A program made the position numbers and the translations under genes. Positions 1 to 62,519 of a DNA stretch of 62,519 nt are shown here, one piece after another. This DNA comes from an uncultured Erysipelotrichaceae bacterium (GTDB taxonomy: Bacteria > Bacillota_I > Bacilli_A > RF39 > UBA660), in NCBI GenBank assembly GCA_902797995.1, contig CADBUX010000003.1, positions 1 through 62,519 on the forward strand. The letters are read 5' to 3'. The notes under the pieces are model-generated. The model was not told the origin of the DNA, did not search any database, and saw nothing but the letters and a program-made list of their open reading frames with translations. Numbering within the stretch: position 1 is the stretch's first letter; every line of letters starts with the position of its first letter.

Positions 1-2
1 TA

Positions 3-272
3 ATGAAGGAAATATCAAATGATGCAGAAATATTAAAGAAGTTGAAAGAAGCTGGAATGGATACTAAAGAATCAAAGGTTAATATAGAAAATGCATTTAA
101 TGCTGCAACAAATGAACTATTTAAAATTGCTTCAAGTACACCAAGGTTAAAAATAAATGGTAACGAAATTAATATTGCAGATAAGCAAGTATATTTAGAG
201 TATAAAACACAATTGCTTGATAAACCAGAAACTATTGATGAAGAAACAGATGAAAGTCCTAGTGAAAACTAG
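3..272 (+). CDS. hypothetical protein (89 aa) with an acidic C-terminus
   Basis: ORF track. TAATG at 1-5 suggests coupling to a gene that ends at the window edge. The stop codon lies inside the 253-278 hairpin. No family recognised by eye. Confidence 0.4.
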   Translation: MKEISNDAEILKKLKEAGMDTKESKVNIENAFNAATNELFKIASSTPRLKINGNEINIADKQVYLEYKTQLLDKPETIDEETDESPSEN

Positions 273-278
273 GACTTT
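253..278. terminator. hairpin between convergent genes, possibly a bidirectional terminator
   Basis: Perfect 11-bp stem aaagtcctagt (253-263) / actaggacttt (268-278) with loop gaaa. It sits exactly between the stops of the + ORF (272) and the - ABC ATPase gene (278). The U-tract is weak. Confidence 0.45.
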
Positions 279-901
279 TAAGTATTAAAAAATATAGTCA
301 TGCTAATTCTGTATATAAGTTCTGCAATATCATGAGTTACCATAATAGCTGTTTTTTTCTCATTTGTTATTATTTTTTTTAGATCATCAGATAGGGTAAG
401 TCTAGTTTGATAATCTAAGGCTGAGAATGGTTCATCTAAAAGAAGTATATCAGGATTAAGTGCTAGAGTACGAATAAGTGCTACTCTTTGTTTTAAACCT
501 CCAGATAAGCTATTTGGATAACTATTTATAAAATCTTTTAATCCATATTTGTTAAGTAATTTAATTACATTTTGTTTAGTTTCTATATTTAATTCTTTTT
601 TTATTTCAAGTCCTAAACAGGCATTATCAAGTACAGTTTTCCAAGGAAAAAGCGAATCTTCTTGTAACATGTATCCAATTTTAGGATTATCTTTATTAAA
701 TGTAATAGTTCCAGATGATTTATCTATCATATTAGATAGAATACTAAGTATGGTAGATTTTCCACAACCTGAAGGCCCTACTATAGAGATAAATTCATCT
801 TTTTTTACTTTAAAACTTATATCTTTTAAAGCTAGCAATTCTCTATCTTTATCGTGGTATATTTTACTTAGATTTTGTATTTCTAGTAAATTATTCTTCA
901 T
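278..901 (-). CDS. ABC transporter ATP-binding protein (nitrate/sulfonate/taurine NitT/TauT-like), short at 207 aa
   Basis: Walker A GPSGCGKST, signature LSGGLKQR, Walker B LLLDEPFSALD, H-loop VTHD. The protein ends about 20 aa after the H-loop. Confidence 0.9.
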   Translation of the reverse strand: MKNNLLEIQNLSKIYHDKDRELLALKDISFKVKKDEFISIVGPSGCGKSTILSILSNMIDKSSGTITFNKDNPKIGYMLQEDSLFPWKTVLDNACLGLEIKKELNIETKQNVIKLLNKYGLKDFINSYPNSLSGGLKQRVALIRTLALNPDILLLDEPFSALDYQTRLTLSDDLKKIITNEKKTAIMVTHDIAELIYRISMTIFFNT

Positions 902-1874
902 AGATTAAATCTTTATAACTTACTTTTTTATCTAAGAATCCTGCTTTTATTACAATATCTTGTAAATGGTCAAATGATTCTTTTGTAAAGGTTGTCTCTT
1001 TTGGCCAAGTGTTATTCTTTTTATAACTTTCTACAGCATTTTTAATATCGTTATATGATGAATCTGGAAACTGATTCATGATTGTTTTTGCTATTGTACT
1101 GCTGTCGTTATTATTTACAAAATCAAGTCCTCTTTGAACTGCTTTTGTAAACTTTTCAATAGTATCTTTATTGTTGCTTATATAACTAGTTCTAGCATTA
1201 TAGGCAGTATATGGAACGTTATCTGTAAGGGTGCCTAACTGTGCAACTTTATAGCCGTATCCTTCATTTACTACCTGTGTTGCAAGTGGTTCAAAAAGGG
1301 CAACAAAATCCCCAGTTCCTCCGATAAAGGCTCCTGCCATTGAAGCAAACTGAATACTTGTATCAATTGTTAAATCTTTTTTGGGATCGATATTTTTTTC
1401 TTTTAAGATGTATTCTAATGTCATTTCTGGCATACCACCTTGGCGTCCTCCGATTACATATTTTCCTTTTAAGTCGTTAACAGTAAAATTTTTAATATTT
1501 TTTCTAGATATTAAGAATGATCCATCTTTTTGGGTAAGCTGTGCAAACGTTTTTATATAATCCTTTTCGCCTTTATTATAAACATAAATAGTAGCTTCAG
1601 AACCTGATAATCCAATATTAGCATCACCTGATAGGACTGCTGCCATTACATTATCAGCGCCACTTGTTAAAGTTAGTTCTATATCAAGTCCTTCGTCTTT
1701 AAAAAATCCTTTTTCTAATGCAACGTATTGTGGAGCATAGAAAACACTATGAGTCACTTCTGCAACTTTAACTTTTGTTAAATCATTGTTTTTATTACTG
1801 ATATTAAAACTATATATTATAAATAAAACTATAATTAGTACTAAAACAGTAATAATAGTAATTAATCGTTTCAT
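891..1874 (-). CDS. ABC transporter substrate-binding protein, NMT1/THI5-SsuA-like, with an N-terminal signal anchor
   Basis: N-terminal hydrophobic helix with no lipobox Cys. Periplasmic-binding-protein-like sequence (GLDIELTLTSGADN, GGRQGGMPE). Overlaps the ATPase gene by 11 nt. Confidence 0.8.
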   Translation of the reverse strand: MKRLITIITVLVLIIVLFIIYSFNISNKNNDLTKVKVAEVTHSVFYAPQYVALEKGFFKDEGLDIELTLTSGADNVMAAVLSGDANIGLSGSEATIYVYNKGEKDYIKTFAQLTQKDGSFLISRKNIKNFTVNDLKGKYVIGGRQGGMPEMTLEYILKEKNIDPKKDLTIDTSIQFASMAGAFIGGTGDFVALFEPLATQVVNEGYGYKVAQLGTLTDNVPYTAYNARTSYISNNKDTIEKFTKAVQRGLDFVNNNDSSTIAKTIMNQFPDSSYNDIKNAVESYKKNNTWPKETTFTKESFDHLQDIVIKAGFLDKKVSYKDLIYEE

Positions 1875-2004
1875 ATTTTTTCCTCCTTTAGTTACAATTT
1901 ATTATATTCTTACTAATAACAAAAGGTACTAGACAAAATAATGTATTAAATTGCTAAGATGTGTTATAATTAATATGTATTATTTTTAAGAAGGTAGGTT
2001 TTTT

Positions 2005-2883
2005 ATGAAAAAATTTGGAGATCGTAAAGATGCAAGAAAACTGTCAAAAAAAGAAATGACTGGGATGGCTTATATTAATTGTGATTTAAAAAAGAAAAGA
2101 GCTTATAGGGAAGTTTTTATGAATATGCCTATGGATGTTACGGAAATGATTAAATATGTTAATAAGATAAATAGTTCTAAAAAAGATATTCATATTACAT
2201 ATTTTCATGTTTTTTGTACTGCAATTGCAAAGACTATTTATAATTATCCTAATCTTAATATATTTTCAATGAATGGTAATTTTTATATGAGAAATGATGT
2301 GATTCTTTCTTTTGTTGCTAAAAAGGATTTTACTGATGAAGCTAAAGAAGTTATGCAAATGTTAAAAGTAAAAGACGATGATAATATTTTTACTCTTAGC
2401 AAGAGAATAAGTGGAGGTGTTAAAAAGGCTAGAACAGATGGTGGCTCTGATAGTGGTGGAGATGATCTTGTTAATGCTGTTGGTCATATGCCAAAGCTTT
2501 TAAGAAGACCAATCGTGGGAATTTTTAAATTTTTAGATAGACATGATCTTTTACCAACTTCACTTACTAGCGAGATACTATATTATAGTAGTGTAATTTT
2601 ATCTAATATAGGAACTCTTAATAGTAAAAGAGGTATATATCATGATTTGACTGATTTTGGTACTAATTCAATTCTTGCTACTATGGGAAAAGTTTATAAA
2701 CAAGAAATAATTACTGATGATGGAAAAAAAGAAATAAGGGATTTTTGTGATTTTGGACTAACACTTGATGAAGGTATTGGGGATGGATACTATTTTATTA
2801 AAGCAGTTAATTTTTTAGAATATCTTTTAAAAAATCCTAAACTTTTAGAGGGACCTGCAAATGAAAAAATTGAAGTTAAATAA
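2005..2883 (+). CDS. 2-oxoacid dehydrogenase E2 / CAT-fold acyltransferase catalytic-domain-like protein
   Basis: Size and C-terminal block LTLDEGIGDGYYFIKAV resemble the E2 catalytic motif DHRxxDG. By eye the His position is occupied by Glu. Overlaps the next gene by 23 nt. Confidence 0.55.
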   Translation: MKKFGDRKDARKLSKKEMTGMAYINCDLKKKRAYREVFMNMPMDVTEMIKYVNKINSSKKDIHITYFHVFCTAIAKTIYNYPNLNIFSMNGNFYMRNDVILSFVAKKDFTDEAKEVMQMLKVKDDDNIFTLSKRISGGVKKARTDGGSDSGGDDLVNAVGHMPKLLRRPIVGIFKFLDRHDLLPTSLTSEILYYSSVILSNIGTLNSKRGIYHDLTDFGTNSILATMGKVYKQEIITDDGKKEIRDFCDFGLTLDEGIGDGYYFIKAVNFLEYLLKNPKLLEGPANEKIEVK

Positions 2884-4633
2884 AGAAGAATATCCATGGT
2901 ATAAGTTTTATGGAGATGTTCCTAAACATATAGATTATCCAGATGGCTCAATGGTTGATGCTGTTATGGAAACAGCTTTTAAGTATCCAGATAATTATGC
3001 ACTTGAGTATTACAATAATAGAATAACTTATAGACAGTTTTCAGATGAGATAATTGAGTGTGCTAAAGCATTAAAAGCTATTGGAGTTTGTGAAGGGGAC
3101 GTAGTTAGTATTTGTATGCCTAATACAATATCTGCACTTATTATGTTTTATGCGGTTAATATGGTAGGTGCTATTTCTAATATGATTCATCCACTTTCTA
3201 GTGAAAAAGAAATAGAAATGTTTCTTAATAAGACTAAGTCTAAAGTCATACTTACTATTGATATCAATTATAAAAAAGTAATTAATATAATAAATAATAC
3301 TTATGTAACAAAGGTAATTATATCTTCTGCAGGAGATGATTTAAAAGGTTTTAAAATGTTTATGTATAGTATTTTTAATACTGATGTTACTAAGGCAGTT
3401 AAAAAAATAAAACAAGTATTTTTAAAGGCTTTTAAGAATAGGGAAGTTATTTCTTATAAAAAGTTTATTAAAAAAGGACATTTGTATTATGAAGATTATA
3501 GCGTTATTAGAAAAGCAAGTGACGATGCAGTAATTCTTTATAGTGGTGGTACCAGTGGTACTCCAAAAGGAATAATGCTTACTAATCTTAATTTTAATGC
3601 TTTAGCATATGGGGCTCATTATATGTGTGATCCTTCGAAAGAAGGCGATTCAATACTTTCTATAATGCCAATATTTCATGGTTTTGGTCTTGGGGTTTGT
3701 ATTCATACATGTCTTCATATTGGTATGAAATGTATACTTGTTCCTACTTTTAAAGCAAAGAAGCTAATTAATTTGATTAGAAAAACCAGACCTAACTTTT
3801 TTGTAGGTGTTCCAACTTTATTTGAGGCTTTGTACAATAGTCCTAATTTAAAGGAAGGAGATTTTTCTTCAATAAACTGTATAGTTTCTGGTGGGGATAT
3901 ATTAGATGAAGAAAATTATATTAGATATAATGAAATGTTTGAAAAATATGGCTCTAAAGCAAAAGTGAGAGTAGGATATGGTCTTACTGAAGCATGTGCT
4001 GCAACGTGTTTATCTCCTACAAATATGCATAGAGATGGCTCTATTGGTATACCTTTTCCAGATAATATATATAAGATTGTTAAAATAGGTACTACTAAAG
4101 AAGTTAAACTTATGGAAGATGGGGAAATATGTATATGTGGTCCTTCAGTTATGAAAGGTTATTTGAATGAAGAAGAAGAAACTTTAAATTCTTTGAAAAA
4201 ACATAGTGATGGGAAGATTTGGCTTCATACTGGTGATATAGGATGTATGGATAAAGACGGATTTTTATATTTTAAATCTCGTTTAAAGAGGATTATTATC
4301 TCTTCAGGTTATAATATATATCCATCATATATTGAATCAGTTATTAATAAACATGAATATGTTTCTAATTCTACAGTAGTTGGAGTTCCTGATAAATATC
4401 GTGGTCAAATTGCTAAAGCTTTTATAGTTTTAAAAAAGGAAGTTAAACTTACTGATGAAGTTGAAAAAGAAATAAAAGAGTACTGTTCTAAACATATTGC
4501 AAAATATTCTATGCCTCGGATTTTTGAATTTAGAAAAGAACTTCCTAAAACTTTAGTAGGTAAGGTTGCTTATACTGTATTAGAAAAGGAAGAAGAATTG
4601 AGAGAAAAGGTTATTGAAAGTAAAGACAAATAA
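2861..4633 (+). CDS. AMP-dependent synthetase/ligase (long-chain acyl-CoA synthetase-like)
   Basis: AMP-binding motif YSGGTSGTPKGIMLT, GYGLTE, TGD...DGFLYFKSRLKRII, and the C-terminal lysine region KTLVGKV. Confidence 0.9.
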   Translation: MKKLKLNKEEYPWYKFYGDVPKHIDYPDGSMVDAVMETAFKYPDNYALEYYNNRITYRQFSDEIIECAKALKAIGVCEGDVVSICMPNTISALIMFYAVNMVGAISNMIHPLSSEKEIEMFLNKTKSKVILTIDINYKKVINIINNTYVTKVIISSAGDDLKGFKMFMYSIFNTDVTKAVKKIKQVFLKAFKNREVISYKKFIKKGHLYYEDYSVIRKASDDAVILYSGGTSGTPKGIMLTNLNFNALAYGAHYMCDPSKEGDSILSIMPIFHGFGLGVCIHTCLHIGMKCILVPTFKAKKLINLIRKTRPNFFVGVPTLFEALYNSPNLKEGDFSSINCIVSGGDILDEENYIRYNEMFEKYGSKAKVRVGYGLTEACAATCLSPTNMHRDGSIGIPFPDNIYKIVKIGTTKEVKLMEDGEICICGPSVMKGYLNEEEETLNSLKKHSDGKIWLHTGDIGCMDKDGFLYFKSRLKRIIISSGYNIYPSYIESVINKHEYVSNSTVVGVPDKYRGQIAKAFIVLKKEVKLTDEVEKEIKEYCSKHIAKYSMPRIFEFRKELPKTLVGKVAYTVLEKEEELREKVIESKDK

Positions 4634-4675
4634 AAATATAGTTTTTTAAAAAGTCTTTGCTTTTTATATGTTTTA

Positions 4676-4684
4676 TGATATAAT
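4676..4684 (+). promoter_or_regulatory. extended -10 element (TGaTATAAT) upstream of rimP-nusA
   Basis: tgatataat at 4676-4684. There is a weak -35-like tttgct about 17 nt upstream. Confidence 0.4.
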
Positions 4685-4696
4685 TTAGATACAACG

Positions 4697-4727
4697 AAGT
4701 GGGAAATTCCCACTTTTGTTTCGTTTT
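4697..4727 (+). terminator. intrinsic-terminator-like hairpin. It is either the terminator of the ligase gene or a leader attenuator of the rimP-nusA operon.
   Basis: Stem aagtggga (4697-4704) / tcccactt (4708-4715), loop aat, then ttgtttcgtttt. It lies downstream of the TGnTATAAT element and 13 nt upstream of the rimP start. Confidence 0.5.
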
Positions 4728-4739
4728 GAAGGAGGAGTT

Positions 4740-4976
4740 ATGGAAGAAAAAGTAAAAAGAGTTATATCTCTACCTTTAAAAGAACTTAATATGGTAGTAG
4801 ATAGTGTAAGTTTTGAAAAAGGTAATTTAAACATAGTATTAGATAGTGATGAAGTTATTAATTTAGATAAAATAGTAGAAGCTAGTCACTTAATTAATGA
4901 TATTTTAGATAAAGAAGATTTTATTAAAGAATCTTATACACTTGATATATCAAGTAAAGAAAAAGGAGGTAATTAA
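4740..4976 (+). CDS. rimP: ribosome maturation factor RimP, N-terminal domain only (78 aa)
   Basis: Position immediately 5' of nusA. GAAGGAGG SD sits 5-12 nt upstream of ATG 4740. The end YTLDISSKEKG resembles the RimP Y.LEVSSPG block. About half the usual length. Confidence 0.65.
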   Translation: MEEKVKRVISLPLKELNMVVDSVSFEKGNLNIVLDSDEVINLDKIVEASHLINDILDKEDFIKESYTLDISSKEKGGN

Positions 4977-4977
4977 A

Positions 4978-6048
4978 ATGAATGGACAAGAGTTTTTAAA
5001 TGCTGTTGATCTTTTAGAGAAAGAAAAACATATTGATCGTGATATTATTTTTGAAGCTATGGAACTTGCACTACTTTCTGCTTACAAGAAGAATTTTAAT
5101 TCTTTAACAAATGCTAAGGTTAGTATAAATAGAGATACTGGTGATATAAAAATATATTCTTATAAAACAGTAGTGGAAGAAGTAGAAAATGATGATACTG
5201 AAATATCTTTAGAGGATGCTAAAAAGATTAATAAAACATTAGAACTTGGTGATACAATAGATGAAGAAGTAACTCCAGATAACTTTGGTAGAGTTGCTGC
5301 AAGTACTGCAAAACAAGTTGTTGTTCAAAAGATAAGAGAAGCTGAAAGAAATAGTTTAATAGAAGAATTTCAAGATAAAGAAGGAGAACTTGTTTCTGGT
5401 GTTGTTGCTCTTGAAGATGAAAATAATTATTATATAGATCTTGGTAGAACAAATGGGATTTTACCTAAGAGTGAACTTATTGGTGATGAAAAAATTGAAA
5501 TGGGTTCTACTATAAAGGTATATGTAACAAAAGTAAATTCTAATTCAAAAGGAACAATTATTCTTTTATCAAGAAGTCATTATAACTTTGTAAAAAGATT
5601 ATTTGAACTTGAAATACCAGAACTGGCAGATGGCTCTGTGTATATTTATGGTGTTGCAAGGGATCCTGGTTCAAGAAGTAAAGTAGCTGTTTATTCTGAA
5701 TATGCTAATATTGATCCAATTGGATGTTGTATTGGTGAAAGAGGTTCTAGAATATCTAATATAATAAAAGAACTTTCTGGTGAAAAATTAGATATTATTA
5801 AGTATTCAGAAGATAAAGAAGAATTTATTAAGAATGCTTTAAATCCTGCGAAAAATGTATCTGTATTTATACTTGATCCTAAAAAAAGTGAAGCACTTGC
5901 TATTGCAGATGGTGACGATTTTTCTTTAGCTCTTGGTAAGAAAGGTCAAAATGTTCGCTTAGCTTCACGTCTTACTAAATATAAAATTGATGTAAAAAAT
6001 AGTGAACAAGTAAAAGAAATGGGTATTAATATAAGAGTAGGTGAATAG
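4978..6048 (+). CDS. nusA: transcription termination/antitermination factor NusA
   Basis: N-terminal block FLNAVDLLEKEKHIDRDIIFEAMELALLSAYKK, an S1 domain, and KH domains (GERGSRISNI, GKKGQNVRLAS). GGAGG SD before ATG 4978. Confidence 0.95.
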   Translation: MNGQEFLNAVDLLEKEKHIDRDIIFEAMELALLSAYKKNFNSLTNAKVSINRDTGDIKIYSYKTVVEEVENDDTEISLEDAKKINKTLELGDTIDEEVTPDNFGRVAASTAKQVVVQKIREAERNSLIEEFQDKEGELVSGVVALEDENNYYIDLGRTNGILPKSELIGDEKIEMGSTIKVYVTKVNSNSKGTIILLSRSHYNFVKRLFELEIPELADGSVYIYGVARDPGSRSKVAVYSEYANIDPIGCCIGERGSRISNIIKELSGEKLDIIKYSEDKEEFIKNALNPAKNVSVFILDPKKSEALAIADGDDFSLALGKKGQNVRLASRLTKYKIDVKNSEQVKEMGINIRVGE

Positions 6049-6049
6049 T

Positions 6050-6310
6050 ATGAAAGCTAAAAAGATTCCTATGAGGACATGTGTAGTTTCTCACGAAAAA
6101 TATCCTAAAAAGGAACTTATTAGAGTAGTAAGAACTCCAGAGGGTGATGTAGTTGTTGATGATACTGGTAAACAAAATGGTAGGGGCGCTTACTTAAAAA
6201 AGGATATGGAAATAATAGAAAAAGCTAGAAATAATAAAATACTTGAAAGACATTTAGAGGTAAATATTGATAACAGTGTATATGATGAATTATTAAATTA
6301 CTGTGATTAA
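6050..6310 (+). CDS. ylxR: YlxR/RnpM family RNA-binding protein (DUF448)
   Basis: MRTCV...GRGAYL motif typical of DUF448. Conserved position between nusA and infB. Confidence 0.85.
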   Translation: MKAKKIPMRTCVVSHEKYPKKELIRVVRTPEGDVVVDDTGKQNGRGAYLKKDMEIIEKARNNKILERHLEVNIDNSVYDELLNYCD

Positions 6311-6345
6311 CTACTTAAAAAACATTAAGAAAGTGGTGATAAGAT

Positions 6346-8472
6346 ATGATGAATGTAAAAGAATATGCAGTTGATGTAGATAAAAGTGTGGAAGAAGTCT
6401 TAGAACTATGTAAAAAACTTGGTATAAGTGCTTCTTTAGAAGATGATATGTTAAGTGAAGATGATATAATACTTCTTGATAATGAACTTCCTACTGAGGA
6501 TACTGAAAACGAATCATCTTTGGAAGAAGAAAACGACTATGATGATGAAGTTGTTGATGATGATGAACTTGAAAAGGATTTAAGAATTGAAGTAGTTCAA
6601 GATAAGTCTACTCAAAAGATGAAGAAGAAAACTGTATCTAATAAAAAAGATAATAAGGAATATTTAAAAGCAAAGAAAAAACTGTATAAACATAAAGAAA
6701 AACTACAAACTAATGAAGAAAAAGATGAAAAAGTTGTACTTTATAAAGAAGGTATGACTGTAAAAGAACTTGCAGATGCTCTTGGGGAAGCTCCTGCTAC
6801 TTTAATCAAGAAATTATTTGATTTAGGTGCTCTTACTAATTTAAATCAAAGTATAGATTTTAGTACTGCAGAACTTTTGGTAGTAGACTATGGAAAAGAA
6901 CTTGTTAAAGAGGAAACTCGTGATATAGCAAACTTCGAAGAATACGAGATTATTGATAATGCGGAAGATTTAGTATCTCGTCCTCCAGTAGTTACTATAA
7001 TGGGACATGTTGATCACGGAAAGACTTCACTTCTTGATGCTATTAGAAAGGCTAATGTAGTAAGTGGTGAAGCTGGTGGAATTACGCAACATATTGGTGC
7101 ATACCAAGTTGAAGTTAATGATAGATTAATTACATTTATAGATACACCAGGTCATGCTGCTTTTACTGAAATGAGAGCGCGTGGTGCATCAGTAACTGAT
7201 ATTGTAATAATTATTGTGTCAGCAGAAGATGGAGTAAAACCCCAAACAGTTGAAGCAATAGATCATGCTAAGGCTGCTAAAGTTCCAATTATTGTAGCTA
7301 TTAATAAAATAGATTTACCAAATGCTAATCCTGAAAGAGTTTTAACAGAACTTAGTGAGGCTGGTCTTACTCCCGAAGAGTGGGGAGGAGATACTTTAGT
7401 AAATAAGATTTCTGCAAAAACTAAGGAAGGTATTCCAGAACTACTTGATAACATATTACTTGTTGCGGATATGGAAGAATTAAAAGCAAATCCAAATAGA
7501 TATGCAACAGGATCTGTTATAGAAGCAAGACTTGATAAAAATATTGGTAGTGTTGCTACAGTTTTAATTCAAAATGGAACACTTCGTCTTGGAGATCCAG
7601 TAGTTGTAGGTACTAATTATGGAAAGGTTCGTACTTTAAAAAATGATAAAGGAGAAAATATAGCTACTGCTAAACCTAGTACTCCTGTAGAAATTACAGG
7701 ACTAACAGACCCACCAGTTGCAGGTGATCGTTTTATGGCATTTGAAACTGAAAAGGAAGCAAGAAAAGTATCAGAAGAAAGAAAACTACGCGCTAGCCAG
7801 TCTAATACAAATCGTTCTGGTATGACTCTTGAAGATTTATTTAGTAAAGTAAAAGATGGTGCTAAAACTATAAGTGTTGTATTAAAAACTGATGTTAAGG
7901 GTAGTGAAGAGGCTATTAAACAATCTCTTTCTAAGATTGAATCACATGGAGTTAGAGTTGACGTTATAAGAAGTGGTGTAGGTACTATTACTGAAAGTGA
8001 TGTGATTTTAGCTAATGCCTCAGATGCAATTGTAATTGGTTTTAATGTAAGACCAAATAGTAAAACAGTAGACTTAGCTAAAGAATACGGAGTAGATATA
8101 AGACTACATAACGTTATATATAAAATAATTGAGGAACTTGAAGATGCAATACTTGGTATGTTAGATCCTGAATATGAAGAAAAAGTTTTAGGTAGTGCAG
8201 AAGTAAGACAATTATTTAAATTCTCAAAAGTTGGTACAATTGCAGGATGCTTTGTAGCAGATGGAGTTATTAAAATTAATGATAAAGCTAGAGTAGTACG
8301 TGATGGAATAGTTATTTATGATGGAAATATTGGATCAATTCAAAGAGGAAAAGATAAAGCTAATGAAGTTAAAAAAGGTATTGAATGTGGTATAACTATA
8401 GAAAACTTTAATGATATCAAGGAAGGAGATATAATTGAAGCTTATACTATGGAAGAGGTTAAAAGAAAATGA
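6346..8472 (+). CDS. infB: translation initiation factor IF-2
   Basis: GTPase motifs GHVDHGKTS, DTPGH, NKID. Acidic/basic N-terminal region. Full-length IF-2 architecture. Confidence 0.97.
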   Translation: MMNVKEYAVDVDKSVEEVLELCKKLGISASLEDDMLSEDDIILLDNELPTEDTENESSLEEENDYDDEVVDDDELEKDLRIEVVQDKSTQKMKKKTVSNKKDNKEYLKAKKKLYKHKEKLQTNEEKDEKVVLYKEGMTVKELADALGEAPATLIKKLFDLGALTNLNQSIDFSTAELLVVDYGKELVKEETRDIANFEEYEIIDNAEDLVSRPPVVTIMGHVDHGKTSLLDAIRKANVVSGEAGGITQHIGAYQVEVNDRLITFIDTPGHAAFTEMRARGASVTDIVIIIVSAEDGVKPQTVEAIDHAKAAKVPIIVAINKIDLPNANPERVLTELSEAGLTPEEWGGDTLVNKISAKTKEGIPELLDNILLVADMEELKANPNRYATGSVIEARLDKNIGSVATVLIQNGTLRLGDPVVVGTNYGKVRTLKNDKGENIATAKPSTPVEITGLTDPPVAGDRFMAFETEKEARKVSEERKLRASQSNTNRSGMTLEDLFSKVKDGAKTISVVLKTDVKGSEEAIKQSLSKIESHGVRVDVIRSGVGTITESDVILANASDAIVIGFNVRPNSKTVDLAKEYGVDIRLHNVIYKIIEELEDAILGMLDPEYEEKVLGSAEVRQLFKFSKVGTIAGCFVADGVIKINDKARVVRDGIVIYDGNIGSIQRGKDKANEVKKGIECGITIENFNDIKEGDIIEAYTMEEVKRK

Positions 8473-8816
8473 GTTTAAAAACACAAAAACTAGGTAGTTT
8501 ATTTACTCGTGAAATAAGTAGAATAATACTTGAAGATGTAAAGAATCCTAAAGTTAAATTTGTAACAATAACAGGTTGTGATATAACAAATGATTTGTCT
8601 TTCGCTAAAGTTTCATTTCTTACTTTAAATAGAGAAGATAAAGAAGAAGTAGAAAAAGCATTAAATAGTGCTGCTAACTTTATAGAAATATCTTTATCTA
8701 AATCTATTGATATTAGAAAAATGCCACAGATAAGTTTTCATTATGATACTTCTGTAGAATACGGAGAAAATATAGAAAAAAAGATTCAAGAATTAAAAGA
8801 TGATAAAAAAATGTAA
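8469..8816 (+). CDS. rbfA: ribosome-binding factor A
   Basis: ATGA overlap with the infB stop. The size and the IRKMPQISFHYD block are typical of RbfA. Confidence 0.9.
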   Translation: MSLKTQKLGSLFTREISRIILEDVKNPKVKFVTITGCDITNDLSFAKVSFLTLNREDKEEVEKALNSAANFIEISLSKSIDIRKMPQISFHYDTSVEYGENIEKKIQELKDDKKM

Positions 8817-8845
8817 AGATTAATAATAGTCTTTACATTTTATTT
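8812..8845. terminator. intrinsic terminator after rbfA, between convergent genes
   Basis: Stem tgtaaaga (8812-8819) / tctttaca (8830-8837) followed by ttttattttt. Confidence 0.6.
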
Positions 8846-8851
8846 TTCTAT

Positions 8852-9223
8852 TTATTTCATAATATTTTTATAAACTTCTTCTATGTTTTCTTTACCTTCT
8901 TTTTCTTCATCATAATATGGTATTAGATGTAAATGATAGTGTTTTACTTCTTGAAGCTTTCCATTATTTTGAACTAATTGTATTGAATTAGGACTTAGTT
9001 TTTCTTTTAGTTTTATGTATAACTCTTTTCCTACTTTATTTATATGATTTAATGTTTCTAAGTCTATTTCTTCATAGTCTAATATATGGTTTTTAGGTAC
9101 TATTAGAGTGTGTCCGTAAGACATTGGATTTACATCTAAAAATGCTAATACTTTATCGTCTTCATATATTTTGTATGAAGGTATTTCGTTGTTTATTATT
9201 TTACAGAATATACAATCATTCAT
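8852..9223 (-). CDS. HIT family (histidine triad) nucleotide hydrolase
   Basis: CIFCKI N-terminus and histidine triad HYHLHLIP. Confidence 0.9.
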   Translation of the reverse strand: MNDCIFCKIINNEIPSYKIYEDDKVLAFLDVNPMSYGHTLIVPKNHILDYEEIDLETLNHINKVGKELYIKLKEKLSPNSIQLVQNNGKLQEVKHYHLHLIPYYDEEKEGKENIEEVYKNIMK

Positions 9224-9337
9224 ATTATTTCACCTCTTATATATTATACAATAATTTTATTAATAATTAAATGATTAATTCTTATTTACTTTTCTATATT
9301 TGCTTATCATTCTTTGTTTTGTTATAATTATTGTTAG

Positions 9338-10927
9338 GTGGTTATAGTGAAAATAACAAATAAACCTTATCCTTATTATGAACATGAAGAGATTAATAAT
9401 TTGTTAGAATTATTAGAATTAAATAAAAAAAGAAATCCTAATAATATTTCCTTTTCTTATAGAAATGGTATGGATAAAAAAAATAAAACTTTTTCTGATG
9501 TTTATGATGATGTTCTTTATTTAAGTAATTATTTTAATTCTAAATATAAGAATGAACATATTGGTTTAATTGGGGAAAATAGTTATAACTGGATTATTAC
9601 TTTTTTATCAATTGTTTTGAGTGGTAATGTTTGTGTGGTTTTTGATAAAGATTGTGATGAGAAAAAACTTGAAGAACTTTTAAAATATAGTGATACTAAA
9701 ACTATATATTATTCTAATAAATATTGTTCTTTTGTTGGTGATATGAAGTATAAGACTTTTACACTGGAAGATATTAATTCTTTTATAGAAGAAGGTAAAT
9801 CTTTGGAGAATAAATATAAAATAGATAATTGTTCTGATGCTTGTATATTCTTTACATCTGGTACTACTGGTCCTAGCAAGGGGGTTGTTTTATCACAAAA
9901 AAATATAGCTTCAAATATATATGGTGCAAGTAGTTTGTTTAAGCCAGATGGTAGTGTTCTTAGCGTGCTACCTTTTCATCATGCTTTTGGACTTATTACT
10001 TCAGTATTAAAACCATTTTATTATGGAAAAGAGGTTTTTATTAATAACAGTTTAAAATATATAACTAGGGATTTATCTTTAGTTAAACCTAATACTTTAT
10101 TTTTAGTACCTTTATTTGTTGAGACTTTTTATAAACAAATATGGCAAACTGCTAAAAAGAAGAAAAAAGACAAAAAACTTAAAAATGCAATTAAGATTAG
10201 TAATTGTTTATTAAAAGTTGGTATTGATTTAAGAGATAAACTATTTAAGGATGTTAGAGATGTTTTTGGAGGTAATTTAAAATATATAATATGTGGTGGA
10301 GCATATCTTGATAAAAAATATGTTAAATGGTTTAGAAGTGTTGGAATTGAAATATTAAATGGATATGGAATAACTGAGTGCTCCCCAGTTGTATCTGTTA
10401 ATCGTAACAATTATTATAGAGATGGAAGTATTGGAGTAGCTTGCCTTTTCGAAGAAGTTAAGATAATGGATGGAGAGATATGTGTTAAGGGTCCTAATGT
10501 GATGAAGGGATACTATAAAGATAAGAAAAGTACTTCTAGTGTTTTAATAGATGGTTATTTTCATACAGGGGATCTTGGTTATATAGACGAAGATGGTTTT
10601 ATTTTTTTAACTGGTAGAAAAAAGAATATAATTATATTAAGCAATGGAGAAAATGTTAGTCCTGAAGAAATAGAATCTGTTCTTTTAAAAGATGAAGGTG
10701 TTTGTGAAGTAATTGTTCATGAAATGGGTGACAAAATAATAGCTTCAATTTATCCTGAAAAAGAATATTTTGATAATCAGGAGCATTTTGATGATTTAAT
10801 ATATAAATATAATAAAAATAAACCAAAGAATCATCAAATTGCATTTGTTAATTTAAGAAAAACAGAGTTTATTAAGAATAGTAATAAAAAAATAATTAGA
10901 AGTAAGGCATTGGAGGAGAATAATTAG
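9338..10927 (+). CDS. AMP-dependent acyl ligase, probably an acyl-AMP/acyl-ACP ligase. The start may be GTG 9347.
   Basis: FFTSGTTGPSKGVVLS, GYGITE, TGDLGYIDEDGFIFLTGRKKNII. Immediately followed by a carrier protein gene with a 1-nt gap. Confidence 0.85.
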   Translation: MVIVKITNKPYPYYEHEEINNLLELLELNKKRNPNNISFSYRNGMDKKNKTFSDVYDDVLYLSNYFNSKYKNEHIGLIGENSYNWIITFLSIVLSGNVCVVFDKDCDEKKLEELLKYSDTKTIYYSNKYCSFVGDMKYKTFTLEDINSFIEEGKSLENKYKIDNCSDACIFFTSGTTGPSKGVVLSQKNIASNIYGASSLFKPDGSVLSVLPFHHAFGLITSVLKPFYYGKEVFINNSLKYITRDLSLVKPNTLFLVPLFVETFYKQIWQTAKKKKKDKKLKNAIKISNCLLKVGIDLRDKLFKDVRDVFGGNLKYIICGGAYLDKKYVKWFRSVGIEILNGYGITECSPVVSVNRNNYYRDGSIGVACLFEEVKIMDGEICVKGPNVMKGYYKDKKSTSSVLIDGYFHTGDLGYIDEDGFIFLTGRKKNIIILSNGENVSPEEIESVLLKDEGVCEVIVHEMGDKIIASIYPEKEYFDNQEHFDDLIYKYNKNKPKNHQIAFVNLRKTEFIKNSNKKIIRSKALEENN

Positions 10928-10928
10928 T

Positions 10929-11168
10929 ATGAGGAAAGAAGAAATAAAAAAGGAAGTTATTAGTTTAATAGCAGATACTTTAGAAATAGAAAAAGAAAAT
11001 ATAAATGAAAAGTCTAATTTAGTTTCTGACCTTGATGTTGAATCGCTTGATTTAGTAGGATTAGTAGTTGCTTTTGAAGATAAGTATAATGTTGAAATAC
11101 CTGATAGTGAAATAAAAAATCTTCAGACTGTAGAAGATATAATTAGTTTTATAGAAAAAAATGTATAA
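10929..11168 (+). CDS. acyl/peptidyl carrier protein (79 aa)
   Basis: Phosphopantetheine attachment context DLDVESLDLVGLV. The size and acidic helices are typical of ACP/DltC-like carriers. Confidence 0.85.
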   Translation: MRKEEIKKEVISLIADTLEIEKENINEKSNLVSDLDVESLDLVGLVVAFEDKYNVEIPDSEIKNLQTVEDIISFIEKNV

Positions 11169-11595
11169 GCTTTATATAGAAAAAGATGTTACTACTAAAG
11201 AACTTTTTTATAAAGTTATCAATGATTTGGGTATAAAAGATAGTTTAATTTATAATGAGTATGGTAAGCCTTACTTTGAAAATAGTAATTTATTTTTTAA
11301 TATGAGTAGTTCTGGCTGTTATACTGTACTTGCTATATCTAATAAAGAAGTAGGGGTAGATATAGAAAGAATTACTATGAATGATAGTGTAATTGATAGA
11401 ATATGCACAGATGAAGAGAAAAAGATTATTAAAAATGCTGATGATTTTACTATTATGTGGACAAAAAAAGAAAGCTATGTTAAATGGCTTGGAATTGGGC
11501 TTTCTTATGGACTTAAAAATGTTGATACTTTGAAAATAAAAGGGTTTAAAGTAATAAAAAAAGATGATTACTATATAAGTGTTTATGAAAACTAA
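11161..11595 (+). CDS. 4'-phosphopantetheinyl transferase, Sfp-type motifs but only 144 aa
   Basis: GKPYF, FNMSSS (FN[IL]SHS-like), GVDIE, WTKKESYVKW. Overlaps the carrier gene by 8 nt. Confidence 0.75.
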   Translation: MYKLYIEKDVTTKELFYKVINDLGIKDSLIYNEYGKPYFENSNLFFNMSSSGCYTVLAISNKEVGVDIERITMNDSVIDRICTDEEKKIIKNADDFTIMWTKKESYVKWLGIGLSYGLKNVDTLKIKGFKVIKKDDYYISVYEN

Positions 11596-11644
11596 TTTGT
11601 TTTTATTTGTTGTTTGTTACTAATACTTTGATTAAGGAGGATTT

Positions 11645-11881
11645 ATGAATAGAGTAGATGTTAATGATAAAGAAAAAATTATAGCTAATATGACTTATGA
11701 AGAAGCTAGTAGACTTGCTTTGGCTTATGTTCAAAGTATGGGAAAATTATCTTCTATGGAAATGATGGGCCTTTATGTTGATACACTTCAAGATTATTTA
11801 CAAGTTATACAAAATGTTAGAGAAAATATTAATGCTAATGATAATAGTATGCAAGATTTACCGAGTAATGTAATTAGATAA
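11645..11881 (+). CDS. hypothetical small protein (78 aa)
   Basis: Strong SD (TAAGGAGG) 5 nt before the ATG. Last gene of the ligase-ACP-PPTase operon. No family recognised. Confidence 0.5.
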   Translation: MNRVDVNDKEKIIANMTYEEASRLALAYVQSMGKLSSMEMMGLYVDTLQDYLQVIQNVRENINANDNSMQDLPSNVIR

Positions 11882-11930
11882 TTATTGTATGTACTACGTG
11901 GTATATAGGTACTTGAAATGGTTTATAAGT

Positions 11931-11963
11931 AAGAAAGTATGAAATTACATACTTTCTTTTTTT
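11931..11963. terminator. bidirectional intrinsic terminator
   Basis: Stem aagaaagtatg (11931-11941) / catactttctt (11948-11958) followed by a T-run. It overlaps the 3' end of the convergent - strand gene. Confidence 0.6.
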
Positions 11964-12736
11964 ATATATTTTATTTTTTCTATGTTTGAGTTTTTTGATC
12001 TTTTTGTCATGTTGTTATATGCCATGTCTCTTAATTTTTTTTCATTTTCTTTTAAACTTAATTTATTGTCTGGGTAGAAAGGACCATCTATATAAGATAC
12101 TATTTGTATTTTATTATTCTTTCTTTTTTGATATGTATTTGTTACTGTAAACATTGGAACATTATACATTTTTGGATATCTAAACGATACTGATTTAAAG
12201 TTTCTAATAAATGTACAATATGGCCAAATATGTGCTTCAGGATATATTGATATAGAATATCCTTTTTTTATTCTGTTTTCAATTCTTTTTAAAAAGTTTT
12301 TTGAACTTTTTATGTCTCCTGGAATTGGAATAGCACCAAGAAGCTCTATTAAAGGTCCTGTGTGATGCATTGAAATGTTTTCAGGATTAACTATATAGAA
12401 ATTTCTTTTTGGATATATAGCCATACTTGGTATTATGGTGTCTGCAAAAGCTTGTGTATGATTTGCATATATAAATAGACCTTTTCTTTTGTTTTCTTTT
12501 CTATATTTTTTAATTTTCTCTTTACCTATAAATTTATGATTAAATCTAATTTTTAAGTAAAGTACTTTAATGGGCATAGATAGTATATTTTGTGTTATAT
12601 ATGAAAATAATTCCCAAATAAAAGATTTTTGATATTTAAAGTTACCCTCTATTTTTCTAGGAATTATTTTTACAGTAGAAAACTCATCGTTTAATTCATC
12701 TTCATAGTAAATGATTTTTGTTTCTTCTTTTTTCAT
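11945..12736 (-). CDS. lysophospholipid (PlsC-like) acyltransferase family protein
   Basis: ANHTQAFAD (a variant of HX4D) and IYPEAHIW (FPEGT-like) blocks. Confidence 0.65.
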   Translation of the reverse strand: MKKEETKIIYYEDELNDEFSTVKIIPRKIEGNFKYQKSFIWELFSYITQNILSMPIKVLYLKIRFNHKFIGKEKIKKYRKENKRKGLFIYANHTQAFADTIIPSMAIYPKRNFYIVNPENISMHHTGPLIELLGAIPIPGDIKSSKNFLKRIENRIKKGYSISIYPEAHIWPYCTFIRNFKSVSFRYPKMYNVPMFTVTNTYQKRKNNKIQIVSYIDGPFYPDNKLSLKENEKKLRDMAYNNMTKRSKNSNIEKIKYIKKESM

Positions 12737-13602
12737 TTTATCATTTCCTTGTTTTTGGTAGTATAGGTTAGTTTCTTTTTATAAAAGCTTTCATATGTTT
12801 CTTTCCATGAATTAAAGTTTTCCTTTTTCATTTTTTCTATGTTTTCTTTTTTTGTTAGAGTTTTATCTGGATAAATAGGCTTTTTGATATTTACTATGTA
12901 TTCTTGAATAGGAAATCCATCATCTGCAATATTTTTACTATCTTTCATGGTAATAAATATAGGAAGAATAGGAACACTATTTTGTGTTGCTATATGAAAA
13001 GCTCCACTTTTTAATGGTTTTGGTTTTCTATAGTTCCACCACATACTTTCTTCTGGAAAAATAAGTATGGCGTCTTTATTCTTTAATATGGCTTTTGTAG
13101 CGTTAAGAAATTCTGCTAGAACGTGTTTATTTTCACTTAGAGGCAGGGTGTAACAATTACGCATTAATAGTCCATAAAAGCCTGGAAAGTTAGTATAGTT
13201 TCCTTCACGTATTACTTTATATAATTTTGGTTTTTTATTTGTTTTGTTTTCTATAAAAGTTTTTTCAACTGTGAAAGTATCAAAAGGATTGAAATGATTA
13301 CAGGTAATTATAAATCCGGTATCTTTTAGATTTTGTAAGTTTTCTATTCCTTTTGTTTCTTTTATTATTACTTTTTCTTCTTTTATTAATTTATTAAAGA
13401 AATTTATTGCTTGTTTGTTAGCAAAGCGTGCTTTTATTTTTGATGATAGTTTTTTTCTTAAAAAATCTACTTCATTAGGTTTTAATGGAATAGTGGGGGG
13501 ATCATCTTCTACATCAATATCAAATTTACCTTCACGCTCATATTCTTTAATTTTTTCTATTATTCTTAATCGTTCTTTATCTTTTTCCATTATCTTCTCC
13601 AT
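12733..13602 (-). CDS. lysophospholipid (PlsC-like) acyltransferase family protein
   Basis: HX4D motif NHFNPFD and IFPEESMWW block. 4-nt overlap with the downstream acyltransferase gene. Confidence 0.7.
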   Translation of the reverse strand: MEKIMEKDKERLRIIEKIKEYEREGKFDIDVEDDPPTIPLKPNEVDFLRKKLSSKIKARFANKQAINFFNKLIKEEKVIIKETKGIENLQNLKDTGFIITCNHFNPFDTFTVEKTFIENKTNKKPKLYKVIREGNYTNFPGFYGLLMRNCYTLPLSENKHVLAEFLNATKAILKNKDAILIFPEESMWWNYRKPKPLKSGAFHIATQNSVPILPIFITMKDSKNIADDGFPIQEYIVNIKKPIYPDKTLTKKENIEKMKKENFNSWKETYESFYKKKLTYTTKNKEMIK

Positions 13603-14531
13603 CTTTTGTTATTTTTTCTATCATCACCAATACAGCTTGATTCTTTTTTAGCAAGCTCAGTTAAATTTTCAATTACTAAAGCGTCTTTTTTCTTTTTATC
13701 TTCTGGATAATTATCTTTTGTTTTTAATAAATCTTTATAAAATGGTGTTTCTTTTGCATATTTCCAAAAGTATTCTTGATATAAAACATCATCAAAATGC
13801 CATGGTTTGTTAGCCATATTATAATGAATTAATTTTAGCTTTCTTCTTGGAACTTTATCTTTACGTATGGGCATTCTGTTCCAATTATCAGATATAATTT
13901 TTACTCTTCCTTTACAAAGCCTATTTAAGTAATCTTGATCTTGAGCCACTCTAAATTTAATGGTTTCAAGTGAATACAAGAATTTTTCCATAAATTTAAA
14001 CTTTCTCATTTCTTCAAGATTCATGACAATAACTCCAGCATTAAAATAATGTTTGTAGTTAGAAACTCCAACAACTTTTTCAGCATATTCTCTAAATACT
14101 TCGAAATCATTTATAACTCCATCTGTTGCTGCTGCGATTAGGTTCTCTTTTAAATCTATGTTATATAAATCTGCAATATCTGAAAGAATAGTAATATCAC
14201 AATCTAAATATATGACTTTATTGTGCTCAGGATATAATTCAGGTATAAATAATCTAAAGTATGTTGCTGCTGAAAAATAATCTCTTGTATAAAGTTGTTG
14301 TTTTACTTTGTTTATGTGCTTACTTACATTTACAAAATCAATTTTTATATTATCTTGCTGCATTTTTTTAATTATTTTTTGATTTTTTCCCTTGATATTG
14401 GTATATAGTACTTTTATCTCATATAAATTATTTTTTGATGCATTATCTATTAATGATTTTATAGCAACTCCAAGACAAGGAATGTAATTATCATCAACTG
14501 CAAAAAATATAGGTATTCTATTTTTGTTCAT
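13590..14531 (-). CDS. glycosyltransferase family 8 (retaining Gal/Glc transferase-like)
   Basis: N-terminal IPIFFAVDDNY, DxD in YLDCDI, and NAGVIVMNL are typical of GT8. Confidence 0.85.
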   Translation of the reverse strand: MNKNRIPIFFAVDDNYIPCLGVAIKSLIDNASKNNLYEIKVLYTNIKGKNQKIIKKMQQDNIKIDFVNVSKHINKVKQQLYTRDYFSAATYFRLFIPELYPEHNKVIYLDCDITILSDIADLYNIDLKENLIAAATDGVINDFEVFREYAEKVVGVSNYKHYFNAGVIVMNLEEMRKFKFMEKFLYSLETIKFRVAQDQDYLNRLCKGRVKIISDNWNRMPIRKDKVPRRKLKLIHYNMANKPWHFDDVLYQEYFWKYAKETPFYKDLLKTKDNYPEDKKKKDALVIENLTELAKKESSCIGDDRKNNKRWRR

Positions 14532-15363
14532 AGTAACTTCCTTTCAATTTTAGGTATTCTTCTAAATCTTTATCAAATGCATGACAATGCATCTCTTTAT
14601 GTATTTTATCTATGTTCCATTGTTTATAGTTGGTGGTATGAGGGTATGGTAAGAACTTTAATCTTTTGCTAAAGTGACAAATAACAGTTTTTTTTCCATT
14701 TACTTTAGATTGTTCATTAAATCTCCTAGGAAGAAGTTTCTTTTTGGTAGTATTCCAATAGATGGCATCTTGATCTGCAAAAGTAAGTTTTTTCTTTCTT
14801 AACATATCTCTTCCTTTTTTTAAGAGTTTTGTTCTTTTTATAACTTTCATATTCATAAGTAACATTCCAGCATTAATATAATCTGGTCTAATTAACCAAC
14901 AACCATATTTTTCTTTAACTGCAGCATATTCATAACCTTTTATATCGATATTAAATAGCTTTAATATATCATCATTTGCCATGATATCAGTATCTAAATA
15001 AAGAATTTTATCAGGAATATCAGGCACTAGGTCTGCGAATAATCTTATTAAGGTGTAAGGAGTGCAATAAGCCTTTTCATTTGGGCAATTTTTAAATTCT
15101 TTATCATATAGTTTTGTTACATCAATTTTTTTTATTGTGCTCCCAGGTCTTTTATTATTTAAAACCTTTTGCAAAAACTCTATTTGTTCATCTTCAATTG
15201 AAACAAATTCTTTGTTTAGTCTAGTTACATCCATAGTAAATACATAGTAATTTATTATGGCGTTTGTTCTATTTAATATAGATATTAAACCTGTTAAAAT
15301 ACCATCAAATACTTTTTTATTACCACATACTAGTATATTTACTTGTTTCTTTTTTTTACTCAT
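14518..15363 (-). CDS. glycosyltransferase family 8
   Basis: YLDTDIM (DxD), INAGMLLMNM, FADQDA. Overlaps the next GT8 gene by 14 nt. Confidence 0.85.
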   Translation of the reverse strand: MSKKKKQVNILVCGNKKVFDGILTGLISILNRTNAIINYYVFTMDVTRLNKEFVSIEDEQIEFLQKVLNNKRPGSTIKKIDVTKLYDKEFKNCPNEKAYCTPYTLIRLFADLVPDIPDKILYLDTDIMANDDILKLFNIDIKGYEYAAVKEKYGCWLIRPDYINAGMLLMNMKVIKRTKLLKKGRDMLRKKKLTFADQDAIYWNTTKKKLLPRRFNEQSKVNGKKTVICHFSKRLKFLPYPHTTNYKQWNIDKIHKEMHCHAFDKDLEEYLKLKGSYYEQK

Positions 15364-15500
15364 TTTACCACCAAAACTTATATTTTTATGATTTTAGTTT
15401 ATCATAGTTCTATATATATTGCTAGTATAAGCACGAAAATTAAAGATAATATACATAACTTTTGTAAGTGTTTAGTAGCTAATCTTTGTGAGCTTTTTTA

Positions 15501-15529
15501 TTGTTAAAACTGAAAAATAGTGCTAGAAT
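15501..15529 (+). promoter_or_regulatory. sigma-A-like promoter of the suf operon
   Basis: TTGTTA (15501-15506), 17-nt spacer, TGcTAGAAT (15521-15529). Confidence 0.45.
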
Positions 15530-15545
15530 ATAGGTGGTGATTTTT

Positions 15546-16304
15546 ATGGACATAGAAATAAAAGATTTAACTGTTAAAGTTAATGAAATAACAGTTTTAG
15601 ATAATTTTAATTTAAGTATTGGTAAAGGTGAAATTCATGTTATTATGGGTCCAAATGGAGTGGGGAAAAGTACTTTATCTAAAGTAATTCTTGGTTCTTC
15701 AGATTATAATGTTATATCAGGTGATATTTTAGTTGATGGTAAATCTATACTTAATTTATCTACTGATGAAAGGGCAAGACTTGGTATATTTTTATCCTTT
15801 CAAAATCCTATTGATATCGAAGGAGTTACTAATCAGGAATTTTTAAAAATGGCTATTAACTCTAATCGTGAAACGCCAATAGGTCTTTATGATTTTATAA
15901 AAGAACTTGAACAAAATTATAAGGATCTAAACTTTTCTAAAGAAATGATGCATCGTGGAATAAATCAAAACTTTTCTGGTGGTGAAAAGAAGAAAAATGA
16001 AATCATTCAAATGAAAACATTAAAACCAAAGTTTTTAATTTTAGATGAACTTGATTCTGGTCTTGATGTTGATAGTTTGGATTTAGTATGTAAAAATGTT
16101 TTAGAATATCATGAAAAGGAAAAGTGTTCTATTCTTTTGATTACTCATTATAATAGAATACTTGATAAAATAAAACCAGATTATGTTCATGTATTAGTAG
16201 ACGGGAAGATTGTGGAAACAGGAGATTATACTTTAGCAGATAAAATTGAGAAAAACGGATATAAAAGTTTCGAAAATAGTGCTAAGGTACTAAGAGAGGA
16301 TTAA
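15546..16304 (+). CDS. sufC: Fe-S cluster assembly ATPase SufC
   Basis: GPNGVGKST, FSGGEKKKNEI, LILDELDSGLD, ITHY. Start chosen at ATG 15546, downstream of the AGGTGG SD. Confidence 0.95.
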   Translation: MDIEIKDLTVKVNEITVLDNFNLSIGKGEIHVIMGPNGVGKSTLSKVILGSSDYNVISGDILVDGKSILNLSTDERARLGIFLSFQNPIDIEGVTNQEFLKMAINSNRETPIGLYDFIKELEQNYKDLNFSKEMMHRGINQNFSGGEKKKNEIIQMKTLKPKFLILDELDSGLDVDSLDLVCKNVLEYHEKEKCSILLITHYNRILDKIKPDYVHVLVDGKIVETGDYTLADKIEKNGYKSFENSAKVLRED

Positions 16305-16308
16305 TGTC

Positions 16309-17004
16309 ATGAATAAAATATTTATAGAGGAATTAACCTCAGAAAAAGATCTTTATTTAGAAGAAAGTACTATTGTTATAGTTAAAAGTAGTGATTGCAA
16401 GCTAAATTATTTTATAAAAGATGAAATAAACATATTTACACTTATTATGTCCTCTTCTGTAAAAGTTTCTTGTATGGTAGAATGTAATTCTATTTTTAAT
16501 ATGTTTTCTGTAAATAGTAGTTTAAGTGTTAATATTGATCTTTTAAATGATGATATTAACTATAGATATGCATATAGTACTATTAATAAAGATAATAATG
16601 ATTATGAAATTAATATAAATCATTTAGGGAATAATATAATAAGTAATATTACTAATCATGGGATTAATACTGAAGATAATAAATTATTATTTGTTATTAA
16701 TACTATAGTTCCTAAGAATTCTTTAAATATAACCACTAATCAAGATAGCAAAATAATAGCTTTAAAAGATAATAATGCTTCAATAAAGCCTAATTTACTT
16801 ATTGATAATGATGATATCGAAGCTAATCATGCTGCTTATATTGGAAGGTTTAAAGAAGAAGAGTTGTTTTATTTAATGACTAGGGGTATCAAAAAAGAAG
16901 ATGCAGTAGATTTAATGATTAAATCATTTTTAATTGGTAATATGGAGATAAATTTGGAAGAAAAAGAACTGATATTAGATACAATAAATGCGTATTGGAG
17001 GTGA
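16309..17004 (+). CDS. sufD: Fe-S cluster assembly protein SufD (short form, 231 aa)
   Basis: Position between sufC and sufS. C-terminal block EELFYLMTRGIKKEDAVDLMIKSFL is typical of SufB/D. Confidence 0.8.
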   Translation: MNKIFIEELTSEKDLYLEESTIVIVKSSDCKLNYFIKDEINIFTLIMSSSVKVSCMVECNSIFNMFSVNSSLSVNIDLLNDDINYRYAYSTINKDNNDYEININHLGNNIISNITNHGINTEDNKLLFVINTIVPKNSLNITTNQDSKIIALKDNNASIKPNLLIDNDDIEANHAAYIGRFKEEELFYLMTRGIKKEDAVDLMIKSFLIGNMEINLEEKELILDTINAYWR

Positions 17005-17008
17005 TTAA

Positions 17009-18205
17009 ATGAATAGAGAAGACTTTGAAATGCTTAAACAAGATATAGTTTATTTTGATAATAGTGCTACTACATTAAAGCCTAAAGCGGTTGTTGATGT
17101 GATAAATGATTATTACACAAGGTATACTTCAAATGCTCATAGGGGAGATTATAAAACAAGTTTAAAGGTTGATACTATGTATGAAAGCACTAGAGAAAAA
17201 GTAAAAACCTTTATAAATGCAAAATCTTCTAGTGAAATAGTTTTTACAAGTGGTACTACTGATTCACTTAATATGGTAGTATTTGGTTTTGCAAAAAATG
17301 TTTTAAATAAGGGCGATGAAGTAGTAATTACTAAAACTGAACATGCATCAAATGTTCTTCCATGGCTTGAACTTGAAGATGAAATAGGTATTAAAGTTAA
17401 GTATGCTCCTTTAGATGAAAATTTGAAATTACAATCTGAAGGTTTGAAAGAGGTTATTACTCCTAAAACAAAAATAGTATCTATTGCCCATGTTACTAAT
17501 ACTATTGGAGATGTACGTGATTTAGAGATAATTGGTAAATTTTTGAAAGAAAAAGGTATTTATTTTGTAGTAGATGCTGCTCAAAGTGCAGGTCATAGAA
17601 AAATAGATGTAGATAAGATGAATATAGATTTTCTAGCATTTTCAGGGCATAAGATGTTAGGTCCTACTGGTATTGGAGTTTTATATGGTAAGAAAGAACT
17701 TTTAGATAAAATGAGGCCTATGAAGTATGGGGGAGGAATGAATACTTTCTTTGAAAGTGATGGATCTCGTGAGTATAAAGATGTGCCTTTTAGGTTTGAA
17801 GCAGGTACTCAAAATATAGAGGGCGTAATAGGACTTGGGACTGCGATTGATTATTTAAATAATGTTGGACTTGAAATAATCGAAAAACATGAACATGAAT
17901 TAAGAACTTATTTAATTAGTAAATTAAAAGAAATAGAAAACGTAGAGGTATTGAATCCTAATTCAGATGCAGGTAATGTGTTATTTAATATAAAAGAAGT
18001 ATTTCCACAGGATACCGCGGTTTTTTTAGATCACTATAATATTTGTGTTAGAGCAGGTAATCATTGTGCTAAGCTTTTAAAAGATGAACTAGGAATTAAG
18101 AACACATGCCGTATATCTTTATATTTATATAATACTAAAGAAGAAATAGATAGATTAATCGAGGCTTTAAAGAATTCAAAAAATATATTTGAAGTGGTGA
18201 TATAA
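17009..18205 (+). CDS. sufS: cysteine desulfurase SufS
   Basis: PLP lysine context FSGHKMLGPTG, active-site region RAGNHCA, FDNSATT N-terminus. Confidence 0.95.
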   Translation: MNREDFEMLKQDIVYFDNSATTLKPKAVVDVINDYYTRYTSNAHRGDYKTSLKVDTMYESTREKVKTFINAKSSSEIVFTSGTTDSLNMVVFGFAKNVLNKGDEVVITKTEHASNVLPWLELEDEIGIKVKYAPLDENLKLQSEGLKEVITPKTKIVSIAHVTNTIGDVRDLEIIGKFLKEKGIYFVVDAAQSAGHRKIDVDKMNIDFLAFSGHKMLGPTGIGVLYGKKELLDKMRPMKYGGGMNTFFESDGSREYKDVPFRFEAGTQNIEGVIGLGTAIDYLNNVGLEIIEKHEHELRTYLISKLKEIENVEVLNPNSDAGNVLFNIKEVFPQDTAVFLDHYNICVRAGNHCAKLLKDELGIKNTCRISLYLYNTKEEIDRLIEALKNSKNIFEVVI

Positions 18206-18637
18206 ATGGATAAAGACTTAAAAAGAGAAATAATTTTAGATAACTATCAAAATCCTTATAATAAAAAAGAGATAGATGATGATTCTTATATAAAAATTAA
18301 TACTAATAATGAATCTTGTATCGATAATTTAGATATTTATTTTAGGGTAGAGGATGGCTTTATAAAAGATGCAGGATTTAATGGAGAGGCTTGTGCAATA
18401 TCTACAAGTGCTACTTCAATAATGCTTAGAAATTTGATAGGCAAAAGTGTAGAGTCTGTAAAAGAAATTTTAGTTAATTATCAAAATATGATTAATGAAA
18501 AGGAATATGATAAGGATCTTCTAAGAGATTTAAATGTTTATGATGAAATATATCTTCAACCTAATAGAAAGAATTGTGCTTTACTTCCTGCGAAAGCAAT
18601 AGATAAATTAATTAAGGAATTAGATAATGCAAGTTAA
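18206..18637 (+). CDS. sufU: Fe-S scaffold / sulfur acceptor SufU
   Basis: NPYNK, GEACAISTSATSIM and a conserved C-terminal Cys (NCALLP) are typical of SufU/IscU. Confidence 0.9.
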   Translation: MDKDLKREIILDNYQNPYNKKEIDDDSYIKINTNNESCIDNLDIYFRVEDGFIKDAGFNGEACAISTSATSIMLRNLIGKSVESVKEILVNYQNMINEKEYDKDLLRDLNVYDEIYLQPNRKNCALLPAKAIDKLIKELDNAS

Positions 18638-19934
18638 AGGTTTAGATGAGGATAAGGTAAGGCAAATTTCTAAGTTAAAAGGTGAAGATGAAAAGACTTT
18701 AGATTATCGCTTAGACTGTTTTAGAAAATTTAAAGAATTAGATCTACCAAAATTTGGGCCAAAACTTGATATTGATTTTGATAGTATTAATTATTACCAA
18801 TCTAGTGATGATAATCTTACTGATGATTGGGGAGAAATAAATCTAAAAACAAAAAAAGAACTTGATTCTTTAGGGGTAATCTCTTCAGAAAATTATTTAG
18901 ATGGAATTGGAGTTCAATATCAAAGTGAAGTTATATATCACAATATGCTTGAAGAACTTAAAGAAAAGAACGTTATTTTTACTTCAATAGAAAATGCATT
19001 TAAAAATCATCGTGATTTAATTGATAAATATTTTAGTAAATTAGTAAGACCTGAAGAAAATAAGTTTACAGCCTTAAATGGTGCAGTGTTCTCTGGTGGT
19101 AGTTTTATATATATTCCAAAAAATACTAAACTGGATCGTCCACTTCAAAGTTATTTTAGAATTAGTTCAAAAGATTTAGGACAATTTGAAAGAACTTTGA
19201 TTATTGTTGATGATAATAGTAGTCTTCATTATGTTGAAGGGTGTACTGCAAAGAATTATTCTAGTTCTAATTTGCATGCTGCAGTTGTTGAAATATATGT
19301 TGGAAAAAATAGTACATGCAGATATTCTACTATTCAAAACTGGGCTACTAATGTATATAATTTAGTAACTAAAAGAGCGATAGTTGAGGAAAATGGTACT
19401 ATGGAATGGATAGATGGTAATATAGGATCATTTAAAACTATGAAATATCCTTGTTCTGTTTTAAAAGGAGATAATTCACATGGGACTTGTGTAACTATTA
19501 GTGTTGCAGGACCTAATCAACACCAAGATAGTGGTGCTAAAATGATTCATATTGGTAAAAATACTACTAGTAATATCGTTTCTAAAAGTATTGCTCGTGA
19601 TGGAGGAGCTTCTGACTTTAGAAGTCTTGTTGATATAAAAAAAAGTGCAATTGGGGCTGAATCTATAGTAAAATGTGATACTCTAATACTTGATAAAGAA
19701 TCTAGTAGTTATGCTTATCCTACTAATAGAATTGGCAATAAAAGTAGCACTATAGAACATGAGGCGACTGTTTCAAAAATAAGCGAAGATAAACTATTCT
19801 ATTTAATGAGTAGAGGAATACCTAAAGAACGCGCTATTGAAATGATTGTTTTAGGTTTTACTGATAGATTTAAACAAGAACTTCCTATGGAGTATGCTGT
19901 TGAACTTAATCAGTTATTAAAGCAAAACTTATAA
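18627..19934 (+). CDS. sufB: Fe-S cluster assembly protein SufB
   Basis: Full-length SufB-like sequence: HYVEGCTA, QNWATNVYNLVTKRA, LFYLMSRGIPKERA. Confidence 0.95.
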   Translation: MQVKGLDEDKVRQISKLKGEDEKTLDYRLDCFRKFKELDLPKFGPKLDIDFDSINYYQSSDDNLTDDWGEINLKTKKELDSLGVISSENYLDGIGVQYQSEVIYHNMLEELKEKNVIFTSIENAFKNHRDLIDKYFSKLVRPEENKFTALNGAVFSGGSFIYIPKNTKLDRPLQSYFRISSKDLGQFERTLIIVDDNSSLHYVEGCTAKNYSSSNLHAAVVEIYVGKNSTCRYSTIQNWATNVYNLVTKRAIVEENGTMEWIDGNIGSFKTMKYPCSVLKGDNSHGTCVTISVAGPNQHQDSGAKMIHIGKNTTSNIVSKSIARDGGASDFRSLVDIKKSAIGAESIVKCDTLILDKESSSYAYPTNRIGNKSSTIEHEATVSKISEDKLFYLMSRGIPKERAIEMIVLGFTDRFKQELPMEYAVELNQLLKQNL

Positions 19935-19990
19935 AAAATATAAAAACTATGAAATAGATATATTGATGTGGAAATCTATTTTCAAAATAA

Positions 19991-20019
19991 AAATTTCCTT
20001 TTAGGGAAATTTTTATTTT
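19991..20019 (+). terminator. intrinsic terminator of the suf operon
   Basis: Stem aaatttcc (19991-19998) / ggaaattt (20005-20012) followed by tttatttt. Confidence 0.65.
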
Positions 20020-20107
20020 GCTATTAAAACTCTTTTTTAAACATTGAAAATGGCGATTTGCATCTAAAAATAAAACCTTTTATAGTGATAAAAAGGAGGT
20101 GATTTTG

Positions 20108-20446
20108 GTGCTTAATCAAATAGTTTTAGTGGGGCGTTTAGTAAGAGATCCTGAAGTTAAAAAAGCTAAAAATGGTAATTCATATTCTCATATTACTTTA
20201 GCAGTTCCTAGAAGTTATAAAAACGTCGATGGTGAGTATGAAACTGATTTTCTTGATTGTACTTTATGGCAACTAATGGCTACTAATACTAAAGAATATT
20301 GCAAAAAAGGTGATATTGTTGGTGTTAAAGGCAGAGTCGAGTCTAAGGTATATGAAAAAGATGATGAAAAGAAATATGTAACTGAAATTATTGCAGAAAA
20401 AGTTACTTTTCTTTCATCAAATAAAACAGAAGCAGAAGAAGTATGA
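20108..20446 (+). CDS. ssb: single-stranded DNA-binding protein, OB-fold only (SsbB-like, no acidic C-terminal tip)
   Basis: LNQIVLVGRLVRDPE..., TDFLDCTLW, VGVKGRV. Start taken at GTG 20108, 8 nt after GGAGG. Ends ...NKTEAEEV without a DDDxPF tail. Confidence 0.85.
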   Translation: MLNQIVLVGRLVRDPEVKKAKNGNSYSHITLAVPRSYKNVDGEYETDFLDCTLWQLMATNTKEYCKKGDIVGVKGRVESKVYEKDDEKKYVTEIIAEKVTFLSSNKTEAEEV

Positions 20447-20460
20447 TCTTCTGTTTTTTT
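20433..20460 (+). terminator. intrinsic terminator of ssb
   Basis: Stem cagaaga (20433-20439) / tcttctg (20447-20453) followed by ttttttt. The stem overlaps the ssb stop codon. Confidence 0.7.
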
Positions 20461-20490
20461 TACCTATAAATGTACAATAAAAATAATCTA

Positions 20491-20518
20491 TTTACAAATT
20501 TTGTGTTTTATGTATAAT
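20491..20518 (+). promoter_or_regulatory. sigma-A-like promoter upstream of the small precursor ORF
   Basis: TTTACA (20491-20496), 16-nt spacer, TATAAT (20513-20518). It lies between the ssb terminator and the precursor SD. Confidence 0.5.
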
Positions 20519-20538
20519 ATAGTTAAGGAGGTATTATT

Positions 20539-20691
20539 ATGATAAAATCTGATAACGTTAAAGAAATGAATGTTAAAGATAAGACGAATTCAATACAAAA
20601 CGAAGAAAAAGAATTATCTGAATCTAAGCAAAAACAACTAAAGAAATTAGAGTATTTATTGCAATGTGCTTCTGCTGAGTGTGGATGGTAA
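20539..20691 (+). CDS. candidate RiPP precursor peptide (50 aa): MIKSDNVKEMNVKDKTNSIQNEEKELSESKQKQLKKLEYLLQCASAECGW
   Basis: Hand translation; the ORF is too short for the supplied track. AAGGAGG (20525-20531) sits 7 nt before the ATG. The Lys/Glu-rich leader-like region has no Cys. The only Cys (x2) and Trp residues are in the last 8 residues. It lies directly upstream of the radical SAM operon. Confidence 0.6.
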   Translation: MIKSDNVKEMNVKDKTNSIQNEEKELSESKQKQLKKLEYLLQCASAECGW

Positions 20692-20698
20692 TGAGTTT

Positions 20699-20725
20699 GG
20701 CCTATATATAATATAGGCCGTTTTT
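20699..20725 (+). terminator. hairpin (partial terminator/attenuator) between the precursor ORF and the radical SAM genes
   Basis: Perfect 9-bp stem ggcctatat (20699-20707) / atataggcc (20711-20719), loop ata, followed by gttttta. Confidence 0.55.
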
Positions 20726-20742
20726 ATATTAAGGAGTAATTT

Positions 20743-21771
20743 ATGGAAACAAATGTATTAGTAGATATGAGATCATTATCTTTTATGATTACTGATAAAT
20801 GTAATTTAAAATGTAGTTTTTGTAGCAAAAATGCTGACTTTGCTAATTCTAGATTTATGGATCCTTCTTTTATTGATAAAACTATAAAAGATGCTCTGAA
20901 ATGGGCAGATATTAAGATTATTAACTTAACTGGAGGAGAAGCATTATTGCATCCTAAATTAGATGATATTTTATCAATTATTGATTCATATGGACTTCAA
21001 GCAAGGATTAATACTAATGGAACTCTGTTTAATGATAAGATGATTAATATGCTTAACAAACATAACGCTAAGATGTTTACAATAAGTTTAGATAGCTCAG
21101 ATGCAAAAAAACACGATACAATAAGAGGAATTGATGGAGCTTTTAATAAAACTGTTGAAGGTATAAAAAGGGGAGTTAAGGAGGGCTATAAAATATTTGT
21201 TAAGGCTACTGTTTCTGATGAAAATGTAGATGATATTTATGATTTGATGAAATTTGTAGATGATTTGGGTATATATGGTTTTAGTTTTGGGAGAACAATT
21301 CCTGTTGGTAGAGGAGAAACATATAATTATGCCACAAAAGATTTCTTGAAAAAGTACTTTGATATGGGTAGAAAAACAAGTGAGTATGCACTAACAAGTA
21401 AACTGGAGTTTTTAATTGATGATCCTTTGCGATTTAAATTCGATTGTAGATCTAAAAAGTTACTTGAGCAAAATGATATAAGTGAACTATGGGGTGGTTG
21501 TAGTGCCGGATGTAATTTTCTATATGTAAATATGGATCTTGATGTGTTATCATGTCCTGTTCTTTTAGAACCATGTGGTAATTTGAAAAATAATACTTTA
21601 GAAGAAATATGGAAAAACTCTAACCAATTAATGGAATTTAGGACTCGCATTCACTTAAAAGGTAAATGTGGAAAATGTCAATATAAGAATATATGTGGAG
21701 GTTGCAGGGCATATGCGCTTGCAATTACAAATGATTCACTTGGAGAGGATGCTTTTTGCAAAAGAATATAA
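20743..21771 (+). CDS. radical SAM enzyme with a C-terminal SPASM-type auxiliary Fe-S domain
   Basis: CNLKCSFC (CX3CX2C, codons from 20800), GGEALLHP SAM-binding block. The C-terminal Cys cluster is GGCSAGC...SCP...PCG...GKCGKCQYKNICGGC...FC. Confidence 0.9.
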   Translation: METNVLVDMRSLSFMITDKCNLKCSFCSKNADFANSRFMDPSFIDKTIKDALKWADIKIINLTGGEALLHPKLDDILSIIDSYGLQARINTNGTLFNDKMINMLNKHNAKMFTISLDSSDAKKHDTIRGIDGAFNKTVEGIKRGVKEGYKIFVKATVSDENVDDIYDLMKFVDDLGIYGFSFGRTIPVGRGETYNYATKDFLKKYFDMGRKTSEYALTSKLEFLIDDPLRFKFDCRSKKLLEQNDISELWGGCSAGCNFLYVNMDLDVLSCPVLLEPCGNLKNNTLEEIWKNSNQLMEFRTRIHLKGKCGKCQYKNICGGCRAYALAITNDSLGEDAFCKRI

Positions 21772-24700
21772 TGAAAGTATTGTATATTCATCCAGATACT
21801 AGTGAATTGCGTGAGTCCCAAATCACTATTCCTATTGGAATTGTTTCATTGAGTAAGTTAATTAAAAAAACGGATTTAAATATTGAATATAAGGGAGTCA
21901 ATATACCGATTGAAAAAAAATTAGATCCTTTGTTTTCAATTGGAAAGTACTTGAACAAGGAAATGCCAGATGTTGTTTTAATAGATTTGCATTGGATGAT
22001 TTATTCATATACATCAATTGAGCTAACTAAAATAGTTAAAGACATTAATTCAAACTGCATTACAATTCTTGGTGGTATAACTGCAACAATTTATGCTGAT
22101 GAAATATTAAAAAATTTTAAAACTGTTGATTATATTACTAGGGGTTTTACCGAGGAATGTTTGCCTTGTTTATTAAAGGCAATAATAAGTGAATCAGAAG
22201 TTGATAATATACCAAATTTATCATTTAGAAGGAATAACAAAGTAATTCATAATGAAATTAAGATGATTGATTCTAATGCTTATTATAATTATGATGATTA
22301 TGATTTCTTATTGCATTATGAACAAATGCTAGAAGAACAATCTTCTCACATGGCTGGTAATATTAAAAAGAAGTTAGCCTGGATTCCTACCGGAAGAGGT
22401 TGTCAATATAACTGTTCTTACTGTGGTGGAAATAATAAGATGTTTAAAGAAAAGTTTTGTGTTAACAAAATGATACCTTATAATCCAAATGGTATAGCTA
22501 GTTGTATTGAAAAACTTTATAAAAAATATTCTATAGATATGTTTGGGATTACTCATGATTTTGGTATATTTTCAGAAGAATACTATAATGACATATTTGA
22601 TAATTTATCTAAATTAAGTTTTAAACCTGCGATATATAACTATTTGTTTCAGTTGCCATCAAATGATTATTTTAAAAAATACATGGATATAATTAATCAA
22701 AAAGATAGTATTATTGGATTATCGGTTATTTGTGGTAATGAAAAAGATAGAATAAGAAATGGTAAAGTATTCACTAATAAAGAATTATTTAATTTTTTGG
22801 AATTTTTGACAAACTATGATACAAAAGTTGAACTTTATTTTATTGTTAATCCATATATTGGCGATCAAAATTATCGTGATACTTTAAAATTGATTGAGAA
22901 CATTTTGAAAAAGTACAAATCACGTATGAATTTGAGTGTTTCTGCTAGTTATGAGGTAATACAACCATATTCAAAAAAACAAGAAAATAATAAGACAGTA
23001 TTTACAGGTTTTATGGATTATTATTATAGATATTCAAATAAGTTTTTAGATGATGTACGAAATGGAGAAAATATTGAATATTTAATTGGGGATAAAGATT
23101 ATGATGATCAAGTATATGATAAAATTGTGCAAATAAAAGAATTGGTTAACAAATATGAAAATAGTGTTGATATTTTATATTTATATCCACCTTCAGGTAG
23201 ACAAAAAGAATTTGAAAAAGCTTTAGGCCTTGCCTATATTGAAGCGTATTTGAAACAATATGGATATAAGTCAGTGCAGTTCATACCTAATAATTTAAAT
23301 TATGAAGAAATAATTAAGTCAATTAAAGAAATCAATCCAAAAACAATAGGTATAAGTACATATGATATGAATTATTACTATGCAAAATTACTTTCTAATA
23401 GATTGAAGAAAGAATTAAATGTTCCAATTATAATTGGAGGTCCTACTGGTACTTTTTCGTTTAATTTAGTTTTTAAAGAATGTCCAAGTGTTGATTATAT
23501 TTTGCGTGGTTATGGGGAAGAGTCTACAAAAAAACTCTTAGATTATTTAATAAAAGGAAGAGGTAATTTAGAAAATATACCTGGACTTGTTTATAGGAAT
23601 AACAATGAACTCAAAGAAAACAAATTATATGAGTTGCCACAAGACATTGATTTTTTTCCATCTCCATATTTATCTGATATTGGTTTTCTTCCAGAAAGAA
23701 AAATTGTTTTGACTTCTCGTGGATGTTTCCATAACTGTGTGTATTGTAATTGTGCTGCAATGTGTAATAAGAAAGTATATTTTCACTCTGTTAATAGAGT
23801 AATATCAGAATTAAAGTATATTTCTGATAATGAACCAGGATCATATGTATTAATTGGTGATGATGCTTTTACGTTAAATATAGAAAGAGCTAAGCAAATA
23901 TGCAAGCGAATAATAGATGAAAAAATAAATCTTAAACTGTTTTGTGAAACTAGAGTAGATAGAGTAGACTATGAATTGCTTAATTTAATGAAACAAGCAG
24001 GTGTTATTAAAATAGATTTTGGATTGGAAAGTAGTAATCCTAAAATATTACGAAACATTAAAAAAGTTTTCTATAATCCAAATGATGAGAATTATACAAG
24101 TGAGAGACAGTTTTTAAGAAATTTAAAGGATGTTGTTTCATATTGCAAAAAGTTGGGAATGGATCCGATGGTAAATATTATTAGTGGTTTGCCTGGAGAA
24201 ACTATCGATGACGCTAAAGAAACACTAGATTTTATAAAAAAGTTAGATATTAATTCATATTCGCATAATTATTTGAAATTATATTCAGGCACAAGTTTAT
24301 ATAATGAACATAGAAAGTATAAATACAAATTATGTCATAATGTATTTTCTTTACCATTAATAATCAAGTATCCTTTTGATATAAAAAAAATAACTCCTTT
24401 AAATAATTCAGTTAGTAGAACAGATATTGTCAGAATGAAAAAGGAATTTATAAAACATTGGATGGCTAAAGATTTTTGGACTTGTGATAATATTGAAAAT
24501 CTTGCTCCCCAAGATCTTGATATAAATGAAGAATTATATTTTTATGTTAAAAACAAACAAGAAAAAGAAAAAGTGTTAGGCTTTATTATCAAAAAGGAAA
24601 TTCCATCAAACAATATTGTGTTTATTGAAGATAAAAATGGTGAATTGATATGCTCTAATTATCTTGATCAAGAAAATTATATAAAAATAATAAAGATAAA

Positions 24701-25064
24701 GAATAATGCTTTTGATGTTCCTCAAAACTATTATACTTTGTTACTTGTAGAAAAAATGAATGATACTATAATGAATAGATTTAAAGAATTAAAAGTAAAT
24801 CCTTTTATTAATAGATTTGTATTAATTGAAGGTATTGATAAAGATAAATCTATTAATAATGTAATATATGATTATTGCAATACTCATAATTCTGATAAGA
24901 AGTTGTTATTAAAGTTTTCAAAATATGTCAACTATGAGTTAGATAATCTTGATATTTCTGTTTTTCAGGATATAATATATAATGATATTTTTACTGATGA
25001 AGAAATTGCGATAATTGAAAAGTTTTTGAAGTATTATTTGTTAGGAGTTGATGATGATGAATAA
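21756..25064 (+). CDS. fusion of two B12-binding-type (class B) radical SAM modules plus a roughly 250-aa C-terminal region of unknown function. The start may be TTG 21756 or ATG 21771.
   Basis: There are two separate modules. Each has a Rossmann-like N-terminal part (ITILGGITATIY...ITRGFTEE and TIGISTYD...IIIGGPTGTF...ILRGYGEE). Each part is followed by a CX3CX2C motif: GRGCQYNCSYCGG at 22401-22424 and SRGCFHNCVYC at 23724-23747. ATG 21771 overlaps the upstream stop (TAATG). Confidence 0.8.
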   Translation: MQKNIMKVLYIHPDTSELRESQITIPIGIVSLSKLIKKTDLNIEYKGVNIPIEKKLDPLFSIGKYLNKEMPDVVLIDLHWMIYSYTSIELTKIVKDINSNCITILGGITATIYADEILKNFKTVDYITRGFTEECLPCLLKAIISESEVDNIPNLSFRRNNKVIHNEIKMIDSNAYYNYDDYDFLLHYEQMLEEQSSHMAGNIKKKLAWIPTGRGCQYNCSYCGGNNKMFKEKFCVNKMIPYNPNGIASCIEKLYKKYSIDMFGITHDFGIFSEEYYNDIFDNLSKLSFKPAIYNYLFQLPSNDYFKKYMDIINQKDSIIGLSVICGNEKDRIRNGKVFTNKELFNFLEFLTNYDTKVELYFIVNPYIGDQNYRDTLKLIENILKKYKSRMNLSVSASYEVIQPYSKKQENNKTVFTGFMDYYYRYSNKFLDDVRNGENIEYLIGDKDYDDQVYDKIVQIKELVNKYENSVDILYLYPPSGRQKEFEKALGLAYIEAYLKQYGYKSVQFIPNNLNYEEIIKSIKEINPKTIGISTYDMNYYYAKLLSNRLKKELNVPIIIGGPTGTFSFNLVFKECPSVDYILRGYGEESTKKLLDYLIKGRGNLENIPGLVYRNNNELKENKLYELPQDIDFFPSPYLSDIGFLPERKIVLTSRGCFHNCVYCNCAAMCNKKVYFHSVNRVISELKYISDNEPGSYVLIGDDAFTLNIERAKQICKRIIDEKINLKLFCETRVDRVDYELLNLMKQAGVIKIDFGLESSNPKILRNIKKVFYNPNDENYTSERQFLRNLKDVVSYCKKLGMDPMVNIISGLPGETIDDAKETLDFIKKLDINSYSHNYLKLYSGTSLYNEHRKYKYKLCHNVFSLPLIIKYPFDIKKITPLNNSVSRTDIVRMKKEFIKHWMAKDFWTCDNIENLAPQDLDINEELYFYVKNKQEKEKVLGFIIKKEIPSNNIVFIEDKNGELICSNYLDQENYIKIIKIKNNAFDVPQNYYTLLLVEKMNDTIMNRFKELKVNPFINRFVLIEGIDKDKSINNVIYDYCNTHNSDKKLLLKFSKYVNYELDNLDISVFQDIIYNDIFTDEEIAIIEKFLKYYLLGVDDDE

Positions 25065-26061
25065 ACAAATATTGATTATTGAAATAACATCATATTGTAA
25101 TAGTAGATGTGAAGATTGCTTAAGAGCTGGTTTAAATGATTCTGATTATATGCTTTCATTTAAGGACATTAAAACTGCTATAAAAGAAATAAAAAAGTTT
25201 TCCAATAATTATACTGATTTCGAATTAAAGATTTCTGGGGGAGAGCCTACAATATGGTTAGATAAAACTGAAAAAAAAGATATTACTGATATTTTGTTAG
25301 AATGTGAAAATAATAATCTAAATTATGCTTTAGTTACAAATGGAAAAGTATTTTCAAATAAAGAGCAGTGTAAAGATTTTTTTGATAAAATAAAGTATAA
25401 AGGTATTCACCATTTGAAACTATTTATTACTATTGATAAGTATCATGGAAATTATACAAGTGATGATTCTAATATAATACTTGATAATGTTTTAGAACTT
25501 AATGAATTGGAAAGTTTGGAGTGTTATGTTCAATCTACAGTAACGAAAAGAAATCAAGATAATTTATCACTTGATTTTATTGAAAAGTATACAAAAAAGG
25601 GAATAAAATTTATGTTAAATCCTTTACTTCCTTGGGGAAGAGGAAAGAACCTTATAGATGTGGTCCCATATGTGAATTTAAATAATAACGATAAATCAAC
25701 TTTAGGAGATTATGAAAATTATTATTATGTTCTTGGTAAAGTCAACAATATTTGGGATACTTATGATGAATTTTTGAATATGAATAATTTAGAGACGTTA
25801 AAACGCCTTAATTGTTGTGGTAAAACCATTACTCTTATGGGAAACAAGTATTATTATTCAATGCCTTGTTCTGGCAAAGAGGAATTTTGTTTTGCGACTA
25901 TAGGTAATTTGGACTATAAAAAGTATTTAGTTTTTAAATCAAATAATAAAACGATAAAAAAAATGGCAAATAACAAAATTGCCAATGAGGATTTAATTGA
26001 TAAATGTCCAATTGGATATGGAATTTGTGGGCTTTGTATGGAGAACGATTATGAATTATAA
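25048..26061 (+). CDS. radical SAM enzyme with a Cys-rich C-terminal (SPASM/twitch-like) region
   Basis: CNSRCEDC (codons 25096-25119), ISGGEPTIW. C-terminal Cys residues: NCCGK...PCSGKEEFC...DKCPIGYGICGLC. Overlaps the upstream gene by about 14 nt. Confidence 0.8.
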   Translation: MMMMNKQILIIEITSYCNSRCEDCLRAGLNDSDYMLSFKDIKTAIKEIKKFSNNYTDFELKISGGEPTIWLDKTEKKDITDILLECENNNLNYALVTNGKVFSNKEQCKDFFDKIKYKGIHHLKLFITIDKYHGNYTSDDSNIILDNVLELNELESLECYVQSTVTKRNQDNLSLDFIEKYTKKGIKFMLNPLLPWGRGKNLIDVVPYVNLNNNDKSTLGDYENYYYVLGKVNNIWDTYDEFLNMNNLETLKRLNCCGKTITLMGNKYYYSMPCSGKEEFCFATIGNLDYKKYLVFKSNNKTIKKMANNKIANEDLIDKCPIGYGICGLCMENDYEL

Positions 26062-27139
26062 GCAAAAAAAATTAGCGAGTTTTATTGTGGATTATAGCTT
26101 AAATATTAAGCCTCAAGAAAAAGTTTTTATTAATTATGTCGGTTCAAATAAAGAATTTTTAGAGACGCTTAAATATACAATAGAGGAAAAAAATGCTATT
26201 CCAATTGTTTTTGATATGACTCCATATGAGGAGATTGAATTAATAAAATCGCTTAATGAAGAAGATATTGACCTTTTAATTGATAAAAGCATTGAGCTTA
26301 TAAGTAAATGTGATTCATTTATTTCTTTACTTGAAGATTCTGATTTTATACTTGATAATAAATATCAATATCAAAGTGATTTGTATTATAAAAAATATAA
26401 AAAAGTTATTAGAGACTATCGATTAAAAAAATGTAAATGGATTGGTTTAAGATTACCTAGTGTTCAATTAGCAAGAAAATTTAATATGTCTTATGAAGAA
26501 TTTTGCTCTTTTTATTATGATGTTTGTGGAATTGATTACAAAAGATTAAAGGATGATTATCTATGGCTTGAGGAGTTGATGTCAAATACTAATCATATAG
26601 AGATTAGTAGCGTTGATACTAATATTTCGTTTGATAAAGCAGGAATCTCTGCTCATATATTATCAGGTGAAAAAAATTTACCTGATGGAGAAATATATAC
26701 AGCACCAATTAAAGACACGGTAAATGGTACCATCAGATTTAACGCTGATTCAGTACAAAATGGTTTTAAATTTAAGGACATAAGTTTAAAATTTGTAGAT
26801 GGTAAGATTGAAGAGTTTAATTCTAATAATAATGAATTGTTTAATAATATAATCAATTCTGATGGTGGTAGTAAATATGTTGGAGAATTTGCGATAGGCT
26901 TAAATGATAAAATTAGTGTTCCACATGGCGTTATATTGTATGATGAAAAGATTTTAGGTAGCATTCATTTCGCTTTAGGACAAGCATATGATGATGCATA
27001 TAATGGAAATGATTCATGTTTACATTGGGATTTGGTTCAGGTTCAAAAACCAGAATATGGCGGTGGAAAAGTTATTTTTGATGACGAAATTATTATGCAG
27101 GATGGTATAATTAAAAAAAATAGAGGGAGGAAAAAATGA
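26051..27139 (+). CDS. aminopeptidase, M29 (AmpS/PepS thermophilic metalloprotease) family-like
   Basis: N-terminus KKLASFIVDYSLNIKPQEKVFI, PDGEIYTAP, SKYVGEFAIGLN, SIHFALGQAY and HWDLV resemble M29 conserved blocks. ATG 26051 overlaps the upstream stop. Confidence 0.75.
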   Translation: MNYKQKKLASFIVDYSLNIKPQEKVFINYVGSNKEFLETLKYTIEEKNAIPIVFDMTPYEEIELIKSLNEEDIDLLIDKSIELISKCDSFISLLEDSDFILDNKYQYQSDLYYKKYKKVIRDYRLKKCKWIGLRLPSVQLARKFNMSYEEFCSFYYDVCGIDYKRLKDDYLWLEELMSNTNHIEISSVDTNISFDKAGISAHILSGEKNLPDGEIYTAPIKDTVNGTIRFNADSVQNGFKFKDISLKFVDGKIEEFNSNNNELFNNIINSDGGSKYVGEFAIGLNDKISVPHGVILYDEKILGSIHFALGQAYDDAYNGNDSCLHWDLVQVQKPEYGGGKVIFDDEIIMQDGIIKKNRGRKK

Positions 27140-27609
27140 ATTTTGATAAAATAAAAGTGGATTGTATGACACAAGAATATGCAAAGCAAATTACAAAATG
27201 GAGATACAGAGGAAGGTATTCTTCATATAATTTGCCTTGTTATGAAGAGTGTGTTCAAAAAAAATATGGAATAACTAGAGAAGATACAAAAGATAATTAT
27301 CTTGTATATCTTTTAGATGATGAAGTGGTGTTCTATTTTAACGGTAAGCCAATGGATAATAATAGAATATATATTGGTGTTGGATTAAAGCCAAAGTATT
27401 GTGGCAAAGGTTATGGAAGCCATTTTTTAAAAGATAGTATGAGAATAATGAAGGAGAAATATCCAAATTCTGTATTCTTTCTTGAAGTTAGAAGTTGGAA
27501 CAAAAGAGCAATAAAGTCTTATAAAAAAATAGGCTTTAAAATTACTAATATTGTTATGTCGAAAGATAGATTAGGAAACGATACTGAATTCGTCGAAATG
27601 GAATTATAA
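27136..27609 (+). CDS. GNAT family N-acetyltransferase
   Basis: Acetyl-CoA-binding block GLKPKYCGKGYGSHFL and the following NKRAIKSYKKIGF. ATGA overlap with the aminopeptidase stop. Confidence 0.85.
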   Translation: MNFDKIKVDCMTQEYAKQITKWRYRGRYSSYNLPCYEECVQKKYGITREDTKDNYLVYLLDDEVVFYFNGKPMDNNRIYIGVGLKPKYCGKGYGSHFLKDSMRIMKEKYPNSVFFLEVRSWNKRAIKSYKKIGFKITNIVMSKDRLGNDTEFVEMEL

Positions 27610-27627
27610 GAAAGAGGTTAATGTGAT

Positions 27628-27656
27628 TTGACATTTTCTTATAATTTATCTATAAT
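27628..27656 (+). promoter_or_regulatory. consensus sigma-A promoter for helD
   Basis: TTGACA (27628-27633), exactly 17-nt spacer, TATAAT (27651-27656). AAGGAG SD before ATG 27686. Confidence 0.65.
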
Positions 27657-27685
27657 AATGCCCAAAAAAGGAGTGCTGAAAAAAC

Positions 27686-29860
27686 ATGGACTATATCTAT
27701 GATGAAGAGAATAAATATTTAGATAAAGTGAATAAGGCTTTAAAAGAAGAACTTGATGAAACTAATCAAGCTCTTAAGGCAGAAGCTGAAAAGATAATAA
27801 GCGTAGATGAAGCAAAAAGAGGAGCTCAATTGCTTAAAGATAGTTTAATGAAAATGTATGCTGAAAGAGTATATAATTTGACAAAAGTTGCTAGTTCTCC
27901 TTATTTTGGCAGGATGGATTTTACGCGTGCAGGTGAAAATGAGACTCAGAAAATATATATAGGAAGAACATCTTTGACAAATGATAACGAAGTATTAATT
28001 GTTGATTGGAGAAGTCCTATTTCCAGTATGTATTATAATAGTAATAAGGGTTATTCTCTATATGAAGCTCCCGAAGGAATTATAAAAGGGTTTGTAGAGT
28101 TAAAGAGACAGATTATTATTGAAAATTATAAAATTAAAAGTATTTTAGACACAGATATAGTAACTAATGATGAAATATTACAAGAGTATTTAAATGTACA
28201 TGCTGATGATAAAATGAAGAATATTATTGCTTCTATTCAAGATGAACAAAACAAAATTATTAGAAAACCTTTGGATAAAAATATAATAGTTCAAGGTGTT
28301 GCTGGTAGTGGCAAAACATCTGTTGCTTTACATAGAATTGCTTATTTGTTATATAACGCTAAAGAAACTGCTAAAAGTGATACTTTTCTTTTGTTAGGAC
28401 CTAACAATTACTTTTTAGATTATATTTCATCTGTTTTGCCCGATCTTGAAACTGAACCTATTTCACAAAAAAGGTATATTGATTTTACATCTGATTATAT
28501 TGAACAAAAAATTTCATTATCAAATAATACTGAGAAATTTAAAAAACAAAAAGAGTTAGACACATATAATAAAGTAAGGCTATTTAAAAATTCATTAGAA
28601 TATAAGGATGCAATTGAAGCATTTATGAATGACTATTTTAATGGTAGTTTTATTGATAAGGGAATTATCTTTGATGGTGTAGAAGTATTTGATAGAGATT
28701 TCATAATTTCTGCATTAACTTCTGGTGCTTTTTCTAAATTGAATTATGATCGAGCAAAAGAGATAACATTGCGAAGTTTTATAGATAGACAAAATCGTAT
28801 TTATAATTATTTAAAAAATAAATATCGCACTATTTATACTTCTTCAGATGCTAGTGTAGAGGAAAAAGAAGCCGCTAAAAGAAAAACTTTAGAAATATAT
28901 GATTTGATATATAAAAATGGCGAAAAGATAATAAAGGATTATTATAAGAAACTTGATGCTAAAATTACTGATATATATAAGAAGTTTCTTATCTCATCTG
29001 ATAATTATATTAAATGTTTAAATAGCGAAGAGATGCAAATGTTTAAGAGGGTTAGTATTAATAATAGTGGTAGATTAAAATTATCTGGAGAGGATTTGCC
29101 TGCTTTAAATTATATGAAATATCTTTTATCTGGGAAAAAAACAAAATATAGACAAATTGCAATTGATGAAGCGCAAGATTATGGTTTGTTCCATTATTAT
29201 GCTTTACTAAAAGCAAATCCTGATGCTAAATTCTCAATATATGGTGACTTAGCTCAAACAATATATCAATATACCAATATTACAAATTGGGAAAAAGTAG
29301 TTGATCAAATCTTTGATGGTGATTGTGAACTTTTAAATTTAAACAAAAGTTATCGTACCACTAGAGAGATAACTGATAATGCAAATGCTATTTTGAATCA
29401 TTTAAAACTAGAAAAAGCAAATTCGGTTGAAAGGCACGGAGAAACTGTTGAGTATAACAATGCTAAGTACTCTGAAGCAGAATTTCGCGATGTGGTTAAC
29501 GATTGGATTAATAGTGGATATAAAAGTGTTGCTATTATATGTAAAACAGAAAAGGAAGCTTTAAATCTATATAAAAATTTACTTAAAAGTAATATTTCCA
29601 TTTCATATCTAGATGATAAAACTTCAAAATATGAAAGTGGTGTGTATGTAACAACAAGTATTGCAGCAAAAGGTTTAGAATTTGATGCTGTAATTATAAA
29701 TGATGCTTCATGTACTGTTTATAATTCATCTAATAATATGGATATGCATTTATTATATGTTGCATTAACGAGGGCACTACACGAATTAAAAGTTCTTTAT
29801 AGTAATGAGATTACTGAACCTTTAAAAGAAAATGCACAGTCTAGAAATAGACAAAGATAG
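27686..29860 (+). CDS. helD: UvrD-like helicase of the HelD type (helicase IV / RNA polymerase recycling ATPase)
   Basis: N-terminal coiled coil followed by SPYFGRMDF, Walker A GVAGSGKTSVALHRIAYLLY, IDEAQD, and C-terminal YVALTRALHEL. Confidence 0.85.
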   Translation: MDYIYDEENKYLDKVNKALKEELDETNQALKAEAEKIISVDEAKRGAQLLKDSLMKMYAERVYNLTKVASSPYFGRMDFTRAGENETQKIYIGRTSLTNDNEVLIVDWRSPISSMYYNSNKGYSLYEAPEGIIKGFVELKRQIIIENYKIKSILDTDIVTNDEILQEYLNVHADDKMKNIIASIQDEQNKIIRKPLDKNIIVQGVAGSGKTSVALHRIAYLLYNAKETAKSDTFLLLGPNNYFLDYISSVLPDLETEPISQKRYIDFTSDYIEQKISLSNNTEKFKKQKELDTYNKVRLFKNSLEYKDAIEAFMNDYFNGSFIDKGIIFDGVEVFDRDFIISALTSGAFSKLNYDRAKEITLRSFIDRQNRIYNYLKNKYRTIYTSSDASVEEKEAAKRKTLEIYDLIYKNGEKIIKDYYKKLDAKITDIYKKFLISSDNYIKCLNSEEMQMFKRVSINNSGRLKLSGEDLPALNYMKYLLSGKKTKYRQIAIDEAQDYGLFHYYALLKANPDAKFSIYGDLAQTIYQYTNITNWEKVVDQIFDGDCELLNLNKSYRTTREITDNANAILNHLKLEKANSVERHGETVEYNNAKYSEAEFRDVVNDWINSGYKSVAIICKTEKEALNLYKNLLKSNISISYLDDKTSKYESGVYVTTSIAAKGLEFDAVIINDASCTVYNSSNNMDMHLLYVALTRALHELKVLYSNEITEPLKENAQSRNRQR

Positions 29861-29987
29861 AGAAAAGTGTTTGAATTAATTTGTTTTCTGTTTTTAAATA
29901 AACTACTATATAAAATGATATAATGTTTTATCGTTTTGTTAGAAAATGAAATTATTTCTGATAAATCTAAAAAAAGAGCAAAAATTG

Positions 29988-30016
29988 TTGAAATTGCTTT
30001 TTTTTTATGCTACAAT
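29988..30016 (+). promoter_or_regulatory. sigma-A-like promoter with an extended -10
   Basis: TTGAAA (29988-29993), 17-nt spacer, TGcTACAAT (30008-30016). Confidence 0.5.
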
Positions 30017-30044
30017 TTTTATATATAGTAGAGGGAGGTCAAAT

Positions 30045-30314
30045 ATGGAAGATAAGAAAACCTTAACAATTAATAAATTAGATGGTACTACTGAAGAAGT
30101 AGAAGAAGTAATTAGTTTTGAATTTAATGATACGAAAAAACGTTATGTTGTTTATACTAAGAATGAAGTTGATCAAAATGGTAACATTACAATATATGTT
30201 ACAGAAGTAGTTAAAGATGAACATGGAACAAGATTTCTTGGCGTGGCAACAGATGAAGAATGGGCAAGAATTAAAGATGTTTTAAGAAGTCTTGCTAAAA
30301 GTGAAGAAGCGTAG
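30045..30314 (+). CDS. DUF1292 family protein (89 aa)
   Basis: Pattern DG.EE.EVI..F......YVVY..NE.D..GN..IYV and a EW..I..VL tail typical of DUF1292. AGGGAGG SD before ATG 30045. The upstream part of the 29946 ORF is probably untranslated. Confidence 0.7.
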   Translation: MEDKKTLTINKLDGTTEEVEEVISFEFNDTKKRYVVYTKNEVDQNGNITIYVTEVVKDEHGTRFLGVATDEEWARIKDVLRSLAKSEEA

Positions 30315-30327
30315 GGAGGTTTATTAT

Positions 30328-31488
30328 ATGATGGATAATGAAATAACAATAATTGATGGGCAAGAGTATTCTGATGGCCAAGAAGCAATAGTTTCTAAAA
30401 AAATAAAAGTTAATGATGAAAAAATGAGAGCAATAGTTAGTCATAAGCAAATTGAAGAAAGGAAAGAAGCTACATTAAAAGAAATAGAACCAATTGTTGA
30501 AGAACCAGAAGTAAAAGAAGAACCAGTTGCTTTTGATGAACCTGAATTTGTAAAAAATACTGACGTAGAAAAAGAAGAACCTGTTATGAAATTTGCCTTT
30601 TCAAGAGAAGGAGCTTATCAAGCAAGAGAAACTGAGGATGAAATTTCTAAGGCACAAGAAGACAGAATCAGAGATTTAGGAGATGCATACAAAGGCCAAC
30701 CTAAACCAGAGTTTAAAAAGGTTATAGATGAAAAGCCTGTTGAAGAAAAAAAGAAAGTTACTACTGAGATGTTTATTCAAGCATTGAATCATCCTTGCTA
30801 TTCTGATAAAACTAGTCAATATAAAGAAAGTTTTGCAAAAAGATATAAACAAATTAATGATAGATTAGAAGCTCAAATTGATGAAACTAAGAGAATAATG
30901 GCTATGTATATGGAGGCTACTGAAACTGGAGCAAAACTATTAATAACACAAAATGAGGCCAAAAGAAATATTGATGGAATTAATGCCTTACAGTTAGATT
31001 TCTTAATGGATAATAAAGATGAAGAATCTATTAAAGTGCTTAGAGACTTAGAAGATTTATTTAATAAAAATAAAGAAATAATTATTTCTACTACTGCTAA
31101 AATAAAAGAAAACGATCAAAGAAAAGCAGAAATTGGTGAAAATGAACAAGCTAGTAAAACTAAAGCCAGCCAAATTGAAAAAGAAAGAGCTGAGTATGAA
31201 GAGCGTGAGTATGATAAGTTAGTTGAAGCTAATGAAAGAGATGCTAGAGTTCATGAAGCTGAAAACGGTTTAACAGAGTTTACTGGAATTGCTGATGATG
31301 AAGTTAAAGCAGCTTCACAAAGAGAAACTGTGACAAATATTTCAAGTATGGAAAGTCCTGCTATGAATAAGTTTGAAAGTTTAAGAGAACAACCAATTGT
31401 TGAAGAACCTAAAACTGTGATAGGTGTTAATCAATTTATGAATGGTGAAAGTTATGACGATATGTCATTTGGAAGAAGAGCTCTTTAG
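30328..31488 (+). CDS. hypothetical Glu/Lys-rich coiled-coil protein (386 aa)
   Basis: AGGGAGG SD before ATG 30328. Long open frame with low-complexity acidic regions. No family recognised. Confidence 0.55.
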   Translation: MMDNEITIIDGQEYSDGQEAIVSKKIKVNDEKMRAIVSHKQIEERKEATLKEIEPIVEEPEVKEEPVAFDEPEFVKNTDVEKEEPVMKFAFSREGAYQARETEDEISKAQEDRIRDLGDAYKGQPKPEFKKVIDEKPVEEKKKVTTEMFIQALNHPCYSDKTSQYKESFAKRYKQINDRLEAQIDETKRIMAMYMEATETGAKLLITQNEAKRNIDGINALQLDFLMDNKDEESIKVLRDLEDLFNKNKEIIISTTAKIKENDQRKAEIGENEQASKTKASQIEKERAEYEEREYDKLVEANERDARVHEAENGLTEFTGIADDEVKAASQRETVTNISSMESPAMNKFESLREQPIVEEPKTVIGVNQFMNGESYDDMSFGRRAL

Positions 31489-31536
31489 TTCTTCTTTTTT
31501 TTTTGGTTTTATAGTATAATAAAAGAGGTGATGAAT

Positions 31537-34500
31537 ATGAAACAAATAATGGATGGTAATAAAGCAGCAGCGCTTGTATCTTATAAATTTACAGAGGTAG
31601 CAGGAATATATCCAATTACTCCTGCTAGTTCTATGGCTGAACATGTTGATGAAATGTCAACTTTAGGGGAAAAGAACTTTTTTGATGATACGGTAAAAGT
31701 AGTAGAAATGCAAAGTGAAGCTGGTGCTATTGCAACTGTTCATGGACTTTTACAAAACGGAGTTTTAGCTAGTACTTATACAGCCAGTCAAGGACTTCTT
31801 TTAATGATTCCAAATATGTATAAGATTGCAGGAGAACTTCTTCCTTGTGTTATAAATGTAGCAGCACGTACTGTAGCAACTCATGCTTTATCAATAATGG
31901 GAGATCATAGTGATATTTATGCTTGTCGCACTACTGGTTTTGCAATGCTTGCTTCATCTTCAGTACAAGACGTTATGAATTTAACAAATATTGCATATCT
32001 TAGTGCTATCAGAGGAAGAGTACCATTTATTAATTTTTTTGATGGTTTTAGAACATCACACGAATATAATAAAATTGATGTAATTGATTTTGAGAAGGTA
32101 AAAAAGCTTATTGATAAAGAAGCACTTAATAAATTTAGATCTAGATCACTTGATGTAGATAATCCTACAACAAGGGGTACTAATCAAGGAGATCAGATTT
32201 ATTTTCAAGCTGTTGAATCTAGAAATGAGTTTTATGATAATGTTCCAGATATAGTAAATAACTATATGAAAGATATTAATGAAATAACGGGAGAAAACTA
32301 TAAACCATTTAATTATTATGGTGATCCAAAAGCAAAGTACGTTATTGTTGCTATGGGCTCTGTTTGTGAAACTATTAAAGAGTACATAGATTATAAGAAA
32401 AGTAAAATTGGTTTAATCGAAGTTCATTTATATAGACCATTTTCTAGTAAATATTTTTTAAATGTTCTACCTAAAACAGTTAAGAGAATCTCTGTACTTA
32501 ATAGAACAAAAGAGATGGGAGGATCTGAACCTTTATATTTAGATGTACTTGATATAATTAAATCAAATAAACTAAATATTGAAGTAAGTACAGGAAGATA
32601 TGGATTATCTTCAAAGAATACTAATCTTTCTGATATAGAAGCTGTTTATGATAACTTAAAACATGATAATAAAAAAGAATTTACTGTTGGAATAGTAGAT
32701 GATGTAACTAATCTTTCTCTTTTTAGAAAACCTTTAAAAGTAAAAAAAGATTATGATGAAATGCTTATTTATGGATATGGCTCTGATGGAATGGTTACTA
32801 CTTCAAAAGATATTTTAACTATTATTGGAGATAATACTGAAAAGTATGTTCAAGGTTATTTTGAATATGATTCTAAAAAAAGTGGGGGAGTTACTAAGAG
32901 CCATTTAAGATTTAGTGATAAACCTATTAAAAGTACTTATTATGTAGAAGAACCTAAGGTTATTGTTTGCTCTAAAGATACTTATTTGAAGAAATACGAT
33001 ATGATTTCTAAAATAAAGAATAATGGTATATTTGTCTTAAATACAGAGCATGCTGAAATATCTTTGCCTGATTATTATATAGATATAATTAAAGAAAGAA
33101 ATATTAAAGTTTATGTAGTTGATGCTTCAAGTATTGCAAAAGAAAATAATATACCTAATAAAATAAGTATGATTATGGAAATGGTTATTCTTGATCTTTC
33201 TAATTTAATGGATAAGAAAAAGTCTAAAGATTATATAACAAAAATGATAAAGAAAAATTTTTCTAAAAAAGGCGAATCTGTTGTTAAATCAAATATTAAT
33301 GCTCTTAATGATGCTTTAAGTAGTATAAAAGAAATAAGTATTTCTGATATAAAAGTAATGGAACAAGAAGAAGTTAAAAATACAATATTTTCACTTCTTG
33401 AGCATGATAAAGGTAATGAAATAAAGGTAAGCCATTTTACAGGGATAGAAGATGGAATATCGGAAGCAGGATTATCTAAACTTGAAAAGAGGGGACTTTC
33501 TAATGAAACACCAACTTATGATAAAGATAAATGTATTATGTGTAATTTATGTTCGTTTGTTTGTCCTCATGCTGTAGTTAGGCCATATTTACTTACTAAA
33601 GAAGAATATGAAAATGCCCCAGAAGAAGTAAAACAAGATTGCAAGGAAGCAAAAATAAAAGATAACGAGCTTATGTACACAATAGGAATAAGTACATTTG
33701 ATTGTACGGGATGTAAGTTATGTACTAATATTTGTCCTACTGGTGCAATAAAAATGAATAAGATAAAAGAAAAAGAAAAGATAAAATATGATTATTTAAA
33801 AAACATAGAAGAAAAACATGTAATGGATAAAAATTCAATAAAGGGTTCTCAATTTATTAGTCCTAAATTTGAGTTTGCAGGAGCGTGTGCAGGTTGTGGT
33901 GAAACACCTTACTTAAAACTATTATCACAACTATATAAAGATAATTTAATTGTTGCTAATGCAACAGGATGTTCTTCAATATATGGAGCATCACTACCTA
34001 ATACACCTTGGAATGTTCCTTGGGTAAATTCCTTATTTGAAGATAATGCTGAGTTTGGTTTTGGTATTAAACTTGCAGAAGACTATATGAAGAATAGAAT
34101 AAGATTAGTAATGGAACAAAATAAAAACAAGGTTAATAAGAAGAACAAAGAACTTATTAAAGAGTATTTAGATAATTATTCAAAAGAAGTGTCAGAAAAA
34201 GTATATAATGAGCTTGACTATGATAATTTTAAAGAAATAATTCCATATAAAAAATATATAAAAGAAAAAAGTATTTGGCTTGTTGGTGGAGACGGATGGG
34301 CTTACGATATCGGTTTTTCTGGAATTGATCATGTTCTAGCAAATAAAGAAAATGTAAATATTTTAGTACTTGATACTGAAGTATATTCTAATACCGGAGG
34401 ACAATCTTCTAAATCAACAAGAAGTGGTGCAATTGCTAAGTTTGCAAGTAGTGGTAAAAAAACCAGAAAAAAAGATTTAGCTAAAATAGCAATGTCTTAT

Positions 34501-34872
34501 CCACATGTATATGTAGGAACTGTATCTATGGGTGCTAACCCAATACATACTTTAAAAACAATAATGGAAGCAGAAAAATATGATGGTCCATCTATAATAA
34601 TTGCTTATGCACCATGTATTGCTCATGGAATAAAAACTGGAATGCAAGATAGTAATAAAGAACAAAAACTTGCTACACAGTCAGGATATTTTCCTTTATT
34701 TAGATTTAATCCTGAAACAAGCAAGTTTACGGTAGATTCAGGAGCTGAGTTTGATAAGTTAGATGAACTATTTAATAGAGAAAATAGATATAGATCGAAT
34801 AAAGAATTACTTGAAAAGAACAAAAACGAAATAAAAGAGTATTATGAATCACTAAAAGAACTAGAAAAATAA
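31537..34872 (+). CDS. nifJ: pyruvate:ferredoxin (flavodoxin) oxidoreductase
   Basis: Full multidomain PFOR. N-terminal DGNKAAALVSYKFTEVAGIYPITPAS, two ferredoxin motifs CIMCNLCSFVCPH and CTGCKLCTNICP, and the TPP domain GGDGWAYDIG. Confidence 0.95.
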   Translation: MKQIMDGNKAAALVSYKFTEVAGIYPITPASSMAEHVDEMSTLGEKNFFDDTVKVVEMQSEAGAIATVHGLLQNGVLASTYTASQGLLLMIPNMYKIAGELLPCVINVAARTVATHALSIMGDHSDIYACRTTGFAMLASSSVQDVMNLTNIAYLSAIRGRVPFINFFDGFRTSHEYNKIDVIDFEKVKKLIDKEALNKFRSRSLDVDNPTTRGTNQGDQIYFQAVESRNEFYDNVPDIVNNYMKDINEITGENYKPFNYYGDPKAKYVIVAMGSVCETIKEYIDYKKSKIGLIEVHLYRPFSSKYFLNVLPKTVKRISVLNRTKEMGGSEPLYLDVLDIIKSNKLNIEVSTGRYGLSSKNTNLSDIEAVYDNLKHDNKKEFTVGIVDDVTNLSLFRKPLKVKKDYDEMLIYGYGSDGMVTTSKDILTIIGDNTEKYVQGYFEYDSKKSGGVTKSHLRFSDKPIKSTYYVEEPKVIVCSKDTYLKKYDMISKIKNNGIFVLNTEHAEISLPDYYIDIIKERNIKVYVVDASSIAKENNIPNKISMIMEMVILDLSNLMDKKKSKDYITKMIKKNFSKKGESVVKSNINALNDALSSIKEISISDIKVMEQEEVKNTIFSLLEHDKGNEIKVSHFTGIEDGISEAGLSKLEKRGLSNETPTYDKDKCIMCNLCSFVCPHAVVRPYLLTKEEYENAPEEVKQDCKEAKIKDNELMYTIGISTFDCTGCKLCTNICPTGAIKMNKIKEKEKIKYDYLKNIEEKHVMDKNSIKGSQFISPKFEFAGACAGCGETPYLKLLSQLYKDNLIVANATGCSSIYGASLPNTPWNVPWVNSLFEDNAEFGFGIKLAEDYMKNRIRLVMEQNKNKVNKKNKELIKEYLDNYSKEVSEKVYNELDYDNFKEIIPYKKYIKEKSIWLVGGDGWAYDIGFSGIDHVLANKENVNILVLDTEVYSNTGGQSSKSTRSGAIAKFASSGKKTRKKDLAKIAMSYPHVYVGTVSMGANPIHTLKTIMEAEKYDGPSIIIAYAPCIAHGIKTGMQDSNKEQKLATQSGYFPLFRFNPETSKFTVDSGAEFDKLDELFNRENRYRSNKELLEKNKNEIKEYYESLKELEK

Positions 34873-34921
34873 TAGTTCTTTTAATTTTTATGGTATAATT
34901 AAACTATATAAGAGGTGCAGT

Positions 34922-35461
34922 ATGTATAGAAAGTATATTAAAAGGCTATTAGATATAATTATTTCTTTGTTTTTTATTATTATTACTTTTCCATTGATGA
35001 TAATTGTAGGTTTTTCTTTGTACTTAAACCTTGGCAAACCTCTTTATAATCAAAAGAGACTTAGAGAAGGGATAAATGGAAAACAATTTTTAATGTATAA
35101 ATTTCGTACTAGGATACTTGATACCTATGATAAGCCTTACAGAGAAAGATATACTAAGTTTTCATATTTTATCGATAGAACTCATCTTAATGAATTGCCA
35201 CAGTTATTTAATGTATTAAAAGGGGATATGTCTTTAGTGGGCCCTAGACCATTTATACCTGGTGAAATACTTCCTAAAAGACCATATAAAGAAAGATATT
35301 TAGTAAGACCTGGAATGACTTCTCTTGCAATTATTAAAGGTGGTAGAACAATAACTCATGAAGACAAACTAAAATATGATAAGATTTATTATAAAAACTT
35401 ATCATTTATGCTCGATTTAAAAATAATACTTTTAACTCCATTATCTATAATAAAATACTAA
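34922..35461 (+). CDS. small monotopic sugar-phosphate transferase (bacterial sugar transferase family, PglC/EpsL-like)
   Basis: One N-terminal membrane helix. KFRT, NELPQLFNVLKGDMSLVGPRP, PGMTS blocks. Confidence 0.85.
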   Translation: MYRKYIKRLLDIIISLFFIIITFPLMIIVGFSLYLNLGKPLYNQKRLREGINGKQFLMYKFRTRILDTYDKPYRERYTKFSYFIDRTHLNELPQLFNVLKGDMSLVGPRPFIPGEILPKRPYKERYLVRPGMTSLAIIKGGRTITHEDKLKYDKIYYKNLSFMLDLKIILLTPLSIIKY

Positions 35462-35554
35462 TTAAGGACTACGTCCTTTTTCTTTTTGTTTGTAATTTTT
35501 AAAATTGTAGAAATATAGATGTTTGTATGATATAATTATAAAAGGTGATTACTT

Positions 35555-36634
35555 ATGATATATCTAGATTATTCTGCTACTACTAAGGCAGATGAAAAAG
35601 TAATAGAAAAGTTTGTAGAAACTGAACAAAAGTATTTTGCTAATCCTAATTCTAATCATTTTTTAGGAAAAGAATGTAAAAGTGTTATTGATGAAGCTGT
35701 TTCTAGTATTTGTTCATGTTTAGGAATAAAGGAAAATGAAATTATTTTTACTAGTGGTGCTAGTGAATCTAATAATACTGTTTTAAAAGGATTAAATGTT
35801 AGTCATATTATAACTACTAAGCTTGAACATTCTTCTATAACAACTCCAGTTGGATATTTACAAACTAAAGGAATAAAAATAGACTTTGTTTCTTTAGATG
35901 AAAATGGTTTAGTAGATACAGACAATTTAATTAGTTTAATTGATTCTGAGCCAACTTTAGTATCTATTGGAGCAGTTAATTCTGAAACTGGTATAAGACA
36001 AGATATTGAAGGAATAGGTAAACTTCTTCAAAAGTATTCAAATGTATATTTTCATAGTGATATAACGCAAGCACTTGGAAAAGTTTCTGTTGATTTAACT
36101 AATGTAGATCTTGCAAGTTTTTCAATGCATAAAATTTTTGGATTCCGTGGCATTGGTGGTTTAATAAAAAAAGAAAATATAAGAATAGTGCCTTTAATTC
36201 ATGGAGGAAAAAGTACTACTGTTTATAGAAGCGGAACACCTCAAACAGGACTTATTGTTTCTTCTAGTGTTGCTATCCATGAAGCAGTTAGAAATATAGA
36301 TAAACATTACGAAAAAGTATTAGAGCTAAATAAATATTTGGTAGATAATATAAAAGATCTAGTTCTAATTAATTCAAATGAATACTCAATTCCTCATATA
36401 CTTAATTTCAGTATTCCTGGCAAGAATAGTGAAGATACTTTAAAGTATTTTTCTGATAATGGAGTTTTAATATCTTCTAAAACAGCATGTTCTTCAGGAG
36501 CTTATTCATTTGTAGTTAATGAGTTATATCATGATATGGATAGGGCAGAATCTTCAAATAGAGTAAGTATTTCATATAAAACAACAAAAGAAGAACTTGA
36601 TCAGTTTATTAAGCTTTTAAAGGAGTGGGTATAA
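35555..36634 (+). CDS. cysteine desulfurase, NifS/IscS-like (class V aminotransferase)
   Basis: IYLDYSATT, PLP lysine SMHKIFG, active-site loop SSKTACSSG. Confidence 0.9.
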   Translation: MIYLDYSATTKADEKVIEKFVETEQKYFANPNSNHFLGKECKSVIDEAVSSICSCLGIKENEIIFTSGASESNNTVLKGLNVSHIITTKLEHSSITTPVGYLQTKGIKIDFVSLDENGLVDTDNLISLIDSEPTLVSIGAVNSETGIRQDIEGIGKLLQKYSNVYFHSDITQALGKVSVDLTNVDLASFSMHKIFGFRGIGGLIKKENIRIVPLIHGGKSTTVYRSGTPQTGLIVSSSVAIHEAVRNIDKHYEKVLELNKYLVDNIKDLVLINSNEYSIPHILNFSIPGKNSEDTLKYFSDNGVLISSKTACSSGAYSFVVNELYHDMDRAESSNRVSISYKTTKEELDQFIKLLKEWV

Positions 36635-36888
36635 TGACAATAGTAAAAATATCTTCAATAGCATGCTCATCATGTATTATTTTAAATAATACTTTAGAGA
36701 GAATACTTGAGAATTATAAAGTACATATTAAAGAATATGATTATGATTTTGATGACGTGCCTTATGAAGTAGGTCATGTGCTACCGGTACTTATATTTCT
36801 TGACTGTCAAGGCAATGAATCATCAAGGTTAATTGGTGAATCTTCTTATGAAGAAATTGAAGAAAAAATAAAAGAATTAGGTGATTAG
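36634..36888 (+). CDS. small thioredoxin-fold protein with a CSSC motif
   Basis: KISSIACSSCIIL near the N-terminus (CXXC in a Trx-like context). TAATG overlap with the nifS-like stop. AAGGAG SD. Confidence 0.5.
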   Translation: MTIVKISSIACSSCIILNNTLERILENYKVHIKEYDYDFDDVPYEVGHVLPVLIFLDCQGNESSRLIGESSYEEIEEKIKELGD

Positions 36889-38100
36889 ATGAAAAGATTT
36901 TTATTTTTTTTAGCATTTGTTTTATTTCTACTTCCTTTTACTGTTAGTGCTAAAGAAGTAAATATTTATATTTTTTATGGAGATGGTTGTCCGCATTGTG
37001 CTGCTCTTGAAAAATATTTAGATAAAGAATATAAACATGATAAAGATTTAAATATTTATAAATATGAAGTTTGGTCTGATAAAGAAGGGCAAAGTGCTTT
37101 AGAAAAAGTTCAAAGTGCTACTGGAGTAGAAGCTCAAGGAGTTCCATATTTTATAATTGGAGATAAAGTATATCAAGGTTATAATGAAGGGCCTGCTTGG
37201 GAAGCTACTGTAGATAAAGCTATAAAGGATGTTAAAGAAAATGGTTATATAGACAATGCTGGTGTAGCTCTTGGTAAGACTAAAGAAAGTGAAAAAGATA
37301 AAACAGTTAAACATCAAGAAGTTAATCCACGTAAAGAAGAATCTAAAACAAAAATAGATATTCCTTTTATAGGCACGGTTGATTTAAAAAATGTTTCAAT
37401 TCCTATAATTGCTATTATAATTGGTCTTGTTGATGGATTTAATCCTTGTGCTATGTGGATTTTAATATTTTTGATAACTATGCTTTTTGATTCTAAGGAT
37501 AGGAAAAAGATGTGGATTCTAGGAGGAACTTTCTTATTTACTAGTGCATTTGTATATTTTCTATTTATGATAGGACTTATTCATGCTACAACATTTATGA
37601 ATACTATTCCTATACTTAAATATTTGGTAGCAGCTTTTGCTCTTATCTTTGGAGGTTATAACGTTTATAGATATATTAAAACAAGAAAAGATGCGGGATG
37701 TGATGTTGTAAACAAAAACCAAAGAAAGAAAATAATGGTTAGAACTAAGAATATTTTAGCAAATAACAGCTTTATTCTATCTCTATTAGGTATTATGCTT
37801 TTAGCAGTTTCTGTTAACTTAATAGAACTTTTATGTTCATTAGGACTTCCTGTAGTATTTACTGAAATTCTTAGTGCTAATAACGTTACTGGGTTTGCTA
37901 GAATAATTTATACATTTATTTATATATTATTCTTCTTAATAGATGATTTGGTAGTATTCTTTATTGCTATGAAAACATTAAAAATAAAAGCAATTAGTAA
38001 TAAATATACTAAGTATTCTCATCTAATTGGAGGAATAATAATGATTATTATTGGTCTTTTAATGATCTTTAAATATGAATGGTTAATGTTTAATTTTTAA
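36889..38100 (+). CDS. fusion of a secreted thioredoxin/glutaredoxin-like domain (CPHC) to a CcdA/DsbD-type transmembrane electron-transfer domain
   Basis: Signal peptide, then YGDGCPHCAALEKYL and GVPYFIIG. Multi-helix C-terminal half with GFNPCAMW and LLCSLGLP Cys motifs. The start abuts the upstream stop (TAGATG). Confidence 0.7.
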   Translation: MKRFLFFLAFVLFLLPFTVSAKEVNIYIFYGDGCPHCAALEKYLDKEYKHDKDLNIYKYEVWSDKEGQSALEKVQSATGVEAQGVPYFIIGDKVYQGYNEGPAWEATVDKAIKDVKENGYIDNAGVALGKTKESEKDKTVKHQEVNPRKEESKTKIDIPFIGTVDLKNVSIPIIAIIIGLVDGFNPCAMWILIFLITMLFDSKDRKKMWILGGTFLFTSAFVYFLFMIGLIHATTFMNTIPILKYLVAAFALIFGGYNVYRYIKTRKDAGCDVVNKNQRKKIMVRTKNILANNSFILSLLGIMLLAVSVNLIELLCSLGLPVVFTEILSANNVTGFARIIYTFIYILFFLIDDLVVFFIAMKTLKIKAISNKYTKYSHLIGGIIMIIIGLLMIFKYEWLMFNF

Positions 38101-38112
38101 AAGGAGGACTTT

Positions 38113-39513
38113 ATGGTTTTTAGTAGTTCAATATTTGTATTTCTATTTTTACCACTAGTTCTTCTTTTTTACTTTCTAGTTCCTAAAAAGTTTAAAAATT
38201 ATGTTTTACTTATTTTTAGTATAATCTTTTATATATTTGGGGGTCCTAAATATTTGGTGCTTTTGTTATGTGTAGTTTTAATAGATTATATTGGTGCAAT
38301 ACTAATTGAAAAGACAAATAAAAGAAAGTTGTTTCTTTTTATTACTATCTTTTTAAATATAGGAATACTTGTTTATTTTAAATATACTGGGTTCTTTTTA
38401 AATAATATAAATAGTTTATTTAATTTAGATATTAATGTTCCTAAAATAGTACTTCCTATTGGAATATCTTTTTATACATTTCAAGCTATGAGTTATGTTA
38501 TTGATGTTTATAGAAAGAAAGTATCTTTACAAAAGAATTTCTTTACTTTACTTTTATATGTATCTTTGTTTCCACAGTTAGTTGCTGGCCCAATTGTTAG
38601 ATATGAAACTATTGAAAAAGAATTAAAGAGTAGGAGTACTAGTTTTGATGATGTTTGTTATGGAATAGAGAGGTTTGTTCTGGGACTTGCTAAAAAGATT
38701 ATTATTGCTAATCAAATGGGCAGGCTTGCAGATACTATATTTGCCTCTAATAATTTAACTAGTCCAATAGCTTTTCTTGGAGGCCTTGCTTATATGTTTC
38801 AAATATATTTTGATTTTTCAGCATATTCTGATATGGCAATAGGTATGGGAAGAATATTTGGATTTAGGTTTTTGGAAAACTTTAACTTTCCATATGTTTC
38901 TAAAAGTATAACTGAGTTTTGGAGACGCTGGCACATTTCTTTATCTACCTGGTTTAGGGATTATGTATATATTCCCCTTGGAGGTAATAGAAAGGGAGTA
39001 AAAAGACAAATTATAAATATGTTTATAGTTTGGACTTTAACAGGTTTTTGGCACGGTGCAGAGTGGAATTTCATCCTTTGGGGTGTATATTACTTTTTAT
39101 TTTTAGTACTTGAAAAGTATGTTTTAAAAAAGTATTTAGATAAAATGCCAAATGTTGCAAGTCATATCTATACTTTGATAATAGTTTATATAGGATGGAT
39201 TATATTTAGATGTGATAATTTAAACGATTTGATACTTTATTTAAAATCATTATTCTCATTTAATATTACAAGTATTTCTTTAAATGAACTTTCTGTATAT
39301 ATAGAAAGCTACTGGTTATATTTCATTCTTGCATTTTTATTTCAAACTCCACTTTATTACAAAATAATAGATAAAATAGATAAGATGAAGAATAGTAAAT
39401 TAAAATCATGTCTTAATGTTATTCATTATCTTGGATTAATATTCATTTTCATTGTTACAATTATGTATTTAGCATATTCGAGTTATAATCCGTTTATTTA
39501 TTTTAGATTTTAG
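38113..39513 (+). CDS. MBOAT family O-acyltransferase (AlgI/DltB/PatA-like)
   Basis: Polytopic membrane protein. PIGISFYTFQAMSYVIDVY, FWRRWHISLSTWFRDYVYIPLGGNR, and the conserved His in FWHGA. Confidence 0.9.
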   Translation: MVFSSSIFVFLFLPLVLLFYFLVPKKFKNYVLLIFSIIFYIFGGPKYLVLLLCVVLIDYIGAILIEKTNKRKLFLFITIFLNIGILVYFKYTGFFLNNINSLFNLDINVPKIVLPIGISFYTFQAMSYVIDVYRKKVSLQKNFFTLLLYVSLFPQLVAGPIVRYETIEKELKSRSTSFDDVCYGIERFVLGLAKKIIIANQMGRLADTIFASNNLTSPIAFLGGLAYMFQIYFDFSAYSDMAIGMGRIFGFRFLENFNFPYVSKSITEFWRRWHISLSTWFRDYVYIPLGGNRKGVKRQIINMFIVWTLTGFWHGAEWNFILWGVYYFLFLVLEKYVLKKYLDKMPNVASHIYTLIIVYIGWIIFRCDNLNDLILYLKSLFSFNITSISLNELSVYIESYWLYFILAFLFQTPLYYKIIDKIDKMKNSKLKSCLNVIHYLGLIFIFIVTIMYLAYSSYNPFIYFRF

Positions 39514-39527
39514 AGGGGGGAGTTATT

Positions 39528-40655
39528 ATGAATAAATGTATTAAAAAAATTTTTGTAATAGTTTTTTGTTTTATTTTAGGTTTTTTTATGCTAGTAACAC
39601 TTTCTAATAATGAGATAGTAAGTGAAGTAGAAAGAAGAAAACTTACTACTTTTCCTAAGTTTAGTTTATCTAGTATTGTTTCTAAAAAGTATTATGATAA
39701 TTTAACAAGTGCTTTTAGCGATCAACTTGCGTTTCGTAAGTATTTAGTAAAAGGATATTTTCTATTTAATTTTCAAAGATATTTTGGTGATGCTGTAATA
39801 GGACATGATAAACAGTTATATAGTCCTAGTCAAAGCGTTCCTTCGAGCACTTATTATAAAAAATTGAAGAATGTAATTAATCTTGTTAATGAAGAAAGTG
39901 AAAAGATAGATGCTAAGTTTATATTTTTATCTATTCCTAGAAAAGATGCTTATATGATAAATGAACTACCTAAAAATTATAATTCTAGTTTAGATATATA
40001 TAATAAACAAGTAAAAGTAGTTAAGGAAAACTTAAGTAATGATATTATTTTTATAGATGCACTTGATGTTTTTAAAAGTAATAATATTTATAATTGTTAT
40101 TATTCAAATGATCATCATATAACTCCAAGATGTGCTTATTTGCTTTATAATGAAATAAATAAATATACTGGTACTTTTTCTTATAATTTAGATGATGAGT
40201 TTGAAGTTAAGAAAACTATTGTAAATGGTGGTTATAGTAGACAGCTTGGTCAAACTATCAAATCAAGTCCTGAAGATTTATATTTGGTTCCAAAAAAATC
40301 TATTAATTATATAAGATATGAGAATGATAAACTAAGTAAAAAGAAAGTATTCGGCAAAGGTACTTCTTATGAAGATGCTTATATGGAAGGTGATATGGCT
40401 TATACTGTTATTGATACAGATAATGTTTTTGGTAAAAGTATTATGTTTGTAGGTTCATCATATACAAATATTTTAGAAGCTTTATCTGTTCCAAGTTATA
40501 GAAAAATAGTTAGTGTTGATTATAGACATAATAAGACTGGCAAAAGTATTAATGATTATGTTATGGAAAATAATATTGATTATGTAGTATTTGTACCTGG
40601 ACAATCTACTAATGCTTATTCACTTAAACAAATAGAACTTCATTTAGGTCAATAA
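39528..40655 (+). CDS. DHHW/AlgJ-like partner protein of the MBOAT (extracytoplasmic acyl transfer)
   Basis: N-terminal anchor. FSDQLAFR, NDHHITP (DHHW-type motif). Gene order directly after the MBOAT gene. Confidence 0.7.
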   Translation: MNKCIKKIFVIVFCFILGFFMLVTLSNNEIVSEVERRKLTTFPKFSLSSIVSKKYYDNLTSAFSDQLAFRKYLVKGYFLFNFQRYFGDAVIGHDKQLYSPSQSVPSSTYYKKLKNVINLVNEESEKIDAKFIFLSIPRKDAYMINELPKNYNSSLDIYNKQVKVVKENLSNDIIFIDALDVFKSNNIYNCYYSNDHHITPRCAYLLYNEINKYTGTFSYNLDDEFEVKKTIVNGGYSRQLGQTIKSSPEDLYLVPKKSINYIRYENDKLSKKKVFGKGTSYEDAYMEGDMAYTVIDTDNVFGKSIMFVGSSYTNILEALSVPSYRKIVSVDYRHNKTGKSINDYVMENNIDYVVFVPGQSTNAYSLKQIELHLGQ

Positions 40656-40656
40656 A

Positions 40657-40690
40657 AAAGACTTTGAAAAAAATCAAAGTCTTTTCTTTT
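40657..40690. terminator. bidirectional intrinsic terminator
   Basis: Stem aaagactttga (40657-40667) / tcaaagtcttt (40674-40684), A/T runs on both sides, between convergent genes. Confidence 0.7.
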
Positions 40691-40694
40691 GCTA

Positions 40695-41297
40695 TTATCT
40701 ATTGTAGTATTCAATTATTAATGCTTCATTAATTTCTGGATTAAGTTCACTTCTTTCAGGAAGTCTAACAAAAGTACCAGCGTTCTTTTTATCATCAAAT
40801 GTTACAAATTCAACTCTCTTAACTACTTTAGATAAAGCTTCTTTAACAGCTTTATGATCTTGTGATTGTTCTTTTAAAGCTATTACGTCACCAGGTTTAC
40901 ATCTGTATGAAGGTATATTAACCTTTTTACCATTAACAGTAATGTGTCCATGATTAACAAGTTGACGTGATGCTCTTCTTGTGGATCCAAATCCTATACG
41001 GTAAACTAAGTTATCAAGTCTAGATTCAAGAAGTTTAAGTAAGTTTTCACCATGAATGCCTTGCATTTTACCAGCTTCTTTGTATGTTTTAGCAAATTGT
41101 CTTTCGTTAAGTCCATACATGAATCTTACTTTTTGTTTTTCTTTTAATTGAACTCCGTAAGTAGAAGGTCTTCTTTTTCTGTCTGCTCCATGTGCTCCTG
41201 GACCATATGGTTTACGAGCTAGTTCTTTACCATTTTCAAGTAATGAAAAACCAGTACGACGAGCTTGTTTGTAACTTGAGCCTGTGTATCTTGACAT
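40695..41297 (-). CDS. rpsD: 30S ribosomal protein S4
   Basis: MSRYTGSSYKQARR..., S4 domain RLDNLVYRIGFGSTRRASRQLVNHGHITVNGKKVNIPSY. Confidence 0.97.
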   Translation of the reverse strand: MSRYTGSSYKQARRTGFSLLENGKELARKPYGPGAHGADRKRRPSTYGVQLKEKQKVRFMYGLNERQFAKTYKEAGKMQGIHGENLLKLLESRLDNLVYRIGFGSTRRASRQLVNHGHITVNGKKVNIPSYRCKPGDVIALKEQSQDHKAVKEALSKVVKRVEFVTFDDKKNAGTFVRLPERSELNPEINEALIIEYYNR

Positions 41298-41548
41298 TTT
41301 TTATCTCCTTTCAAAGTTTATTTCATAAACATTGAAATTGTCTTTACTGTTTTAAAGGGTGTTTATTTTATGCTTTCACCAAGCAGCAGGCTACTTACTT
41401 TTTTTATAAACGCATTTCAAAACATAAAGATTTGCTGCTTCAATGTATATGCAGTAATAATTATATATATTTATATGATAAAAGTCAAGGAAAAATTACG
41501 TTTGACTAATACTTTTTGGGATGTTAAGATAAGAAAAAAGGTGATTGT

Positions 41549-42253
41549 ATGATTTATGTTGTAGTGGGTCCTACGGGGGTAGGTAAAACAAAACTTAGTG
41601 TAATGTTAGCTAAAAAGCTTAAGGCAATAGTTATAAATGCTGATAGTATGCAAGTTTATAAAGAACTAAATGTTGGCACTGCTAAAATAAAGGAAGAAGA
41701 AAAAGAAGGAGTTCCTCATTATTTATTTGATATAAAGAATATTAATGAAGAATATAATGCGTTTTTGTATCAAGCTGATGGAAGAAGACTTTTAGATAAG
41801 TATAAAGATAGAAATATCATTATTGTAGGAGGAACTGGACTTTATATTAAAGCACTTTTATATGATTATAAATTTGAAAATGCTGGTGATATAAATAAAC
41901 CTTTATATAATTTTAAGATTATTGGTCTTAGGCGTGATAGAAATAAGTTATATGACATAATTAATAAAAGAGTTGATATGATGATAGAAGATGGTCTTAT
42001 TGATGAGGCCAAAGAACTATATGATAACAAAATAGATTCTAGAGCACTTAAGACAGCGATAGGTTATAAAGAATTATTTATGTATTTCGATGGTAATATT
42101 TCTTTAGAAGATGCAATAGATAAAATAAAGCAAAATTCTAGACATTATGCTAAAAGACAATACACTTTTTTTAATAACCAATTTGATAATATTACTTGGT
42201 ATGATGTTGATAAAGTATCATTTGATGAAATAGTTTCAAAAGTAACAATGTAA
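41549..42253 (+). CDS. miaA: tRNA dimethylallyltransferase MiaA (short, 234 aa)
   Basis: VVGPTGVGKT, NADSMQVYKELNVGTAK, PHYLFD, GGTGLYIKALL, YAKRQYTFF. Confidence 0.9.
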   Translation: MIYVVVGPTGVGKTKLSVMLAKKLKAIVINADSMQVYKELNVGTAKIKEEEKEGVPHYLFDIKNINEEYNAFLYQADGRRLLDKYKDRNIIIVGGTGLYIKALLYDYKFENAGDINKPLYNFKIIGLRRDRNKLYDIINKRVDMMIEDGLIDEAKELYDNKIDSRALKTAIGYKELFMYFDGNISLEDAIDKIKQNSRHYAKRQYTFFNNQFDNITWYDVDKVSFDEIVSKVTM

Positions 42254-42335
42254 ACATAGTAAAAATTGTTCTTTTTTCTTGCTTAAGAATATCATATTTT
42301 GGTATACTATTTTTAGTTAAGGAAGTGAATATGAA

Positions 42336-43526
42336 ATGCGCTTAAATTTGGGAGTAATTTTCGGAGGAAAAAGTGTAGAACATGAAATAAGTATTATATC
42401 TGCAGTAGAAGTAATGGCAAATATTGATTCTAATAAATATAAAGTAATACCTATTTATATTGATAAAGAAAATAATTGGTATACAGGAGCTCATTTAAAA
42501 GATATATTACATTATAGAGACATTGATTTAGTAAAAAGGTATGCTAAGAAGGTATCTCTTGTAAAGAGGGGTAAATCATTTATTCTTGAATCACAAGGAT
42601 TTTTTAAGAAAAATTTATTTGTCATAGATATGGTTTTACCTATAGGACATGGTGCGTTTGTTGAAGATGGCTCTTTACAAGGATATTTAAATATGCTTGG
42701 TGTACCATATGTAGGGTCTAGTGTTTTGGGAGCTGCGATTGGTCAAGATAAGGTAATCCAAAAAGATTTGTTTAAACAAAATGGTATTCCAGTATGTAAT
42801 TATGTATGGTTCTATGATTATGAATTTGAAAAGAATAAAAAGGATGTGCTTGCTAAAATAAAAGAACTTAAATATCCTTTATATGTAAAACCTGCATCTC
42901 TTGGTTCATCAATTGGAATAACTTTAGTAAAAGATGAAAAGGATTTAACTAAAGCAATAAAAGAAGCTATCAAGTTTGATAGAAAAGTAATCGTTGAAGA
43001 GCAAGTTAAAAATGTAAAAGAGATAAATATAAGTGTTATGGGTAATTATGAAAAACAATCCGTTTCTGAAGTAGAAGAAATAAATACTAGTGATGAGTTT
43101 TATTCATTTAAAGAAAAATATGTAGAAGGTTATACTAAGACTAAAGGTAAAGATAAGAAACAAAAGAGTAAACCACTTATTTCAAAAGAAATGGTTGAAG
43201 ATATGAAAACATATGCTATAAAAGCATTTAAAATTGTTAATGCCAGTGGTGTTTCAAGAATAGATTTCTTAGTAGATGATAAAAATAAAAGGTTATATGT
43301 TAATGAAATTAATACTATTCCTGGAGATTTATCAGCTTATTTATGGATGGCTAAGAAAACAACTCAGCAAGAATTAATTGATAATTTAATTAATTTAGCA
43401 GTTTTGGAACAAAAGAAAAAAGAAGAAACAGTTTATGCTTTCCCTGGTAATTTGCTTGAAAAATACGATATTTTAGATGGTGAAAAATTACACAAAAAAG
43501 AAAAAAGTGAAGAATCTAAAAAATAA
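42336..43526 (+). CDS. ddl: D-alanine--D-alanine ligase
   Basis: FGGKSVEHEISIISA, HGAFVEDGSLQGYLNMLGVPYVGS, YPLYVKPASLGSSIGI, RIDFLV...YVNEINTIPG. Confidence 0.92.
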   Translation: MRLNLGVIFGGKSVEHEISIISAVEVMANIDSNKYKVIPIYIDKENNWYTGAHLKDILHYRDIDLVKRYAKKVSLVKRGKSFILESQGFFKKNLFVIDMVLPIGHGAFVEDGSLQGYLNMLGVPYVGSSVLGAAIGQDKVIQKDLFKQNGIPVCNYVWFYDYEFEKNKKDVLAKIKELKYPLYVKPASLGSSIGITLVKDEKDLTKAIKEAIKFDRKVIVEEQVKNVKEINISVMGNYEKQSVSEVEEINTSDEFYSFKEKYVEGYTKTKGKDKKQKSKPLISKEMVEDMKTYAIKAFKIVNASGVSRIDFLVDDKNKRLYVNEINTIPGDLSAYLWMAKKTTQQELIDNLINLAVLEQKKKEETVYAFPGNLLEKYDILDGEKLHKKEKSEESKK

Positions 43527-43552
43527 TAAAGTAATAAAACATGAAATAATTG

Positions 43553-43876
43553 CTATTTCATGTTTTTGATTTCTATTTTATCTCCGATACTAATATTAGA
43601 TGTGCTTTTTAAAGGCATTTCTAAAGTATAATATCCTTTTTTTATAATTATTCTTCTTGGTTTAACATTTTTTTCTAGATATGTTACACAATAATTTTTA
43701 TCAAGAATGCATACATCAATACTTTGTTTCATAAAATATGTATGAATACTGGAACATTTTGGAAACAGGTAAATAGAAATAATTGGTTCTTTTTTGAACA
43801 TAAGTCCTTTTAACCTTTTAAGAAAAGTATTCATAAGTAAAACATTATACTTTTTATTGTTTATTATGATATACAT
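43553..43876 (-). CDS. DUF192 domain protein
   Basis: The size and the RLKGLMF ... SIHTYFM ... D pattern are typical of DUF192. Confidence 0.65.
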   Translation of the reverse strand: MYIIINNKKYNVLLMNTFLKRLKGLMFKKEPIISIYLFPKCSSIHTYFMKQSIDVCILDKNYCVTYLEKNVKPRRIIIKKGYYTLEMPLKSTSNISIGDKIEIKNMK

Positions 43877-43997
43877 AAAACCACCTATATTAATTGTAAC
43901 TTAATTTTATATAAATTTGTAGAATTTTTTCAAAAAAATGAAAAATGCTATTGATTTTTAAGAGTTTATTGTGATATTATATATGAGTAGTTGAGAT

Positions 43998-44074
43998 GGA
44001 CCCTTAGCTCAGTTGGTCAGAGCACCCGGCTCATAACCGGGTTGTCGTAGGTTCGAGCCCTACAGGGTCCACCA
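43998..44074 (+). tRNA. tRNA with anticodon CAT. It is elongator Met, or more likely the lysidine-modified Ile2 type.
   Basis: 77-nt cloverleaf read by hand. Acceptor ggaccct/agggtcc, anticodon loop ctCATaa, T-arm gtagg-ttcgagc-cctac, encoded CCA. The GGACCC...GGGUCC acceptor resembles Firmicute tRNA-Ile(CAU) from memory. Confidence 0.9.
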
Positions 44075-44080
44075 TTACAT

Positions 44081-44165
44081 GCGGGCGTGGCGGAATTGGC
44101 AGACGCACTAGACTTAGGATCTAGCGGAATTTTCCATGGGGGTTCAAGTCCCTTCGCCCGCACCA
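44081..44165 (+). tRNA. tRNA-Leu (anticodon TAG), class II with a long variable arm
   Basis: 85 nt. Acceptor gcgggcg/cgcccgc, anticodon loop ctTAGga, long variable arm, T-arm gggggttcaagtccctt, encoded CCA. Confidence 0.92.
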
Positions 44166-44177
44166 AGATAAATGTTA

Positions 44178-44200
44178 ATAGGCGAGTGCCTATTTTTTTT
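44178..44200 (+). terminator. intrinsic terminator after the tRNA pair
   Basis: Stem ataggc (44178-44183) / gcctat (44188-44193) followed by seven T residues. Confidence 0.7.
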
Positions 44201-44413
44201 ATGTCCGACAACCTGGCTATGAGCATATACTAAGACCTAGTAAAAAAACTTGATTTTTTGTATAATGTAAAATTTCGTTATTAATAATGAATATGAATTT
44301 CATTTTATTATTATGAAACTTTACAAATAATCCATACTGTATCTATTAATAATTATAATTACTCATTTGCATATATTGTTATGTTATGTTAGTATTGCCT
44401 TGCTGATACGAAA

Positions 44414-44788
44414 ATGTTTTTGTGTATATATGACTTAAACGATAATTTATTAGAAAGAAAATCTTTTGTTTACATAGATTCTTTATATAACCATTTGTGT
44501 TTGAAATTAAAAAAATTGGCAACCATTAAAGCATTTAAAAAGAAGACTGATAATTATAATAGTTTTAGATATTACTATATTGCTATATATAAGCTTATTA
44601 GTTTTGAAAGATTTATAGTTCTGTTACAAAATGGTTATATTAATGCCTCTATTATTGCTAGAATGAATAAAAGTGGTGTAGATGTTGCTAGATATAGAAA
44701 TAAGAATTTAGTTTTTAGTATAAATAAAAAGAATATCAATTTGTTATTTGAAAAAGTGTATAGTTATAATTGCGATTATCCTAGATAA
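44414..44788 (+). CDS. doubtful hypothetical ORF (124 aa)
   Basis: Open frame only. No SD and no recognisable family. It lies in an AT-rich stretch without convincing genes, downstream of the tRNAs. Confidence 0.2.
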   Translation: MFLCIYDLNDNLLERKSFVYIDSLYNHLCLKLKKLATIKAFKKKTDNYNSFRYYYIAIYKLISFERFIVLLQNGYINASIIARMNKSGVDVARYRNKNLVFSINKKNINLLFEKVYSYNCDYPR

Positions 44789-44874
44789 GATATATTTATA
44801 TATTTAAAGTGTAAAGTTGTGTTATCTAGTTTGAAATTATTTTTCATTTATCTTATAATTAATATGGTGATAGA

Positions 44875-47025
44875 ATGAACGAAAATATAATAAAACAAAT
44901 GACAAATAGTTTAAATGTAAGAGAAAATCAAGTAAAGAATACGCTTCATCTTTTAGAAGAAGGTAATACAATACCATTTATAGCAAGATACAGAAAAGAG
45001 GCTACAAATGGACTTAATGAGGTACAAATAAAAGAAATTGCCGATGTTTATAATTATGAAGTTAATCTTTTAAAGAGAAAAGAAGATGTTATTAGATTAA
45101 TAGACGAAAAAGGACTTTTGACTCTTGATTTAAAGCAAAGAATACTTAGTTGTTCTAAACTTGTTGAAGTTGAAGATTTATATCGTCCATATAAAGAAAA
45201 GAAAAAAACTAAGGCAACTGAAGCTATAGCAAATGGTCTTGAAGGCCTTGCGAAAATAATACTTAGTTTTCCGATTGGTAAAACGCCTTTAGAGATTGCT
45301 TCTTCTTTTAAATGTAAAATTGAAGATAATGATAAAAAACTTGAGGGTGCTTCATATATAATTGCTGAATATATTTCTGATAATGCTTATTATAGAAAGT
45401 ATATTAGAGGCTTTTTCTTTAGAAATGGTGTTGTTAGTTCAAAACTAAAAAAAGGTAAAGATAAGGAAGATGAAAATAGGATTTATGAGATGTACTATTC
45501 TTTTGAAGAACCTGTAAAATTTATAAAACCTCATAGAGTGCTTGCTCTTAATCGTGGCGAAAAAGAAGGAATTTTATCTGTTTCTTTGAAGATTGATAAT
45601 GAAGCAATAGAAAAGTATCTTGAAGATAAAATAATAAAAAACAAAGATTCTTTAGTTTGTGATTTAGTTAAAGTTGCTATTAAAGATAGTTTAAAAAGGC
45701 TTATTCTTCCTTCGGTAGAAAGAGAAGTAAGAAGTGAGCTTACTGATAAAGCAAGTGAAGTATCAATAGAAAACTTTTCTGAAAACTTAAAAAATTTACT
45801 TTTAACACCTCCGATGAAGGAGATTACTGTATTAGGATTTGATCCAGCTTTTAGGACAGGTTGTAAACTTGCAGTTCTTGATAAAACAGGGAAAGTATTG
45901 GATATAAGCGTGATATATCCTCATGAACCTCAAAAGGAAGTAGAAAAATCTAGAAAACATATTCTTGATTTAATAAATAAGTTTCATATTGATGTAATAG
46001 CAATTGGAAATGGTACAGCTTCTCGTGAAAGTGAAGCATTTATATCTGATACGATAAAAGGTACAAACGTTAAGTATATAATTGTTAATGAAGCAGGTGC
46101 CAGTGTTTATTCAGCTTCAAATCTTGCTATAAAAGAGTTTCCAGATTTAAATGTATCGGAACGTAGTGCAATAAGTATTGGAAGAAGACTTCAAGATCCT
46201 TTATCGGAACTTGTAAAGATAGATCCTAAGTCTATAGGAGTAGGGCTTTATCAGCATGATGTAAAACAAAAAGAACTTTCTGAAGCTTTAGACTTCGTAG
46301 TTCAAACGATAGTTAATCAGGTTGGAGTAAATATTAATACTGCTTCTAAAAGTATTCTTTCATATTTATCAGGGCTAACTTCTAAAACAATAGATAAAAT
46401 TATAGAAATTCGCGAGAAACTTGGAAAATATACAAGTAGGGAACAAATAAAGAAAAGTGCTAAGTTATCAGATAAGGTATATGAACAAGCAATAGGATTT
46501 ATTAGAATAAATGATGGTATTAATCCACTTGATAAGACTGCAATCCATCCTGAAAGTTATGATAAAACTTATAAAATTCTTGAAATGATTGGCTCAAATA
46601 CTTCTGAGCTTGGAACAGATACTTTAAAGCAAAAACTAAAAACTATTGATAAAGATAAACTAAAAAATGAACTTGGTGTTGATGTTTATACTCTTGAAGA
46701 TATAATTACAAACTTGGAAAAACCTTTACTAGATCCTCGTGATGAACTTGTTAAACCTATTTTAAAAAGTGATATTTTAACTATCGATAATTTAAAACCT
46801 GGTATGAGTTTGGAAGGAACTGTCAGAAATGTTGTAGACTTTGGAGCCTTTGTTGATATTGGCCTTAAAAACGATGGGCTTATTCACATTTCTAATATGA
46901 GTAATTCTTATGTAAAGCATCCTAGTGATATTTTGCAAGTTGGAGATATAATAAAATGTAAAGTACTTGAAATAAATAAGGAAAAAAACAAGGTTGCATT
47001 AACATTAAAAGACAACATTATATAA
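44875..47025 (+). CDS. tex: Tex-like transcription accessory protein (YqgF/RuvC-like, HhH and C-terminal S1 domains)
   Basis: N-terminus TIPFIARYRKEATNGL, YqgF-like VLGFDPAFRTGCKLAVLD, C-terminal S1 GTVRNVVDFGAFVDIG...GLIHIS. Confidence 0.92.
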   Translation: MNENIIKQMTNSLNVRENQVKNTLHLLEEGNTIPFIARYRKEATNGLNEVQIKEIADVYNYEVNLLKRKEDVIRLIDEKGLLTLDLKQRILSCSKLVEVEDLYRPYKEKKKTKATEAIANGLEGLAKIILSFPIGKTPLEIASSFKCKIEDNDKKLEGASYIIAEYISDNAYYRKYIRGFFFRNGVVSSKLKKGKDKEDENRIYEMYYSFEEPVKFIKPHRVLALNRGEKEGILSVSLKIDNEAIEKYLEDKIIKNKDSLVCDLVKVAIKDSLKRLILPSVEREVRSELTDKASEVSIENFSENLKNLLLTPPMKEITVLGFDPAFRTGCKLAVLDKTGKVLDISVIYPHEPQKEVEKSRKHILDLINKFHIDVIAIGNGTASRESEAFISDTIKGTNVKYIIVNEAGASVYSASNLAIKEFPDLNVSERSAISIGRRLQDPLSELVKIDPKSIGVGLYQHDVKQKELSEALDFVVQTIVNQVGVNINTASKSILSYLSGLTSKTIDKIIEIREKLGKYTSREQIKKSAKLSDKVYEQAIGFIRINDGINPLDKTAIHPESYDKTYKILEMIGSNTSELGTDTLKQKLKTIDKDKLKNELGVDVYTLEDIITNLEKPLLDPRDELVKPILKSDILTIDNLKPGMSLEGTVRNVVDFGAFVDIGLKNDGLIHISNMSNSYVKHPSDILQVGDIIKCKVLEINKEKNKVALTLKDNII

Positions 47026-47046
47026 AAAATGCATATAATGTATTAG

Positions 47047-47400
47047 GTGATTGCCGTGTCTTTAGAAAACTTTAAAAAGTTTGTTAAAACTAAACCAGCT
47101 CTTGCAAACTATGTAACAAATGGAGAAGCAACTTGGCAAAAGTTTTATGATATGTATGAATTATATGGAGAATCATCTCCAGTTTGGGATAAGTATTTAA
47201 CTAGTGCTAATACAATAACTCTTAAGGATGTGTTTGGAATGATAAAGAATATTGATGTGACCGAAGTACAAAATTCTATAAACTCTCTTCAAAAGGGTAT
47301 TAGTTATATTGAGGAATTAGTTAGATCTAAAGAAAAAGAGATTCCTGTTAGAAAGAGTACATATGAAGCAAGACCTTTATATAGATATTTTGATGACTAA
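47047..47400 (+). CDS. YlbD-like protein. The start may be GTG 47056.
   Basis: Small protein directly upstream of a YlbE-like ORF. The FKKFVK..P.L...V..GE.TWQ.FY..YELYGE pattern resembles YlbD by eye. Confidence 0.45.
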   Translation: MIAVSLENFKKFVKTKPALANYVTNGEATWQKFYDMYELYGESSPVWDKYLTSANTITLKDVFGMIKNIDVTEVQNSINSLQKGISYIEELVRSKEKEIPVRKSTYEARPLYRYFDD

Positions 47401-47621
47401 TGAATTTAAATTTACAATATAGGATCAAATCTAATCCAAATTATATAAGATTCTTAAGGGAAAATTCCTTATGGTATAAATACTTAAATAGAAGCCCAAA
47501 TTACTTTGCACAGTTTGAGAATGAAATGAAAGTAAAGTATAAGTTAACTTCGAAGGATAAGCTAGACAGATTCTCAGAAAATATTGATAGAGTATCACAA
47601 TTAATTGACATATTTTCTTGA
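47400..47621 (+). CDS. YlbE-like protein
   Basis: IKSNPNYIRFLRENSLWYKYLNRSPNYFAQFE resembles the YlbE family N-terminus. TAATG-type overlap with the previous ORF. Confidence 0.5.
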   Translation: MNLNLQYRIKSNPNYIRFLRENSLWYKYLNRSPNYFAQFENEMKVKYKLTSKDKLDRFSENIDRVSQLIDIFS

Positions 47622-47677
47622 AAATATGTCTTTTTTTTATAAGAAAAGTTTGTTATAATTTTAGTATAGGTGATTTT

Positions 47678-47851
47678 ATGAATAATAAAGGATTTGCTGT
47701 TAGCTCTATTATTTATGTATCAGTAGTATTATTATCACTAGTAATGTTAACAGCACTTGCGATAGAAAAGAATAAATATATAGATCAAAAAAAACTTGTA
47801 AATAATATAAATCAAAATCTATCTACTTGTTTAAAGGAGGGAACATGTTAA
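47678..47851 (+). CDS. small pilin/pseudopilin-like membrane protein (57 aa)
   Basis: MNNKGFAVSS followed by a hydrophobic helix (a prepilin-like KGF context but no Glu at +5). AGGTGA SD before ATG 47678. Confidence 0.45.
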   Translation: MNNKGFAVSSIIYVSVVLLSLVMLTALAIEKNKYIDQKKLVNNINQNLSTCLKEGTC

Positions 47852-48315
47852 TGAATAAAAAAGGATTTACTCTTATAGAACTTCTTGCTACTATAGTAAT
47901 ACTTTCTGTTATTGTAATGATAACTACTCCAAATGTTATGAACTTGGTAGATAATAGTAAAAAGACACTTTTTATAGATGATGCAAGAGAGTTTGCTTCA
48001 AAAGCAATATATTTATATAGTCAAGAGCAATATAAAAATGATGAAAAATATTTTGAAAAACTAGATTATGGTACATATAAAGTATATTTAAAAAATATAG
48101 ATTCCCTTAAAGAAAAAAAAGATTCATATGGTAATAAGTATAATTTCGGTTCTAGTTATGTTACCATTTCGGAACCCTTAAGTGAAGAGGGGTTAAATGA
48201 AAGAGAAGTTAGAATATATATAGAATCGTGTGATAATAATGGAAAATGTCATTATATATGTAATGAAAGTATATATGATTTAAATAATAATTCTATAAAG
48301 AAATCTTGTGGTTAA
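47845..48315 (+). CDS. type IV pilin / ComGC-like prepilin with an N-terminal cleavage-methylation motif
   Basis: MLMNKKG|FTLIELLATIVILSVIV canonical prepilin signal. AAGGAGG SD. Overlaps the previous ORF stop. Confidence 0.8.
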   Translation: MLMNKKGFTLIELLATIVILSVIVMITTPNVMNLVDNSKKTLFIDDAREFASKAIYLYSQEQYKNDEKYFEKLDYGTYKVYLKNIDSLKEKKDSYGNKYNFGSSYVTISEPLSEEGLNEREVRIYIESCDNNGKCHYICNESIYDLNNNSIKKSCG

Positions 48316-48357
48316 TAGAAAAGCTTTTCTTTTTTTGTAGTAAAAGAGGTGATAGCA

Positions 48358-51300
48358 ATGGCTAATAATAAAGATAGAAATATTTATATGAATGATGGTA
48401 TAGAAACTGTTGGTGATGGTTTAGATGATGGTCAAGCAAATCAAGCAAAAAGTGTTAATTCTCCAATTCCTAGAGTTAGTACTCTACCAACTGGCAATCC
48501 TAATAATGATATGGCTAGGGGAGTTGGAAAAAGAATTGGTGATGATTTGCATTCAAATAGTAAAAATAATGGTATTTCTGCTGCTGATAATAATGAAATA
48601 GTGAAGAAAGATAATAATGCACCACAAAATAGTGTTGGTAACCCTGCTACTGGTACTGTTAAAACAAGTAATAATAATGATTTTGATAAAAAAAGAAATG
48701 ATATTGGTTCTGATAGAAAAAGTGTTAGCATTAGTAATTCTTCTAATGGGACTGAGTCTAATGTGCTCACTAAAATAGGCAATAGATTATCTAATTCGAG
48801 ATTGGCTATTACTGCAAAAAGTGGCTTGTCTAAAATAGGACTTGGTGAAAAGGAAGGTTTGGAAAAAAAAGAAAACGATAATGAAGAAAATTCTGATGGT
48901 GATTCTCATAATCAAACACAGAATAGTGAAAATATGGGATTACAATTAGTTAAATTTAAAATTAGTGCTTCTTTTTTATCGATTGCATTTATTCTTTTAT
49001 TACTTTTTCTTTTATTCATTATCATTTTTACTGCTTTATTAGCAGTTTTTGAGGATGATGAAAACTCAATGTGTGGGAAATATGGTAGTTATTCAGGCTC
49101 TGGAGATGTTTTGGAATTTATGTGTGGAATGCAAAGCCCTGTTAAGGATTATGTTGTTACCAGTAAATTTGGTTATAATGTTGATGATGTGCATTCTGGT
49201 AGACTTCATGCTGGTATAGATTTAGGTGTTTCAACTGGGACTCCAGTTTATGCTGCACAAAGTGGTACAGTTGTTGGTACAGACACAAGTAGTGGATATG
49301 GACATGATGTTGTAATTGATCATGGCGGTGGTATATTTACTAGGTTTGCCCATAATTCTAAATTACTTGTTTCAAAAGGTGATATAGTTACTCAAGGACA
49401 ACAAATTGCAGAAGCAGGCAGTACGGGTCATTCAACTGGGCCACATGGACATTTTGAAATAATGAAAACAACTCTTAAAGATCTTTTCTCTGGTTACCAA
49501 GATCTTAATGCTTATTTCGTAGATAATGACAATTTTATGAAATCTTGTGGTTCAAGTGCCACTGTTAATGTTGCAAACTATGCAACTGGAGTTACATCAA
49601 CTCAAGAATCTTATAGTTCATTAAAAACTTTAAAGACATTATCTAAAAGCACAGGAACTACTAAATCAATTAGCGTGTCTGGGCGAAATCCTCAATCGTT
49701 TGCTTATAATAACGGATTTTATTATGTGCAATGGATAGCATCAGGTTCTAATGGTAAAGATGGTTATATTTATAAATATGATAGTGATATGAAGAAAAAA
49801 TATTCATCATCAAGTATTCAAGCAGTTGGTCATGGTAATGGAATGACTTTTTCTACTAAAAACAATAAATTATATTCTGTTACAGTTTCAGGAATTCGTG
49901 ATAATAAGATAGCTAAGATAATTGATCCAGATAGTTTACAGATTAATAATAGCAAAAGCTTGGGACATGGTACTTCTGGAATAGCTTATGACAGGATAAC
50001 TAATAGATTTATTACTTCTTCTGGCGCTTATGATGGTGGTGCTTCGAGTACAGGGTATTTATATGTTTATAACTCTGATTTATCTAAACAAGTAGGGGCT
50101 AAGTCTATTGCTAAGAAGCGTTGGAAAACACCTGGTGATATTGCTGCATATGGTGGCATAATATATGTAACTATTTCTTCATATGGTACAAGTGGTAGTG
50201 GTAATTACATAGATATGTATAATGAAGATAATGGAGATTATCTAGGAAGTTATAGTGCTCCTTATAGTGAACTTGAAGGTATTGATATAAATGATAAAGG
50301 AGAAATAGTTTTATTGTTTCATTCATCTGATTTTATACAATTTACAGGAATTAAAGCTAATATTATAAATGGTAGTAGTGATTCTAGTAATACTTCTAGT
50401 GGTAATCAGTGTTGTGTTACTACTGTTACTAGTTCTGGTGGTGGTAATTATTGCCCAAATGGTATTACAGTAACTGGAAAATACGCTGGTACATATGAAT
50501 TAGATGATTATATTGAAAGAGTTGTTACTGCTGAAAATGGTGGAGCACATCCTGAGGCACTTAAAGCATTAGCGGTTGCTGCTAGAACTTATGCGTTAAA
50601 TAAAACAGATAACTGTAAAAATAGTATTGAAAACAGTACTTCTTCACAAGTAATGGCAGAAAAAGCATCAGATAGAGTTAAAGACGCTTTAGCGAATGTA
50701 AAAGGTTCAATAATGCTATATAATGGAAAATATTTTTCAGCACAGTATAGTAGTTTTTATGGTAGTTGCAACGGAACGCAATGTACTAGTACTTTTATTA
50801 AAACTCCATCAGACGAAAAAGCAACATTTACAATGCCTTATACGTATTTAACAACAGCAGCTAATGCTGGTCATGAATATGGTTTAAGTCAGAATGGTTC
50901 TCATTATATGGCTACTGTTCAAGGTAAAACTTATGATGAAATACTTAGATTCTTCTATGCTGATGGTATAGAAATAACAGGTGCTTCTGGTAATTCTTGT
51001 TCTTTAGGAGGAAGTGGAACATTCCAAGGTGGTAAGATTTGGGATTATAGTCAAGCAGATTATGATGATCCATATTGTGGAGGTACTATTGCAACACATG
51101 GTTGTGGACCAACTTCTATGGCTATAGTAGTATCAACACTTTTGAATGAGAAGCATGATCCTTCAGAACTTGCAAAAGCATCAAGTGTTTGCTCTACTGA
51201 TAAACATACATATTTTACTGAGGCTGCTAAAAAGTATGGCTTAAAAGCTGTTACTACTAAAGAACATGAGGAAGTTATGACTGCTCTTAATCGAGGTGAT

Positions 51301-51540
51301 TCCTTAGTTATTGCCAATGTTACTAATGCGACAGTGGATGGTCTTAATAATTTTTGGACTGAAGAAGGACACTATATAGTACTGGCAGGACATTCTGGAA
51401 GAGATGTATGGGTTCAAGATCCTAACAAAGGTATAGCAGGTGTTAATAGAGCAAATACTAAAGGTGATGGTGTTTATAATTTTGATAAATATATAAAGCC
51501 AGCAGCTACAGTAGGGTATATTATTATTAAAAAAGCTTAA
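48358..51540 (+). CDS. large membrane-anchored multidomain cell-wall hydrolase. Domains in order: disordered N-terminus, TM helix, M23 peptidase, repeat/propeller-like region, SpoIID-like domain, C-terminal Cys-His (C39/papain-like) peptidase domain.
   Basis: M23: HAGIDLGVSTGTPVYAAQSGTV ... GSTGHSTGPHGHFE. SpoIID-like: YIERVVTAENGGAHPEALKALAVAARTYAL ... SQNG. C-terminus: GCGPTSMAIVVS ... GHYIVLAG. TM helix FLSIAFILLLLFLLFIIIFTALLAV. Confidence 0.75.
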   Translation: MANNKDRNIYMNDGIETVGDGLDDGQANQAKSVNSPIPRVSTLPTGNPNNDMARGVGKRIGDDLHSNSKNNGISAADNNEIVKKDNNAPQNSVGNPATGTVKTSNNNDFDKKRNDIGSDRKSVSISNSSNGTESNVLTKIGNRLSNSRLAITAKSGLSKIGLGEKEGLEKKENDNEENSDGDSHNQTQNSENMGLQLVKFKISASFLSIAFILLLLFLLFIIIFTALLAVFEDDENSMCGKYGSYSGSGDVLEFMCGMQSPVKDYVVTSKFGYNVDDVHSGRLHAGIDLGVSTGTPVYAAQSGTVVGTDTSSGYGHDVVIDHGGGIFTRFAHNSKLLVSKGDIVTQGQQIAEAGSTGHSTGPHGHFEIMKTTLKDLFSGYQDLNAYFVDNDNFMKSCGSSATVNVANYATGVTSTQESYSSLKTLKTLSKSTGTTKSISVSGRNPQSFAYNNGFYYVQWIASGSNGKDGYIYKYDSDMKKKYSSSSIQAVGHGNGMTFSTKNNKLYSVTVSGIRDNKIAKIIDPDSLQINNSKSLGHGTSGIAYDRITNRFITSSGAYDGGASSTGYLYVYNSDLSKQVGAKSIAKKRWKTPGDIAAYGGIIYVTISSYGTSGSGNYIDMYNEDNGDYLGSYSAPYSELEGIDINDKGEIVLLFHSSDFIQFTGIKANIINGSSDSSNTSSGNQCCVTTVTSSGGGNYCPNGITVTGKYAGTYELDDYIERVVTAENGGAHPEALKALAVAARTYALNKTDNCKNSIENSTSSQVMAEKASDRVKDALANVKGSIMLYNGKYFSAQYSSFYGSCNGTQCTSTFIKTPSDEKATFTMPYTYLTTAANAGHEYGLSQNGSHYMATVQGKTYDEILRFFYADGIEITGASGNSCSLGGSGTFQGGKIWDYSQADYDDPYCGGTIATHGCGPTSMAIVVSTLLNEKHDPSELAKASSVCSTDKHTYFTEAAKKYGLKAVTTKEHEEVMTALNRGDSLVIANVTNATVDGLNNFWTEEGHYIVLAGHSGRDVWVQDPNKGIAGVNRANTKGDGVYNFDKYIKPAATVGYIIIKKA

Positions 51541-51550
51541 GGAGGCAAAC

Positions 51551-52285
51551 ATGAAGAGAATTTTTGGGTTATTAATTGTAATTTTCTTTTTGACAGGCTG
51601 TAGTGCTACTGTGAATGTTTCTATTGATAAAGATACTGTTTCAGAGACAGTACGTGTTTCTGAACAGAATGTAAATAAATACAATCAAATTAAAAATTGG
51701 GGTGGTTTTCCTGTACCATTATATTATGATCAAGAACTTGATGCACCTTTATGGATGCCTAACAGGAATAAGGAAGCTGGAGTTCCGTATTATAATGTTT
51801 CTTTTGATCAGGCTACTAAGACATTAGTTGCATCTGGTAAGTTTTCCAAAAATCAACATAATCGTTCTTCAATTGTTAGAAGATGTTTCAAACTGTATAA
51901 TGTTATTTCTGAAGGAGATAAAACTATTTTTTCTACTAGTAATGGTTTAATTTGTGCTTTTAAAAATTTTGATATTGTAGTTAATACTCCATATACTGTT
52001 GTTGCTAATAATGCTAGTAAAGTTGATACTGATACTAATACTTATACTTGGAGTGTTAATGATTCAAATGCTAATGATATTGGTGTATATTTAGAAATTG
52101 ATTTTTCTAAAAAATATAATGAAACTGAAACTAATTATGGTGACAACAATGAAACTTCGAATCAACAAAAAGGTGAGAATACTAGTAGTACTTTAATATA
52201 TATATTTATTATTGTTTCTATTATTATACTTGCTGTTGGAGGAATTTACTTATACAGAAGAAAACAAAAAGTTTCAAGTTTGTAG
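51551..52285 (+). CDS. lipoprotein with an additional C-terminal transmembrane anchor
   Basis: Lipobox FLTGC, C-terminal helix LIYIFIIVSIIILAVGGIYLY followed by RRKQK. AAGGAGG SD. Confidence 0.6.
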   Translation: MKRIFGLLIVIFFLTGCSATVNVSIDKDTVSETVRVSEQNVNKYNQIKNWGGFPVPLYYDQELDAPLWMPNRNKEAGVPYYNVSFDQATKTLVASGKFSKNQHNRSSIVRRCFKLYNVISEGDKTIFSTSNGLICAFKNFDIVVNTPYTVVANNASKVDTDTNTYTWSVNDSNANDIGVYLEIDFSKKYNETETNYGDNNETSNQQKGENTSSTLIYIFIIVSIIILAVGGIYLYRRKQKVSSL

Positions 52286-52293
52286 GAGGTCTT

Positions 52294-53055
52294 ATGAAAA
52301 CTAGATATTTATTTTTAATAATTTTTATATTACTGTGTTCTATATTTAGTAACGTAGATGCTAGTAGTATTGATTATAATTTACGTATAGATAACTCTTT
52401 GCACTTTTATGAGACTATTACATATAATGTTGATAAAAAAGATGTAAAAAAAGATGGTAATTATAGTTTTCTAACTTCTATAGTAAACGATCCTATATAT
52501 TTTGATTTAAATGAGGAAATCAAATATGATAAAAATAAAAAGGATATTACTAATGGTTATCTTGTAACACTTAAAAATGATTATTCGTATTTGTTTTTAT
52601 CTAAAAGCAGAATAATTAATGAGTGTTTTGTCAATAAGAGATTTGATAATAACAATAATTATATTTCATTTGTGGCTTCTGATTTTTATTGTTTACATAG
52701 AGCTGATAATATAAAAGTGTCTATTAATACTGATTTAACAGTGTTAAGTTCGAATGCAAATTCTAGTGAAAACAACACTTATACATGGGATAATATAACT
52801 GATAATTTTACTGTAAACTTTAAAATTAAAGTTCCTAATATTGAAAGTGAGCCCATGGATGATATTAATAATACTGAAGATGGTAATGATGCTTCTGCTG
52901 TTGATGATAATGATTCACAAAATAAGGAAACTGAAAGAGAAAATCATCATATTAATAAATATGTTGCTCTTGGAATAGTTGGACTTGTACTAATTACAGG
53001 TTTGGGAGCAGTAATAGTTTTAAAAAGTAGAAGCAATAGTTTAAATAAAATTTAG
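52294..53055 (+). CDS. secreted protein with a C-terminal transmembrane anchor, paralogue-like to the preceding gene
   Basis: Signal peptide, a shared NTYTW block, an acidic Asn/Asp-rich linker, and C-terminal helix VALGIVGLVLITGLGAVIVL followed by KSR. Confidence 0.55.
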   Translation: MKTRYLFLIIFILLCSIFSNVDASSIDYNLRIDNSLHFYETITYNVDKKDVKKDGNYSFLTSIVNDPIYFDLNEEIKYDKNKKDITNGYLVTLKNDYSYLFLSKSRIINECFVNKRFDNNNNYISFVASDFYCLHRADNIKVSINTDLTVLSSNANSSENNTYTWDNITDNFTVNFKIKVPNIESEPMDDINNTEDGNDASAVDDNDSQNKETERENHHINKYVALGIVGLVLITGLGAVIVLKSRSNSLNKI

Positions 53056-53101
53056 TATAAAAAAGATAAATTCTTCCACAATATAGGTGGGAGGATTTTT
53101 T

Positions 53102-53749
53102 ATGAAAAAAATATTAATTTATTTATCATGTATTATGATTGTTATATTACTTTCTGGGTGCACAATGGATAATACACCAACAAAAAAAGTAGAAAACTTT
53201 GTAGATAATTATACATCTGGGAGTGATACTGTGTTAAACCAACTTAAAGAAATGGTAGATTCTGATTCTATGATGGATGATAATCAAAGAAATACATACT
53301 CTGATATAATGAAAAGACAATATAAAGATATGACTTACGAAATAAAAGATGAAACCATTAATGGTGATAATGCTACTGTTACGGCAGAGATTGAAGTATA
53401 TGATTATTACAAAGCAAATAAAGATGCTGAAACTTATTATAATAATAATCCAGATGAGTTTAAAAGTGATGATAATGAAGGTTTGGTAGATAAAGTAAAA
53501 GATGCTGCTTTAGATGCAGTGGATGGTGCTAAGGATGCAGTAGAAAATGGAAATAATAACGATAATAATACAAATGGTAATAGTTCTGATTCAAAATACT
53601 TAGAGTATAGACTAAATCAGTTAACTAATACTAAAGATAGAGTAAAATATACAGTTGATTTTACTCTAACTAAAGTAGATGGTAAATGGAAATTAAATGA
53701 TATCGATGATGCTACAAGACAAAAAATACATGGTTTATATGAACATTAG
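53102..53749 (+). CDS. lipoprotein of unknown function
   Basis: Lipobox LLSGC. GGTGGGAGG SD before ATG 53102. Confidence 0.6.
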   Translation: MKKILIYLSCIMIVILLSGCTMDNTPTKKVENFVDNYTSGSDTVLNQLKEMVDSDSMMDDNQRNTYSDIMKRQYKDMTYEIKDETINGDNATVTAEIEVYDYYKANKDAETYYNNNPDEFKSDDNEGLVDKVKDAALDAVDGAKDAVENGNNNDNNTNGNSSDSKYLEYRLNQLTNTKDRVKYTVDFTLTKVDGKWKLNDIDDATRQKIHGLYEH

Positions 53750-53763
53750 GACTTGTGTCCTTT

Positions 53764-54636
53764 TTATTTGTCTATAAATTTGTAATAGTATTCGTCGAAA
53801 GTTAAATCTGGATAATTGTCATGCATATCTTTAGCTACTTTTATTCCTACATATCTATAATGCCATGATTCGTAAATAAATCCATGAATATTTTCTTTAC
53901 CTTTTGGATACCTAAGAATAAATCCATATTTATAAGAATTATTTTGCATCCATCTAAAAGATGGTGTGTTTTCAAAATTTAGCATATTACCACTTTTGGT
54001 AGAACTTACATCAATTGTAAGACCTGTTTGGTGTTCAGAATGACCTGGTCGTGCGGTATCGCTATCTGCTTTTTCTTTACTAGTTTGTTTTATAGCATTA
54101 CTATAAATACTTTCTTGTTTTTCATATGATCTATAGCCACTTTGTCCATATACTGGTGTTTTATTTTCTATTGAATCATGACTTAATCTTTCAAACATTA
54201 TTTTTGCTTCTTTTTTTAACATTTTTGTATTTTGATTACCATTTATAAAGTATTCATTACTTATTTCTTCCAAATCGTTTGGTTCATAATGTTTGTCTAG
54301 TCTTAGATATTTATTAACTAGTACTAAATTATCTTTTCTTATGTCACTACTTTTAATATAACTATAAAAACCATAATCCAGTCCTATATTTACATGTGTT
54401 ACTACATCTTCATAGCTGAGTTCTTTATTCTTTTCATAATATCTTATATATCTTTCTGTATTTTCTTTTTTAAATGATTTTACTTTTTTAAATGGAGCAT
54501 AGCTATTAATAACTTCTACATTATCTTTAGAAATTAGTCTTTTTTCATATATTTTTGTTACGGAGAATAGAAGTATTCCAAAGATAACTAAAAATAATAT
54601 AACTATTAATCTTTTCTTATTACTAATAAAAATCAC
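53764..54636 (-). CDS. D-alanyl-D-alanine carboxypeptidase, VanY/M15B family, membrane-anchored. The start codon is uncertain.
   Basis: SGYRSYEKQ, PGHSEHQTGLTIDV, ESWHYRYVG zinc-peptidase motifs. N-terminal TM helix. Confidence 0.85.
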   Translation of the reverse strand: MIFISNKKRLIVILFLVIFGILLFSVTKIYEKRLISKDNVEVINSYAPFKKVKSFKKENTERYIRYYEKNKELSYEDVVTHVNIGLDYGFYSYIKSSDIRKDNLVLVNKYLRLDKHYEPNDLEEISNEYFINGNQNTKMLKKEAKIMFERLSHDSIENKTPVYGQSGYRSYEKQESIYSNAIKQTSKEKADSDTARPGHSEHQTGLTIDVSSTKSGNMLNFENTPSFRWMQNNSYKYGFILRYPKGKENIHGFIYESWHYRYVGIKVAKDMHDNYPDLTFDEYYYKFIDK

Positions 54637-54728
54637 CTCTTTTTAAACTACTTAATACTATTCATAAAAACATGAAATATAGTATTCTTTTTTTGATAAA
54701 TTTCTCATAACTATTAATAGGTGATTAA

Positions 54729-55880
54729 ATGAAAAAGTTTTTTATATTGTTTTTAATTATGACTATTTTTGTACCTAGTGTAGTTATAGCAAATGATGGT
54801 GATTTTACTTCGAATGCTAGTTCTTCTATTCTAATGGATTATGATACCAAGGAAGTATTATATGGAAAAGATGAAAATAAAAGAACAAGTGTAGCATCTC
54901 TTACTAAGATGATGGGGCTTATTCTTATATTTGAAAAGATTGATGAGGGTTCACTTAAAACAAATGAAATAATTACAGTAAGTAAAAATGCTAAAGAAAT
55001 GGGTGGTACTCAAATATGGCTTGAGGAAGGAGAAAAGATTTCAGTAAATGATCTTTTAAAGGGTATTACTATGGCAAGTGCTAATGATGCAATGGTTGCT
55101 ATGGCAGAACGTATAAGTGGAACTGAAGCAGCTTTTGTCAAAAAAATGAATGAAAAAGCTAAACAATTAGGACTAAAGAATACAAATTTTGTAAACTCAA
55201 CAGGGTTTGATGAAGAAGGGGCTTACTCTAGTGCTTTTGATATGGCTATAATTGCTTCTGAACTTTTAAAACATGAGAAAATACTTGATTATACTAGTAA
55301 ATATGAAAGTTATATAAGAGAAAATACTAATAATAAAACATGGATTACTAATACTAATAAACTGGTTAACTATTACAAAGGTTGTGATGGTTTAAAAACT
55401 GGATATACTGATAATGCAGGATCATCACTCGCAGTAACTGCTAAAAGAGAGGGTTTAAGATTAATAGCGATTACATTTGGATATAAAAATACAAGTACTC
55501 GTAATCGTGAAGCAGTATCATTACTTGATTATGGATTTAGTCAGTATGCTAGTAAAACTATTTTAGAGAAAGGTAAAATAGTAAAACAAATAAATCTTGC
55601 TAAAGCAGACAAGAACAGAATAAATTTAATTTTAAAAGAAAACGCAAATGTTGTAACTAGAGTAGGGGCTAATTCTAAAACTTATACATATAGTATTAAA
55701 TTAAATGATATAAGTTATCCAATAAAAAAAGGAGATACAATTGGTAAATTATATTTAAAGGATGGCTCAAAAATAGTAAAAGATGTAGATCTAGTATCAG
55801 ATGCAGATATTAGAAAAGCAGGACTATTTAAGCAGTATTTTGGGGTTATCTCTGATATGTTTTCCGGTAATGTTTATTAA
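54729..55880 (+). CDS. serine-type D-Ala-D-Ala carboxypeptidase (S11, PBP5/DacA-DacB-like)
   Basis: Signal peptide, SXXK SLTKMM, SXN region NSTG, KTG in LKTGYT. Confidence 0.9.
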   Translation: MKKFFILFLIMTIFVPSVVIANDGDFTSNASSSILMDYDTKEVLYGKDENKRTSVASLTKMMGLILIFEKIDEGSLKTNEIITVSKNAKEMGGTQIWLEEGEKISVNDLLKGITMASANDAMVAMAERISGTEAAFVKKMNEKAKQLGLKNTNFVNSTGFDEEGAYSSAFDMAIIASELLKHEKILDYTSKYESYIRENTNNKTWITNTNKLVNYYKGCDGLKTGYTDNAGSSLAVTAKREGLRLIAITFGYKNTSTRNREAVSLLDYGFSQYASKTILEKGKIVKQINLAKADKNRINLILKENANVVTRVGANSKTYTYSIKLNDISYPIKKGDTIGKLYLKDGSKIVKDVDLVSDADIRKAGLFKQYFGVISDMFSGNVY

Positions 55881-55891
55881 AAAAACTAAGT

Positions 55892-57013
55892 CTATTTTTT
55901 AAAAATAGGCTTAGTAAATTCTTTTGTTATAATACTATTATCATTAACTATTAAAGAGTAAATTAAACTTGTTCTTTTTTCTATATCTAAAAGAGGGCTA
56001 CTTATATCTTTATATTTTGTTATTAAAGGAACACTGGTTTCTTTTTTTATTTTATTTAAATATTTTTTTCCGTTAGCATTAAACCCTAATACTCTTATAT
56101 AATCTATTTCTAGTGAAGCTTCTTCTTTTTTTAAATCAGTTAAAATATGAATGAACATTCTATTTATTTTGTTATAAGTATATCTTTTTGTTTTAATGTT
56201 TTTGATGAGATTTTCTGTATTATTAGAGTTATTTATTGCTTTTAATACTCTTCCTTCGATACCTTCATCAACAGTTAGAATAGTGTTTAACTCTTTTGAA
56301 CTTGTTATAATTTTGTATTTTAATAGTTTGAAATAATCTGTGTTTTTATATAAAATATTTTCGTTATAAGTAATATAGTCTTTTACTGATTCATTGCTTT
56401 TTAACATATTTCTAATTTCACTAGCACTAAGTATATTACCAGTATTGTTTCCATGATAATTATTAGTTCTTTTTATTGATAAGGGTTCTATATTATATTT
56501 ATTTTTAATTATTTCTTTAATGTAACTTATTGCTAACAAATCATTGGGATTATCTATTTTATCTAAACTAAAGCTTTTTAAAGCAAGTGATAAACTAGTA
56601 GGATAGTTATTTCCTTCGTCAATATACTTTTTTACTTCTTTTTCAAATCTCGGATTGTTTATTTGAATTCTTGCAATATTTTTTAGCTTTTCTATATCAT
56701 TACATTCGCTTCCGAATATTACTTTGTTTACTTTTAAACTGTTTAATATTTTTAAAGCAGCATATGCAAATTTATCTGCACTTTGAGTTGCATATACAAA
56801 TGGAAGTTCTACTACTAAATCAACATTGTTATTTAAAGCTATTTCTGTTTTATCCCATTTATTAAGTACACTCACTTCACCACGCTGTGTAAATGGTCCT
56901 GATACACAAGCAATAATAATTGATTCTGGGTACATTTCTTTTGTTTTTTTTATATGATAAATATGTCCTTTATGAAAAGGGTTATATTCACATATTATTC
57001 CAATTATGTCCAT
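55892..57013 (-). CDS. tmcAL: tRNA(Met) cytidine acetate ligase TmcAL (YlbM/DUF795 nucleotidyltransferase)
   Basis: GIICEYNPFHKGHIYHI N-terminal HIGH-like motif and overall length. Confidence 0.8.
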   Translation of the reverse strand: MDIIGIICEYNPFHKGHIYHIKKTKEMYPESIIIACVSGPFTQRGEVSVLNKWDKTEIALNNNVDLVVELPFVYATQSADKFAYAALKILNSLKVNKVIFGSECNDIEKLKNIARIQINNPRFEKEVKKYIDEGNNYPTSLSLALKSFSLDKIDNPNDLLAISYIKEIIKNKYNIEPLSIKRTNNYHGNNTGNILSASEIRNMLKSNESVKDYITYNENILYKNTDYFKLLKYKIITSSKELNTILTVDEGIEGRVLKAINNSNNTENLIKNIKTKRYTYNKINRMFIHILTDLKKEEASLEIDYIRVLGFNANGKKYLNKIKKETSVPLITKYKDISSPLLDIEKRTSLIYSLIVNDNSIITKEFTKPIFKK

Positions 57014-57143
57014 CTAAATCACCAAAGATATTATACTATAAATAATTAAGACTAGCAATTTTTATAAAATTTAAAACATAAGTTTTTCTATTTTGTTCTA
57101 TTTTTATTCTTTCTAAATATATTTTTTAGTAAGGAGGGAATTT

Positions 57144-57905
57144 ATGAGACAAACTATACCTTTTAAAAAAGATATAACTTTTAAAACTAAAATTGGTGAG
57201 ATAACTGCAATCAGTTTAGATAATGATTTAATGCTTAAGGGAGAAGATTTAATAAGTGGTAATTTTTATATAAGTGGTACTTATAAAATGTTAGAGACTT
57301 CTACAATTCTTGAGAATTATAGTTATAAAATACCATGTGAAATTGCTATAAGTGAAGATTATGATACTTTTGATGCTACGGTAGATATAGATGATTTTTA
57401 TTATGAAATTATTGACGATGAAATACTTAGAGTTAATATAGTAGTGGCTATAGATAATTTAAAAAAGAAAGAAGAGAGCGAAGAGTCATTACCCCAAAAA
57501 GTTGAGCCTGAAGAAATAGAAATACTTGATGATGAGGAAGAAGAGCGATGTTATGAGGAAGAAAGTGGAGAATTAAATAAGCAGGATTTTAATGACGATT
57601 TAAGTAATGTTCAAGAACTTGAAGAAGAAAAAGATGTTAAGGGGGAAAATGTGGTAAAGGAAGAAAAAAGTGCTCTTTTGGAGGAAAAACGTAATATGTC
57701 TTTTTTAGAAGTAAAAGAAACAGTAAAAAATGAAAATGATACTTATTTAACATATAAAGTCTATATTTTTAAAGATGGAGATAGTATAGAAAACATATTA
57801 GAAAAGTATCAAATAACTAAAGATGATCTTGCTGATTATAATAATTTAGAAGATATTGTTCCAGGTTCCAAACTTGTAATACCTAGTTCTAATGCTGAGT
57901 TATAA
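57144..57905 (+). CDS. spoVID: SpoVID-like sporulation protein (N-terminal SPOCS-like region, acidic middle, C-terminal LysM)
   Basis: N-terminus IPFKKDITFKTKIGEITAISLD...GNFYISGTY, Glu-rich centre, C-terminal LysM YKVYIFKDGDSIENILEKYQITKDDLADYNNL. Followed by a ysxE-like gene, as in Bacillus. Confidence 0.6.
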   Translation: MRQTIPFKKDITFKTKIGEITAISLDNDLMLKGEDLISGNFYISGTYKMLETSTILENYSYKIPCEIAISEDYDTFDATVDIDDFYYEIIDDEILRVNIVVAIDNLKKKEESEESLPQKVEPEEIEILDDEEEERCYEEESGELNKQDFNDDLSNVQELEEEKDVKGENVVKEEKSALLEEKRNMSFLEVKETVKNENDTYLTYKVYIFKDGDSIENILEKYQITKDDLADYNNLEDIVPGSKLVIPSSNAEL

Positions 57906-58779
57906 GTTTTTTAAAGATAACGGCCTTGCTTTTAACAATATTAAAAAAATAAATAATTCATATATCATAAGTAATGATAATTATAAATATGTTGTAAAGG
58001 AAAAGAAAAGTAATTTAGATAAAAAGTTTAATTATTTACTATCAAGAAGTTTTAACCAATTTCCTAAGAAATTTACCTTTGATAAATATGATATATATAA
58101 TTATATTGAAGATAAAAATATTTCTGATGAAGAAAGATTATATGAAATTACAAATCTAATAAGTTTGCTACATACTAAAACTACTAGATATAGAAATACT
58201 TGTTTGGATGATTATAAAATAATATATGAAAAAATACTAAAAAAACTTGATTATTTAAATAATTACTATTCTTCTTTAAATGACTTAATAGATAATGAAA
58301 TATATATGGCTCCGTCACATTATTTACTTGTTTTAAATATATCTAAGATTTATAGTGCCCTTATATTTTGTAGAAGTGAACTTGATAACTGGTATGAATT
58401 GATTAAGAATAGTACTAGACAACGAGTAGCATTTATTCATAATAATTTAGACCTTGATCATTTGTTATATGATGATAGAGCTTATTTAATTAGTTGGGAT
58501 AAGTCAAAAGTTGATTTGCCTATATATGATTTGGTACATTTATATGAAAGATATTATAAAAAAACTGATTTTGAAATACTTTTTAATATTTATCAAAAAA
58601 AGTATCCATTAAATAAAGAAGAATTAAAGTTATTCTTTATTATGATATCTATACCAAAAAAGATAGAGTTTTTAAATGATGAATCTCAAAATATTAAAAA
58701 TGTTAGAGATTTAATTGAATCTTTAAATAAAGGTGATGAGTTAATTAGACCATATTATAAAAAAATAGATAATAAATAA
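57892..58779 (+). CDS. ysxE: YsxE/CotS-like spore coat kinase-fold protein
   Basis: Position after the spoVID-like gene with a 14-nt overlap. IHNNLDLDH (kinase catalytic-loop-like H.D...N context) and ISWDKSKVDLPIYDL. Confidence 0.55.
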   Translation: MLSYKFFKDNGLAFNNIKKINNSYIISNDNYKYVVKEKKSNLDKKFNYLLSRSFNQFPKKFTFDKYDIYNYIEDKNISDEERLYEITNLISLLHTKTTRYRNTCLDDYKIIYEKILKKLDYLNNYYSSLNDLIDNEIYMAPSHYLLVLNISKIYSALIFCRSELDNWYELIKNSTRQRVAFIHNNLDLDHLLYDDRAYLISWDKSKVDLPIYDLVHLYERYYKKTDFEILFNIYQKKYPLNKEELKLFFIMISIPKKIEFLNDESQNIKNVRDLIESLNKGDELIRPYYKKIDNK

Positions 58780-58801
58780 AAATAGAAAAGATGATTCTTT
58801 T

Positions 58802-60694
58802 CTATTTTATATATTTATAATAATTTTTTTCTAATATTAAACTTGAAGCATTAGTTTTATTAAATACTTCTTTTTGTTTTTCTTTTATATAAGTATTTGA
58901 TACTGTTTTTGATCCTTGCCATTTATTATTTTTTTCATTATAGAATCCTTCTTTTATTATGAAACTTCGGTCATTAAATATTACAATTCCTTCAGAATCA
59001 CTCATTATGTCTTTACCAATAATTAATCTAGAATCATAGTTTATTCCAAACATATTTAGTAGAGTAGGAAGTACATCTATATTGGAGGCATATTTATCTA
59101 CTATTTTTGCTTTTATACTTGGATTATAAATAATAAGATTTGATTTGTGTTTTGCATATGGAGTATCAAGATTTCTTAACTCGCTATATTCTTTTTTAGA
59201 CAATCCGTATGGATAGTGATCTGGTACTAAAACAATAACAGTGTCACTTAATATATTTTGGTTTTCTAGGTTTTGTAATAAATGTTCTAGAGCTTTATCT
59301 AGGTCAATATTAGCACTTAGATAAGCTTTTGTAGCTTCGCTATAATTTAAATCTTTTACTTTTTCTTGATACTTTTTAGCCATATCATTATTAGTAAAAT
59401 TGTGATATAAATGTCCGCTTATAGACATATAATATGTATGAAATTTATTACTATCTTTATAATCTTTAAATGTTTCTGTAATCATTTCATCATCACTTTG
59501 TGGCCACAGATTACAATTTATATAGTTTTCTAGTCCGTTTCCACAGGCTTTAAAACTATATCCTAGGTTTGGCATTATTTCATTTCTTTGATAGAAAGTA
59601 TAAATACCATTATGATAGCTATTTAAACTATAATTATTATTTTTAAACACATTCGCATAAGTATATGGAAAACTTTTTCCTAATGTATCCATATAACTCC
59701 ATGTACCTTCTTTAGGAAGAAGTCCTGTAAGATTAGTATATTCTCCATCTGAAGTTGAGGCATAATAAATTGGAGTATAAAAGTTTGTAAAATTTAAACC
59801 TTCATTAGTCATTTTATAAAGAGTAGGGGTTAAATCTTTATCTATAACGCTAAAACTAAATGATTCTGCTGTTATGAAGATTAGGTTTTTATCTTTAAAA
59901 ATACCGGTATATTCGTTTTTATTGGTTGGTATTTCATTTTTTAAATAATTAGTTAGTTTAGTTATTTCTTTATCATTTGTTTTAATATTATTAAAATCTA
60001 TGTTTTGAATGTTATATTTTTCTTCATCATAAATATTAGTGTTTTCTTTTATAAATAAATCATAACTTGGACTCGTAATATATCTATTTAAATCAATAAG
60101 CATTGCTGTTGTAAGACCAAAGCTTTGAACATTTTTTGTTTCTACATTGGTTATTTTTAGTAAATTTTTTCTAGAATAAAGATTATTATTTGGAATATAT
60201 ATAGATATTGTTGTTATAAGTAAGCTTGTTATTAATATAGAGAATAGTATTAATTTCTTTTTATTTGTCTGTTCATCATTTGTTTTAATAAGAGTGATTA
60301 TTATTGTTATTAATAAGATGGTTAGTATTAAAAATCCTGGAAGATTATTTATTATTACTTTAATAATTGCAGGCATAAATCCAAATACTTGGCCACCATT
60401 AGTTAATGAGTAAATAGAGAAGAAACAATCGTAGAAGTTATAGTGAACAAACTGTGCTATATATAAAGCTGTTATAAAGCCATATAGGATTATTTCTACT
60501 GTTTTTTTTACTTTTCCTTTAAATAATTCTGTAATTATATTTATTGTAGCACTTAATGTAATACTTCCTAAAAAATAGAAAAACATATTTGATATAGATA
60601 TATGTTTATATAATAAAATAATAAAAACTATATTTAAAGATAATAAATATAAACTTGTTACTATTAGAGTTTTATATTTATTTATTTTCTTCAT
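58802..60694 (-). CDS. LTA synthase family protein (N-terminal polytopic domain plus extracellular sulfatase-like domain)
   Basis: Five N-terminal TM helices followed by a sulfatase-fold region (LIFITAESFS, TSDGEY, LVPDHYPYG). Confidence 0.85.
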   Translation of the reverse strand: MKKINKYKTLIVTSLYLLSLNIVFIILLYKHISISNMFFYFLGSITLSATINIITELFKGKVKKTVEIILYGFITALYIAQFVHYNFYDCFFSIYSLTNGGQVFGFMPAIIKVIINNLPGFLILTILLITIIITLIKTNDEQTNKKKLILFSILITSLLITTISIYIPNNNLYSRKNLLKITNVETKNVQSFGLTTAMLIDLNRYITSPSYDLFIKENTNIYDEEKYNIQNIDFNNIKTNDKEITKLTNYLKNEIPTNKNEYTGIFKDKNLIFITAESFSFSVIDKDLTPTLYKMTNEGLNFTNFYTPIYYASTSDGEYTNLTGLLPKEGTWSYMDTLGKSFPYTYANVFKNNNYSLNSYHNGIYTFYQRNEIMPNLGYSFKACGNGLENYINCNLWPQSDDEMITETFKDYKDSNKFHTYYMSISGHLYHNFTNNDMAKKYQEKVKDLNYSEATKAYLSANIDLDKALEHLLQNLENQNILSDTVIVLVPDHYPYGLSKKEYSELRNLDTPYAKHKSNLIIYNPSIKAKIVDKYASNIDVLPTLLNMFGINYDSRLIIGKDIMSDSEGIVIFNDRSFIIKEGFYNEKNNKWQGSKTVSNTYIKEKQKEVFNKTNASSLILEKNYYKYIK

Positions 60695-61916
60695 CTTTAA
60701 TCAACTCCTTAAATTTTTCTATTTTTTCTTTAGTAGTTTTTAAATTAATTTCATATTTTGATGACTCTTTGGGGATATAATATTTAGCATCTTTTATATT
60801 TTCCGGAAGATATGTTTGACTCACGATAGAATTTTTATAACTGTGAGGATATTTGTAACCAATATATGGACTTTTTAAATAGTTTGGGACTTCTCCAATA
60901 TTTTTAGTTTCTATATCAGTAATAGCCTTATCTATTGCAAGATAAGCAGTATTACTTTTGGGTGATAAAGCCATTTCTATAACGATACTTGCCATAATTA
61001 GTTTAGCTTCTGGAAGTCCAACACGTTCTGATGCGTTTATAGCAGCATCTAGTTTTGGCCCAATACTAGGATTAGCAAGTCCGATATCTTCATAGGCAAT
61101 TACCGAAAGGCGTCTATATAAACTATCTAAATCTTCTGCAATTAATAGTCTTGCTGCGTAATGAAGAGCTGCATCTACATCAGAGCCTCTAATTGATTTT
61201 TGTAGACCACTTAAAACGTCATAATGACCTGTTTCATTTTTATCATGAAAAAAGTTTGGTTTATTATTAATACTTTTTACTATATCAATGTCTACTTTAT
61301 GATCTTTATTAAAATAGAAAGATACTTCAAGTAGGTTAAGAGCAAACCTTAGATCTCCACCTGATAAATTACTTATATATTTTAAAGTTTCATTATCTAT
61401 TTTTATATCTTTTAATTCATCACTTTTTACTGCTTTTTTTAATCCTTTTAAAATGTCTTCATCTGTTAAAGGTTTAAGCTCAAATATTTGACATCTACTT
61501 CTTATTGCAGGATTTATTTTATGATATGGGTTACTAGTTGTCATTCCTATTAAAGTAATTAATCCACTTTCTAAACAAGGAAGTAATAAATCTTGTTTAT
61601 CTTTATTCATTCTATGTATTTCATCCATTATTAAAACAATACCATCCATCATTTTTGCTTCTTCAATTACATTTGATAGGTCTTGTTTGTTATTTAATGT
61701 AGCATTTAGAAATCTAGCATTACATTTTAAGTCATTTACTATGGCATTTGCAATTGAAGTTTTACCCGTTCCTGGAGGGCCATATAAAATCATGGAAAAA
61801 ATTTTTTTATTTTTTACCATATTACTTAGTATTTTATTTGCTCCTATTAAATGAGATTGTCCTACTACATCTTTTAATGAATTTGGTTTTAGAAGGAGTG
61901 CCAAAGGTTTATTCAT
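60678..61916 (-). CDS. rarA: replication-associated recombination protein A (AAA+ ATPase RarA/MgsA)
   Basis: PLALLLKPNSLKDVVGQSHL, Walker A YGPPGTGKTS, Walker B LIMDEIHR, C-terminal HYDVLSGLQKSIRGSD...ALHY. Confidence 0.95.
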   Translation of the reverse strand: MNKPLALLLKPNSLKDVVGQSHLIGANKILSNMVKNKKIFSMILYGPPGTGKTSIANAIVNDLKCNARFLNATLNNKQDLSNVIEEAKMMDGIVLIMDEIHRMNKDKQDLLLPCLESGLITLIGMTTSNPYHKINPAIRSRCQIFELKPLTDEDILKGLKKAVKSDELKDIKIDNETLKYISNLSGGDLRFALNLLEVSFYFNKDHKVDIDIVKSINNKPNFFHDKNETGHYDVLSGLQKSIRGSDVDAALHYAARLLIAEDLDSLYRRLSVIAYEDIGLANPSIGPKLDAAINASERVGLPEAKLIMASIVIEMALSPKSNTAYLAIDKAITDIETKNIGEVPNYLKSPYIGYKYPHSYKNSIVSQTYLPENIKDAKYYIPKESSKYEINLKTTKEKIEKFKELIKDEENK

Positions 61917-62022
61917 ACTTATCTTCCTTTCCTTATATATTTTATCAAAAATAGACTAAAAATTAAAGAAAATGTTTATAAATAAAGTTAAATCTGCTAT
62001 AATTATGTTAGAGGTTATAAAA

Positions 62023-62519
62023 ATGGATATAGGAGATTATATTGATTATATTAAATATGAAAGAAAGCTTTCTAATGAGACAATAAAGAATTATAAGTAT
62101 GATCTTGATAAGTTTTTACAATTTTTAAAAAAAGAGCATATTGATAGTTTTACTGATGTTACTAGAAAGACAGTAGAGAAGTATTTAAAGCAAATAAGTA
62201 ATATGAATCCTAAATCTGTTTCTAGAAATATTACTTCGATTAATAATTTATTTATTTTTTTATTAAAAGAAAAACAAATAAATAATAATCCTTGTGAATT
62301 TATTGATAGGCCTAAGTTAAAAAAGAGTCTTCCTGATACATTATCTTTTGATGAAGTTTCTCTTATTTTAAATATTCCTTTACTTACTAAATATGATTAT
62401 CGTAATAAAGCAATGCTTGAAATACTTTATGGAAGTGGTCTTAGAATAAGTGAACTTATATCTTTAACATTAAGAGATATTGATATGGAAAATGATATTA
62501 TCAGATGTTTTGGTAAAGG
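62023..62519 (+). CDS. xerD: tyrosine recombinase XerD/XerC, 5' partial (runs off the window)
   Basis: Hand translation from ATG 62023: MDIGDYIDYIKYERKLSNETIKNYKYDLDKFLQFL ... RNKAMLEILYGSGLRISELISLTLRDID. This is the N-terminal SAM-like domain and the start of the catalytic domain. There is no stop before the window end, so it is absent from the ORF track. Confidence 0.85.
   Translation, partial: MDIGDYIDYIKYERKLSNETIKNYKYDLDKFLQFLKKEHIDSFTDVTRKTVEKYLKQISNMNPKSVSRNITSINNLFIFLLKEKQINNNPCEFIDRPKLKKSLPDTLSFDEVSLILNIPLLTKYDYRNKAMLEILYGSGLRISELISLTLRDIDMENDIIRCFGK

Follow-up and report, generated by a model that had tools for sequence, protein, structure and literature searches.

The window analyzed here, a 62,519-nt stretch of DNA from an uncultured Erysipelotrichaceae bacterium, contains a cassette that very probably directs the biosynthesis of an undescribed RiPP family, within the known kind of radical SAM RiPPs. 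We consider such a modified-peptide family very probable because a handful of uncultured bacteria from gut and rumen share both the peptide tail and the enzyme set. New families of this kind are not unusual, as uncharacterized radical SAM RiPP families are discovered often. The sequence-only reading had proposed an uncharacterized RiPP-like operon outside any named family, and both parts are supported: no cassette protein reaches a curated family cut-off, and neither of the two computational observations that would speak against the proposal was made. One of these was enzyme homologues lacking a conserved small upstream ORF, and the other was a clean fit of the proteins to non-RiPP families.

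The cassette begins with a 50-codon precursor peptide gene (20539..20691, + strand; MIKSD...LEYLLQCASAECGW). A Shine-Dalgarno sequence, AAGGAGG (20525..20531, +), can be read directly, with the ATG 7 nt further on, and GGAGG-type sites also lie 5' of the peptide genes in the homologous loci L017-L020, L026, and L029. A promoter-like TTTACA-16 nt-TATAAT (20491..20518, +), matching at 11/12 positions, is found 5' of the gene, at a spacing of about 20 nt from the Shine-Dalgarno sequence. This DNA is AT-rich and not enriched in 11/12-type matches (56 found vs. 63 expected in shuffles), and we call the promoter by position only because such matches are equally common in shuffled sequence. A hairpin with a T-run (20698..20726, +) separates the peptide gene from the first enzyme gene; its 10-bp stem-loop (20698-20720) has a folding energy of −13.5 kcal/mol (z = −3.3), and the T-run follows directly 3'. 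Stable hairpins, unrelated in sequence, occupy the same position in seven of the eight loci compared (z from −3.2 to −5.3), the exception being L029, which has none 3' of its peptide gene. The hairpin probably acts by partial termination, setting the precursor:enzyme ratio. The promoter-like signal, strong Shine-Dalgarno sequence, ORF ending in QCASAECGW, and hairpin were thus all found where they had been described.

Residues 1-37 of the peptide form a variable leader rich in Lys and Glu, and residues 38-50 (EYLLQCASAECGW) are an invariant block, within which the minimal conserved core comprises residues 43-50 (CASAECGW). The identical 50-aa peptide occurs on 23 metagenome contigs. More broadly, about 27 distinct peptides of 28-88 aa have LL-x-C-[A/V/G]-S-x-E-C-G-W in common; their N-termini are divergent, and the motif is C-terminal in nearly every one of them. 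Variation is synonymous only at 9 of the 11 invariant residues. We read the upstream DNA at 11 distinct homologous loci (L017-L023, L026, L028, L029, and L030), and all 11 contained a small ORF with this tail, contrary to the expectation that homologues might lack one. When 5.8 and 1.84 billion proteins were searched by profile, every peptide recovered had the tail. The peptide matched no Pfam or NCBIfam model, and its tail is absent from indexed papers. The cassette is rare and patchy, being found in 2 of 185,579 representative genomes. One 88-aa precursor contains two in-frame core copies, resembling multi-core RiPP precursors; it is the only one with an internal Trp, and in each copy the next residue after Trp is Asp or Glu. 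By these sequence comparisons, selection acts on the 50-aa ORF at the amino-acid level, and four radical SAM modules are inherited together with it.

The enzyme genes (20743-27609) overlap one another, as the earlier reading had noted, by 1, 11, 11, and 4 nt in succession by our coordinates, and Pfam matches were obtained for its whole domain set: SPASM, tandem B12 fusion, third radical SAM, M29, and GNAT. All of these enzymes were thus confirmed, with two refinements: M29 and GNAT are limited to one clade, and the tandem B12 protein arose by a fusion specific to its lineage. The conserved core consists of the peptide, the SPASM module, two B12-type modules, and one EpeE/YydG-like module; in all four of these radical SAM modules the CxxxCxxC iron-sulfur motif is present and conserved. 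These components stay together even at 27-44% identity and despite altered gene order (L029, L026), while the flanking genes are not conserved. M29 and GNAT are accessories of the main clade, outside the universal core. They are replaced by a SAM methyltransferase in one distant variant and, in L026, by an MFS-like membrane protein that comes after the third radical SAM. Main-clade cassettes contain no exporter, immunity gene, or regulator.

The first enzyme is a radical SAM/SPASM maturase of 342 aa (20743..21771, +; PF04055 and PF13186). C20, C24, and C27 are its radical SAM cluster ligands, and nine conserved C-terminal Cys are sufficient for two auxiliary clusters; no N-terminal RRE was detected. 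By sequence profile, its closest solved relatives are SkfB, PqqE, CteB, and SuiB. It aligns full-length to the PapB model, with a score of 84.5 against a cut-off of 340, and it reaches no NCBIfam cut-off. We rejected several specific assignments on their scores: AhbD and NirJ2, the top NCBIfam matches, reach only 183/500 and 168/500, AlbA and StsB give 82 against 850 and 100 against 625, and the mycofactocin and PqqE models give 75.8/265 and 81/381.

Next is a fusion protein of 1,097 aa from its ATG (21771-25064, +; PF02310 in two stretches and PF04055), overlapping the SPASM gene by 1 nt. Its N-module (residues 1-465; 21771..23165, +) combines B12-binding and radical SAM domains with C211/215/218 and is TIGR04190-like, although membership in that family was rejected (234, cut-off 500). 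The C-module (about residues 466-860; 23166..24350, +), with the same two domains and C652/656/659, is of the class B methylase type, and its closest solved structures are AprD4 and the methylases CysS and TokK. BchE was its top NCBIfam match but was rejected at 167 against a cut-off of 481; ApyD and TIGR03975, the RiPP C-methyltransferase subfamily (139.6 vs. cut-off 281.85), were among its other matches. With AhbD, NirJ2, BchE, and TIGR04190 all far below their cut-offs, no clean fit to a non-RiPP family was found. The two B12 modules are separate genes in L021, L022, L023, and L029, and the comparison of loci identifies the single protein in the window as a lineage-specific fusion of two genes. 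The fusion ends in an orphan domain of about 240 aa (24351..25064, +) with a conserved FLKYYLLG terminus. Its AlphaFold2 model (pLDDT 77.5) has no PDB fold match (TM below 0.2), and it has no Pfam match; all homologues of the second B12 protein retain it. It is a candidate peptide-binding domain; neither an RRE nor a PqqD-like domain was detected.

The third radical SAM enzyme (335 aa; 25054..26061, +; PF04055 below cut-off and PF13353) overlaps the fusion by 11 nt. Its cluster ligands are C15, C19, and C22. Outside the radical SAM motif, no Cys is invariant except C255, C269/272, C325, and C328, which are probable ligands of one auxiliary cluster. The best fold match of its AlphaFold2 model (pLDDT 85.4) is the RiPP epimerase EpeE (TM 0.56-0.61, E = 5.5e-10, 15-17% identity), and its best PDB profile match is YydG (4.7e-11). 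No counterpart of the EpeE H-donor cysteine was identified.

The two accessory genes are invariably paired. A divergent M29 aminopeptidase of the AmpS/AmpT type (362 aa; 26051..27139, +; PF02073 at 124 bits), retained in 6 main-clade loci, overlaps the third radical SAM by 11 nt; it keeps the GE, GE, and H metal-ligand motifs aligned to AmpS (1zjc), followed by an HWD motif. The small GNAT acetyltransferase (157 aa; 27136..27609, +; PF00583) overlaps M29 by 4 nt, is retained in 7 loci, and is weakly RimI/Naa-like: RimI is its best NCBIfam match (43.9 bits, below cut-off), and its best PDB matches are N-alpha-acetyltransferases.

We infer from family resemblance which enzyme does what. The partial terminator would let the peptide gene be transcribed in excess over the enzymes, and the variable acidic/basic N-terminal part, with its (E/D)xLL motif, would serve as leader and recognition sequence. 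In Cys-X3-Asp/Glu motifs, PapB joins the Cys to the acidic residue, and it also links Cys to the residue bearing the C-terminal carboxylate (PMC9413430, PMC12373016). In the peptide family, C-x-S-x-E and C-G-W-COOH are invariant. The SPASM enzyme may thus form thioethers from both invariant Cys to carbons beside a carboxylate: a PapB-like Cys43-Glu47 link within the invariant Cys-X3-Glu and a second from Cys48 to the C-terminal Trp50. The acidic residue after each internal Trp of the two-core precursor is in keeping with this proposal. The EpeE/YydG-like enzyme would epimerize at least one core residue or carry out another H-atom abstraction. The two cobalamin-type modules would C-methylate unactivated carbons or, less likely, form a C-C link; activities of B12-type radical SAM enzymes go beyond methylation. 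The M29 aminopeptidase could then digest the unmodified leader from the N-terminus, halting where modified residues block further cleavage, and the GNAT would acetylate the alpha-amine freed by trimming. The pathway would yield a small cross-linked peptide, N-capped and about 8-13 residues long, which uncultured low-GC rumen and gut Bacilli most probably secrete as an antimicrobial or signaling molecule. The MFS-like membrane protein of L026 is in keeping with export.

Known systems share parts of this scheme. Ranthipeptides and sactipeptides (PapB/freyrasin, CteB, SkfB, AlbA), whose thioethers are installed by radical SAM/SPASM enzymes, likewise start from a short precursor with a Cys-rich C-terminal core. 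Their SPASM maturases also have enough Cys for two auxiliary clusters, the cassette Cys-X3-Glu is identical in form to the PapB motifs, and its second Cys, two residues before the C-terminal carboxylate, is at a position PapB can also cross-link. However, our maturase is far below every family cut-off, has no detected RRE, and has three further radical SAM modules as obligatory partners; leader removal is apparently by an aminopeptidase, and the thioethers are proposed here. Epipeptides (YydF with YydG/EpeE, Bacillus subtilis) are made by the enzyme closest to the third radical SAM in both predicted fold and sequence profile, and they share a small precursor with a C-terminal active part and low-GC Bacilli hosts. 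That resemblance is moderate, given the TM and identity values and the H-donor Cys result above, and the cassette lacks the YydH protease and YydIJ transporter, with a peptide unrelated to YydF. Proteusins of the polytheonamide type apply an epimerase and cobalamin-dependent radical SAM C-methyltransferases to one precursor, a logic similar to an epimerase-like radical SAM and two class B modules acting on one ribosomal peptide. In contrast, our peptide has no nitrile-hydratase-like or Nif11 leader, its core is 8-13 rather than about 50 residues, and the cassette adds the SPASM enzyme, M29, and GNAT. In microviridins, a cluster-encoded GNAT N-acetylates after leader removal, and in class III lanthipeptides a zinc aminopeptidase of the AplP type removes the leader stepwise. 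We liken these to the cassette for tailoring logic only, with the M29 and GNAT roles being our assignments; they use ATP-grasp and lanthionine core chemistry, and their peptidase is M1 instead of M29.

Mycofactocin and PQQ pathways also have a peptidase but no exporter, and in them too a SPASM enzyme works at the very C-terminal end of a small peptide. We consider it unlikely that the cassette makes an intracellular peptide-derived cofactor or redox small molecule, as for mycofactocin, PQQ, or CTQ; in that reading, the radical SAMs would cross-link and remodel C-terminal residues, e.g. Glu/Cys with Trp, and the aminopeptidase would excise a cell-retained fragment. The lack of exporter, immunity gene, and regulator in the main clade is consistent with this, as are the housekeeping chromosomal setting (suf operon and ssb/helD), the peptidase, and the tiny conserved core, C-terminal in almost all peptides. 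The SPASM protein does match PqqE and MftC-type models, but far below their cut-offs. A cofactor would be expected to track its dependent enzymes, yet no conserved partner dehydrogenase or other oxidoreductase was found at cassette loci, the distribution is extremely patchy, and accessory genes vary by clade, with the MFS-like protein in L026. The MftB/PqqD chaperone and the Gly-Val-Tyr and Glu-X3-Tyr motifs are missing, and the internal Trp of the two-core precursor is a poor fit to C-terminal decarboxylation chemistry.

Downstream of the cassette is a HelD helicase gene (27686..29860, +), whose predicted consensus promoter (27628-27656) was confirmed at 12/12 positions. HelD-type helicases directly adjoin four divergent loci: in the window, L017, and L022 they lie downstream, whereas the one at L023 lies upstream. 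This tempers the earlier statement that no exporter, immunity gene, or regulator is present: the unit itself contains neither exporter nor regulator, but the immunity part is less certain. HelD is a recurrent neighbor and a candidate cassette member. If the two formed one unit, RNA polymerase could be the target of the mature peptide, with the HelD-type motor shielding the producer in the way HelR counters rifamycins. We found no terminator separating GNAT from helD, and at the four loci the HelD proteins are only 34-41% identical and no further flanking genes are common. Nevertheless, we regard this as quite unlikely. The gene is preceded by a perfect promoter of its own, its product scores above the cut-off of the housekeeping equivalog HelD_BACSU (432.8 bits vs. 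419), it is missing beside L021 and on a 23-kb contig of the L029 type, and the shared position may reflect inherited synteny because the four source organisms are all related low-GC Bacilli.

It is highly improbable that the substrate of the enzymes is something other than a peptide (such as a tetrapyrrole, lipid, or cofactor), with the small ORF as an attenuator leader peptide controlling the hairpin terminator: attenuators likewise place a short ORF and then a terminator-like hairpin upstream of an operon, and the tetrapyrrole enzymes AhbD, NirJ2, and BchE are top NCBIfam matches, but these are two to three times below curated cut-offs, attenuator peptides conserve regulatory-codon runs rather than a 13-residue sequence with synonymous-only drift, the tail is retained where hairpins are unrelated and in L029 without one, one ORF holds two core copies, and by PDB profile both the SPASM protein and the third radical SAM have peptide maturases as their closest solved relatives.

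The chromosomal surroundings of the cassette are of a housekeeping kind: the suf operon and the SSB gene (20099-20446) lie upstream and helD downstream.

The cassette occupies ~7 kb of AT-rich chromosomal DNA (about 27% GC) between the ssb gene (20099-20446) and helD (27686-29860). A promoter-like sequence, TTTACA-16-TATAAT (20491-20518), precedes a 50-codon ORF (20539-20691) whose product ends LEYLLQCASAECGW. The ORF has a Shine-Dalgarno sequence, AAGGAGG, 7 nt 5' of its ATG and a hairpin of 10 bp with a T-run (20698-20726) on its 3' side. Five enzyme genes with overlapping stops and starts come after the hairpin. Pfam and NCBIfam assigned them to a radical SAM protein with a SPASM domain, a 1097-aa protein with two B12-binding/radical SAM modules, a third radical SAM protein, an M29 peptidase, and a GNAT; the CxxxCxxC motif is present and conserved in all four radical SAM modules (4/4). 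Both this layout and this enzyme set had been proposed from the sequence alone, and both were confirmed. The promoter match is statistically ordinary for the base composition (56 sites observed vs. 63 expected); the hairpin stands out (z = -3.3). An Rfam scan returned only two tRNAs, distant from the cassette, and no riboswitch or leader RNA. We also considered a role in defence and dropped it, because the PADLOC similarities (viperin, B12-radical-SAM, UvrD) were only generic.

The sequence-only reading had tied its RiPP interpretation to a small upstream ORF conserved among homologous operons, and the peptide tail was present in 11 of 11 homologous loci. In four of these loci (L017-L020), the small ORF upstream is 29-37 aa long and ends IEYLLRCASCECGW, and the peptides of two others, L021 and L022, end LEYLLQCASAECGW and IEYLLQCASVECGW, respectively. 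Profile searches with the peptide alignments returned such peptides exclusively, 17 from a word-indexed database and 8 more by exhaustive search, bringing the known peptides, including the locus-derived ones, to about 27 different sequences, 28-88 aa in length. They share the motif LL-x-C-[A/V/G]-S-x-E-C-G-W, the most distant member reading SFDCGSAECGW. At the N-terminus, 14-50 residues are variable and Glu/Lys-rich, and the C-terminal 13 are invariant or nearly so (alignments A1 and A7), which is the variable leader and conserved core looked for in RiPP precursors. Every family member keeps Cys-X3-Glu (C43-A-S-x-E47 in the window, with A/V/G after the Cys), and almost all of them terminate in Trp. 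In a codon comparison of eight loci, 9 of the 11 invariant residues use more than one codon with the amino acid unchanged. Because variation at these residues is synonymous only, it is the peptide sequence that is under selection. In 7/8 loci, the peptide gene has on its 3' side a stable hairpin, with sequences unrelated between loci. As is characteristic of a RiPP, the small precursor gene is conserved at the amino-acid level and co-inherited with its modifying enzymes, with flanks that differ between loci.

One precursor, P0045 (L028 2141-2407), is 88 aa long and contains two in-frame core copies (LEKLLKCASMECGW); Trp is internal in both, with Asp or Glu directly after it (CGWD, CGWE). It is RiPP precursors, rather than regulatory leader peptides, that typically carry multiple core copies in one ORF. 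The contig stops just past this gene, and any enzyme genes would lie beyond its end. Another peptide, P0022 (39 aa, on a 942-nt contig), has the tail CASCECPIV in place of CECGW and probably arose either in sequencing or assembly or by decay of the gene. The peptide matched nothing in Pfam or NCBIfam, and scanning the metagenome_contigs collection with the back-translated tail as a DNA pattern gave no match, the collection evidently being without the contigs of the JGI-derived peptides.

The 1097-aa protein is rare. Among 5.8 billion proteins searched, it has only four full-length relatives (45-49% identity), and the contigs of these relatives, L017-L020, carry the same gene set as the window. 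Scanning 185,579 species representatives added two more loci, L021 in a MAG labelled uncultured Clostridium and L022 in a Bacilli MAG, a count that is a lower bound because the scan rested on two motifs of the N-terminal B12 module (N-module). In an all-against-all comparison, the set common to the main clade is precisely the peptide, the SPASM protein, both B12 modules, the third radical SAM protein, M29, and GNAT, with the M29/GNAT order swapped in some loci and no flanking genes shared among the compared loci. The producers are uncultured low-GC Bacilli from rumen and gut metagenomes.

More distant variants were reached by searching with the third radical SAM protein. L026 (838-5610) encodes the peptide, a SPASM protein (40% identity), one B12 protein corresponding to the C-terminal module (C-module) plus the orphan C-terminal domain, and a third radical SAM protein (34%), followed by an MFS-like membrane protein in place of M29 and GNAT. 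Its peptide ends RDSFDCGSAECGW and is without the xLL motif. The loss of the LL motif and that of the N-module B12 protein may be linked in this one locus, where the contig ends. In L029 and L030 (36% GC), the peptide gene is accompanied by genes for a class I SAM methyltransferase and a third radical SAM protein (27%), as well as for a SPASM protein (38%) and B12 proteins of the C-module (39%) and N-module (44%) types; M29, GNAT, and HelD are all absent from both. The peptide and the radical SAM modules are thus the universal core, to which individual clades add accessories: M29 with GNAT, the methyltransferase, or the transporter. A profile scan of metagenome_contigs with the third radical SAM protein found a sole true relative, a lone homologue (34% identity) on a short contig (L031 1-3622). 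Its neighbours there are a transposase fragment and an ORF like the reverse transcriptase of a group II intron, and it may be a mobilised or decaying copy.

The SPASM protein scored 27 bits against PF13186 (cut-off 21.5) and has nine invariant Cys between residues 253 and 339, ligands enough for two auxiliary clusters. Its nearest solved structures by profile are the peptide maturases SkfB, PqqE, CteB, and SuiB, and it aligns to the PapB model over its full length. With the ranthipeptide and sactipeptide maturases, the cassette shares a SPASM domain whose Cys could ligate two auxiliary clusters, as well as a precursor with Cys donors and an acceptor motif of the Cys-X3-Asp/Glu type. However, the protein falls far below their model cut-offs (score/cut-off: PapB 84.5/340, AlbA 82/850, StsB 100.1/625), and the PqqD-like RRE of those systems was not found. 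The radical SAM domain begins at residue 13-16, with no N-terminal RRE, and no cassette protein matched a PqqD/RRE leader-binding domain, fused or stand-alone, in Pfam or NCBIfam.

Both halves of the 1097-aa protein (21771-25064) match PF02310, each having its B12-binding domain N-terminal to a radical SAM domain that carries CxxxCxxC, and the motif cysteines (C211/215/218 and C652/656/659) are invariant. This protein is a recent gene fusion, because the B12 modules are encoded by distinct, neighbouring genes in L021 (4494-7797), L022 (1373-4790), L023 (7743-10407), and L029 (4973-7817), the last with the two genes in reverse order. The nearest solved relatives of the C-module are the methylases CysS and TokK, and also AprD4; the sole match of the N-module is the uncharacterised TIGR04190 family. 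The domain order is that of class B RiPP C-methyltransferases of the PoyB/C type, but their cut-offs were not reached (TIGR03975 139.6/281.85, ApyD 147.1/750). The orphan domain, which makes up roughly the final 240 residues of the second B12 protein, gave a confident model (pLDDT 77.5) and no fold match in the PDB (TM < 0.2); the idea that it is an RRE is unsupported, since the fold search was matchless. Pfam at E-values up to 10 gave nothing useful for this domain or for the C-terminal region of the third radical SAM protein. The conserved end of the second B12 protein, FLKYYLLG (25020-25061), resembles the recognition-like EYLL motif of the peptide, which may be coincidence or self-mimicry.

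The third radical SAM protein (model pLDDT 85.4) most resembles the epipeptide epimerase EpeE/YydG, both by fold (TM 0.56-0.61, E = 5.5e-10, with anSME and ChlB behind) and by a 13-sequence profile, in which YydG came first at 4.7e-11 over residues 4-196; yet the identity is only 15-17%. Cys is invariant at positions 15/19/22 and 255/325/328 and nearly so at 269. C255, C325, C328, and C269/272 are ligands enough for one auxiliary cluster. All invariant Cys are plausibly cluster ligands, and none among them was identified as an EpeE-type catalytic H-donor outside the clusters. When aligned to AmpS, the M29 protein retains motifs in the metal-binding region, and the best matches of the GNAT, all weak, are the N-terminal acetyltransferases RimI, Naa50, and SSO0209.

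No cassette protein reached the cut-off of any curated NCBIfam model. The SPASM protein had AhbD, NirJ2, TIGR04053, ScmF, and WgkB as its top matches, all below cut-off, and the tetrapyrrole models were far from reached (AhbD 183/500, NirJ2 168.2/500, and NirJ 116/515, and for the B12 C-module BchE 167.4/481.35); no heme or siroheme genes lie near the cassette. The proteins do not fall cleanly into non-RiPP families, the other outcome on which the sequence-only reading had staked its case, and by its own criteria the RiPP interpretation is supported.

An intracellular peptide-derived cofactor, in the manner of mycofactocin or PQQ, would fit the absence of an exporter. The mycofactocin model was far from reached (TIGR03962 75.8/265), the tail is CGW and not Gly-Val-Tyr, and there are no MftB/D/E/F partner genes. 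The PQQ model gave 81/381.35 (TIGR02109) and PqqB/C/D partners are missing; the Glu-X3-Tyr of PqqA is not matched, as the Tyr of the cassette's EYLL varies (Y, E, or K), and a PQQ-like partner role for Tyr39 was rejected for the same variability. The family is also extremely rare, its partner enzymes are absent, and its accessories vary, down to the MFS-like gene of L026, all of which makes a cofactor distinctly unlikely. That the enzymes act on a non-peptide substrate, with the small ORF as a regulatory leader, is highly improbable, having only the sub-threshold AhbD and BchE matches in its favour and being contradicted by the conservation pattern of the peptide.

Returning to a RiPP, we start from co-inheritance, selection on the tail, operon architecture, and family resemblances, and infer the mechanistic steps, chemistry, and function beyond these. 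PapB makes thioethers in Cys-X3-Asp/Glu motifs (PMC9413430) and also joins an internal Cys to the carbon beside the C-terminal carboxylate (PMC12373016). Because of these precedents, the invariant Cys-X3-Glu, and the C-terminal Cys-Gly-Trp, we propose that the SPASM enzyme would form two carboxylate-directed thioethers, from Cys43 to Glu47 and from Cys48 to Trp50. Where Trp is internal, the CGWD and CGWE sequences keep a carboxylate near the second Cys, which fits this proposal. A triceptide-type cyclophane (aromatic-X-X) was rejected because almost all members end in Trp, and AviCys or mycofactocin-like C-terminal decarboxylation was considered unlikely because one precursor holds internal cores. 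By family resemblance, the EpeE-like enzyme may epimerise a core residue; another H-abstraction is equally open because no H-donor Cys was identified. The two B12 modules could carry out C-methylation, with the variable small hydrophobic positions (A/V/G, C/A/V/M) and Trp as candidate sites. The M29 aminopeptidase would then remove the leader stepwise until modified residues are reached, and the GNAT would cap the new N-terminus.

Radical SAM-modified RiPPs are a well-known kind of product and new families are regularly mined, so the cassette is not categorically new. What is unusual is the presence of four radical SAM active sites for an 8-13-residue core, the combination of SPASM, EpeE-like, and two class B modules, the lack of a detectable RRE, and a dedicated M29 and GNAT pair. 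No tail sequences appear in indexed papers, and literature searches on M29 with radical SAM RiPPs, on combinations of aminopeptidase, GNAT, and epimerase, and on HelD as resistance linked to a cluster turned up no account of the family. Should the peptide carry the proposed modifications, a compact pathway would load several radical modifications (thioethers, epimerisation or another H-abstraction, and cobalamin-dependent alkylations) on a very short scaffold, followed by a self-limiting aminopeptidase step and N-acetylation. Because each enzyme is far from its characterised relatives, the pathway could be a source of new peptide chemistry, or of new biocatalysts that staple and methylate short peptides. 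The split and fused B12 modules and the orphan domain are handles on RRE-free leader recognition by radical SAM maturases, in producers whose specialised metabolites are almost unknown.

A HelD-type helicase, an RNA polymerase-recycling protein, adjoins the cassette in four divergent loci, downstream in the window (27628-29860), L017 (16174-18414), and L022 (7332-9539) and upstream in L023 (4188-6383), with no other flanking synteny seen among the four. The HelD proteins are 34-41% identical; HelD is absent near L021 and on the L029-type contig. The window's helD has its own perfect promoter, and its product passes the HelD_BACSU cut-off. The simplest reading is inherited synteny in related Bacilli, and we regard a functional link to the cassette as quite improbable. 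If functional, HelD might possibly provide self-protection against an RNA polymerase-targeting product, which would tie a RiPP to RNA polymerase protection. The fullest reading, unlikely as a whole, is a new RiPP class with an 8-residue core (C-x-S-x-E-C-G-W) and four radical SAM sites, in which at least one reaction would be unprecedented for peptides (e.g. a Cys-to-C-terminal-Trp link or a cobalamin-dependent cross-link), RNA polymerase would be the target, and HelD would confer self-protection.

Elsewhere in the window, the ssb product (20099-20446) is short, at 115 aa, with 112-aa SsbB-like models as its best matches, and is without the long acidic C-terminal tail usual in such proteins. 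The region 9338-15363, upstream of the suf operon, encodes a carrier protein together with an AMP-binding enzyme and a phosphopantetheinyl transferase, next to two acyltransferases and two GT8 glycosyltransferases on the opposite strand. It may be a small carrier-protein-dependent cluster for glycolipid or cell-envelope modification.

Follow-up and report, generated by a model that had tools for sequence, protein, structure and literature searches.

The open reading frame (ORF) at positions 20539–20691 of the window, the whole stretch of 62,519 nucleotides from an uncultured Erysipelotrichaceae bacterium that was analysed, is very probably (with a probability of about 0.88, judged from sequence) the gene for the precursor peptide, or substrate, of a RiPP pathway encoded by the next five genes. 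The same role had been suggested in a first-pass annotation of this DNA. It is supported by a conserved in-frame ORF with a fixed tail, which accompanies the same enzymes in unrelated genomic contexts. The features of the cluster are listed in Table 1.

Table 1. Features of the putative precursor-peptide gene and the adjoining operon; positions refer to the window.
Feature	Positions	Strand	Remarks
Promoter-like site	20491..20518	+	TTTACA-16 nt-TATAAT; 11/12 match; second best on the + strand in 20000-28000
Shine-Dalgarno (SD) sequence	20525..20531	+	AAGGAGG; 7-nt spacer to ATG 20539
Putative precursor-peptide gene	20539..20691	+	50 codons + stop; 25 homologous clusters
Variable N-terminal leader part, residues 1-33	20539..20637	+	Almost no identity across homologues
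Conserved leader box, residues 34-42	20638..20664	+	LKKLEYLLQ; from alignment, cluster sequences and codon table
Core, residues 43-50	20665..20688	+	CASAECGW; motif C-x-[ST]-x-E-C-G-W at the C-terminus
Hairpin	20698..20730	+	10 bp, then T-rich run; terminator-like; -13.5 kcal/mol, z = -3.0
Radical SAM/SPASM (rSAM/SPASM) enzyme, 342 aa	20743..21771	+	Pfam Radical_SAM 80.7 bits, SPASM 27 bits
Fusion of two B12-binding radical SAM enzymes, 1097-1102 aa	21771..25064	+	Pfam B12-binding (2 stretches), Radical_SAM
Third radical SAM enzyme, 335 aa	25054..26061	+	CxxxCxxC and four conserved C-terminal Cys
M29 metallo-aminopeptidase, 362 aa	26051..27139	+	Pfam Peptidase_M29, E 7.7e-36
GNAT acetyltransferase, 157 aa	27136..27609	+	Pfam Acetyltransf_1

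Gene, signals and annotation

Translation from the ATG at 20539 to the TAA stop codon at 20689–20691 gives the 50-residue peptide MIKSDNVKEMNVKDKTNSIQNEEKELSESKQKQLKKLEYLLQCASAECGW, and re-reading of the sequence reproduced the frame and product claimed in the first-pass annotation. The other particulars given there were recovered as well: AAGGAGG lies 7 nt upstream of the ATG, residues 1–42 contain neither Cys nor Trp, and Cys43 and Cys48 (C-x4-C) together with the sole tryptophan, Trp50, fall within the last eight residues. The ORF had also been placed directly 5' of radical SAM genes, the first of which starts at 20743, 52 nt past the stop codon. It is bounded by the ssb terminator on one side and by a co-directional operon of overlapping genes on the other. 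Co-direction, an SD sequence and adjacency to genes for modifying enzymes are the features expected of the gene for a RiPP precursor.

Short ORFs are common, and a chance open frame in an AT-rich spacer, encoding nothing, was considered. When the 296-nt intergenic region was shuffled, an ATG ORF of at least 50 codons was obtained in 63 of 5000 cases (1.3%). Promoter-like hexamers are not enriched in the DNA of the region, which would also suit an open frame of this kind: 56 promoter-like sites were found, with 63 expected from shuffles of this AT-rich DNA. The site in Table 1 is for this reason weak on its own; as a plausible promoter, it would put the transcript start near 20525. The ribosome-binding signals speak against chance. 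The SD sequence is strong and optimally spaced in the window and before the homologous ORFs of loci L007/L184, L024 and L183 (AGGAGG), and weaker in L185 (GGGG).

It had further been suggested that automated gene calling could miss an ORF of this size. This was found for the homologue in L022 (ORF 242–343, about 28–33 aa), which is not among the called genes of NCBI MAG GCA_029004695.1; it did not hold for the exact 50-residue product, which has been called on 23 metagenome contigs. The source databases name the homologues of the peptide 'hypothetical protein', and one is misnamed 'cysteine desulfurase-like' (JGI). The peptide itself matched no family in Pfam or NCBIfam (E <= 0.01).

Conservation of the peptide

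A profile search of 5.8 billion proteins yielded 25 peptide clusters. The core motif is C-terminal in all of them except P0035 and the archaeal cluster P0018, in which it occurs twice and internally. The hosts of the family are uncultured gut and rumen bacteria (Bacilli) and an archaeon. Seven other distinct loci with the same enzyme set were found (L007, L022, L024, L027, L030, L183 and L185), each with a short ORF 5' of the rSAM/SPASM gene that ends in C-x-S-x-E-C-G-W followed by a stop codon. L030 is the one locus in which the ORF is not directly upstream of that gene: an IS21 element has been inserted between the two, with the precursor ORF intact. Conservation in syntenic loci had been set beforehand as the test of the gene, and ORF, frame and tail were kept in all seven. 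Where the flanks are known, they are not the same: the window has suf and ssb, L007 has LysR and a methyltransferase, L024 an NRPS and a histidine kinase, and L030 a GNAT and IS21.

According to the codon table, the residues C, S, E, C, G and W of the core do not vary among the eight loci, and five of these six residues are encoded by synonymous codons (TGT/TGC, TCT/TCA/AGT, GAA/GAG and GGA/GGT). Non-synonymous changes are confined to positions -7 (A/G/V/N) and -5 (A/V/C/M/I), and C-x3-E is invariant across every family member. This pattern indicates that selection acts at the amino-acid level on the peptide sequence.

Among homologues the leader as a whole is 21 to 42 residues long and diverges almost fully, which bears out the proposed division into leader and core, with the core boundary at the last eight residues. 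In the close variants P0002 and P0003 all substitutions lie in the leader, ahead of the conserved box. The amphipathic stretch LKKLEYLL, which had been pointed out earlier, proved to be the sole conserved part of the leader (family consensus [LV][KR]E[ILV]EYLL[QRT]), as expected for a recognition sequence; we infer from the alignment that the box serves for recognition by the enzymes. The same enzymes thus recur elsewhere with the core and the putative recognition sequence kept and the rest of the leader variable, as in RiPP precursors.

These data also bear on a chance origin of the ORF. Frame, tail and position are kept across loci whose enzymes are only 34–68% identical, the fixed residues change synonymously and the changes in leader length remain in frame. 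The codon table and the homologous cluster sequences effectively refute the chance reading, to which we give practically no weight. The ORF is more than a product of chance, and its conservation is a stronger argument for this than the shuffle test.

In the archaeal locus L105 (cluster P0018), CNTIECGW occurs twice in the peptide, next to a 38% identical rSAM/SPASM enzyme; the other neighbours are methyltransferases, GNATs and a Zn protease. The rSAM/SPASM enzyme is the sole maturase in common with this locus. Because the motif is internal in the archaeal homologue, a free Trp carboxylate is not essential for the shared enzyme.

Further members were sought by scanning the tail DNA pattern TGYGCNWSNGCNGARTGYGGNTGGTRR over 185,579 species genomes. 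Of the 14 matches, 13 were rejected as out-of-context frames (11 from genomes with 62–69% G+C, and two from genomes with 47% and 56%), and only L016, which shares its contig with L007, proved genuine. Loci L028 and L029, where the third radical SAM enzyme has its most distant homologue (P0017, 28% identity), were left out of the family: their context is unrelated and rich in methyltransferases, with no ECGW peptide. In L031 an rSAM/SPASM enzyme (44% identity) is accompanied by the N-half B12 enzyme. The upstream region contains IS21-like genes and no recognizable precursor; the locus may be disrupted, or its peptide may be encoded elsewhere.

The intervening hairpin

The hairpin separates the precursor gene from the first enzyme gene and starts 6 nt past the end of the ORF. 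A stable hairpin is present at the same place in seven of the eight loci (z from -2.4 to -5.5), with unrelated sequences. It may act as a partial terminator or as an mRNA-stabilizing element, and, lying 3' of the stop codon, it would probably keep the precursor mRNA more abundant than the enzyme mRNA. Rfam gave no RNA family in the region, so that a reading of the region as an RNA element is unsupported; two tRNAs were found elsewhere in the window.

The arrangement also recalls an attenuator, in which the ORF would be a uORF whose peptide is not a substrate, and the progress of the ribosome over its Cys and Trp codons would control the hairpin (20698–20720) and hence read-through into the enzyme genes. 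Such a device would be in keeping with a short ORF that has a good ribosome-binding site and ends this close to a terminator-like hairpin ahead of a biosynthetic operon, and a ribosome terminating at 20689–20691 would be expected to cover the 5' arm of the hairpin. We nevertheless regard it as very improbable. Selection is on the amino acids and not on rare codons alone: like Cys and Trp, the Ser, Glu and Gly residues never vary, although their codons change synonymously; the archaeal homologue has the motif twice and internally; and the ORF of L030 is intact even though IS21 parts it from the operon. Moreover, folds showed no alternative antiterminator pairing, and four radical SAM domains, a peptidase and a GNAT would be left without any substrate gene.

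Enzymes of the operon and their relatives

The operon genes overlap or abut, with starts at 21771, 25054, 26051 and 27136 in the gene calls, and each of the four radical SAM domains retains its CxxxCxxC motif. Throughout the cluster the GC content stays close to 26%, so that composition gives no sign of recent acquisition in this genome. Neighbouring genes in the window include suf, ssb, helD and, by eye, a candidate pyruvate:ferredoxin-oxidoreductase-like ORF. In none of the eight loci is there a linked exporter, immunity gene or double-glycine leader, which is unusual for a secreted bacteriocin-type RiPP.

For the rSAM/SPASM enzyme, the Pfam scores for Radical_SAM and SPASM both exceed the cut-offs. 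Its CxxxCxxC motif is at residues 20–27 and its Cys motifs are invariant in the alignment. It falls below every NCBIfam equivalog cut-off (AhbD 183 versus 500, WgkB 131 versus 650), including those of the thioether-maturase models StsB (100 versus 625), AlbA (82 versus 850) and PapB (NF047865; 84.5 versus 340 bits). Relatives at about 30% identity adjoin other Cys-rich peptides. The nearest PDB sequences are PqqE and the thioether-forming SkfB and 5v1q, the last of which we take to be CteB. The PDB alignments begin at query residues 12 and 17, compared with chain residues 111 (SkfB) and 134 (5v1q). The enzyme has no N-terminal RRE (PqqD-like) domain, its radical SAM core beginning directly, whereas SkfB uses such a domain, ahead of the aligned region, to bind its leader. 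CteB and PapB-type maturases likewise bind leaders via an N-terminal RRE. An RRE/PqqD search of all cluster proteins in Pfam gave no match. The rSAM/SPASM enzyme is the candidate cross-linking maturase.

In its layout the cluster resembles those of the ranthipeptide pair PapA/PapB (freyrasin) and of SCIFF/CteB, in which a short Cys-containing precursor likewise lies directly 5' of the gene for an rSAM/SPASM enzyme. PapB forms thioethers in Cys-X3-Asp/Glu motifs (PMC9413430), and the invariant Cys-X3-Glu of the present core is a motif of this type. PapB also links Cys to a C-terminal carboxylate residue (PMC12373016), which is paralleled here by the C-G-W-COOH end. The differences are that freyrasin has six C-X3-E motifs and the present core has one, and that the present maturase lacks the N-terminal RRE and scores far under the PapB cut-off. 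The present cluster further encodes the B12 fusion with its two radical SAM domains, the third radical SAM enzyme, the M29 peptidase and the GNAT, none of which, to our knowledge, is found in freyrasin and SCIFF clusters.

Each half of the B12 fusion has its own CxxxCxxC motif; in NCBIfam the N-half is TIGR04190-like and the C-half BchE/ApyD-like. A B12-binding domain followed by a CxxxCxxC core, as found in both halves, is the layout of the class B methyltransferases (CysS, TokK, TsrM, PoyC and ApyD), and CysS, TokK and TsrM are the nearest PDB entries. The class B models themselves are matched under their cut-offs (TIGR03975, RiPP C-methyltransferase, 139.6 versus 281.85; ApyD, 147 versus 750 bits). 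The two halves are putative C-methyltransferases. The fusion differs from class B enzymes in that two enzymes are joined head to tail (they are separate genes in L007 and L022, and rearranged in L030) and in a conserved C-terminal extension of about 250 aa without a known fold. A profile of this extension gave no match in the PDB, and its single-sequence AlphaFold model had a pLDDT of 36.

The family of the third radical SAM enzyme is rare: 5.8 billion proteins yielded only 14 homologues, and 1.84 billion only 19 representatives at E <= 1e-30. The AF2 model of the enzyme (pLDDT 84.5) matched EpeE, a radical SAM peptide epimerase of epipeptide pathways, best (Foldseek E 3.6e-12, TM about 0.6) and anSME next. 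The enzyme has in common with EpeE/YydG a radical SAM protein of about 320–340 aa, a C-terminal auxiliary-cluster region and a gene beside that of a short peptide, but is only 15–17% identical, and a sequence search gave no hit. The runner-up anSME is a Cys/Ser oxidase, so that the third enzyme could equally well oxidize the invariant Ser or a Cys.

The M29 enzyme was found in six of the loci; its PDB matches are AmpS and aminopeptidase T, and it would trim the leader. The same leader-trimming logic is known from RiPPs processed by aminopeptidases (AplP of class III lanthipeptides and BotP of bottromycin; PMC10885120). The known RiPP examples are of families M1, M17 and M61 rather than M29, and M29 is mentioned 0 times in a 2023 review of RiPP leader proteases (PMC10885120). 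The GNAT has RimI as its best NCBIfam match (43.9 bits, under the cut-off of 86.4) and is encoded in every locus long enough to show one, archaeal L105 included. It would N-acetylate the trimmed product. Microviridins are N-acetylated RiPPs with a cluster-encoded GNAT, and the logic of N-terminal capping would be the same.

Proposed pathway

In the proposed pathway the leader box would dock the peptide onto the enzymes. The rSAM/SPASM enzyme would form a PapB-like thioether between Cys43 and Glu47 (C-X3-E). This specific Cys–Glu bond is a tentative assignment by analogy, to which we give clearly less than an even chance; the chemistry is extrapolated from a distant relative, in view of the PapB score given above. 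The remaining chemical steps are more tentative still. Cys48 may in addition become linked to the C-terminal Trp50, through either the rSAM/SPASM enzyme or the third radical SAM enzyme. C-methylation of unactivated carbons would fall to the two B12-binding radical SAM domains, and the EpeE-like third enzyme could, as its model suggests, abstract a C-alpha or C-beta hydrogen, resulting in epimerization or oxidation. The M29 aminopeptidase would cut the leader back to the modified core and the RimI-like GNAT would cap the new N-terminus. The resulting peptide, of about eight residues, would be cross-linked, methylated and N-acetylated.

Nature of the product

With gene and processing as described, the end product might be an intracellular peptide-derived small molecule and not a secreted bioactive peptide. 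Such a molecule could be a cofactor or metabolite like PQQ or mycofactocin, or a CTQ-like Cys–Trp or Cys–Glu cross-linked unit, the conserved E-C-G-W end being excised and used inside the cell. Instead of being bacteriocin-like, the octapeptide end would be the precursor of a new intracellular cofactor or of a redox or metal-binding metabolite, which we consider unlikely. It would be a free, methylated and cross-linked unit, built by the four radical SAM domains and set free by the M29 peptidase, in uncultured anaerobic gut Bacilli and an archaeon. If true, this would explain why exporter and immunity genes are absent and why the motif hardly varies between Bacilli and an archaeon.

Transporter, immunity gene and secretion-type leader are indeed lacking from the eight loci, and the operon lies among housekeeping genes and has native base composition. 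The core is very short and near-invariant from Bacilli to an archaeon, like cofactor precursors, and a C-terminal core is combined with an rSAM/SPASM enzyme and a peptidase. The same logic is followed by MftA/MftC/MftE, and QhpD-type rSAM/SPASM enzymes form Cys–Glu/Asp thioethers beside a Cys–Trp quinone. Mycofactocin (MftA/B/C/E) and PQQ (PqqA/D/E) further resemble the present system: the precursor is short, its reactive residues are located at or close to the C-terminus, an rSAM/SPASM enzyme and a peptidase are encoded nearby, and an exporter is missing. They differ in their core motif, their accessory enzymes and their MftB/PqqD-type RRE chaperone, which is not found here, and the MftC and PqqE models are far under their cut-offs (75.8 versus 265 and 81 versus 381, respectively).

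The much rarer and patchy distribution of the present family (25 clusters in 5.8 billion proteins) fits an accessory natural product better than a cofactor, and no candidate dependent oxidoreductase is linked. The variable -7 and -5 positions of the core would be needless decoration for a small-molecule precursor, and N-acetylation and aminopeptidase trimming are typical of the finishing of a peptide product.

Significance

A literature search found no description of the ECGW-peptide system (the supplement of the rSAM-RiPP compendium PMC10288494 lay outside its scope), and searches for RiPP with M29, ranthipeptide with cobalamin and tryptophan, and C-terminal Trp thioether did not return it. 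We could thus find neither a curated model nor a paper for this peptide natural-product family. The pathway is compact and uncharacterized: four radical SAM active sites would act on a core of eight residues, and two of these sites are cobalamin-dependent and part of a fusion. It also includes a peptidase family not tied earlier to such pathways, and an acetyltransferase.

The C-terminal motif C-x-[ST]-x-E-C-G-W followed by a stop codon offers a direct handle for genome mining. Genes of this kind, of 28–50 codons, are missed or misnamed in public annotation. The conserved residues allow guesses at new enzyme chemistry: a Cys–Glu thioether, a link from Cys to a C-terminal Trp, C-methylation and epimerization. 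Because the hosts are uncultured rumen and gut Bacilli, the product lies beyond the reach of culture-based discovery; it could be an antimicrobial, a signal or a cofactor of the microbiome.

Probable precursor gene and operon

The first-pass annotation had described a 50-codon ORF starting with ATG at 20539, preceded at 7 nt by AAGGAGG and carrying both Cys residues and the sole Trp within the last eight residues of its product; the window sequence and its translation, MIKSDNVKEMNVKDKTNSIQNEEKELSESKQKQLKKLEYLLQCASAECGW, bore this out. Nearly all of the 296 nt that separate ssb from the first radical SAM gene could be assigned to recognizable elements: the ssb terminator, a promoter-like site, the Shine–Dalgarno sequence (SD), the ORF, a hairpin with a T-run and the SD of the next gene. 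An equally long ATG ORF was obtained in 1.3% of spacer shuffles, so that ORF length by itself is suggestive of a real gene and not decisive. The peptide gave no matches to Pfam or NCBIfam models.

The upstream ssb gene encodes a short SSB (112–115 amino acids) ending in ...NKTEAEEV, in which the usual acidic tail is missing. It scored 105.8 bits against NF005242, below the cutoff of 189, and may be an SsbB-like paralogue.

Five genes follow the ORF in the same orientation, and their stops and starts overlap or abut. GC content stays level, at about 26%, through the region. The best identities of SufB to proteins from MAGs of uncultured gut and rumen Bacilli are 64–69%, which places the host among these bacteria as a further uncultured member. 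CxxxCxxC is kept in all four radical SAM domains, as read from sequences and alignments; none of the operon's enzymes reached the curated NCBIfam equivalog cutoffs.

Features of the window and of related loci (L numbers)
Locus	Feature	Position	Strand	Remarks
Window	ssb	20099-20446		5' border of spacer
Window	Promoter-like site	20491-20518		TTTACA-16-TATAAT, in spacer
Window	SD	20525-20531	+	AAGGAGG, 7 nt ahead of ATG
Window	Precursor ORF	20539-20691	+	ATG, 50 codons
Window	10-bp hairpin and T-run	20698-20730		Between precursor stop and first enzyme gene
Window	Radical SAM/SPASM protein	20743-21771	+
Window	Fusion of two B12-binding radical SAM enzymes	21771-25064	+	1097-1102 aa
Window	Third radical SAM protein	25054-26061	+
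Window	M29 aminopeptidase	26051-27139	+
Window	GNAT acetyltransferase	27136-27609	+
Window	Promoter-like site (perfect)	27628-27656		Ahead of HelD
Window	HelD helicase	27686-29860		Directly 3' of cluster
L007	Precursor			MKKVLKKATKKDSKKMKPVQTSKIENDSVLKELEYLLQCASAECGW
L022	Precursor	242-343		(M)EKEFDTAEVSLKEIEYLLQCASVECGW
L022	HelD	7332-9539
L024	Precursor			MESDKKIVEEEKELKEIEYLLRCASCECGW
L024	DUF4430 protein and one small membrane protein	4381-5251		Just 5' of precursor gene
L024	HelD	12834-15074
L183	Precursor			MKQEEEKKQEMEELKEIEYLLRCASCECGW
L185	Precursor			MSEIWKENEDVVNEQATEETVREIEYLLRCASCECGW
L030	Precursor			...EDDLKEIQELLSCVSMECGW
L030	IS21-type insertion	2970-5299	-	Between peptide gene and enzymes
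L027	Precursor			MKKTEKKQKKAESISAEAKKAALEKEIETLRDSFDCGSAECGW
L105	Archaeal precursor	5248-5391		MSRRQIDPKLACNTIECGWITYKSKIPVDPYLACNTIECGWVTVYKK; MAG JACPVU010000026, groundwater

A HelD helicase (RNA-polymerase recycling type) lies directly after the cluster in three lineages (the window, L022 and L024) and is absent there in L007 and L185. Its copies are 34–41% identical and so less conserved than the cluster enzymes (55–61%). The upstream flanks of the window and L024 differ, and the L022 contig begins at the peptide gene. The adjacency could be a relic of old gene order, or the two could be functionally linked, HelR-like RNA polymerase protection as self-resistance being one example.

Conservation of the probable precursor

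Homologous loci were retrieved via the third radical SAM protein and via the rSAM/SPASM enzyme. The former has only 14 homologues among 5.8 billion proteins, and a set of 1.84 billion yielded 19 representatives at E <= 1e-30, a rarity that makes it well suited as a family marker. The enzyme set is common to the recovered loci (34–68% identity) and the flanking genes differ where known. A short ORF precedes the rSAM/SPASM gene in each locus with enough upstream sequence.

The first-pass annotation had made the ORF depend on conservation in syntenic loci, and across these it was found in frame with its tail kept. The peptide is identical on 23 contigs with unchanged synteny, which come from metagenome assemblies whose sample labels (STEW19) probably denote rumen; two close variants (92 and 86% identity) have all their differences in the leader. 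A profile built from the precursors recovered 25 clusters, with leaders of 21–42 residues and a C-terminal C-x-[ST]-x-E-C-G-W in all but two, the archaeal P0018 and the metagenome peptide P0035. A box within the leader is conserved as well and is a putative recognition element. P0035, on a contig of 942 nt, ends in ...CASCECPIV where the family has ...CECGW, likely through a frameshift or sequencing error, although this could be a genuine variant tail.

In the codon table of eight loci Cys(-8), Ser(-6), Glu(-4), Cys(-3), Gly(-2) and Trp(-1) (numbered from the C-terminus) are invariant, five of the six being encoded by synonymous codons (TGT/TGC, TCT/TCA/AGT, GAA/GAG, GGA/GGT), and amino-acid changes in the core are confined to positions -7 and -5. 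Selection therefore acts on the protein sequence of the precursor. This amino-acid-level conservation in practice rules out both a chance ORF and an attenuator uORF.

Two annotation problems were noted: the homologous ORF of L022 is missing from the called genes of NCBI MAG GCA_029004695.1, and the 46-residue L007 precursor (P0020) carries the JGI name 'cysteine sulfinate desulfinase/cysteine desulfurase-like protein'. The insertion in L030, a human-gut contig, encodes an IstA transposase and an IstB ATPase and leaves the precursor gene intact; in locus L031 IS21-like genes lie 5' of the cluster and a recognizable precursor was not found.

A stable hairpin separates the precursor stop from the first enzyme gene in seven of the eight loci (z -2.4 to -5.5), the exception being the IS-disrupted L030; the seven sequences are unrelated. 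Hairpins are commonly placed after the structural genes of RiPPs (ribosomally made, enzymatically modified peptides), and here the hairpin would act as a partial terminator or stabilizer, holding precursor mRNA in excess.

Proposed chemistry

The nearest solved relatives of the rSAM/SPASM enzyme are the thioether-forming maturases SkfB and 5v1q (CteB), together with PqqE. PapB turns the C-X3-E motif type into a Cys–Glu thioether and also accepts a C-terminal carboxylate residue as the partner of Cys (PMC9413430, PMC12373016). On the basis of the invariant C-X3-E, the PapB chemistry and the kinship to SkfB and CteB, a Cys43–Glu47 thioether is proposed, possibly with a second link, Cys48–Trp50. 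Unlike SkfB/CteB-type maturases, the enzyme has no N-terminal RRE (PqqD-like leader-binding domain) in PDB alignments. None was found elsewhere in the cluster using Pfam or, for the C-terminal extension of the B12 fusion, a profile against the PDB; a single-sequence model of this extension (pLDDT 36) was too poor for use.

Metagenome relatives of the rSAM/SPASM enzyme at about 30% identity (environmental contigs L032–L038, L040 and L041; e.g. L036 5753-5893) adjoin Cys-rich peptides of another kind (...CTICSDCCLCETGG). Their conserved pattern, ...GPTC[ST]IC[SC][DE]CC[LRM]CE[TI]GG[VHA], is distinct from the ECGW peptide, and they appear to be a neighbouring, widespread precursor family.

Both B12-binding radical SAM domains are putative C-methyltransferases, by their likeness to such enzymes as CysS, TokK and TsrM. 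The DUF4430 protein, seen in L024 only and presumably related to cobalamin-binding domains, might supply them with B12. The model of the third radical SAM protein (pLDDT 84.5) best matched the peptide epimerase EpeE (E 3.6e-12, TM ~0.6), followed by anSME, which points to abstraction of a C-alpha or C-beta hydrogen. Family assignments suggest that the M29 enzyme would trim the leader, after which the RimI-like GNAT would cap the N-terminus; M29 is not among the families covered in a review of RiPP leader-removal proteases (PMC10885120).

An intracellular, cofactor-like product is an improbable but live alternative: no locus contains a linked exporter or immunity gene, and the motif is nearly invariant. 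Against it stand the variation at positions -7 and -5 and the family's rarity.

Relation to known systems

The archaeal precursor contains CNTIECGW twice, both internal, and adjoins an rSAM/SPASM enzyme (38% identity), two class I methyltransferases, two GNATs and a DUF2268 Zn protease; B12-binding radical SAM, third radical SAM and M29 genes are absent from the locus. The system here looks like a minimal, multi-core archaeal form. In Bacteria and Archaea alike, the motif thus occurs together with an rSAM/SPASM enzyme, a predicted methylating function, a protease and an acetyltransferase.

The general logic is that of a radical-SAM-modified RiPP, with the closest likeness to ranthipeptides by the C-X3-E motif and SPASM maturase. 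The PapB, SCIFF, mycofactocin and PQQ systems differ, model scores lying below their cutoffs and an RRE being absent. No description of the peptide was found in the literature searched or among curated Pfam/NCBIfam models. The peptide family is a real and rare one with unusual enzymology, but its overall logic is already familiar.

Follow-up and report, generated by a model that had tools for sequence, protein, structure and literature searches.

Results

Organization of the locus

The window analyzed here, a stretch of DNA of 62,519 nucleotides, contains a tightly packed six-gene operon (20539–27609) encoding, in order, a precursor peptide, a radical SAM/SPASM enzyme, a two-module class B radical SAM fusion, a third radical SAM protein, an aminopeptidase, and an N-acetyltransferase.

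20491–20518, + strand: promoter-like site ahead of the precursor gene, TTTACA-16-TATAAT, agreeing with the consensus at 11 of 12 positions (a consensus match only)
20539–20691, + strand: precursor peptide gene, 50 aa (MIKSDNVKEMNVKDKTNSIQNEEKELSESKQKQLKKLEYLLQCASAECGW, then stop), a small ORF conserved by position
20698–20720, + strand: attenuator- or terminator-like hairpin with a 10-bp stem (4 GC pairs) and a T-run (TTTTTATATT)
20743–21771, + strand: radical SAM/SPASM enzyme, 342 aa, CNLKCSFC at residues 20–27, no N-terminal extension
21771–25064, + strand: two-module class B radical SAM fusion gene, ATG start, 1097 aa
25051–26061, + strand: third radical SAM protein, about 336 aa, SGGEP motif and Cys-rich C terminus
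26051–27139, + strand: M29-family aminopeptidase, about 362 aa (PF02073, 124 bits); its ORF opens at 25997
27136–27609, + strand: GNAT N-acetyltransferase, 157 aa, last gene of the operon (PF00583, 44.8 bits)

The operon signals are the promoter-like site, the hairpin, which sits between the precursor gene and the enzyme genes, and overlapping gene ends; a perfect consensus promoter at 27628–27656 opens the next transcription unit. An AAGGAGG ribosome-binding site (RBS) precedes the precursor ATG at 20539. The radical SAM/SPASM enzyme, kept in every related locus, matched Pfam Radical_SAM (80.7 bits) and SPASM (27 bits), and its NCBIfam matches, the best being to the AhbD/NirJ2, ScmF, WgkB, and PapB types, were all below cut-off. 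The third radical SAM protein was kept in all related loci with enough sequence; AGGAG lies 5–8 nt upstream of its ATG at 25051, the motif CNSRCEDC occupies residues 17–24 of the ORF from 25048, and Pfam scored it at 26.8 bits for Radical_SAM, just under the cut-off, and at 24.7 bits for Fer4_12. The start of the aminopeptidase (ATG 26051) was placed from homologue lengths and alignment. This gene is present in six of the seven close loci; in the remaining one, L004, the sequence breaks off within a gene that follows the GNAT gene, which is itself conserved in close loci. An MFS transporter replaces the aminopeptidase in L007 and lies upstream in L012, where the contig stops before the aminopeptidase position.

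The first-pass annotation had described the fusion as an ORF of 1102 aa at 21756–25064. This is the longest reading in the ORF listing, from a TTG, and the ORF is real, but translation probably starts at ATG 21771: this codon and the stop codon of the preceding gene overlap in TAATG, and homologues likewise begin MK..ILYIHP. The 1097-aa product matched P0001 at 100% identity in the protein collection search.

The fusion protein contains two different class B modules

Two complete class B-type modules were found, as the annotation had proposed, with the following boundaries.

21771–23165, + strand: module 1, residues 1–465 (PF02310, TIGR04190, AF2 pattern)
21771–22205, + strand: module 1 B12-binding domain, about residues 1–145
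22371–23000, + strand: module 1 radical SAM-type core, about residues 201–410
Residues 411–465: module 1 helical tail or linker
23166–24320, + strand: module 2, residues 466–850 (PF02310, PF04055)
About residues 466–610: module 2 B12-binding domain
About residues 640–850: module 2 canonical radical SAM core, with the motif at 23724–23747 extended to CxxxCxxCxC
24321–25064, + strand: C-terminal region of module 2, residues 851–1097 plus stop codon
24417–25061, + strand: family-specific C-terminal domain, about residues 883–1097

The predicted cobalamin-binding-type segment before each cluster motif was recovered twice by Pfam B12-binding (PF02310), at residues 18–131 (34.7 bits) and 484–587 (56.2 bits), both above the cut-off of 32.1 bits. 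Both CX3CX2C motifs lie exactly where they had been reported, CQYNCSYC at 22401–22424 (residues 211–218) and CFHNCVYC at 23724–23747 (residues 652–659). All six cluster cysteines are invariant in every aligned homologue, at identities down to 30%, which indicates that both motifs are under selection.

The modules are not copies of one another in the sense of a tandem duplication. BLASTP found 26% identity between them over 224 residues, and an hhalign comparison (probability 99.5) was limited to columns 2–288 versus 7–264, so that similarity is confined to the B12 domain up to strand beta-2. Their best family matches also differ: TIGR04190 for module 1, and BchE, ApyD, TIGR03975, and CysS for module 2. 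In at least seven relatives the modules are split, at the DNA level in four loci with adjacent or overlapping genes, whereas five proteins are fused (P0001, from the window, and P0002–P0005, with linkers of varying length). Module 1 stands alone as a protein of 461–486 aa in L005, L006, L007, and L012, and further stand-alone proteins are P0024–P0026 for module 1 and P0014 for module 2. L005 encodes 465 and 641 aa, with its own AAGGAGG RBS; L007 encodes 486 and 762 aa in separate genes; the two genes overlap in L006 (ATGAATAA) and are separate in L012. In the window, two distinct class B radical SAM genes are thus fused in frame. A recent internal duplication with iterative methylation, or an assembly or frameshift artefact joining two genes, would be a different account of the same ORF, and the window junction does differ from that of L005 by only a 2-nt indel in an A-rich stretch, the sole gap between the fused and split states. 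We regard this as very improbable: besides the low identity and different subfamilies of the modules, the five fused proteins have linkers unlike in length and sequence, the split genes have proper start sites in three different junction geometries, and the exact window protein is on public record as P0001, on a 7126-base ENA contig. As far as the sequences reach, duplication and artefact are refuted.

Neighbor-joining analysis of module 1 clustered the window with the split L005 and L006, apart from the other fused proteins. Because the module 1 and module 2 trees differ in detail, they give no firm count of fusions or fissions. Among 5.8 billion proteins, the family accounts for about a dozen sequences, and literature searches found neither a description of it nor a characterized tandem class B enzyme. 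A second, distant tandem class B fusion, P0006 (1073 aa), was found on two metagenomic contigs (L010 and L011) with an archaeal-looking neighborhood.

Module 2 resembles canonical class B methyltransferases, and module 1 is divergent

Domain and family matches identify module 2 as a class B enzyme of the canonical, methyltransferase-like type. It is the only one of the two modules with a strong match to Pfam Radical_SAM (PF04055, 85.6 bits), and it carries the conserved motifs GDDAF, FGLES, and GLPGE. PDB sequence matches were CysS (E 5e-15), AprD4, MgmA, TokK, and TsrM, and Foldseek with the full-length model returned MgmA, TokK, TsrM, CysS, and OxsB at E about 1e-13; that model is moderate (pLDDT 64.5) and gives nothing reliable on contacts between the modules. 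NCBIfam matches to BchE (167 bits versus a cut-off of 481), ApyD (147 versus 750), the RiPP C-methyltransferase TIGR03975 (139.6 versus 281.85), HpnJ, and PhpK all scored far below the curated cut-offs and are thus no basis for assigning a particular chemistry. Possession of a B12-binding domain need not mean that an enzyme uses cobalamin: AprD4, for one, is a radical SAM enzyme with such a domain that works without cobalamin.

By profile matching, module 1 is a divergent relative of TIGR04190, the Ta0216-type B12-binding/radical SAM family, for which no literature was found in our searches. TIGR04190 is its best curated match and covers residues 20–409, across the B12 domain and the radical SAM core, but at 179 bits, compared with a cut-off of 500 and 663 for a true member (P0008). 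The match spans profile positions 36–428 of 554, the last ~125 positions being absent from module 1; the stand-alone module 1 proteins of L005 and L007 gave the same match, and true TIGR04190 members ranked near the bottom of a search with a module 1 profile. AF2 predicted a Rossmann-like beta/alpha pattern followed by six beta/alpha units. Invariant motifs are YIHP, DxHWxxYSY, GG, LAWIPxxRGCxxxCxYCGGN, FGxTH, FQxP, GxExxRxxNGKxF, and ExxQPxS. The canonical GGE, ribose, and GxIxGxxE motifs were not identifiable by eye, and strands beta-3 to beta-6 did not align with module 2 (hhalign); SAM cleavage by module 1 is therefore only putative.

These features raise the possibility that module 1 is an inactive class B-derived partner of module 2, acting as scaffold, substrate holder, or cobalamin carrier, so that the fusion would perform one B12-dependent reaction. 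In the window protein, module 1 scored only 9.5 bits (E 1.4) for Pfam Radical_SAM, precomputed Pfam annotation lists B12-binding alone for several stand-alone module 1 proteins, the barrel past beta-2 does not align with module 2, module 1 is the more divergent (44%–54% identity versus 61%–64% for module 2), and it is always adjacent or fused to module 2. However, seven sequences, with identities reaching as low as 30%, share the whole cluster loop LAWIPxxRGCxxxCxYCGGN without change, and even P0006 retains the three cysteines in their RGC/CGG context. Invariant polar residues (FGxTH, GxExxRxxNGK, ExxQPxS) fall in the predicted barrel, whose full six-unit core is predicted, and most of about 100 wider relatives score as Radical_SAM in Pfam. 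We consider an inactive module 1 improbable. For two active modules, the annotation had suggested either distinct or iterative modifications; the fusion of two different enzymes favors distinct reactions and makes iteration by duplicated modules a disfavored prediction.

The C-terminal region is a family-specific domain

The last ~250 residues, in which no motif had been placed on first inspection, remained unassigned, with no match in Pfam, NCBIfam, or PDB sequences and none significant in Foldseek. To judge from the split relatives, they are the C terminus of the module 2 protein, which is 641–762 aa long when stand-alone. The first 30–55 residues of the stretch are strongly conserved (SYSHNYL..Y.GT...LP...YP.D...N.V.R), poorly modeled by AF2, and taken here as continuing the radical SAM domain. 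An exhaustive profile search with the region against 1.84 billion representatives gave 10 matches, all from the same family or a distant variant. The AF2 model (pLDDT 78.6, pTM 0.72; 80–94 over the domain) confidently predicts an alpha/beta subdomain with a helical bundle, in the order helix, beta-alpha unit, four strands, short helix and strand, and four-helix bundle. Foldseek with this model found nothing significant (best E 0.1 in the PDB, with probability 0.07 and TM below 0.25; 0.28 in BFVD).

The first-pass annotation had offered this region as a leader- or substrate-binding domain, possibly an RRE/PqqD-like winged helix. It is probably not a PqqD-type RRE: Pfam PqqD (PF05402) had no match at E up to 10 in the five family members scanned, and Foldseek gave no such match among those listed. 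A cryptic equivalent, with residues ~883–1097 recognizing the leader for all four radical SAM domains, would account for the absence of PqqD/RRE matches in every operon protein and for both other radical SAM proteins beginning at their cluster motifs (first Cys at residues 20 and 17), which, as noted earlier, leaves no N-terminal RRE. The region is also the least conserved (28%–41% identity versus 61%–64% for module 2), which parallels the variable leaders; its model has three consecutive antiparallel strands followed by helices; and the radical SAM/SPASM enzyme of the distant P0006 system has an ~80-residue N-terminal extension that the window enzyme lacks. We nevertheless think such a role unlikely. 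The confident model retrieved no RRE-containing structure among the 50 Foldseek matches listed, there was no NCBIfam or PDB-sequence match, and two distant variants (P0017 and P0018) carry an ~85-residue, 8-cysteine insertion inside the region that resembles a metal or cluster site more than a peptide clamp. An RRE is also dispensable for many class B RiPP enzymes. The C-terminal domains of class B enzymes usually cap the active site, and by analogy substrate binding is possible only in this generic sense; the last ~215 residues of module 2 would then form a family-specific active-site cap and substrate-contact domain.

A conserved precursor places the fusion in a RiPP operon

Eight further loci have a small ORF in the same position, ending E[LIV]E[YE][LI]L[RQAT]-C[ADV][ST][ACVM]ECGW-stop. 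The terminus C-x-[ST]-x-ECGW was found in nine of nine precursors, whose N-terminal parts vary in length and sequence, and the last eight residues in the window are CASAECGW. The RiPP setting first proposed for the locus is borne out by this precursor beside the enzymes in nine loci, and the small ribosomal peptide with the CASAECGW end appears to be the substrate of the cluster. Literature searches did not find the core motif.

TIGR04190-type and other class B enzymes often act on lipids or small molecules, and the small ORF could be incidental to such a pathway. Two more distant module 1-like proteins have non-peptide settings: P0031 belongs to an aminoglycoside-like cluster, and an oligopeptide ABC transporter adjoins P0055. 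It is hard to reconcile an incidental ORF with an invariant ECGW end and variable N termini kept in nine loci across enzyme identities of 30%–57%, with the strong RBS and promoter-like site in the window, or with a SPASM maturase, aminopeptidase, and MFS transporter, the usual RiPP companions; we give this reading very little credence. The fusion and its gene cluster are very rare and undescribed, and in kind they are a radical SAM RiPP pathway.

Discussion

The best explanation as a whole, to which we assign a probability of roughly 60%, is a two-enzyme class B fusion in a RiPP operon that works as follows. The operon composition and the octapeptide core suggest that four radical SAM domains act on one octapeptide. 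By analogy with known maturases, the two non-B12 radical SAM enzymes may install cross-links through the two invariant core cysteines, a candidate being a thioether from Cys1 to Glu5 within the C-X3-E motif. The two class B modules would make different modifications, one each and probably dependent on cobalamin, of which at least one would likely be a C-methylation. Modules 1 and 2 may work as a physical pair, which would explain why they are always neighbors and repeatedly fused or split. The aminopeptidase could then trim the leader down to the modified core, and the GNAT could acetylate the newly exposed N terminus. To our knowledge, an M29 aminopeptidase and GNAT tailoring pair is not known from characterized radical SAM RiPPs.

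Module 2 has the same order, B12 Rossmann domain then CX3CX2C core, as CysS, TokK, TsrM, and the PoyC-type (TIGR03975) and MgmA/Mmp10-type enzymes, and a ribosomal precursor adjoins it as for PoyB/C and the bottromycin methyltransferases. None of the C-terminal domains of solved class B enzymes matches its own, however, and, unlike CysS/TokK/TsrM-type enzymes, it is fused to a class B module of another subfamily.

The short precursor with a variable leader and invariant C-terminal core is shared with radical SAM RiPP pathways in which several radical SAM maturases serve a short C-terminal core, of the sactipeptide, ranthipeptide, streptide, and tryglysin types (and, for the C-terminal core, with mycofactocin and PQQ), as are a radical SAM/SPASM maturase directly downstream of the precursor and an operon peptidase. 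The window differs from these pathways in having no detectable RRE and four radical SAM domains, two of them class B, and no curated maturase or precursor model reached its cut-off for the window genes. PapB-type enzymes cross-link Cys-X3-Asp/Glu motifs, which the C-X3-E spacing of the core resembles; the window radical SAM/SPASM enzyme aligned with the PapB model over the full length, scoring 84.5 bits versus a cut-off of 340.

A further architectural counterpart is P0006. It lacks the C-terminal domain of the window protein, the 347-aa protein encoded downstream of it shows no relationship to the third radical SAM protein, its SPASM enzyme has the N-terminal extension described above, and the neighboring candidate precursor is 208 aa long and contains eight GFWQR repeats, whereas the window has a single C-terminal core. 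Nevertheless, its module order is that of the window, a module 1-type (TIGR04190-like) module followed by a BchE-like class B module. It is 27% identical to module 1 over 445 residues, sharing IDLHW, GGITAS, RGCxxxCxxCGG, LFQLPS, and GNExxRxxGKxFTN; a radical SAM/SPASM gene 23% identical to that of the window lies immediately upstream, and the candidate substrate also contains Trp.

The class B fusion and its operon

A single long ORF in the window (21756..25064, +) was listed with a TTG start and a length of 1102 aa. The ATG at 21771 is more likely to be the true start than the TTG at 21756 because it overlaps the upstream stop codon (TAATG), its 1097-aa product matches the window's own database protein, P0001, at 100% identity, and homologs start MK..ILYIHP. 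Fusion residues are counted from this ATG. The enzyme genes between 20743 and 27609 overlap or nearly so, and a putative precursor peptide is encoded ahead of them.

Features of the operon
20491-20518, promoter-like site TTTACA-16-TATAAT ahead of the precursor ORF, with a strong RBS
20539-20691, precursor ORF of 50 codons, encoding MIKSDNVKEMNVKDKTNSIQNEEKELSESKQKQLKKLEYLLQCASAECGW
20698-20720, hairpin and T-run after the precursor ORF
20743-21771, rSAM/SPASM protein (PF04055, 80.7 bits; SPASM PF13186, 27 bits against a cut-off of 21.5)
21771-25064 (+), class B fusion
25051-26061, third rSAM protein, with a Cys-rich C terminus
26051-27139, M29 aminopeptidase, start inferred
27136-27609, GNAT
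27628-27656, perfect consensus promoter that begins the next transcription unit

No protein of the operon reached the cut-off of a curated NCBIfam model, and the rSAM/SPASM protein had no equivalog-level NCBIfam assignment. The same gene set recurs in the related loci L001–L006; the L004 contig stops in a cut gene past GNAT, which leaves six of the seven close loci with a confirmed M29 gene. The more distant L007 has an MFS transporter in place of the peptidase and GNAT, and in L012 MFS lies upstream and the contig stops within module 2.

All nine precursors found (9/9) end in E[LIV]E[YE][LI]L[RQAT]-C[ADV][ST][ACVM]ECGW-stop, which gives a core of C-x-[ST]-x-ECGW, at loci where enzyme identities are 30–57%; the N-terminal parts of the precursors vary, from 29 to 51 residues. 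As far as sequence can tell, this pattern is typical of ribosomal precursors that carry the core at the C terminus, and the predicted gene content places the cluster within the genomic definition of a radical SAM RiPP pathway.

Immediately upstream lie a complete Suf Fe-S assembly operon (SufC, SufD-like, SufS, SufU, and SufB) and an SSB gene (15534-20446). The cluster's own need is for at least four Fe-S clusters, probably more; upstream genes differ in the related loci, so the Suf adjacency looks incidental. Directly after the cluster, behind the promoter at 27628-27656, is a gene for a 724-aa HelD-like UvrD-family helicase (27686-29860, +). A HelD-like helicase also follows the cluster in L001 (14174-16414) and L006 (7332-9539), with 34–41% identity, and L005 is without one. 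Proteins of the HelD type bind RNA polymerase, and some of them give rifamycin resistance; the adjacency could reflect self-protection or plain synteny. Two ORFs of 122 and 398 aa between the helicase and PFOR genes (29946-31488, +) had no Pfam match at E 1e-5. A 1063-aa protein (48349-51540, +) has Peptidase_M23, SpoIID, and C39-like peptidase domains in one chain, an unusual multi-domain cell-wall or sporulation type unrelated to the fusion. The window has approximately 26% GC, two tRNAs, and no rRNA. The GC content, PFOR, SpoIID, and a closest relative in a Clostridium MAG may point to a clostridial Firmicute.

The two modules are different enzymes

The first-pass annotation had described the fusion as two complete copies of a B12-type radical SAM module, each with a Rossmann-like cobalamin-binding segment and its own CX3CX2C motif. 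Re-reading of the sequence placed both motifs exactly where they had been claimed, in module 1 (residues 1–465) and module 2 (residues 466–850).

Features of the fusion
22401-22424 (+), residues 211-218, CQYNCSYC, module 1 cluster motif
23724-23747 (+), residues 652-659, CFHNCVYC, module 2 cluster motif
Residues 18-131, module 1, Pfam B12-binding PF02310, 34.7 bits against a cut-off of 32.1
Residues 484-587, module 2, Pfam B12-binding PF02310, 56.2 bits against a cut-off of 32.1
Residues 647-822, module 2, Pfam Radical_SAM PF04055, 85.6 bits against a cut-off of 29.5
Residues 20-409, module 1, best NCBIfam match TIGR04190, 179.3 bits
Module 2, best NCBIfam matches BchE, ApyD, and TIGR03975, every score under cut-off

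The cobalamin-binding-type N-terminal domains were also borne out, with PF02310 above its cut-off twice and Rossmann-like secondary structure for both modules in the AlphaFold2 (AF2) prediction. Pfam Radical_SAM gave only 9.5 bits on module 1 (E 1.4; cut-off 29.5). The TIGR04190 model describes a B12-binding and radical SAM protein; its alignment therefore spans both parts of this module, and in the AF2 model a Rossmann-like pattern precedes six beta/alpha units. The full-length AF2 model has a pLDDT of 64.5, which is too weak for any claim on inter-module contacts. The DxHxxG motif is absent from the fusion; base-off, His-off binding of cobalamin is usual for class B enzymes. By domain criteria, the fusion belongs to the class B radical SAM enzymes, clearly so for module 2 and with reservations for module 1.

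The tandem of two class B modules thus stood, but the description of the modules as copies did not, because they are only 26% identical (BLASTP, over 224 residues) and have distinct best families. Profile-profile comparison with hhalign returned a probability of 99.5 (columns 2–288 against 7–264), limited to the B12 domain, cluster loop, and strand beta-2. Judged by these alignments, the halves are distant homologs; the decisive evidence that they are different, fused enzymes is the state of the two modules in relatives, described below. Sequence scores place the fusion under the curated threshold of every named family. TIGR04190 (the Ta0216 family; cut-off 500 bits) gave 179.3 bits for module 1 and 234.1 for the full fusion, compared with 663 for a true member, P0008; scores for the fusion were 139.6 against 281.85 for TIGR03975 (RiPP radical SAM C-methyltransferase), 147.1 against 750 for ApyD (NF050148), and 167.4 against 481.35 for BchE (TIGR02026). 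Module 2 matched the sequences of CysS, AprD4, MgmA, TokK, and TsrM in the PDB, and Foldseek with the full-length model matched MgmA, TokK, TsrM, CysS, and OxsB at E ~1e-13. The module 1 profile matched only the CysS cluster loop among PDB sequences (E 0.034), which leaves this module with no sequence-level structural template.

Seven aligned module 1 sequences, with identity down to 30%, share the invariant motifs LAWIPxxRGCxxxCxYCGGN, YIHP, DxHWxxYSY, GG, FGxTH, FQxP, GxExxRxxNGKxF, and ExxQPxS, and those beyond the cluster loop differ from the canonical SAM-binding ones. Such invariance argues against module 1 being a decaying duplicate and indicates that both modules are under selection; module 1 is likely to be catalytically competent. 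Module 2 keeps YDxNYYY, GGPTxTF, SRGCxxNCxYCNC, GDDAFT, CETRxDR, DFGLES, and NIIxGLPG and is the best-kept part of the protein (61–64% identity to the window), followed by module 1 (44–54%) and the C-terminal region (28–41%). The module 2 cluster motif is lengthened to CxxxCxxCxCxxxC at 23724-23765 (CFHNCVYCNCAAMC). The CNC cysteine is common to all relatives, including L007 and L012, and the last cysteine, which may serve as an additional ligand or in catalysis, occurs only in the close family.

Fused, split, and independently fused relatives

Forms of the two-module system
Fused: P0001 (window), P0002, P0003, P0004, and P0005; 45-49% identity to the window, linker lengths differ
Split: L005 (Clostridium MAG); 465 aa and 641 aa, overlapping, own AAGGAGG RBS; closest to the window, 57% identity
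Split: L006 (Bacilli MAG); genes overlap by ATGAATAA
Split: L007-L009; 486 aa and 762 aa
Split: L012; 472 aa, followed by module 2 as a gene of its own
Stand-alone module 1: P0024, P0025, and P0026
Stand-alone module 2: P0014, 646 aa

The fused junction in the window and the split junction in L005 are a 2-nt indel apart. In a neighbor-joining tree of module 1, which is small and disagrees in detail with the module 2 tree, the window clusters with the split L005 and L006, apart from the other fused proteins; given this position, the fused or split state appears to have switched more than once. The C-terminal region accompanies module 2 in every case, which identifies it as the C terminus of the module 2 enzyme and not as an extra part added to the fusion.

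A second tandem fusion, P0006 (1073 aa), joins a module-1-type domain (27% identical over 445 residues, with the same signature motifs) to a BchE-like class B module. Its module order is identical to that of the window fusion, although the relationship is far more distant. The P0006 locus (L010 4931-10222; also on contig L011) places the fusion beside an rSAM/SPASM protein that is extended at its N terminus by ~80 residues and beside a 208-aa protein that carries eight GFWQR repeats and ends in GFWQRYY; from its sequence, the latter looks like a multi-core RiPP precursor. Independent fusion of both types is classic Rosetta-stone evidence that module-1- and module-2-type enzymes act together, and the P0006 family suggests that the two-module principle reaches beyond the window's clade. 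The genes neighboring P0006 are archaeal-looking (CofH_C, MTHFR, GCHY-1, and inositol-1-P synthase). A 347-aa protein downstream was considered as a homolog of the third rSAM protein and was rejected when comparison showed no homology.

A C-terminal domain of the module 2 enzyme

The region after module 2 (residues 851–1097) had been put forward as a candidate for leader or substrate binding, with an RRE/PqqD-like winged helix as the fold to look for. In agreement with the observation that no known motif could be placed there, the last ~250 residues of the fusion had no match in Pfam or NCBIfam. A model of residues 826–1097, built from a 10-row alignment without L005 and L006, reached a pLDDT of 78.6 (80–94 over residues 883–1097) and a pTM of 0.72. 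The model opens with a long helix and a beta-alpha unit, continues with four strands and then a short helix and a strand, and finishes with a four-helix bundle that closes in the conserved KFLKYYLLG.

The winged helix was not recovered by any of the routes taken (Pfam, NCBIfam, PDB profile, and Foldseek). All five family members scanned with an E limit of 10 lacked PqqD (PF05402), and the C-terminal profile retrieved nothing from PDB sequences. The best Foldseek match in the PDB had an E of 0.1, a probability of 0.07, and a TM below 0.25 (none significant), and the best in BFVD an E of 0.28; the 50 matches listed per library included neither RRE-containing structures nor class B C-terminal domains, a search that could miss a small embedded wHTH. 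With no PF05402, NCBIfam, PDB-sequence, or Foldseek match, we rejected an RRE or PqqD as the identity of the region. In the solved class B structures (OxsB, TsrM, TokK, and Mmp10), the C-terminal domain lies over the active site and contributes to the shape of the substrate pocket, so the most economical reading is that this region would contact the core peptide.

Two distant variants, P0017 and P0018, carry an insertion of ~85 residues that includes eight cysteines (CxxCxxxC ... CxxCx5CxxC) and separates the beta-rich part from the helical bundle (P0018 residues ~575–665; L007 3190-5478). The window's clade is without this insertion and without a conserved cysteine set in the C-terminal region. 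A SPASM identity was rejected for the insertion, for which Pfam at E up to 10 yielded only Fer4_8 (0.099); it may form an auxiliary metal or Fe-S site. The fusion tail ..KFLKYYLLG (25026-25046) resembles the precursor leader segment ..KLEYLLQ (20650-20667); the distant L007 system shows no such resemblance, so this may be coincidence.

Rarity of the family

The fusion family is very rare. Besides the window's own protein, a search with the whole protein among 5.8 billion proteins gave four full-length homologs, 185,579 species genomes yielded two loci, and a scan of JGI metagenome contigs with the family alignment found zero relatives. The C-terminal profile had ten matches among 1.84 billion representatives, all from the fusion family or its variant. 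In the literature searched, the core strings CASCECGW, CASAECGW, and SCECGW were not found, and searches on tandem or fused class B enzymes, on M29 with a cobalamin rSAM RiPP, and on TIGR04190/Ta0216 returned nothing relevant. A suggestion that TIGR04190 may correspond to the archaeal GDGT ring synthase family was considered and set aside. The cluster departs from known radical SAM RiPP pathways in its precursor family, tandem class B enzyme, and C-terminal domain, which are in neither the curated libraries nor the papers searched.

Proposed pathway and comparison with known systems

We propose that four radical SAM domains act on an octapeptide core. The two non-B12 rSAM enzymes would most plausibly form cross-links from the two invariant cysteines of the core. 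The C-X3-E arrangement of the core recalls the Cys-X3-Asp/Glu thioethers of PapB-type enzymes, and the window's SPASM enzyme aligns end to end with the PapB-type model, far under its cut-off. Each class B module would introduce a cobalamin-dependent modification of its own, distinct from the other's, with C-methylation probable for at least one of the two, and the modules would act as a physical pair; that they work as a pair is argued from the repeated fusion or adjacency of two different class B enzymes. The M29 aminopeptidase would then trim the leader, and GNAT would cap the new N terminus. The Gly/Trp content common to the CGW and GFWQR substrate families hints weakly at Trp as their common target.

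Among natural-product enzymes, those of class B belong to the hardest to assign from sequence; reactions of known members include methylation of unactivated carbons, ring contraction, and C-C bond formation. The boldest reading of the locus, to which we give about one chance in four, is a new RiPP class in which an obligate two-subunit or fused class B catalyst and the adjacent SPASM enzyme would carry out an undescribed cobalamin-dependent transformation on a Gly/Trp motif (..CGW-COOH or GFWQR repeats), with a signature enzyme whose C-terminal fold is absent from the PDB. Several features make the system attractive for study. The core, C-x-[ST]-x-ECGW, is a tiny, sharply defined substrate whose chemistry could easily be read by mass spectrometry; with four radical SAM domains for eight residues, the product is predicted to be a small, very densely modified peptide of anaerobic Firmicutes. 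The module 1 subfamily is without a solved structure and has non-canonical SAM motifs, and the C-terminal domain has a confident model with no structural relative in the PDB or BFVD.

Thousands of uncharacterized rSAM RiPP clusters exist, and the gene classes found here are familiar ones. Compared with these, the locus is a rare, well-delimited discovery lead built from familiar enzyme classes, not a conceptual surprise; should the class B modules indeed act as a pair, the locus would provide the first description of a two-module cobalamin radical SAM system.
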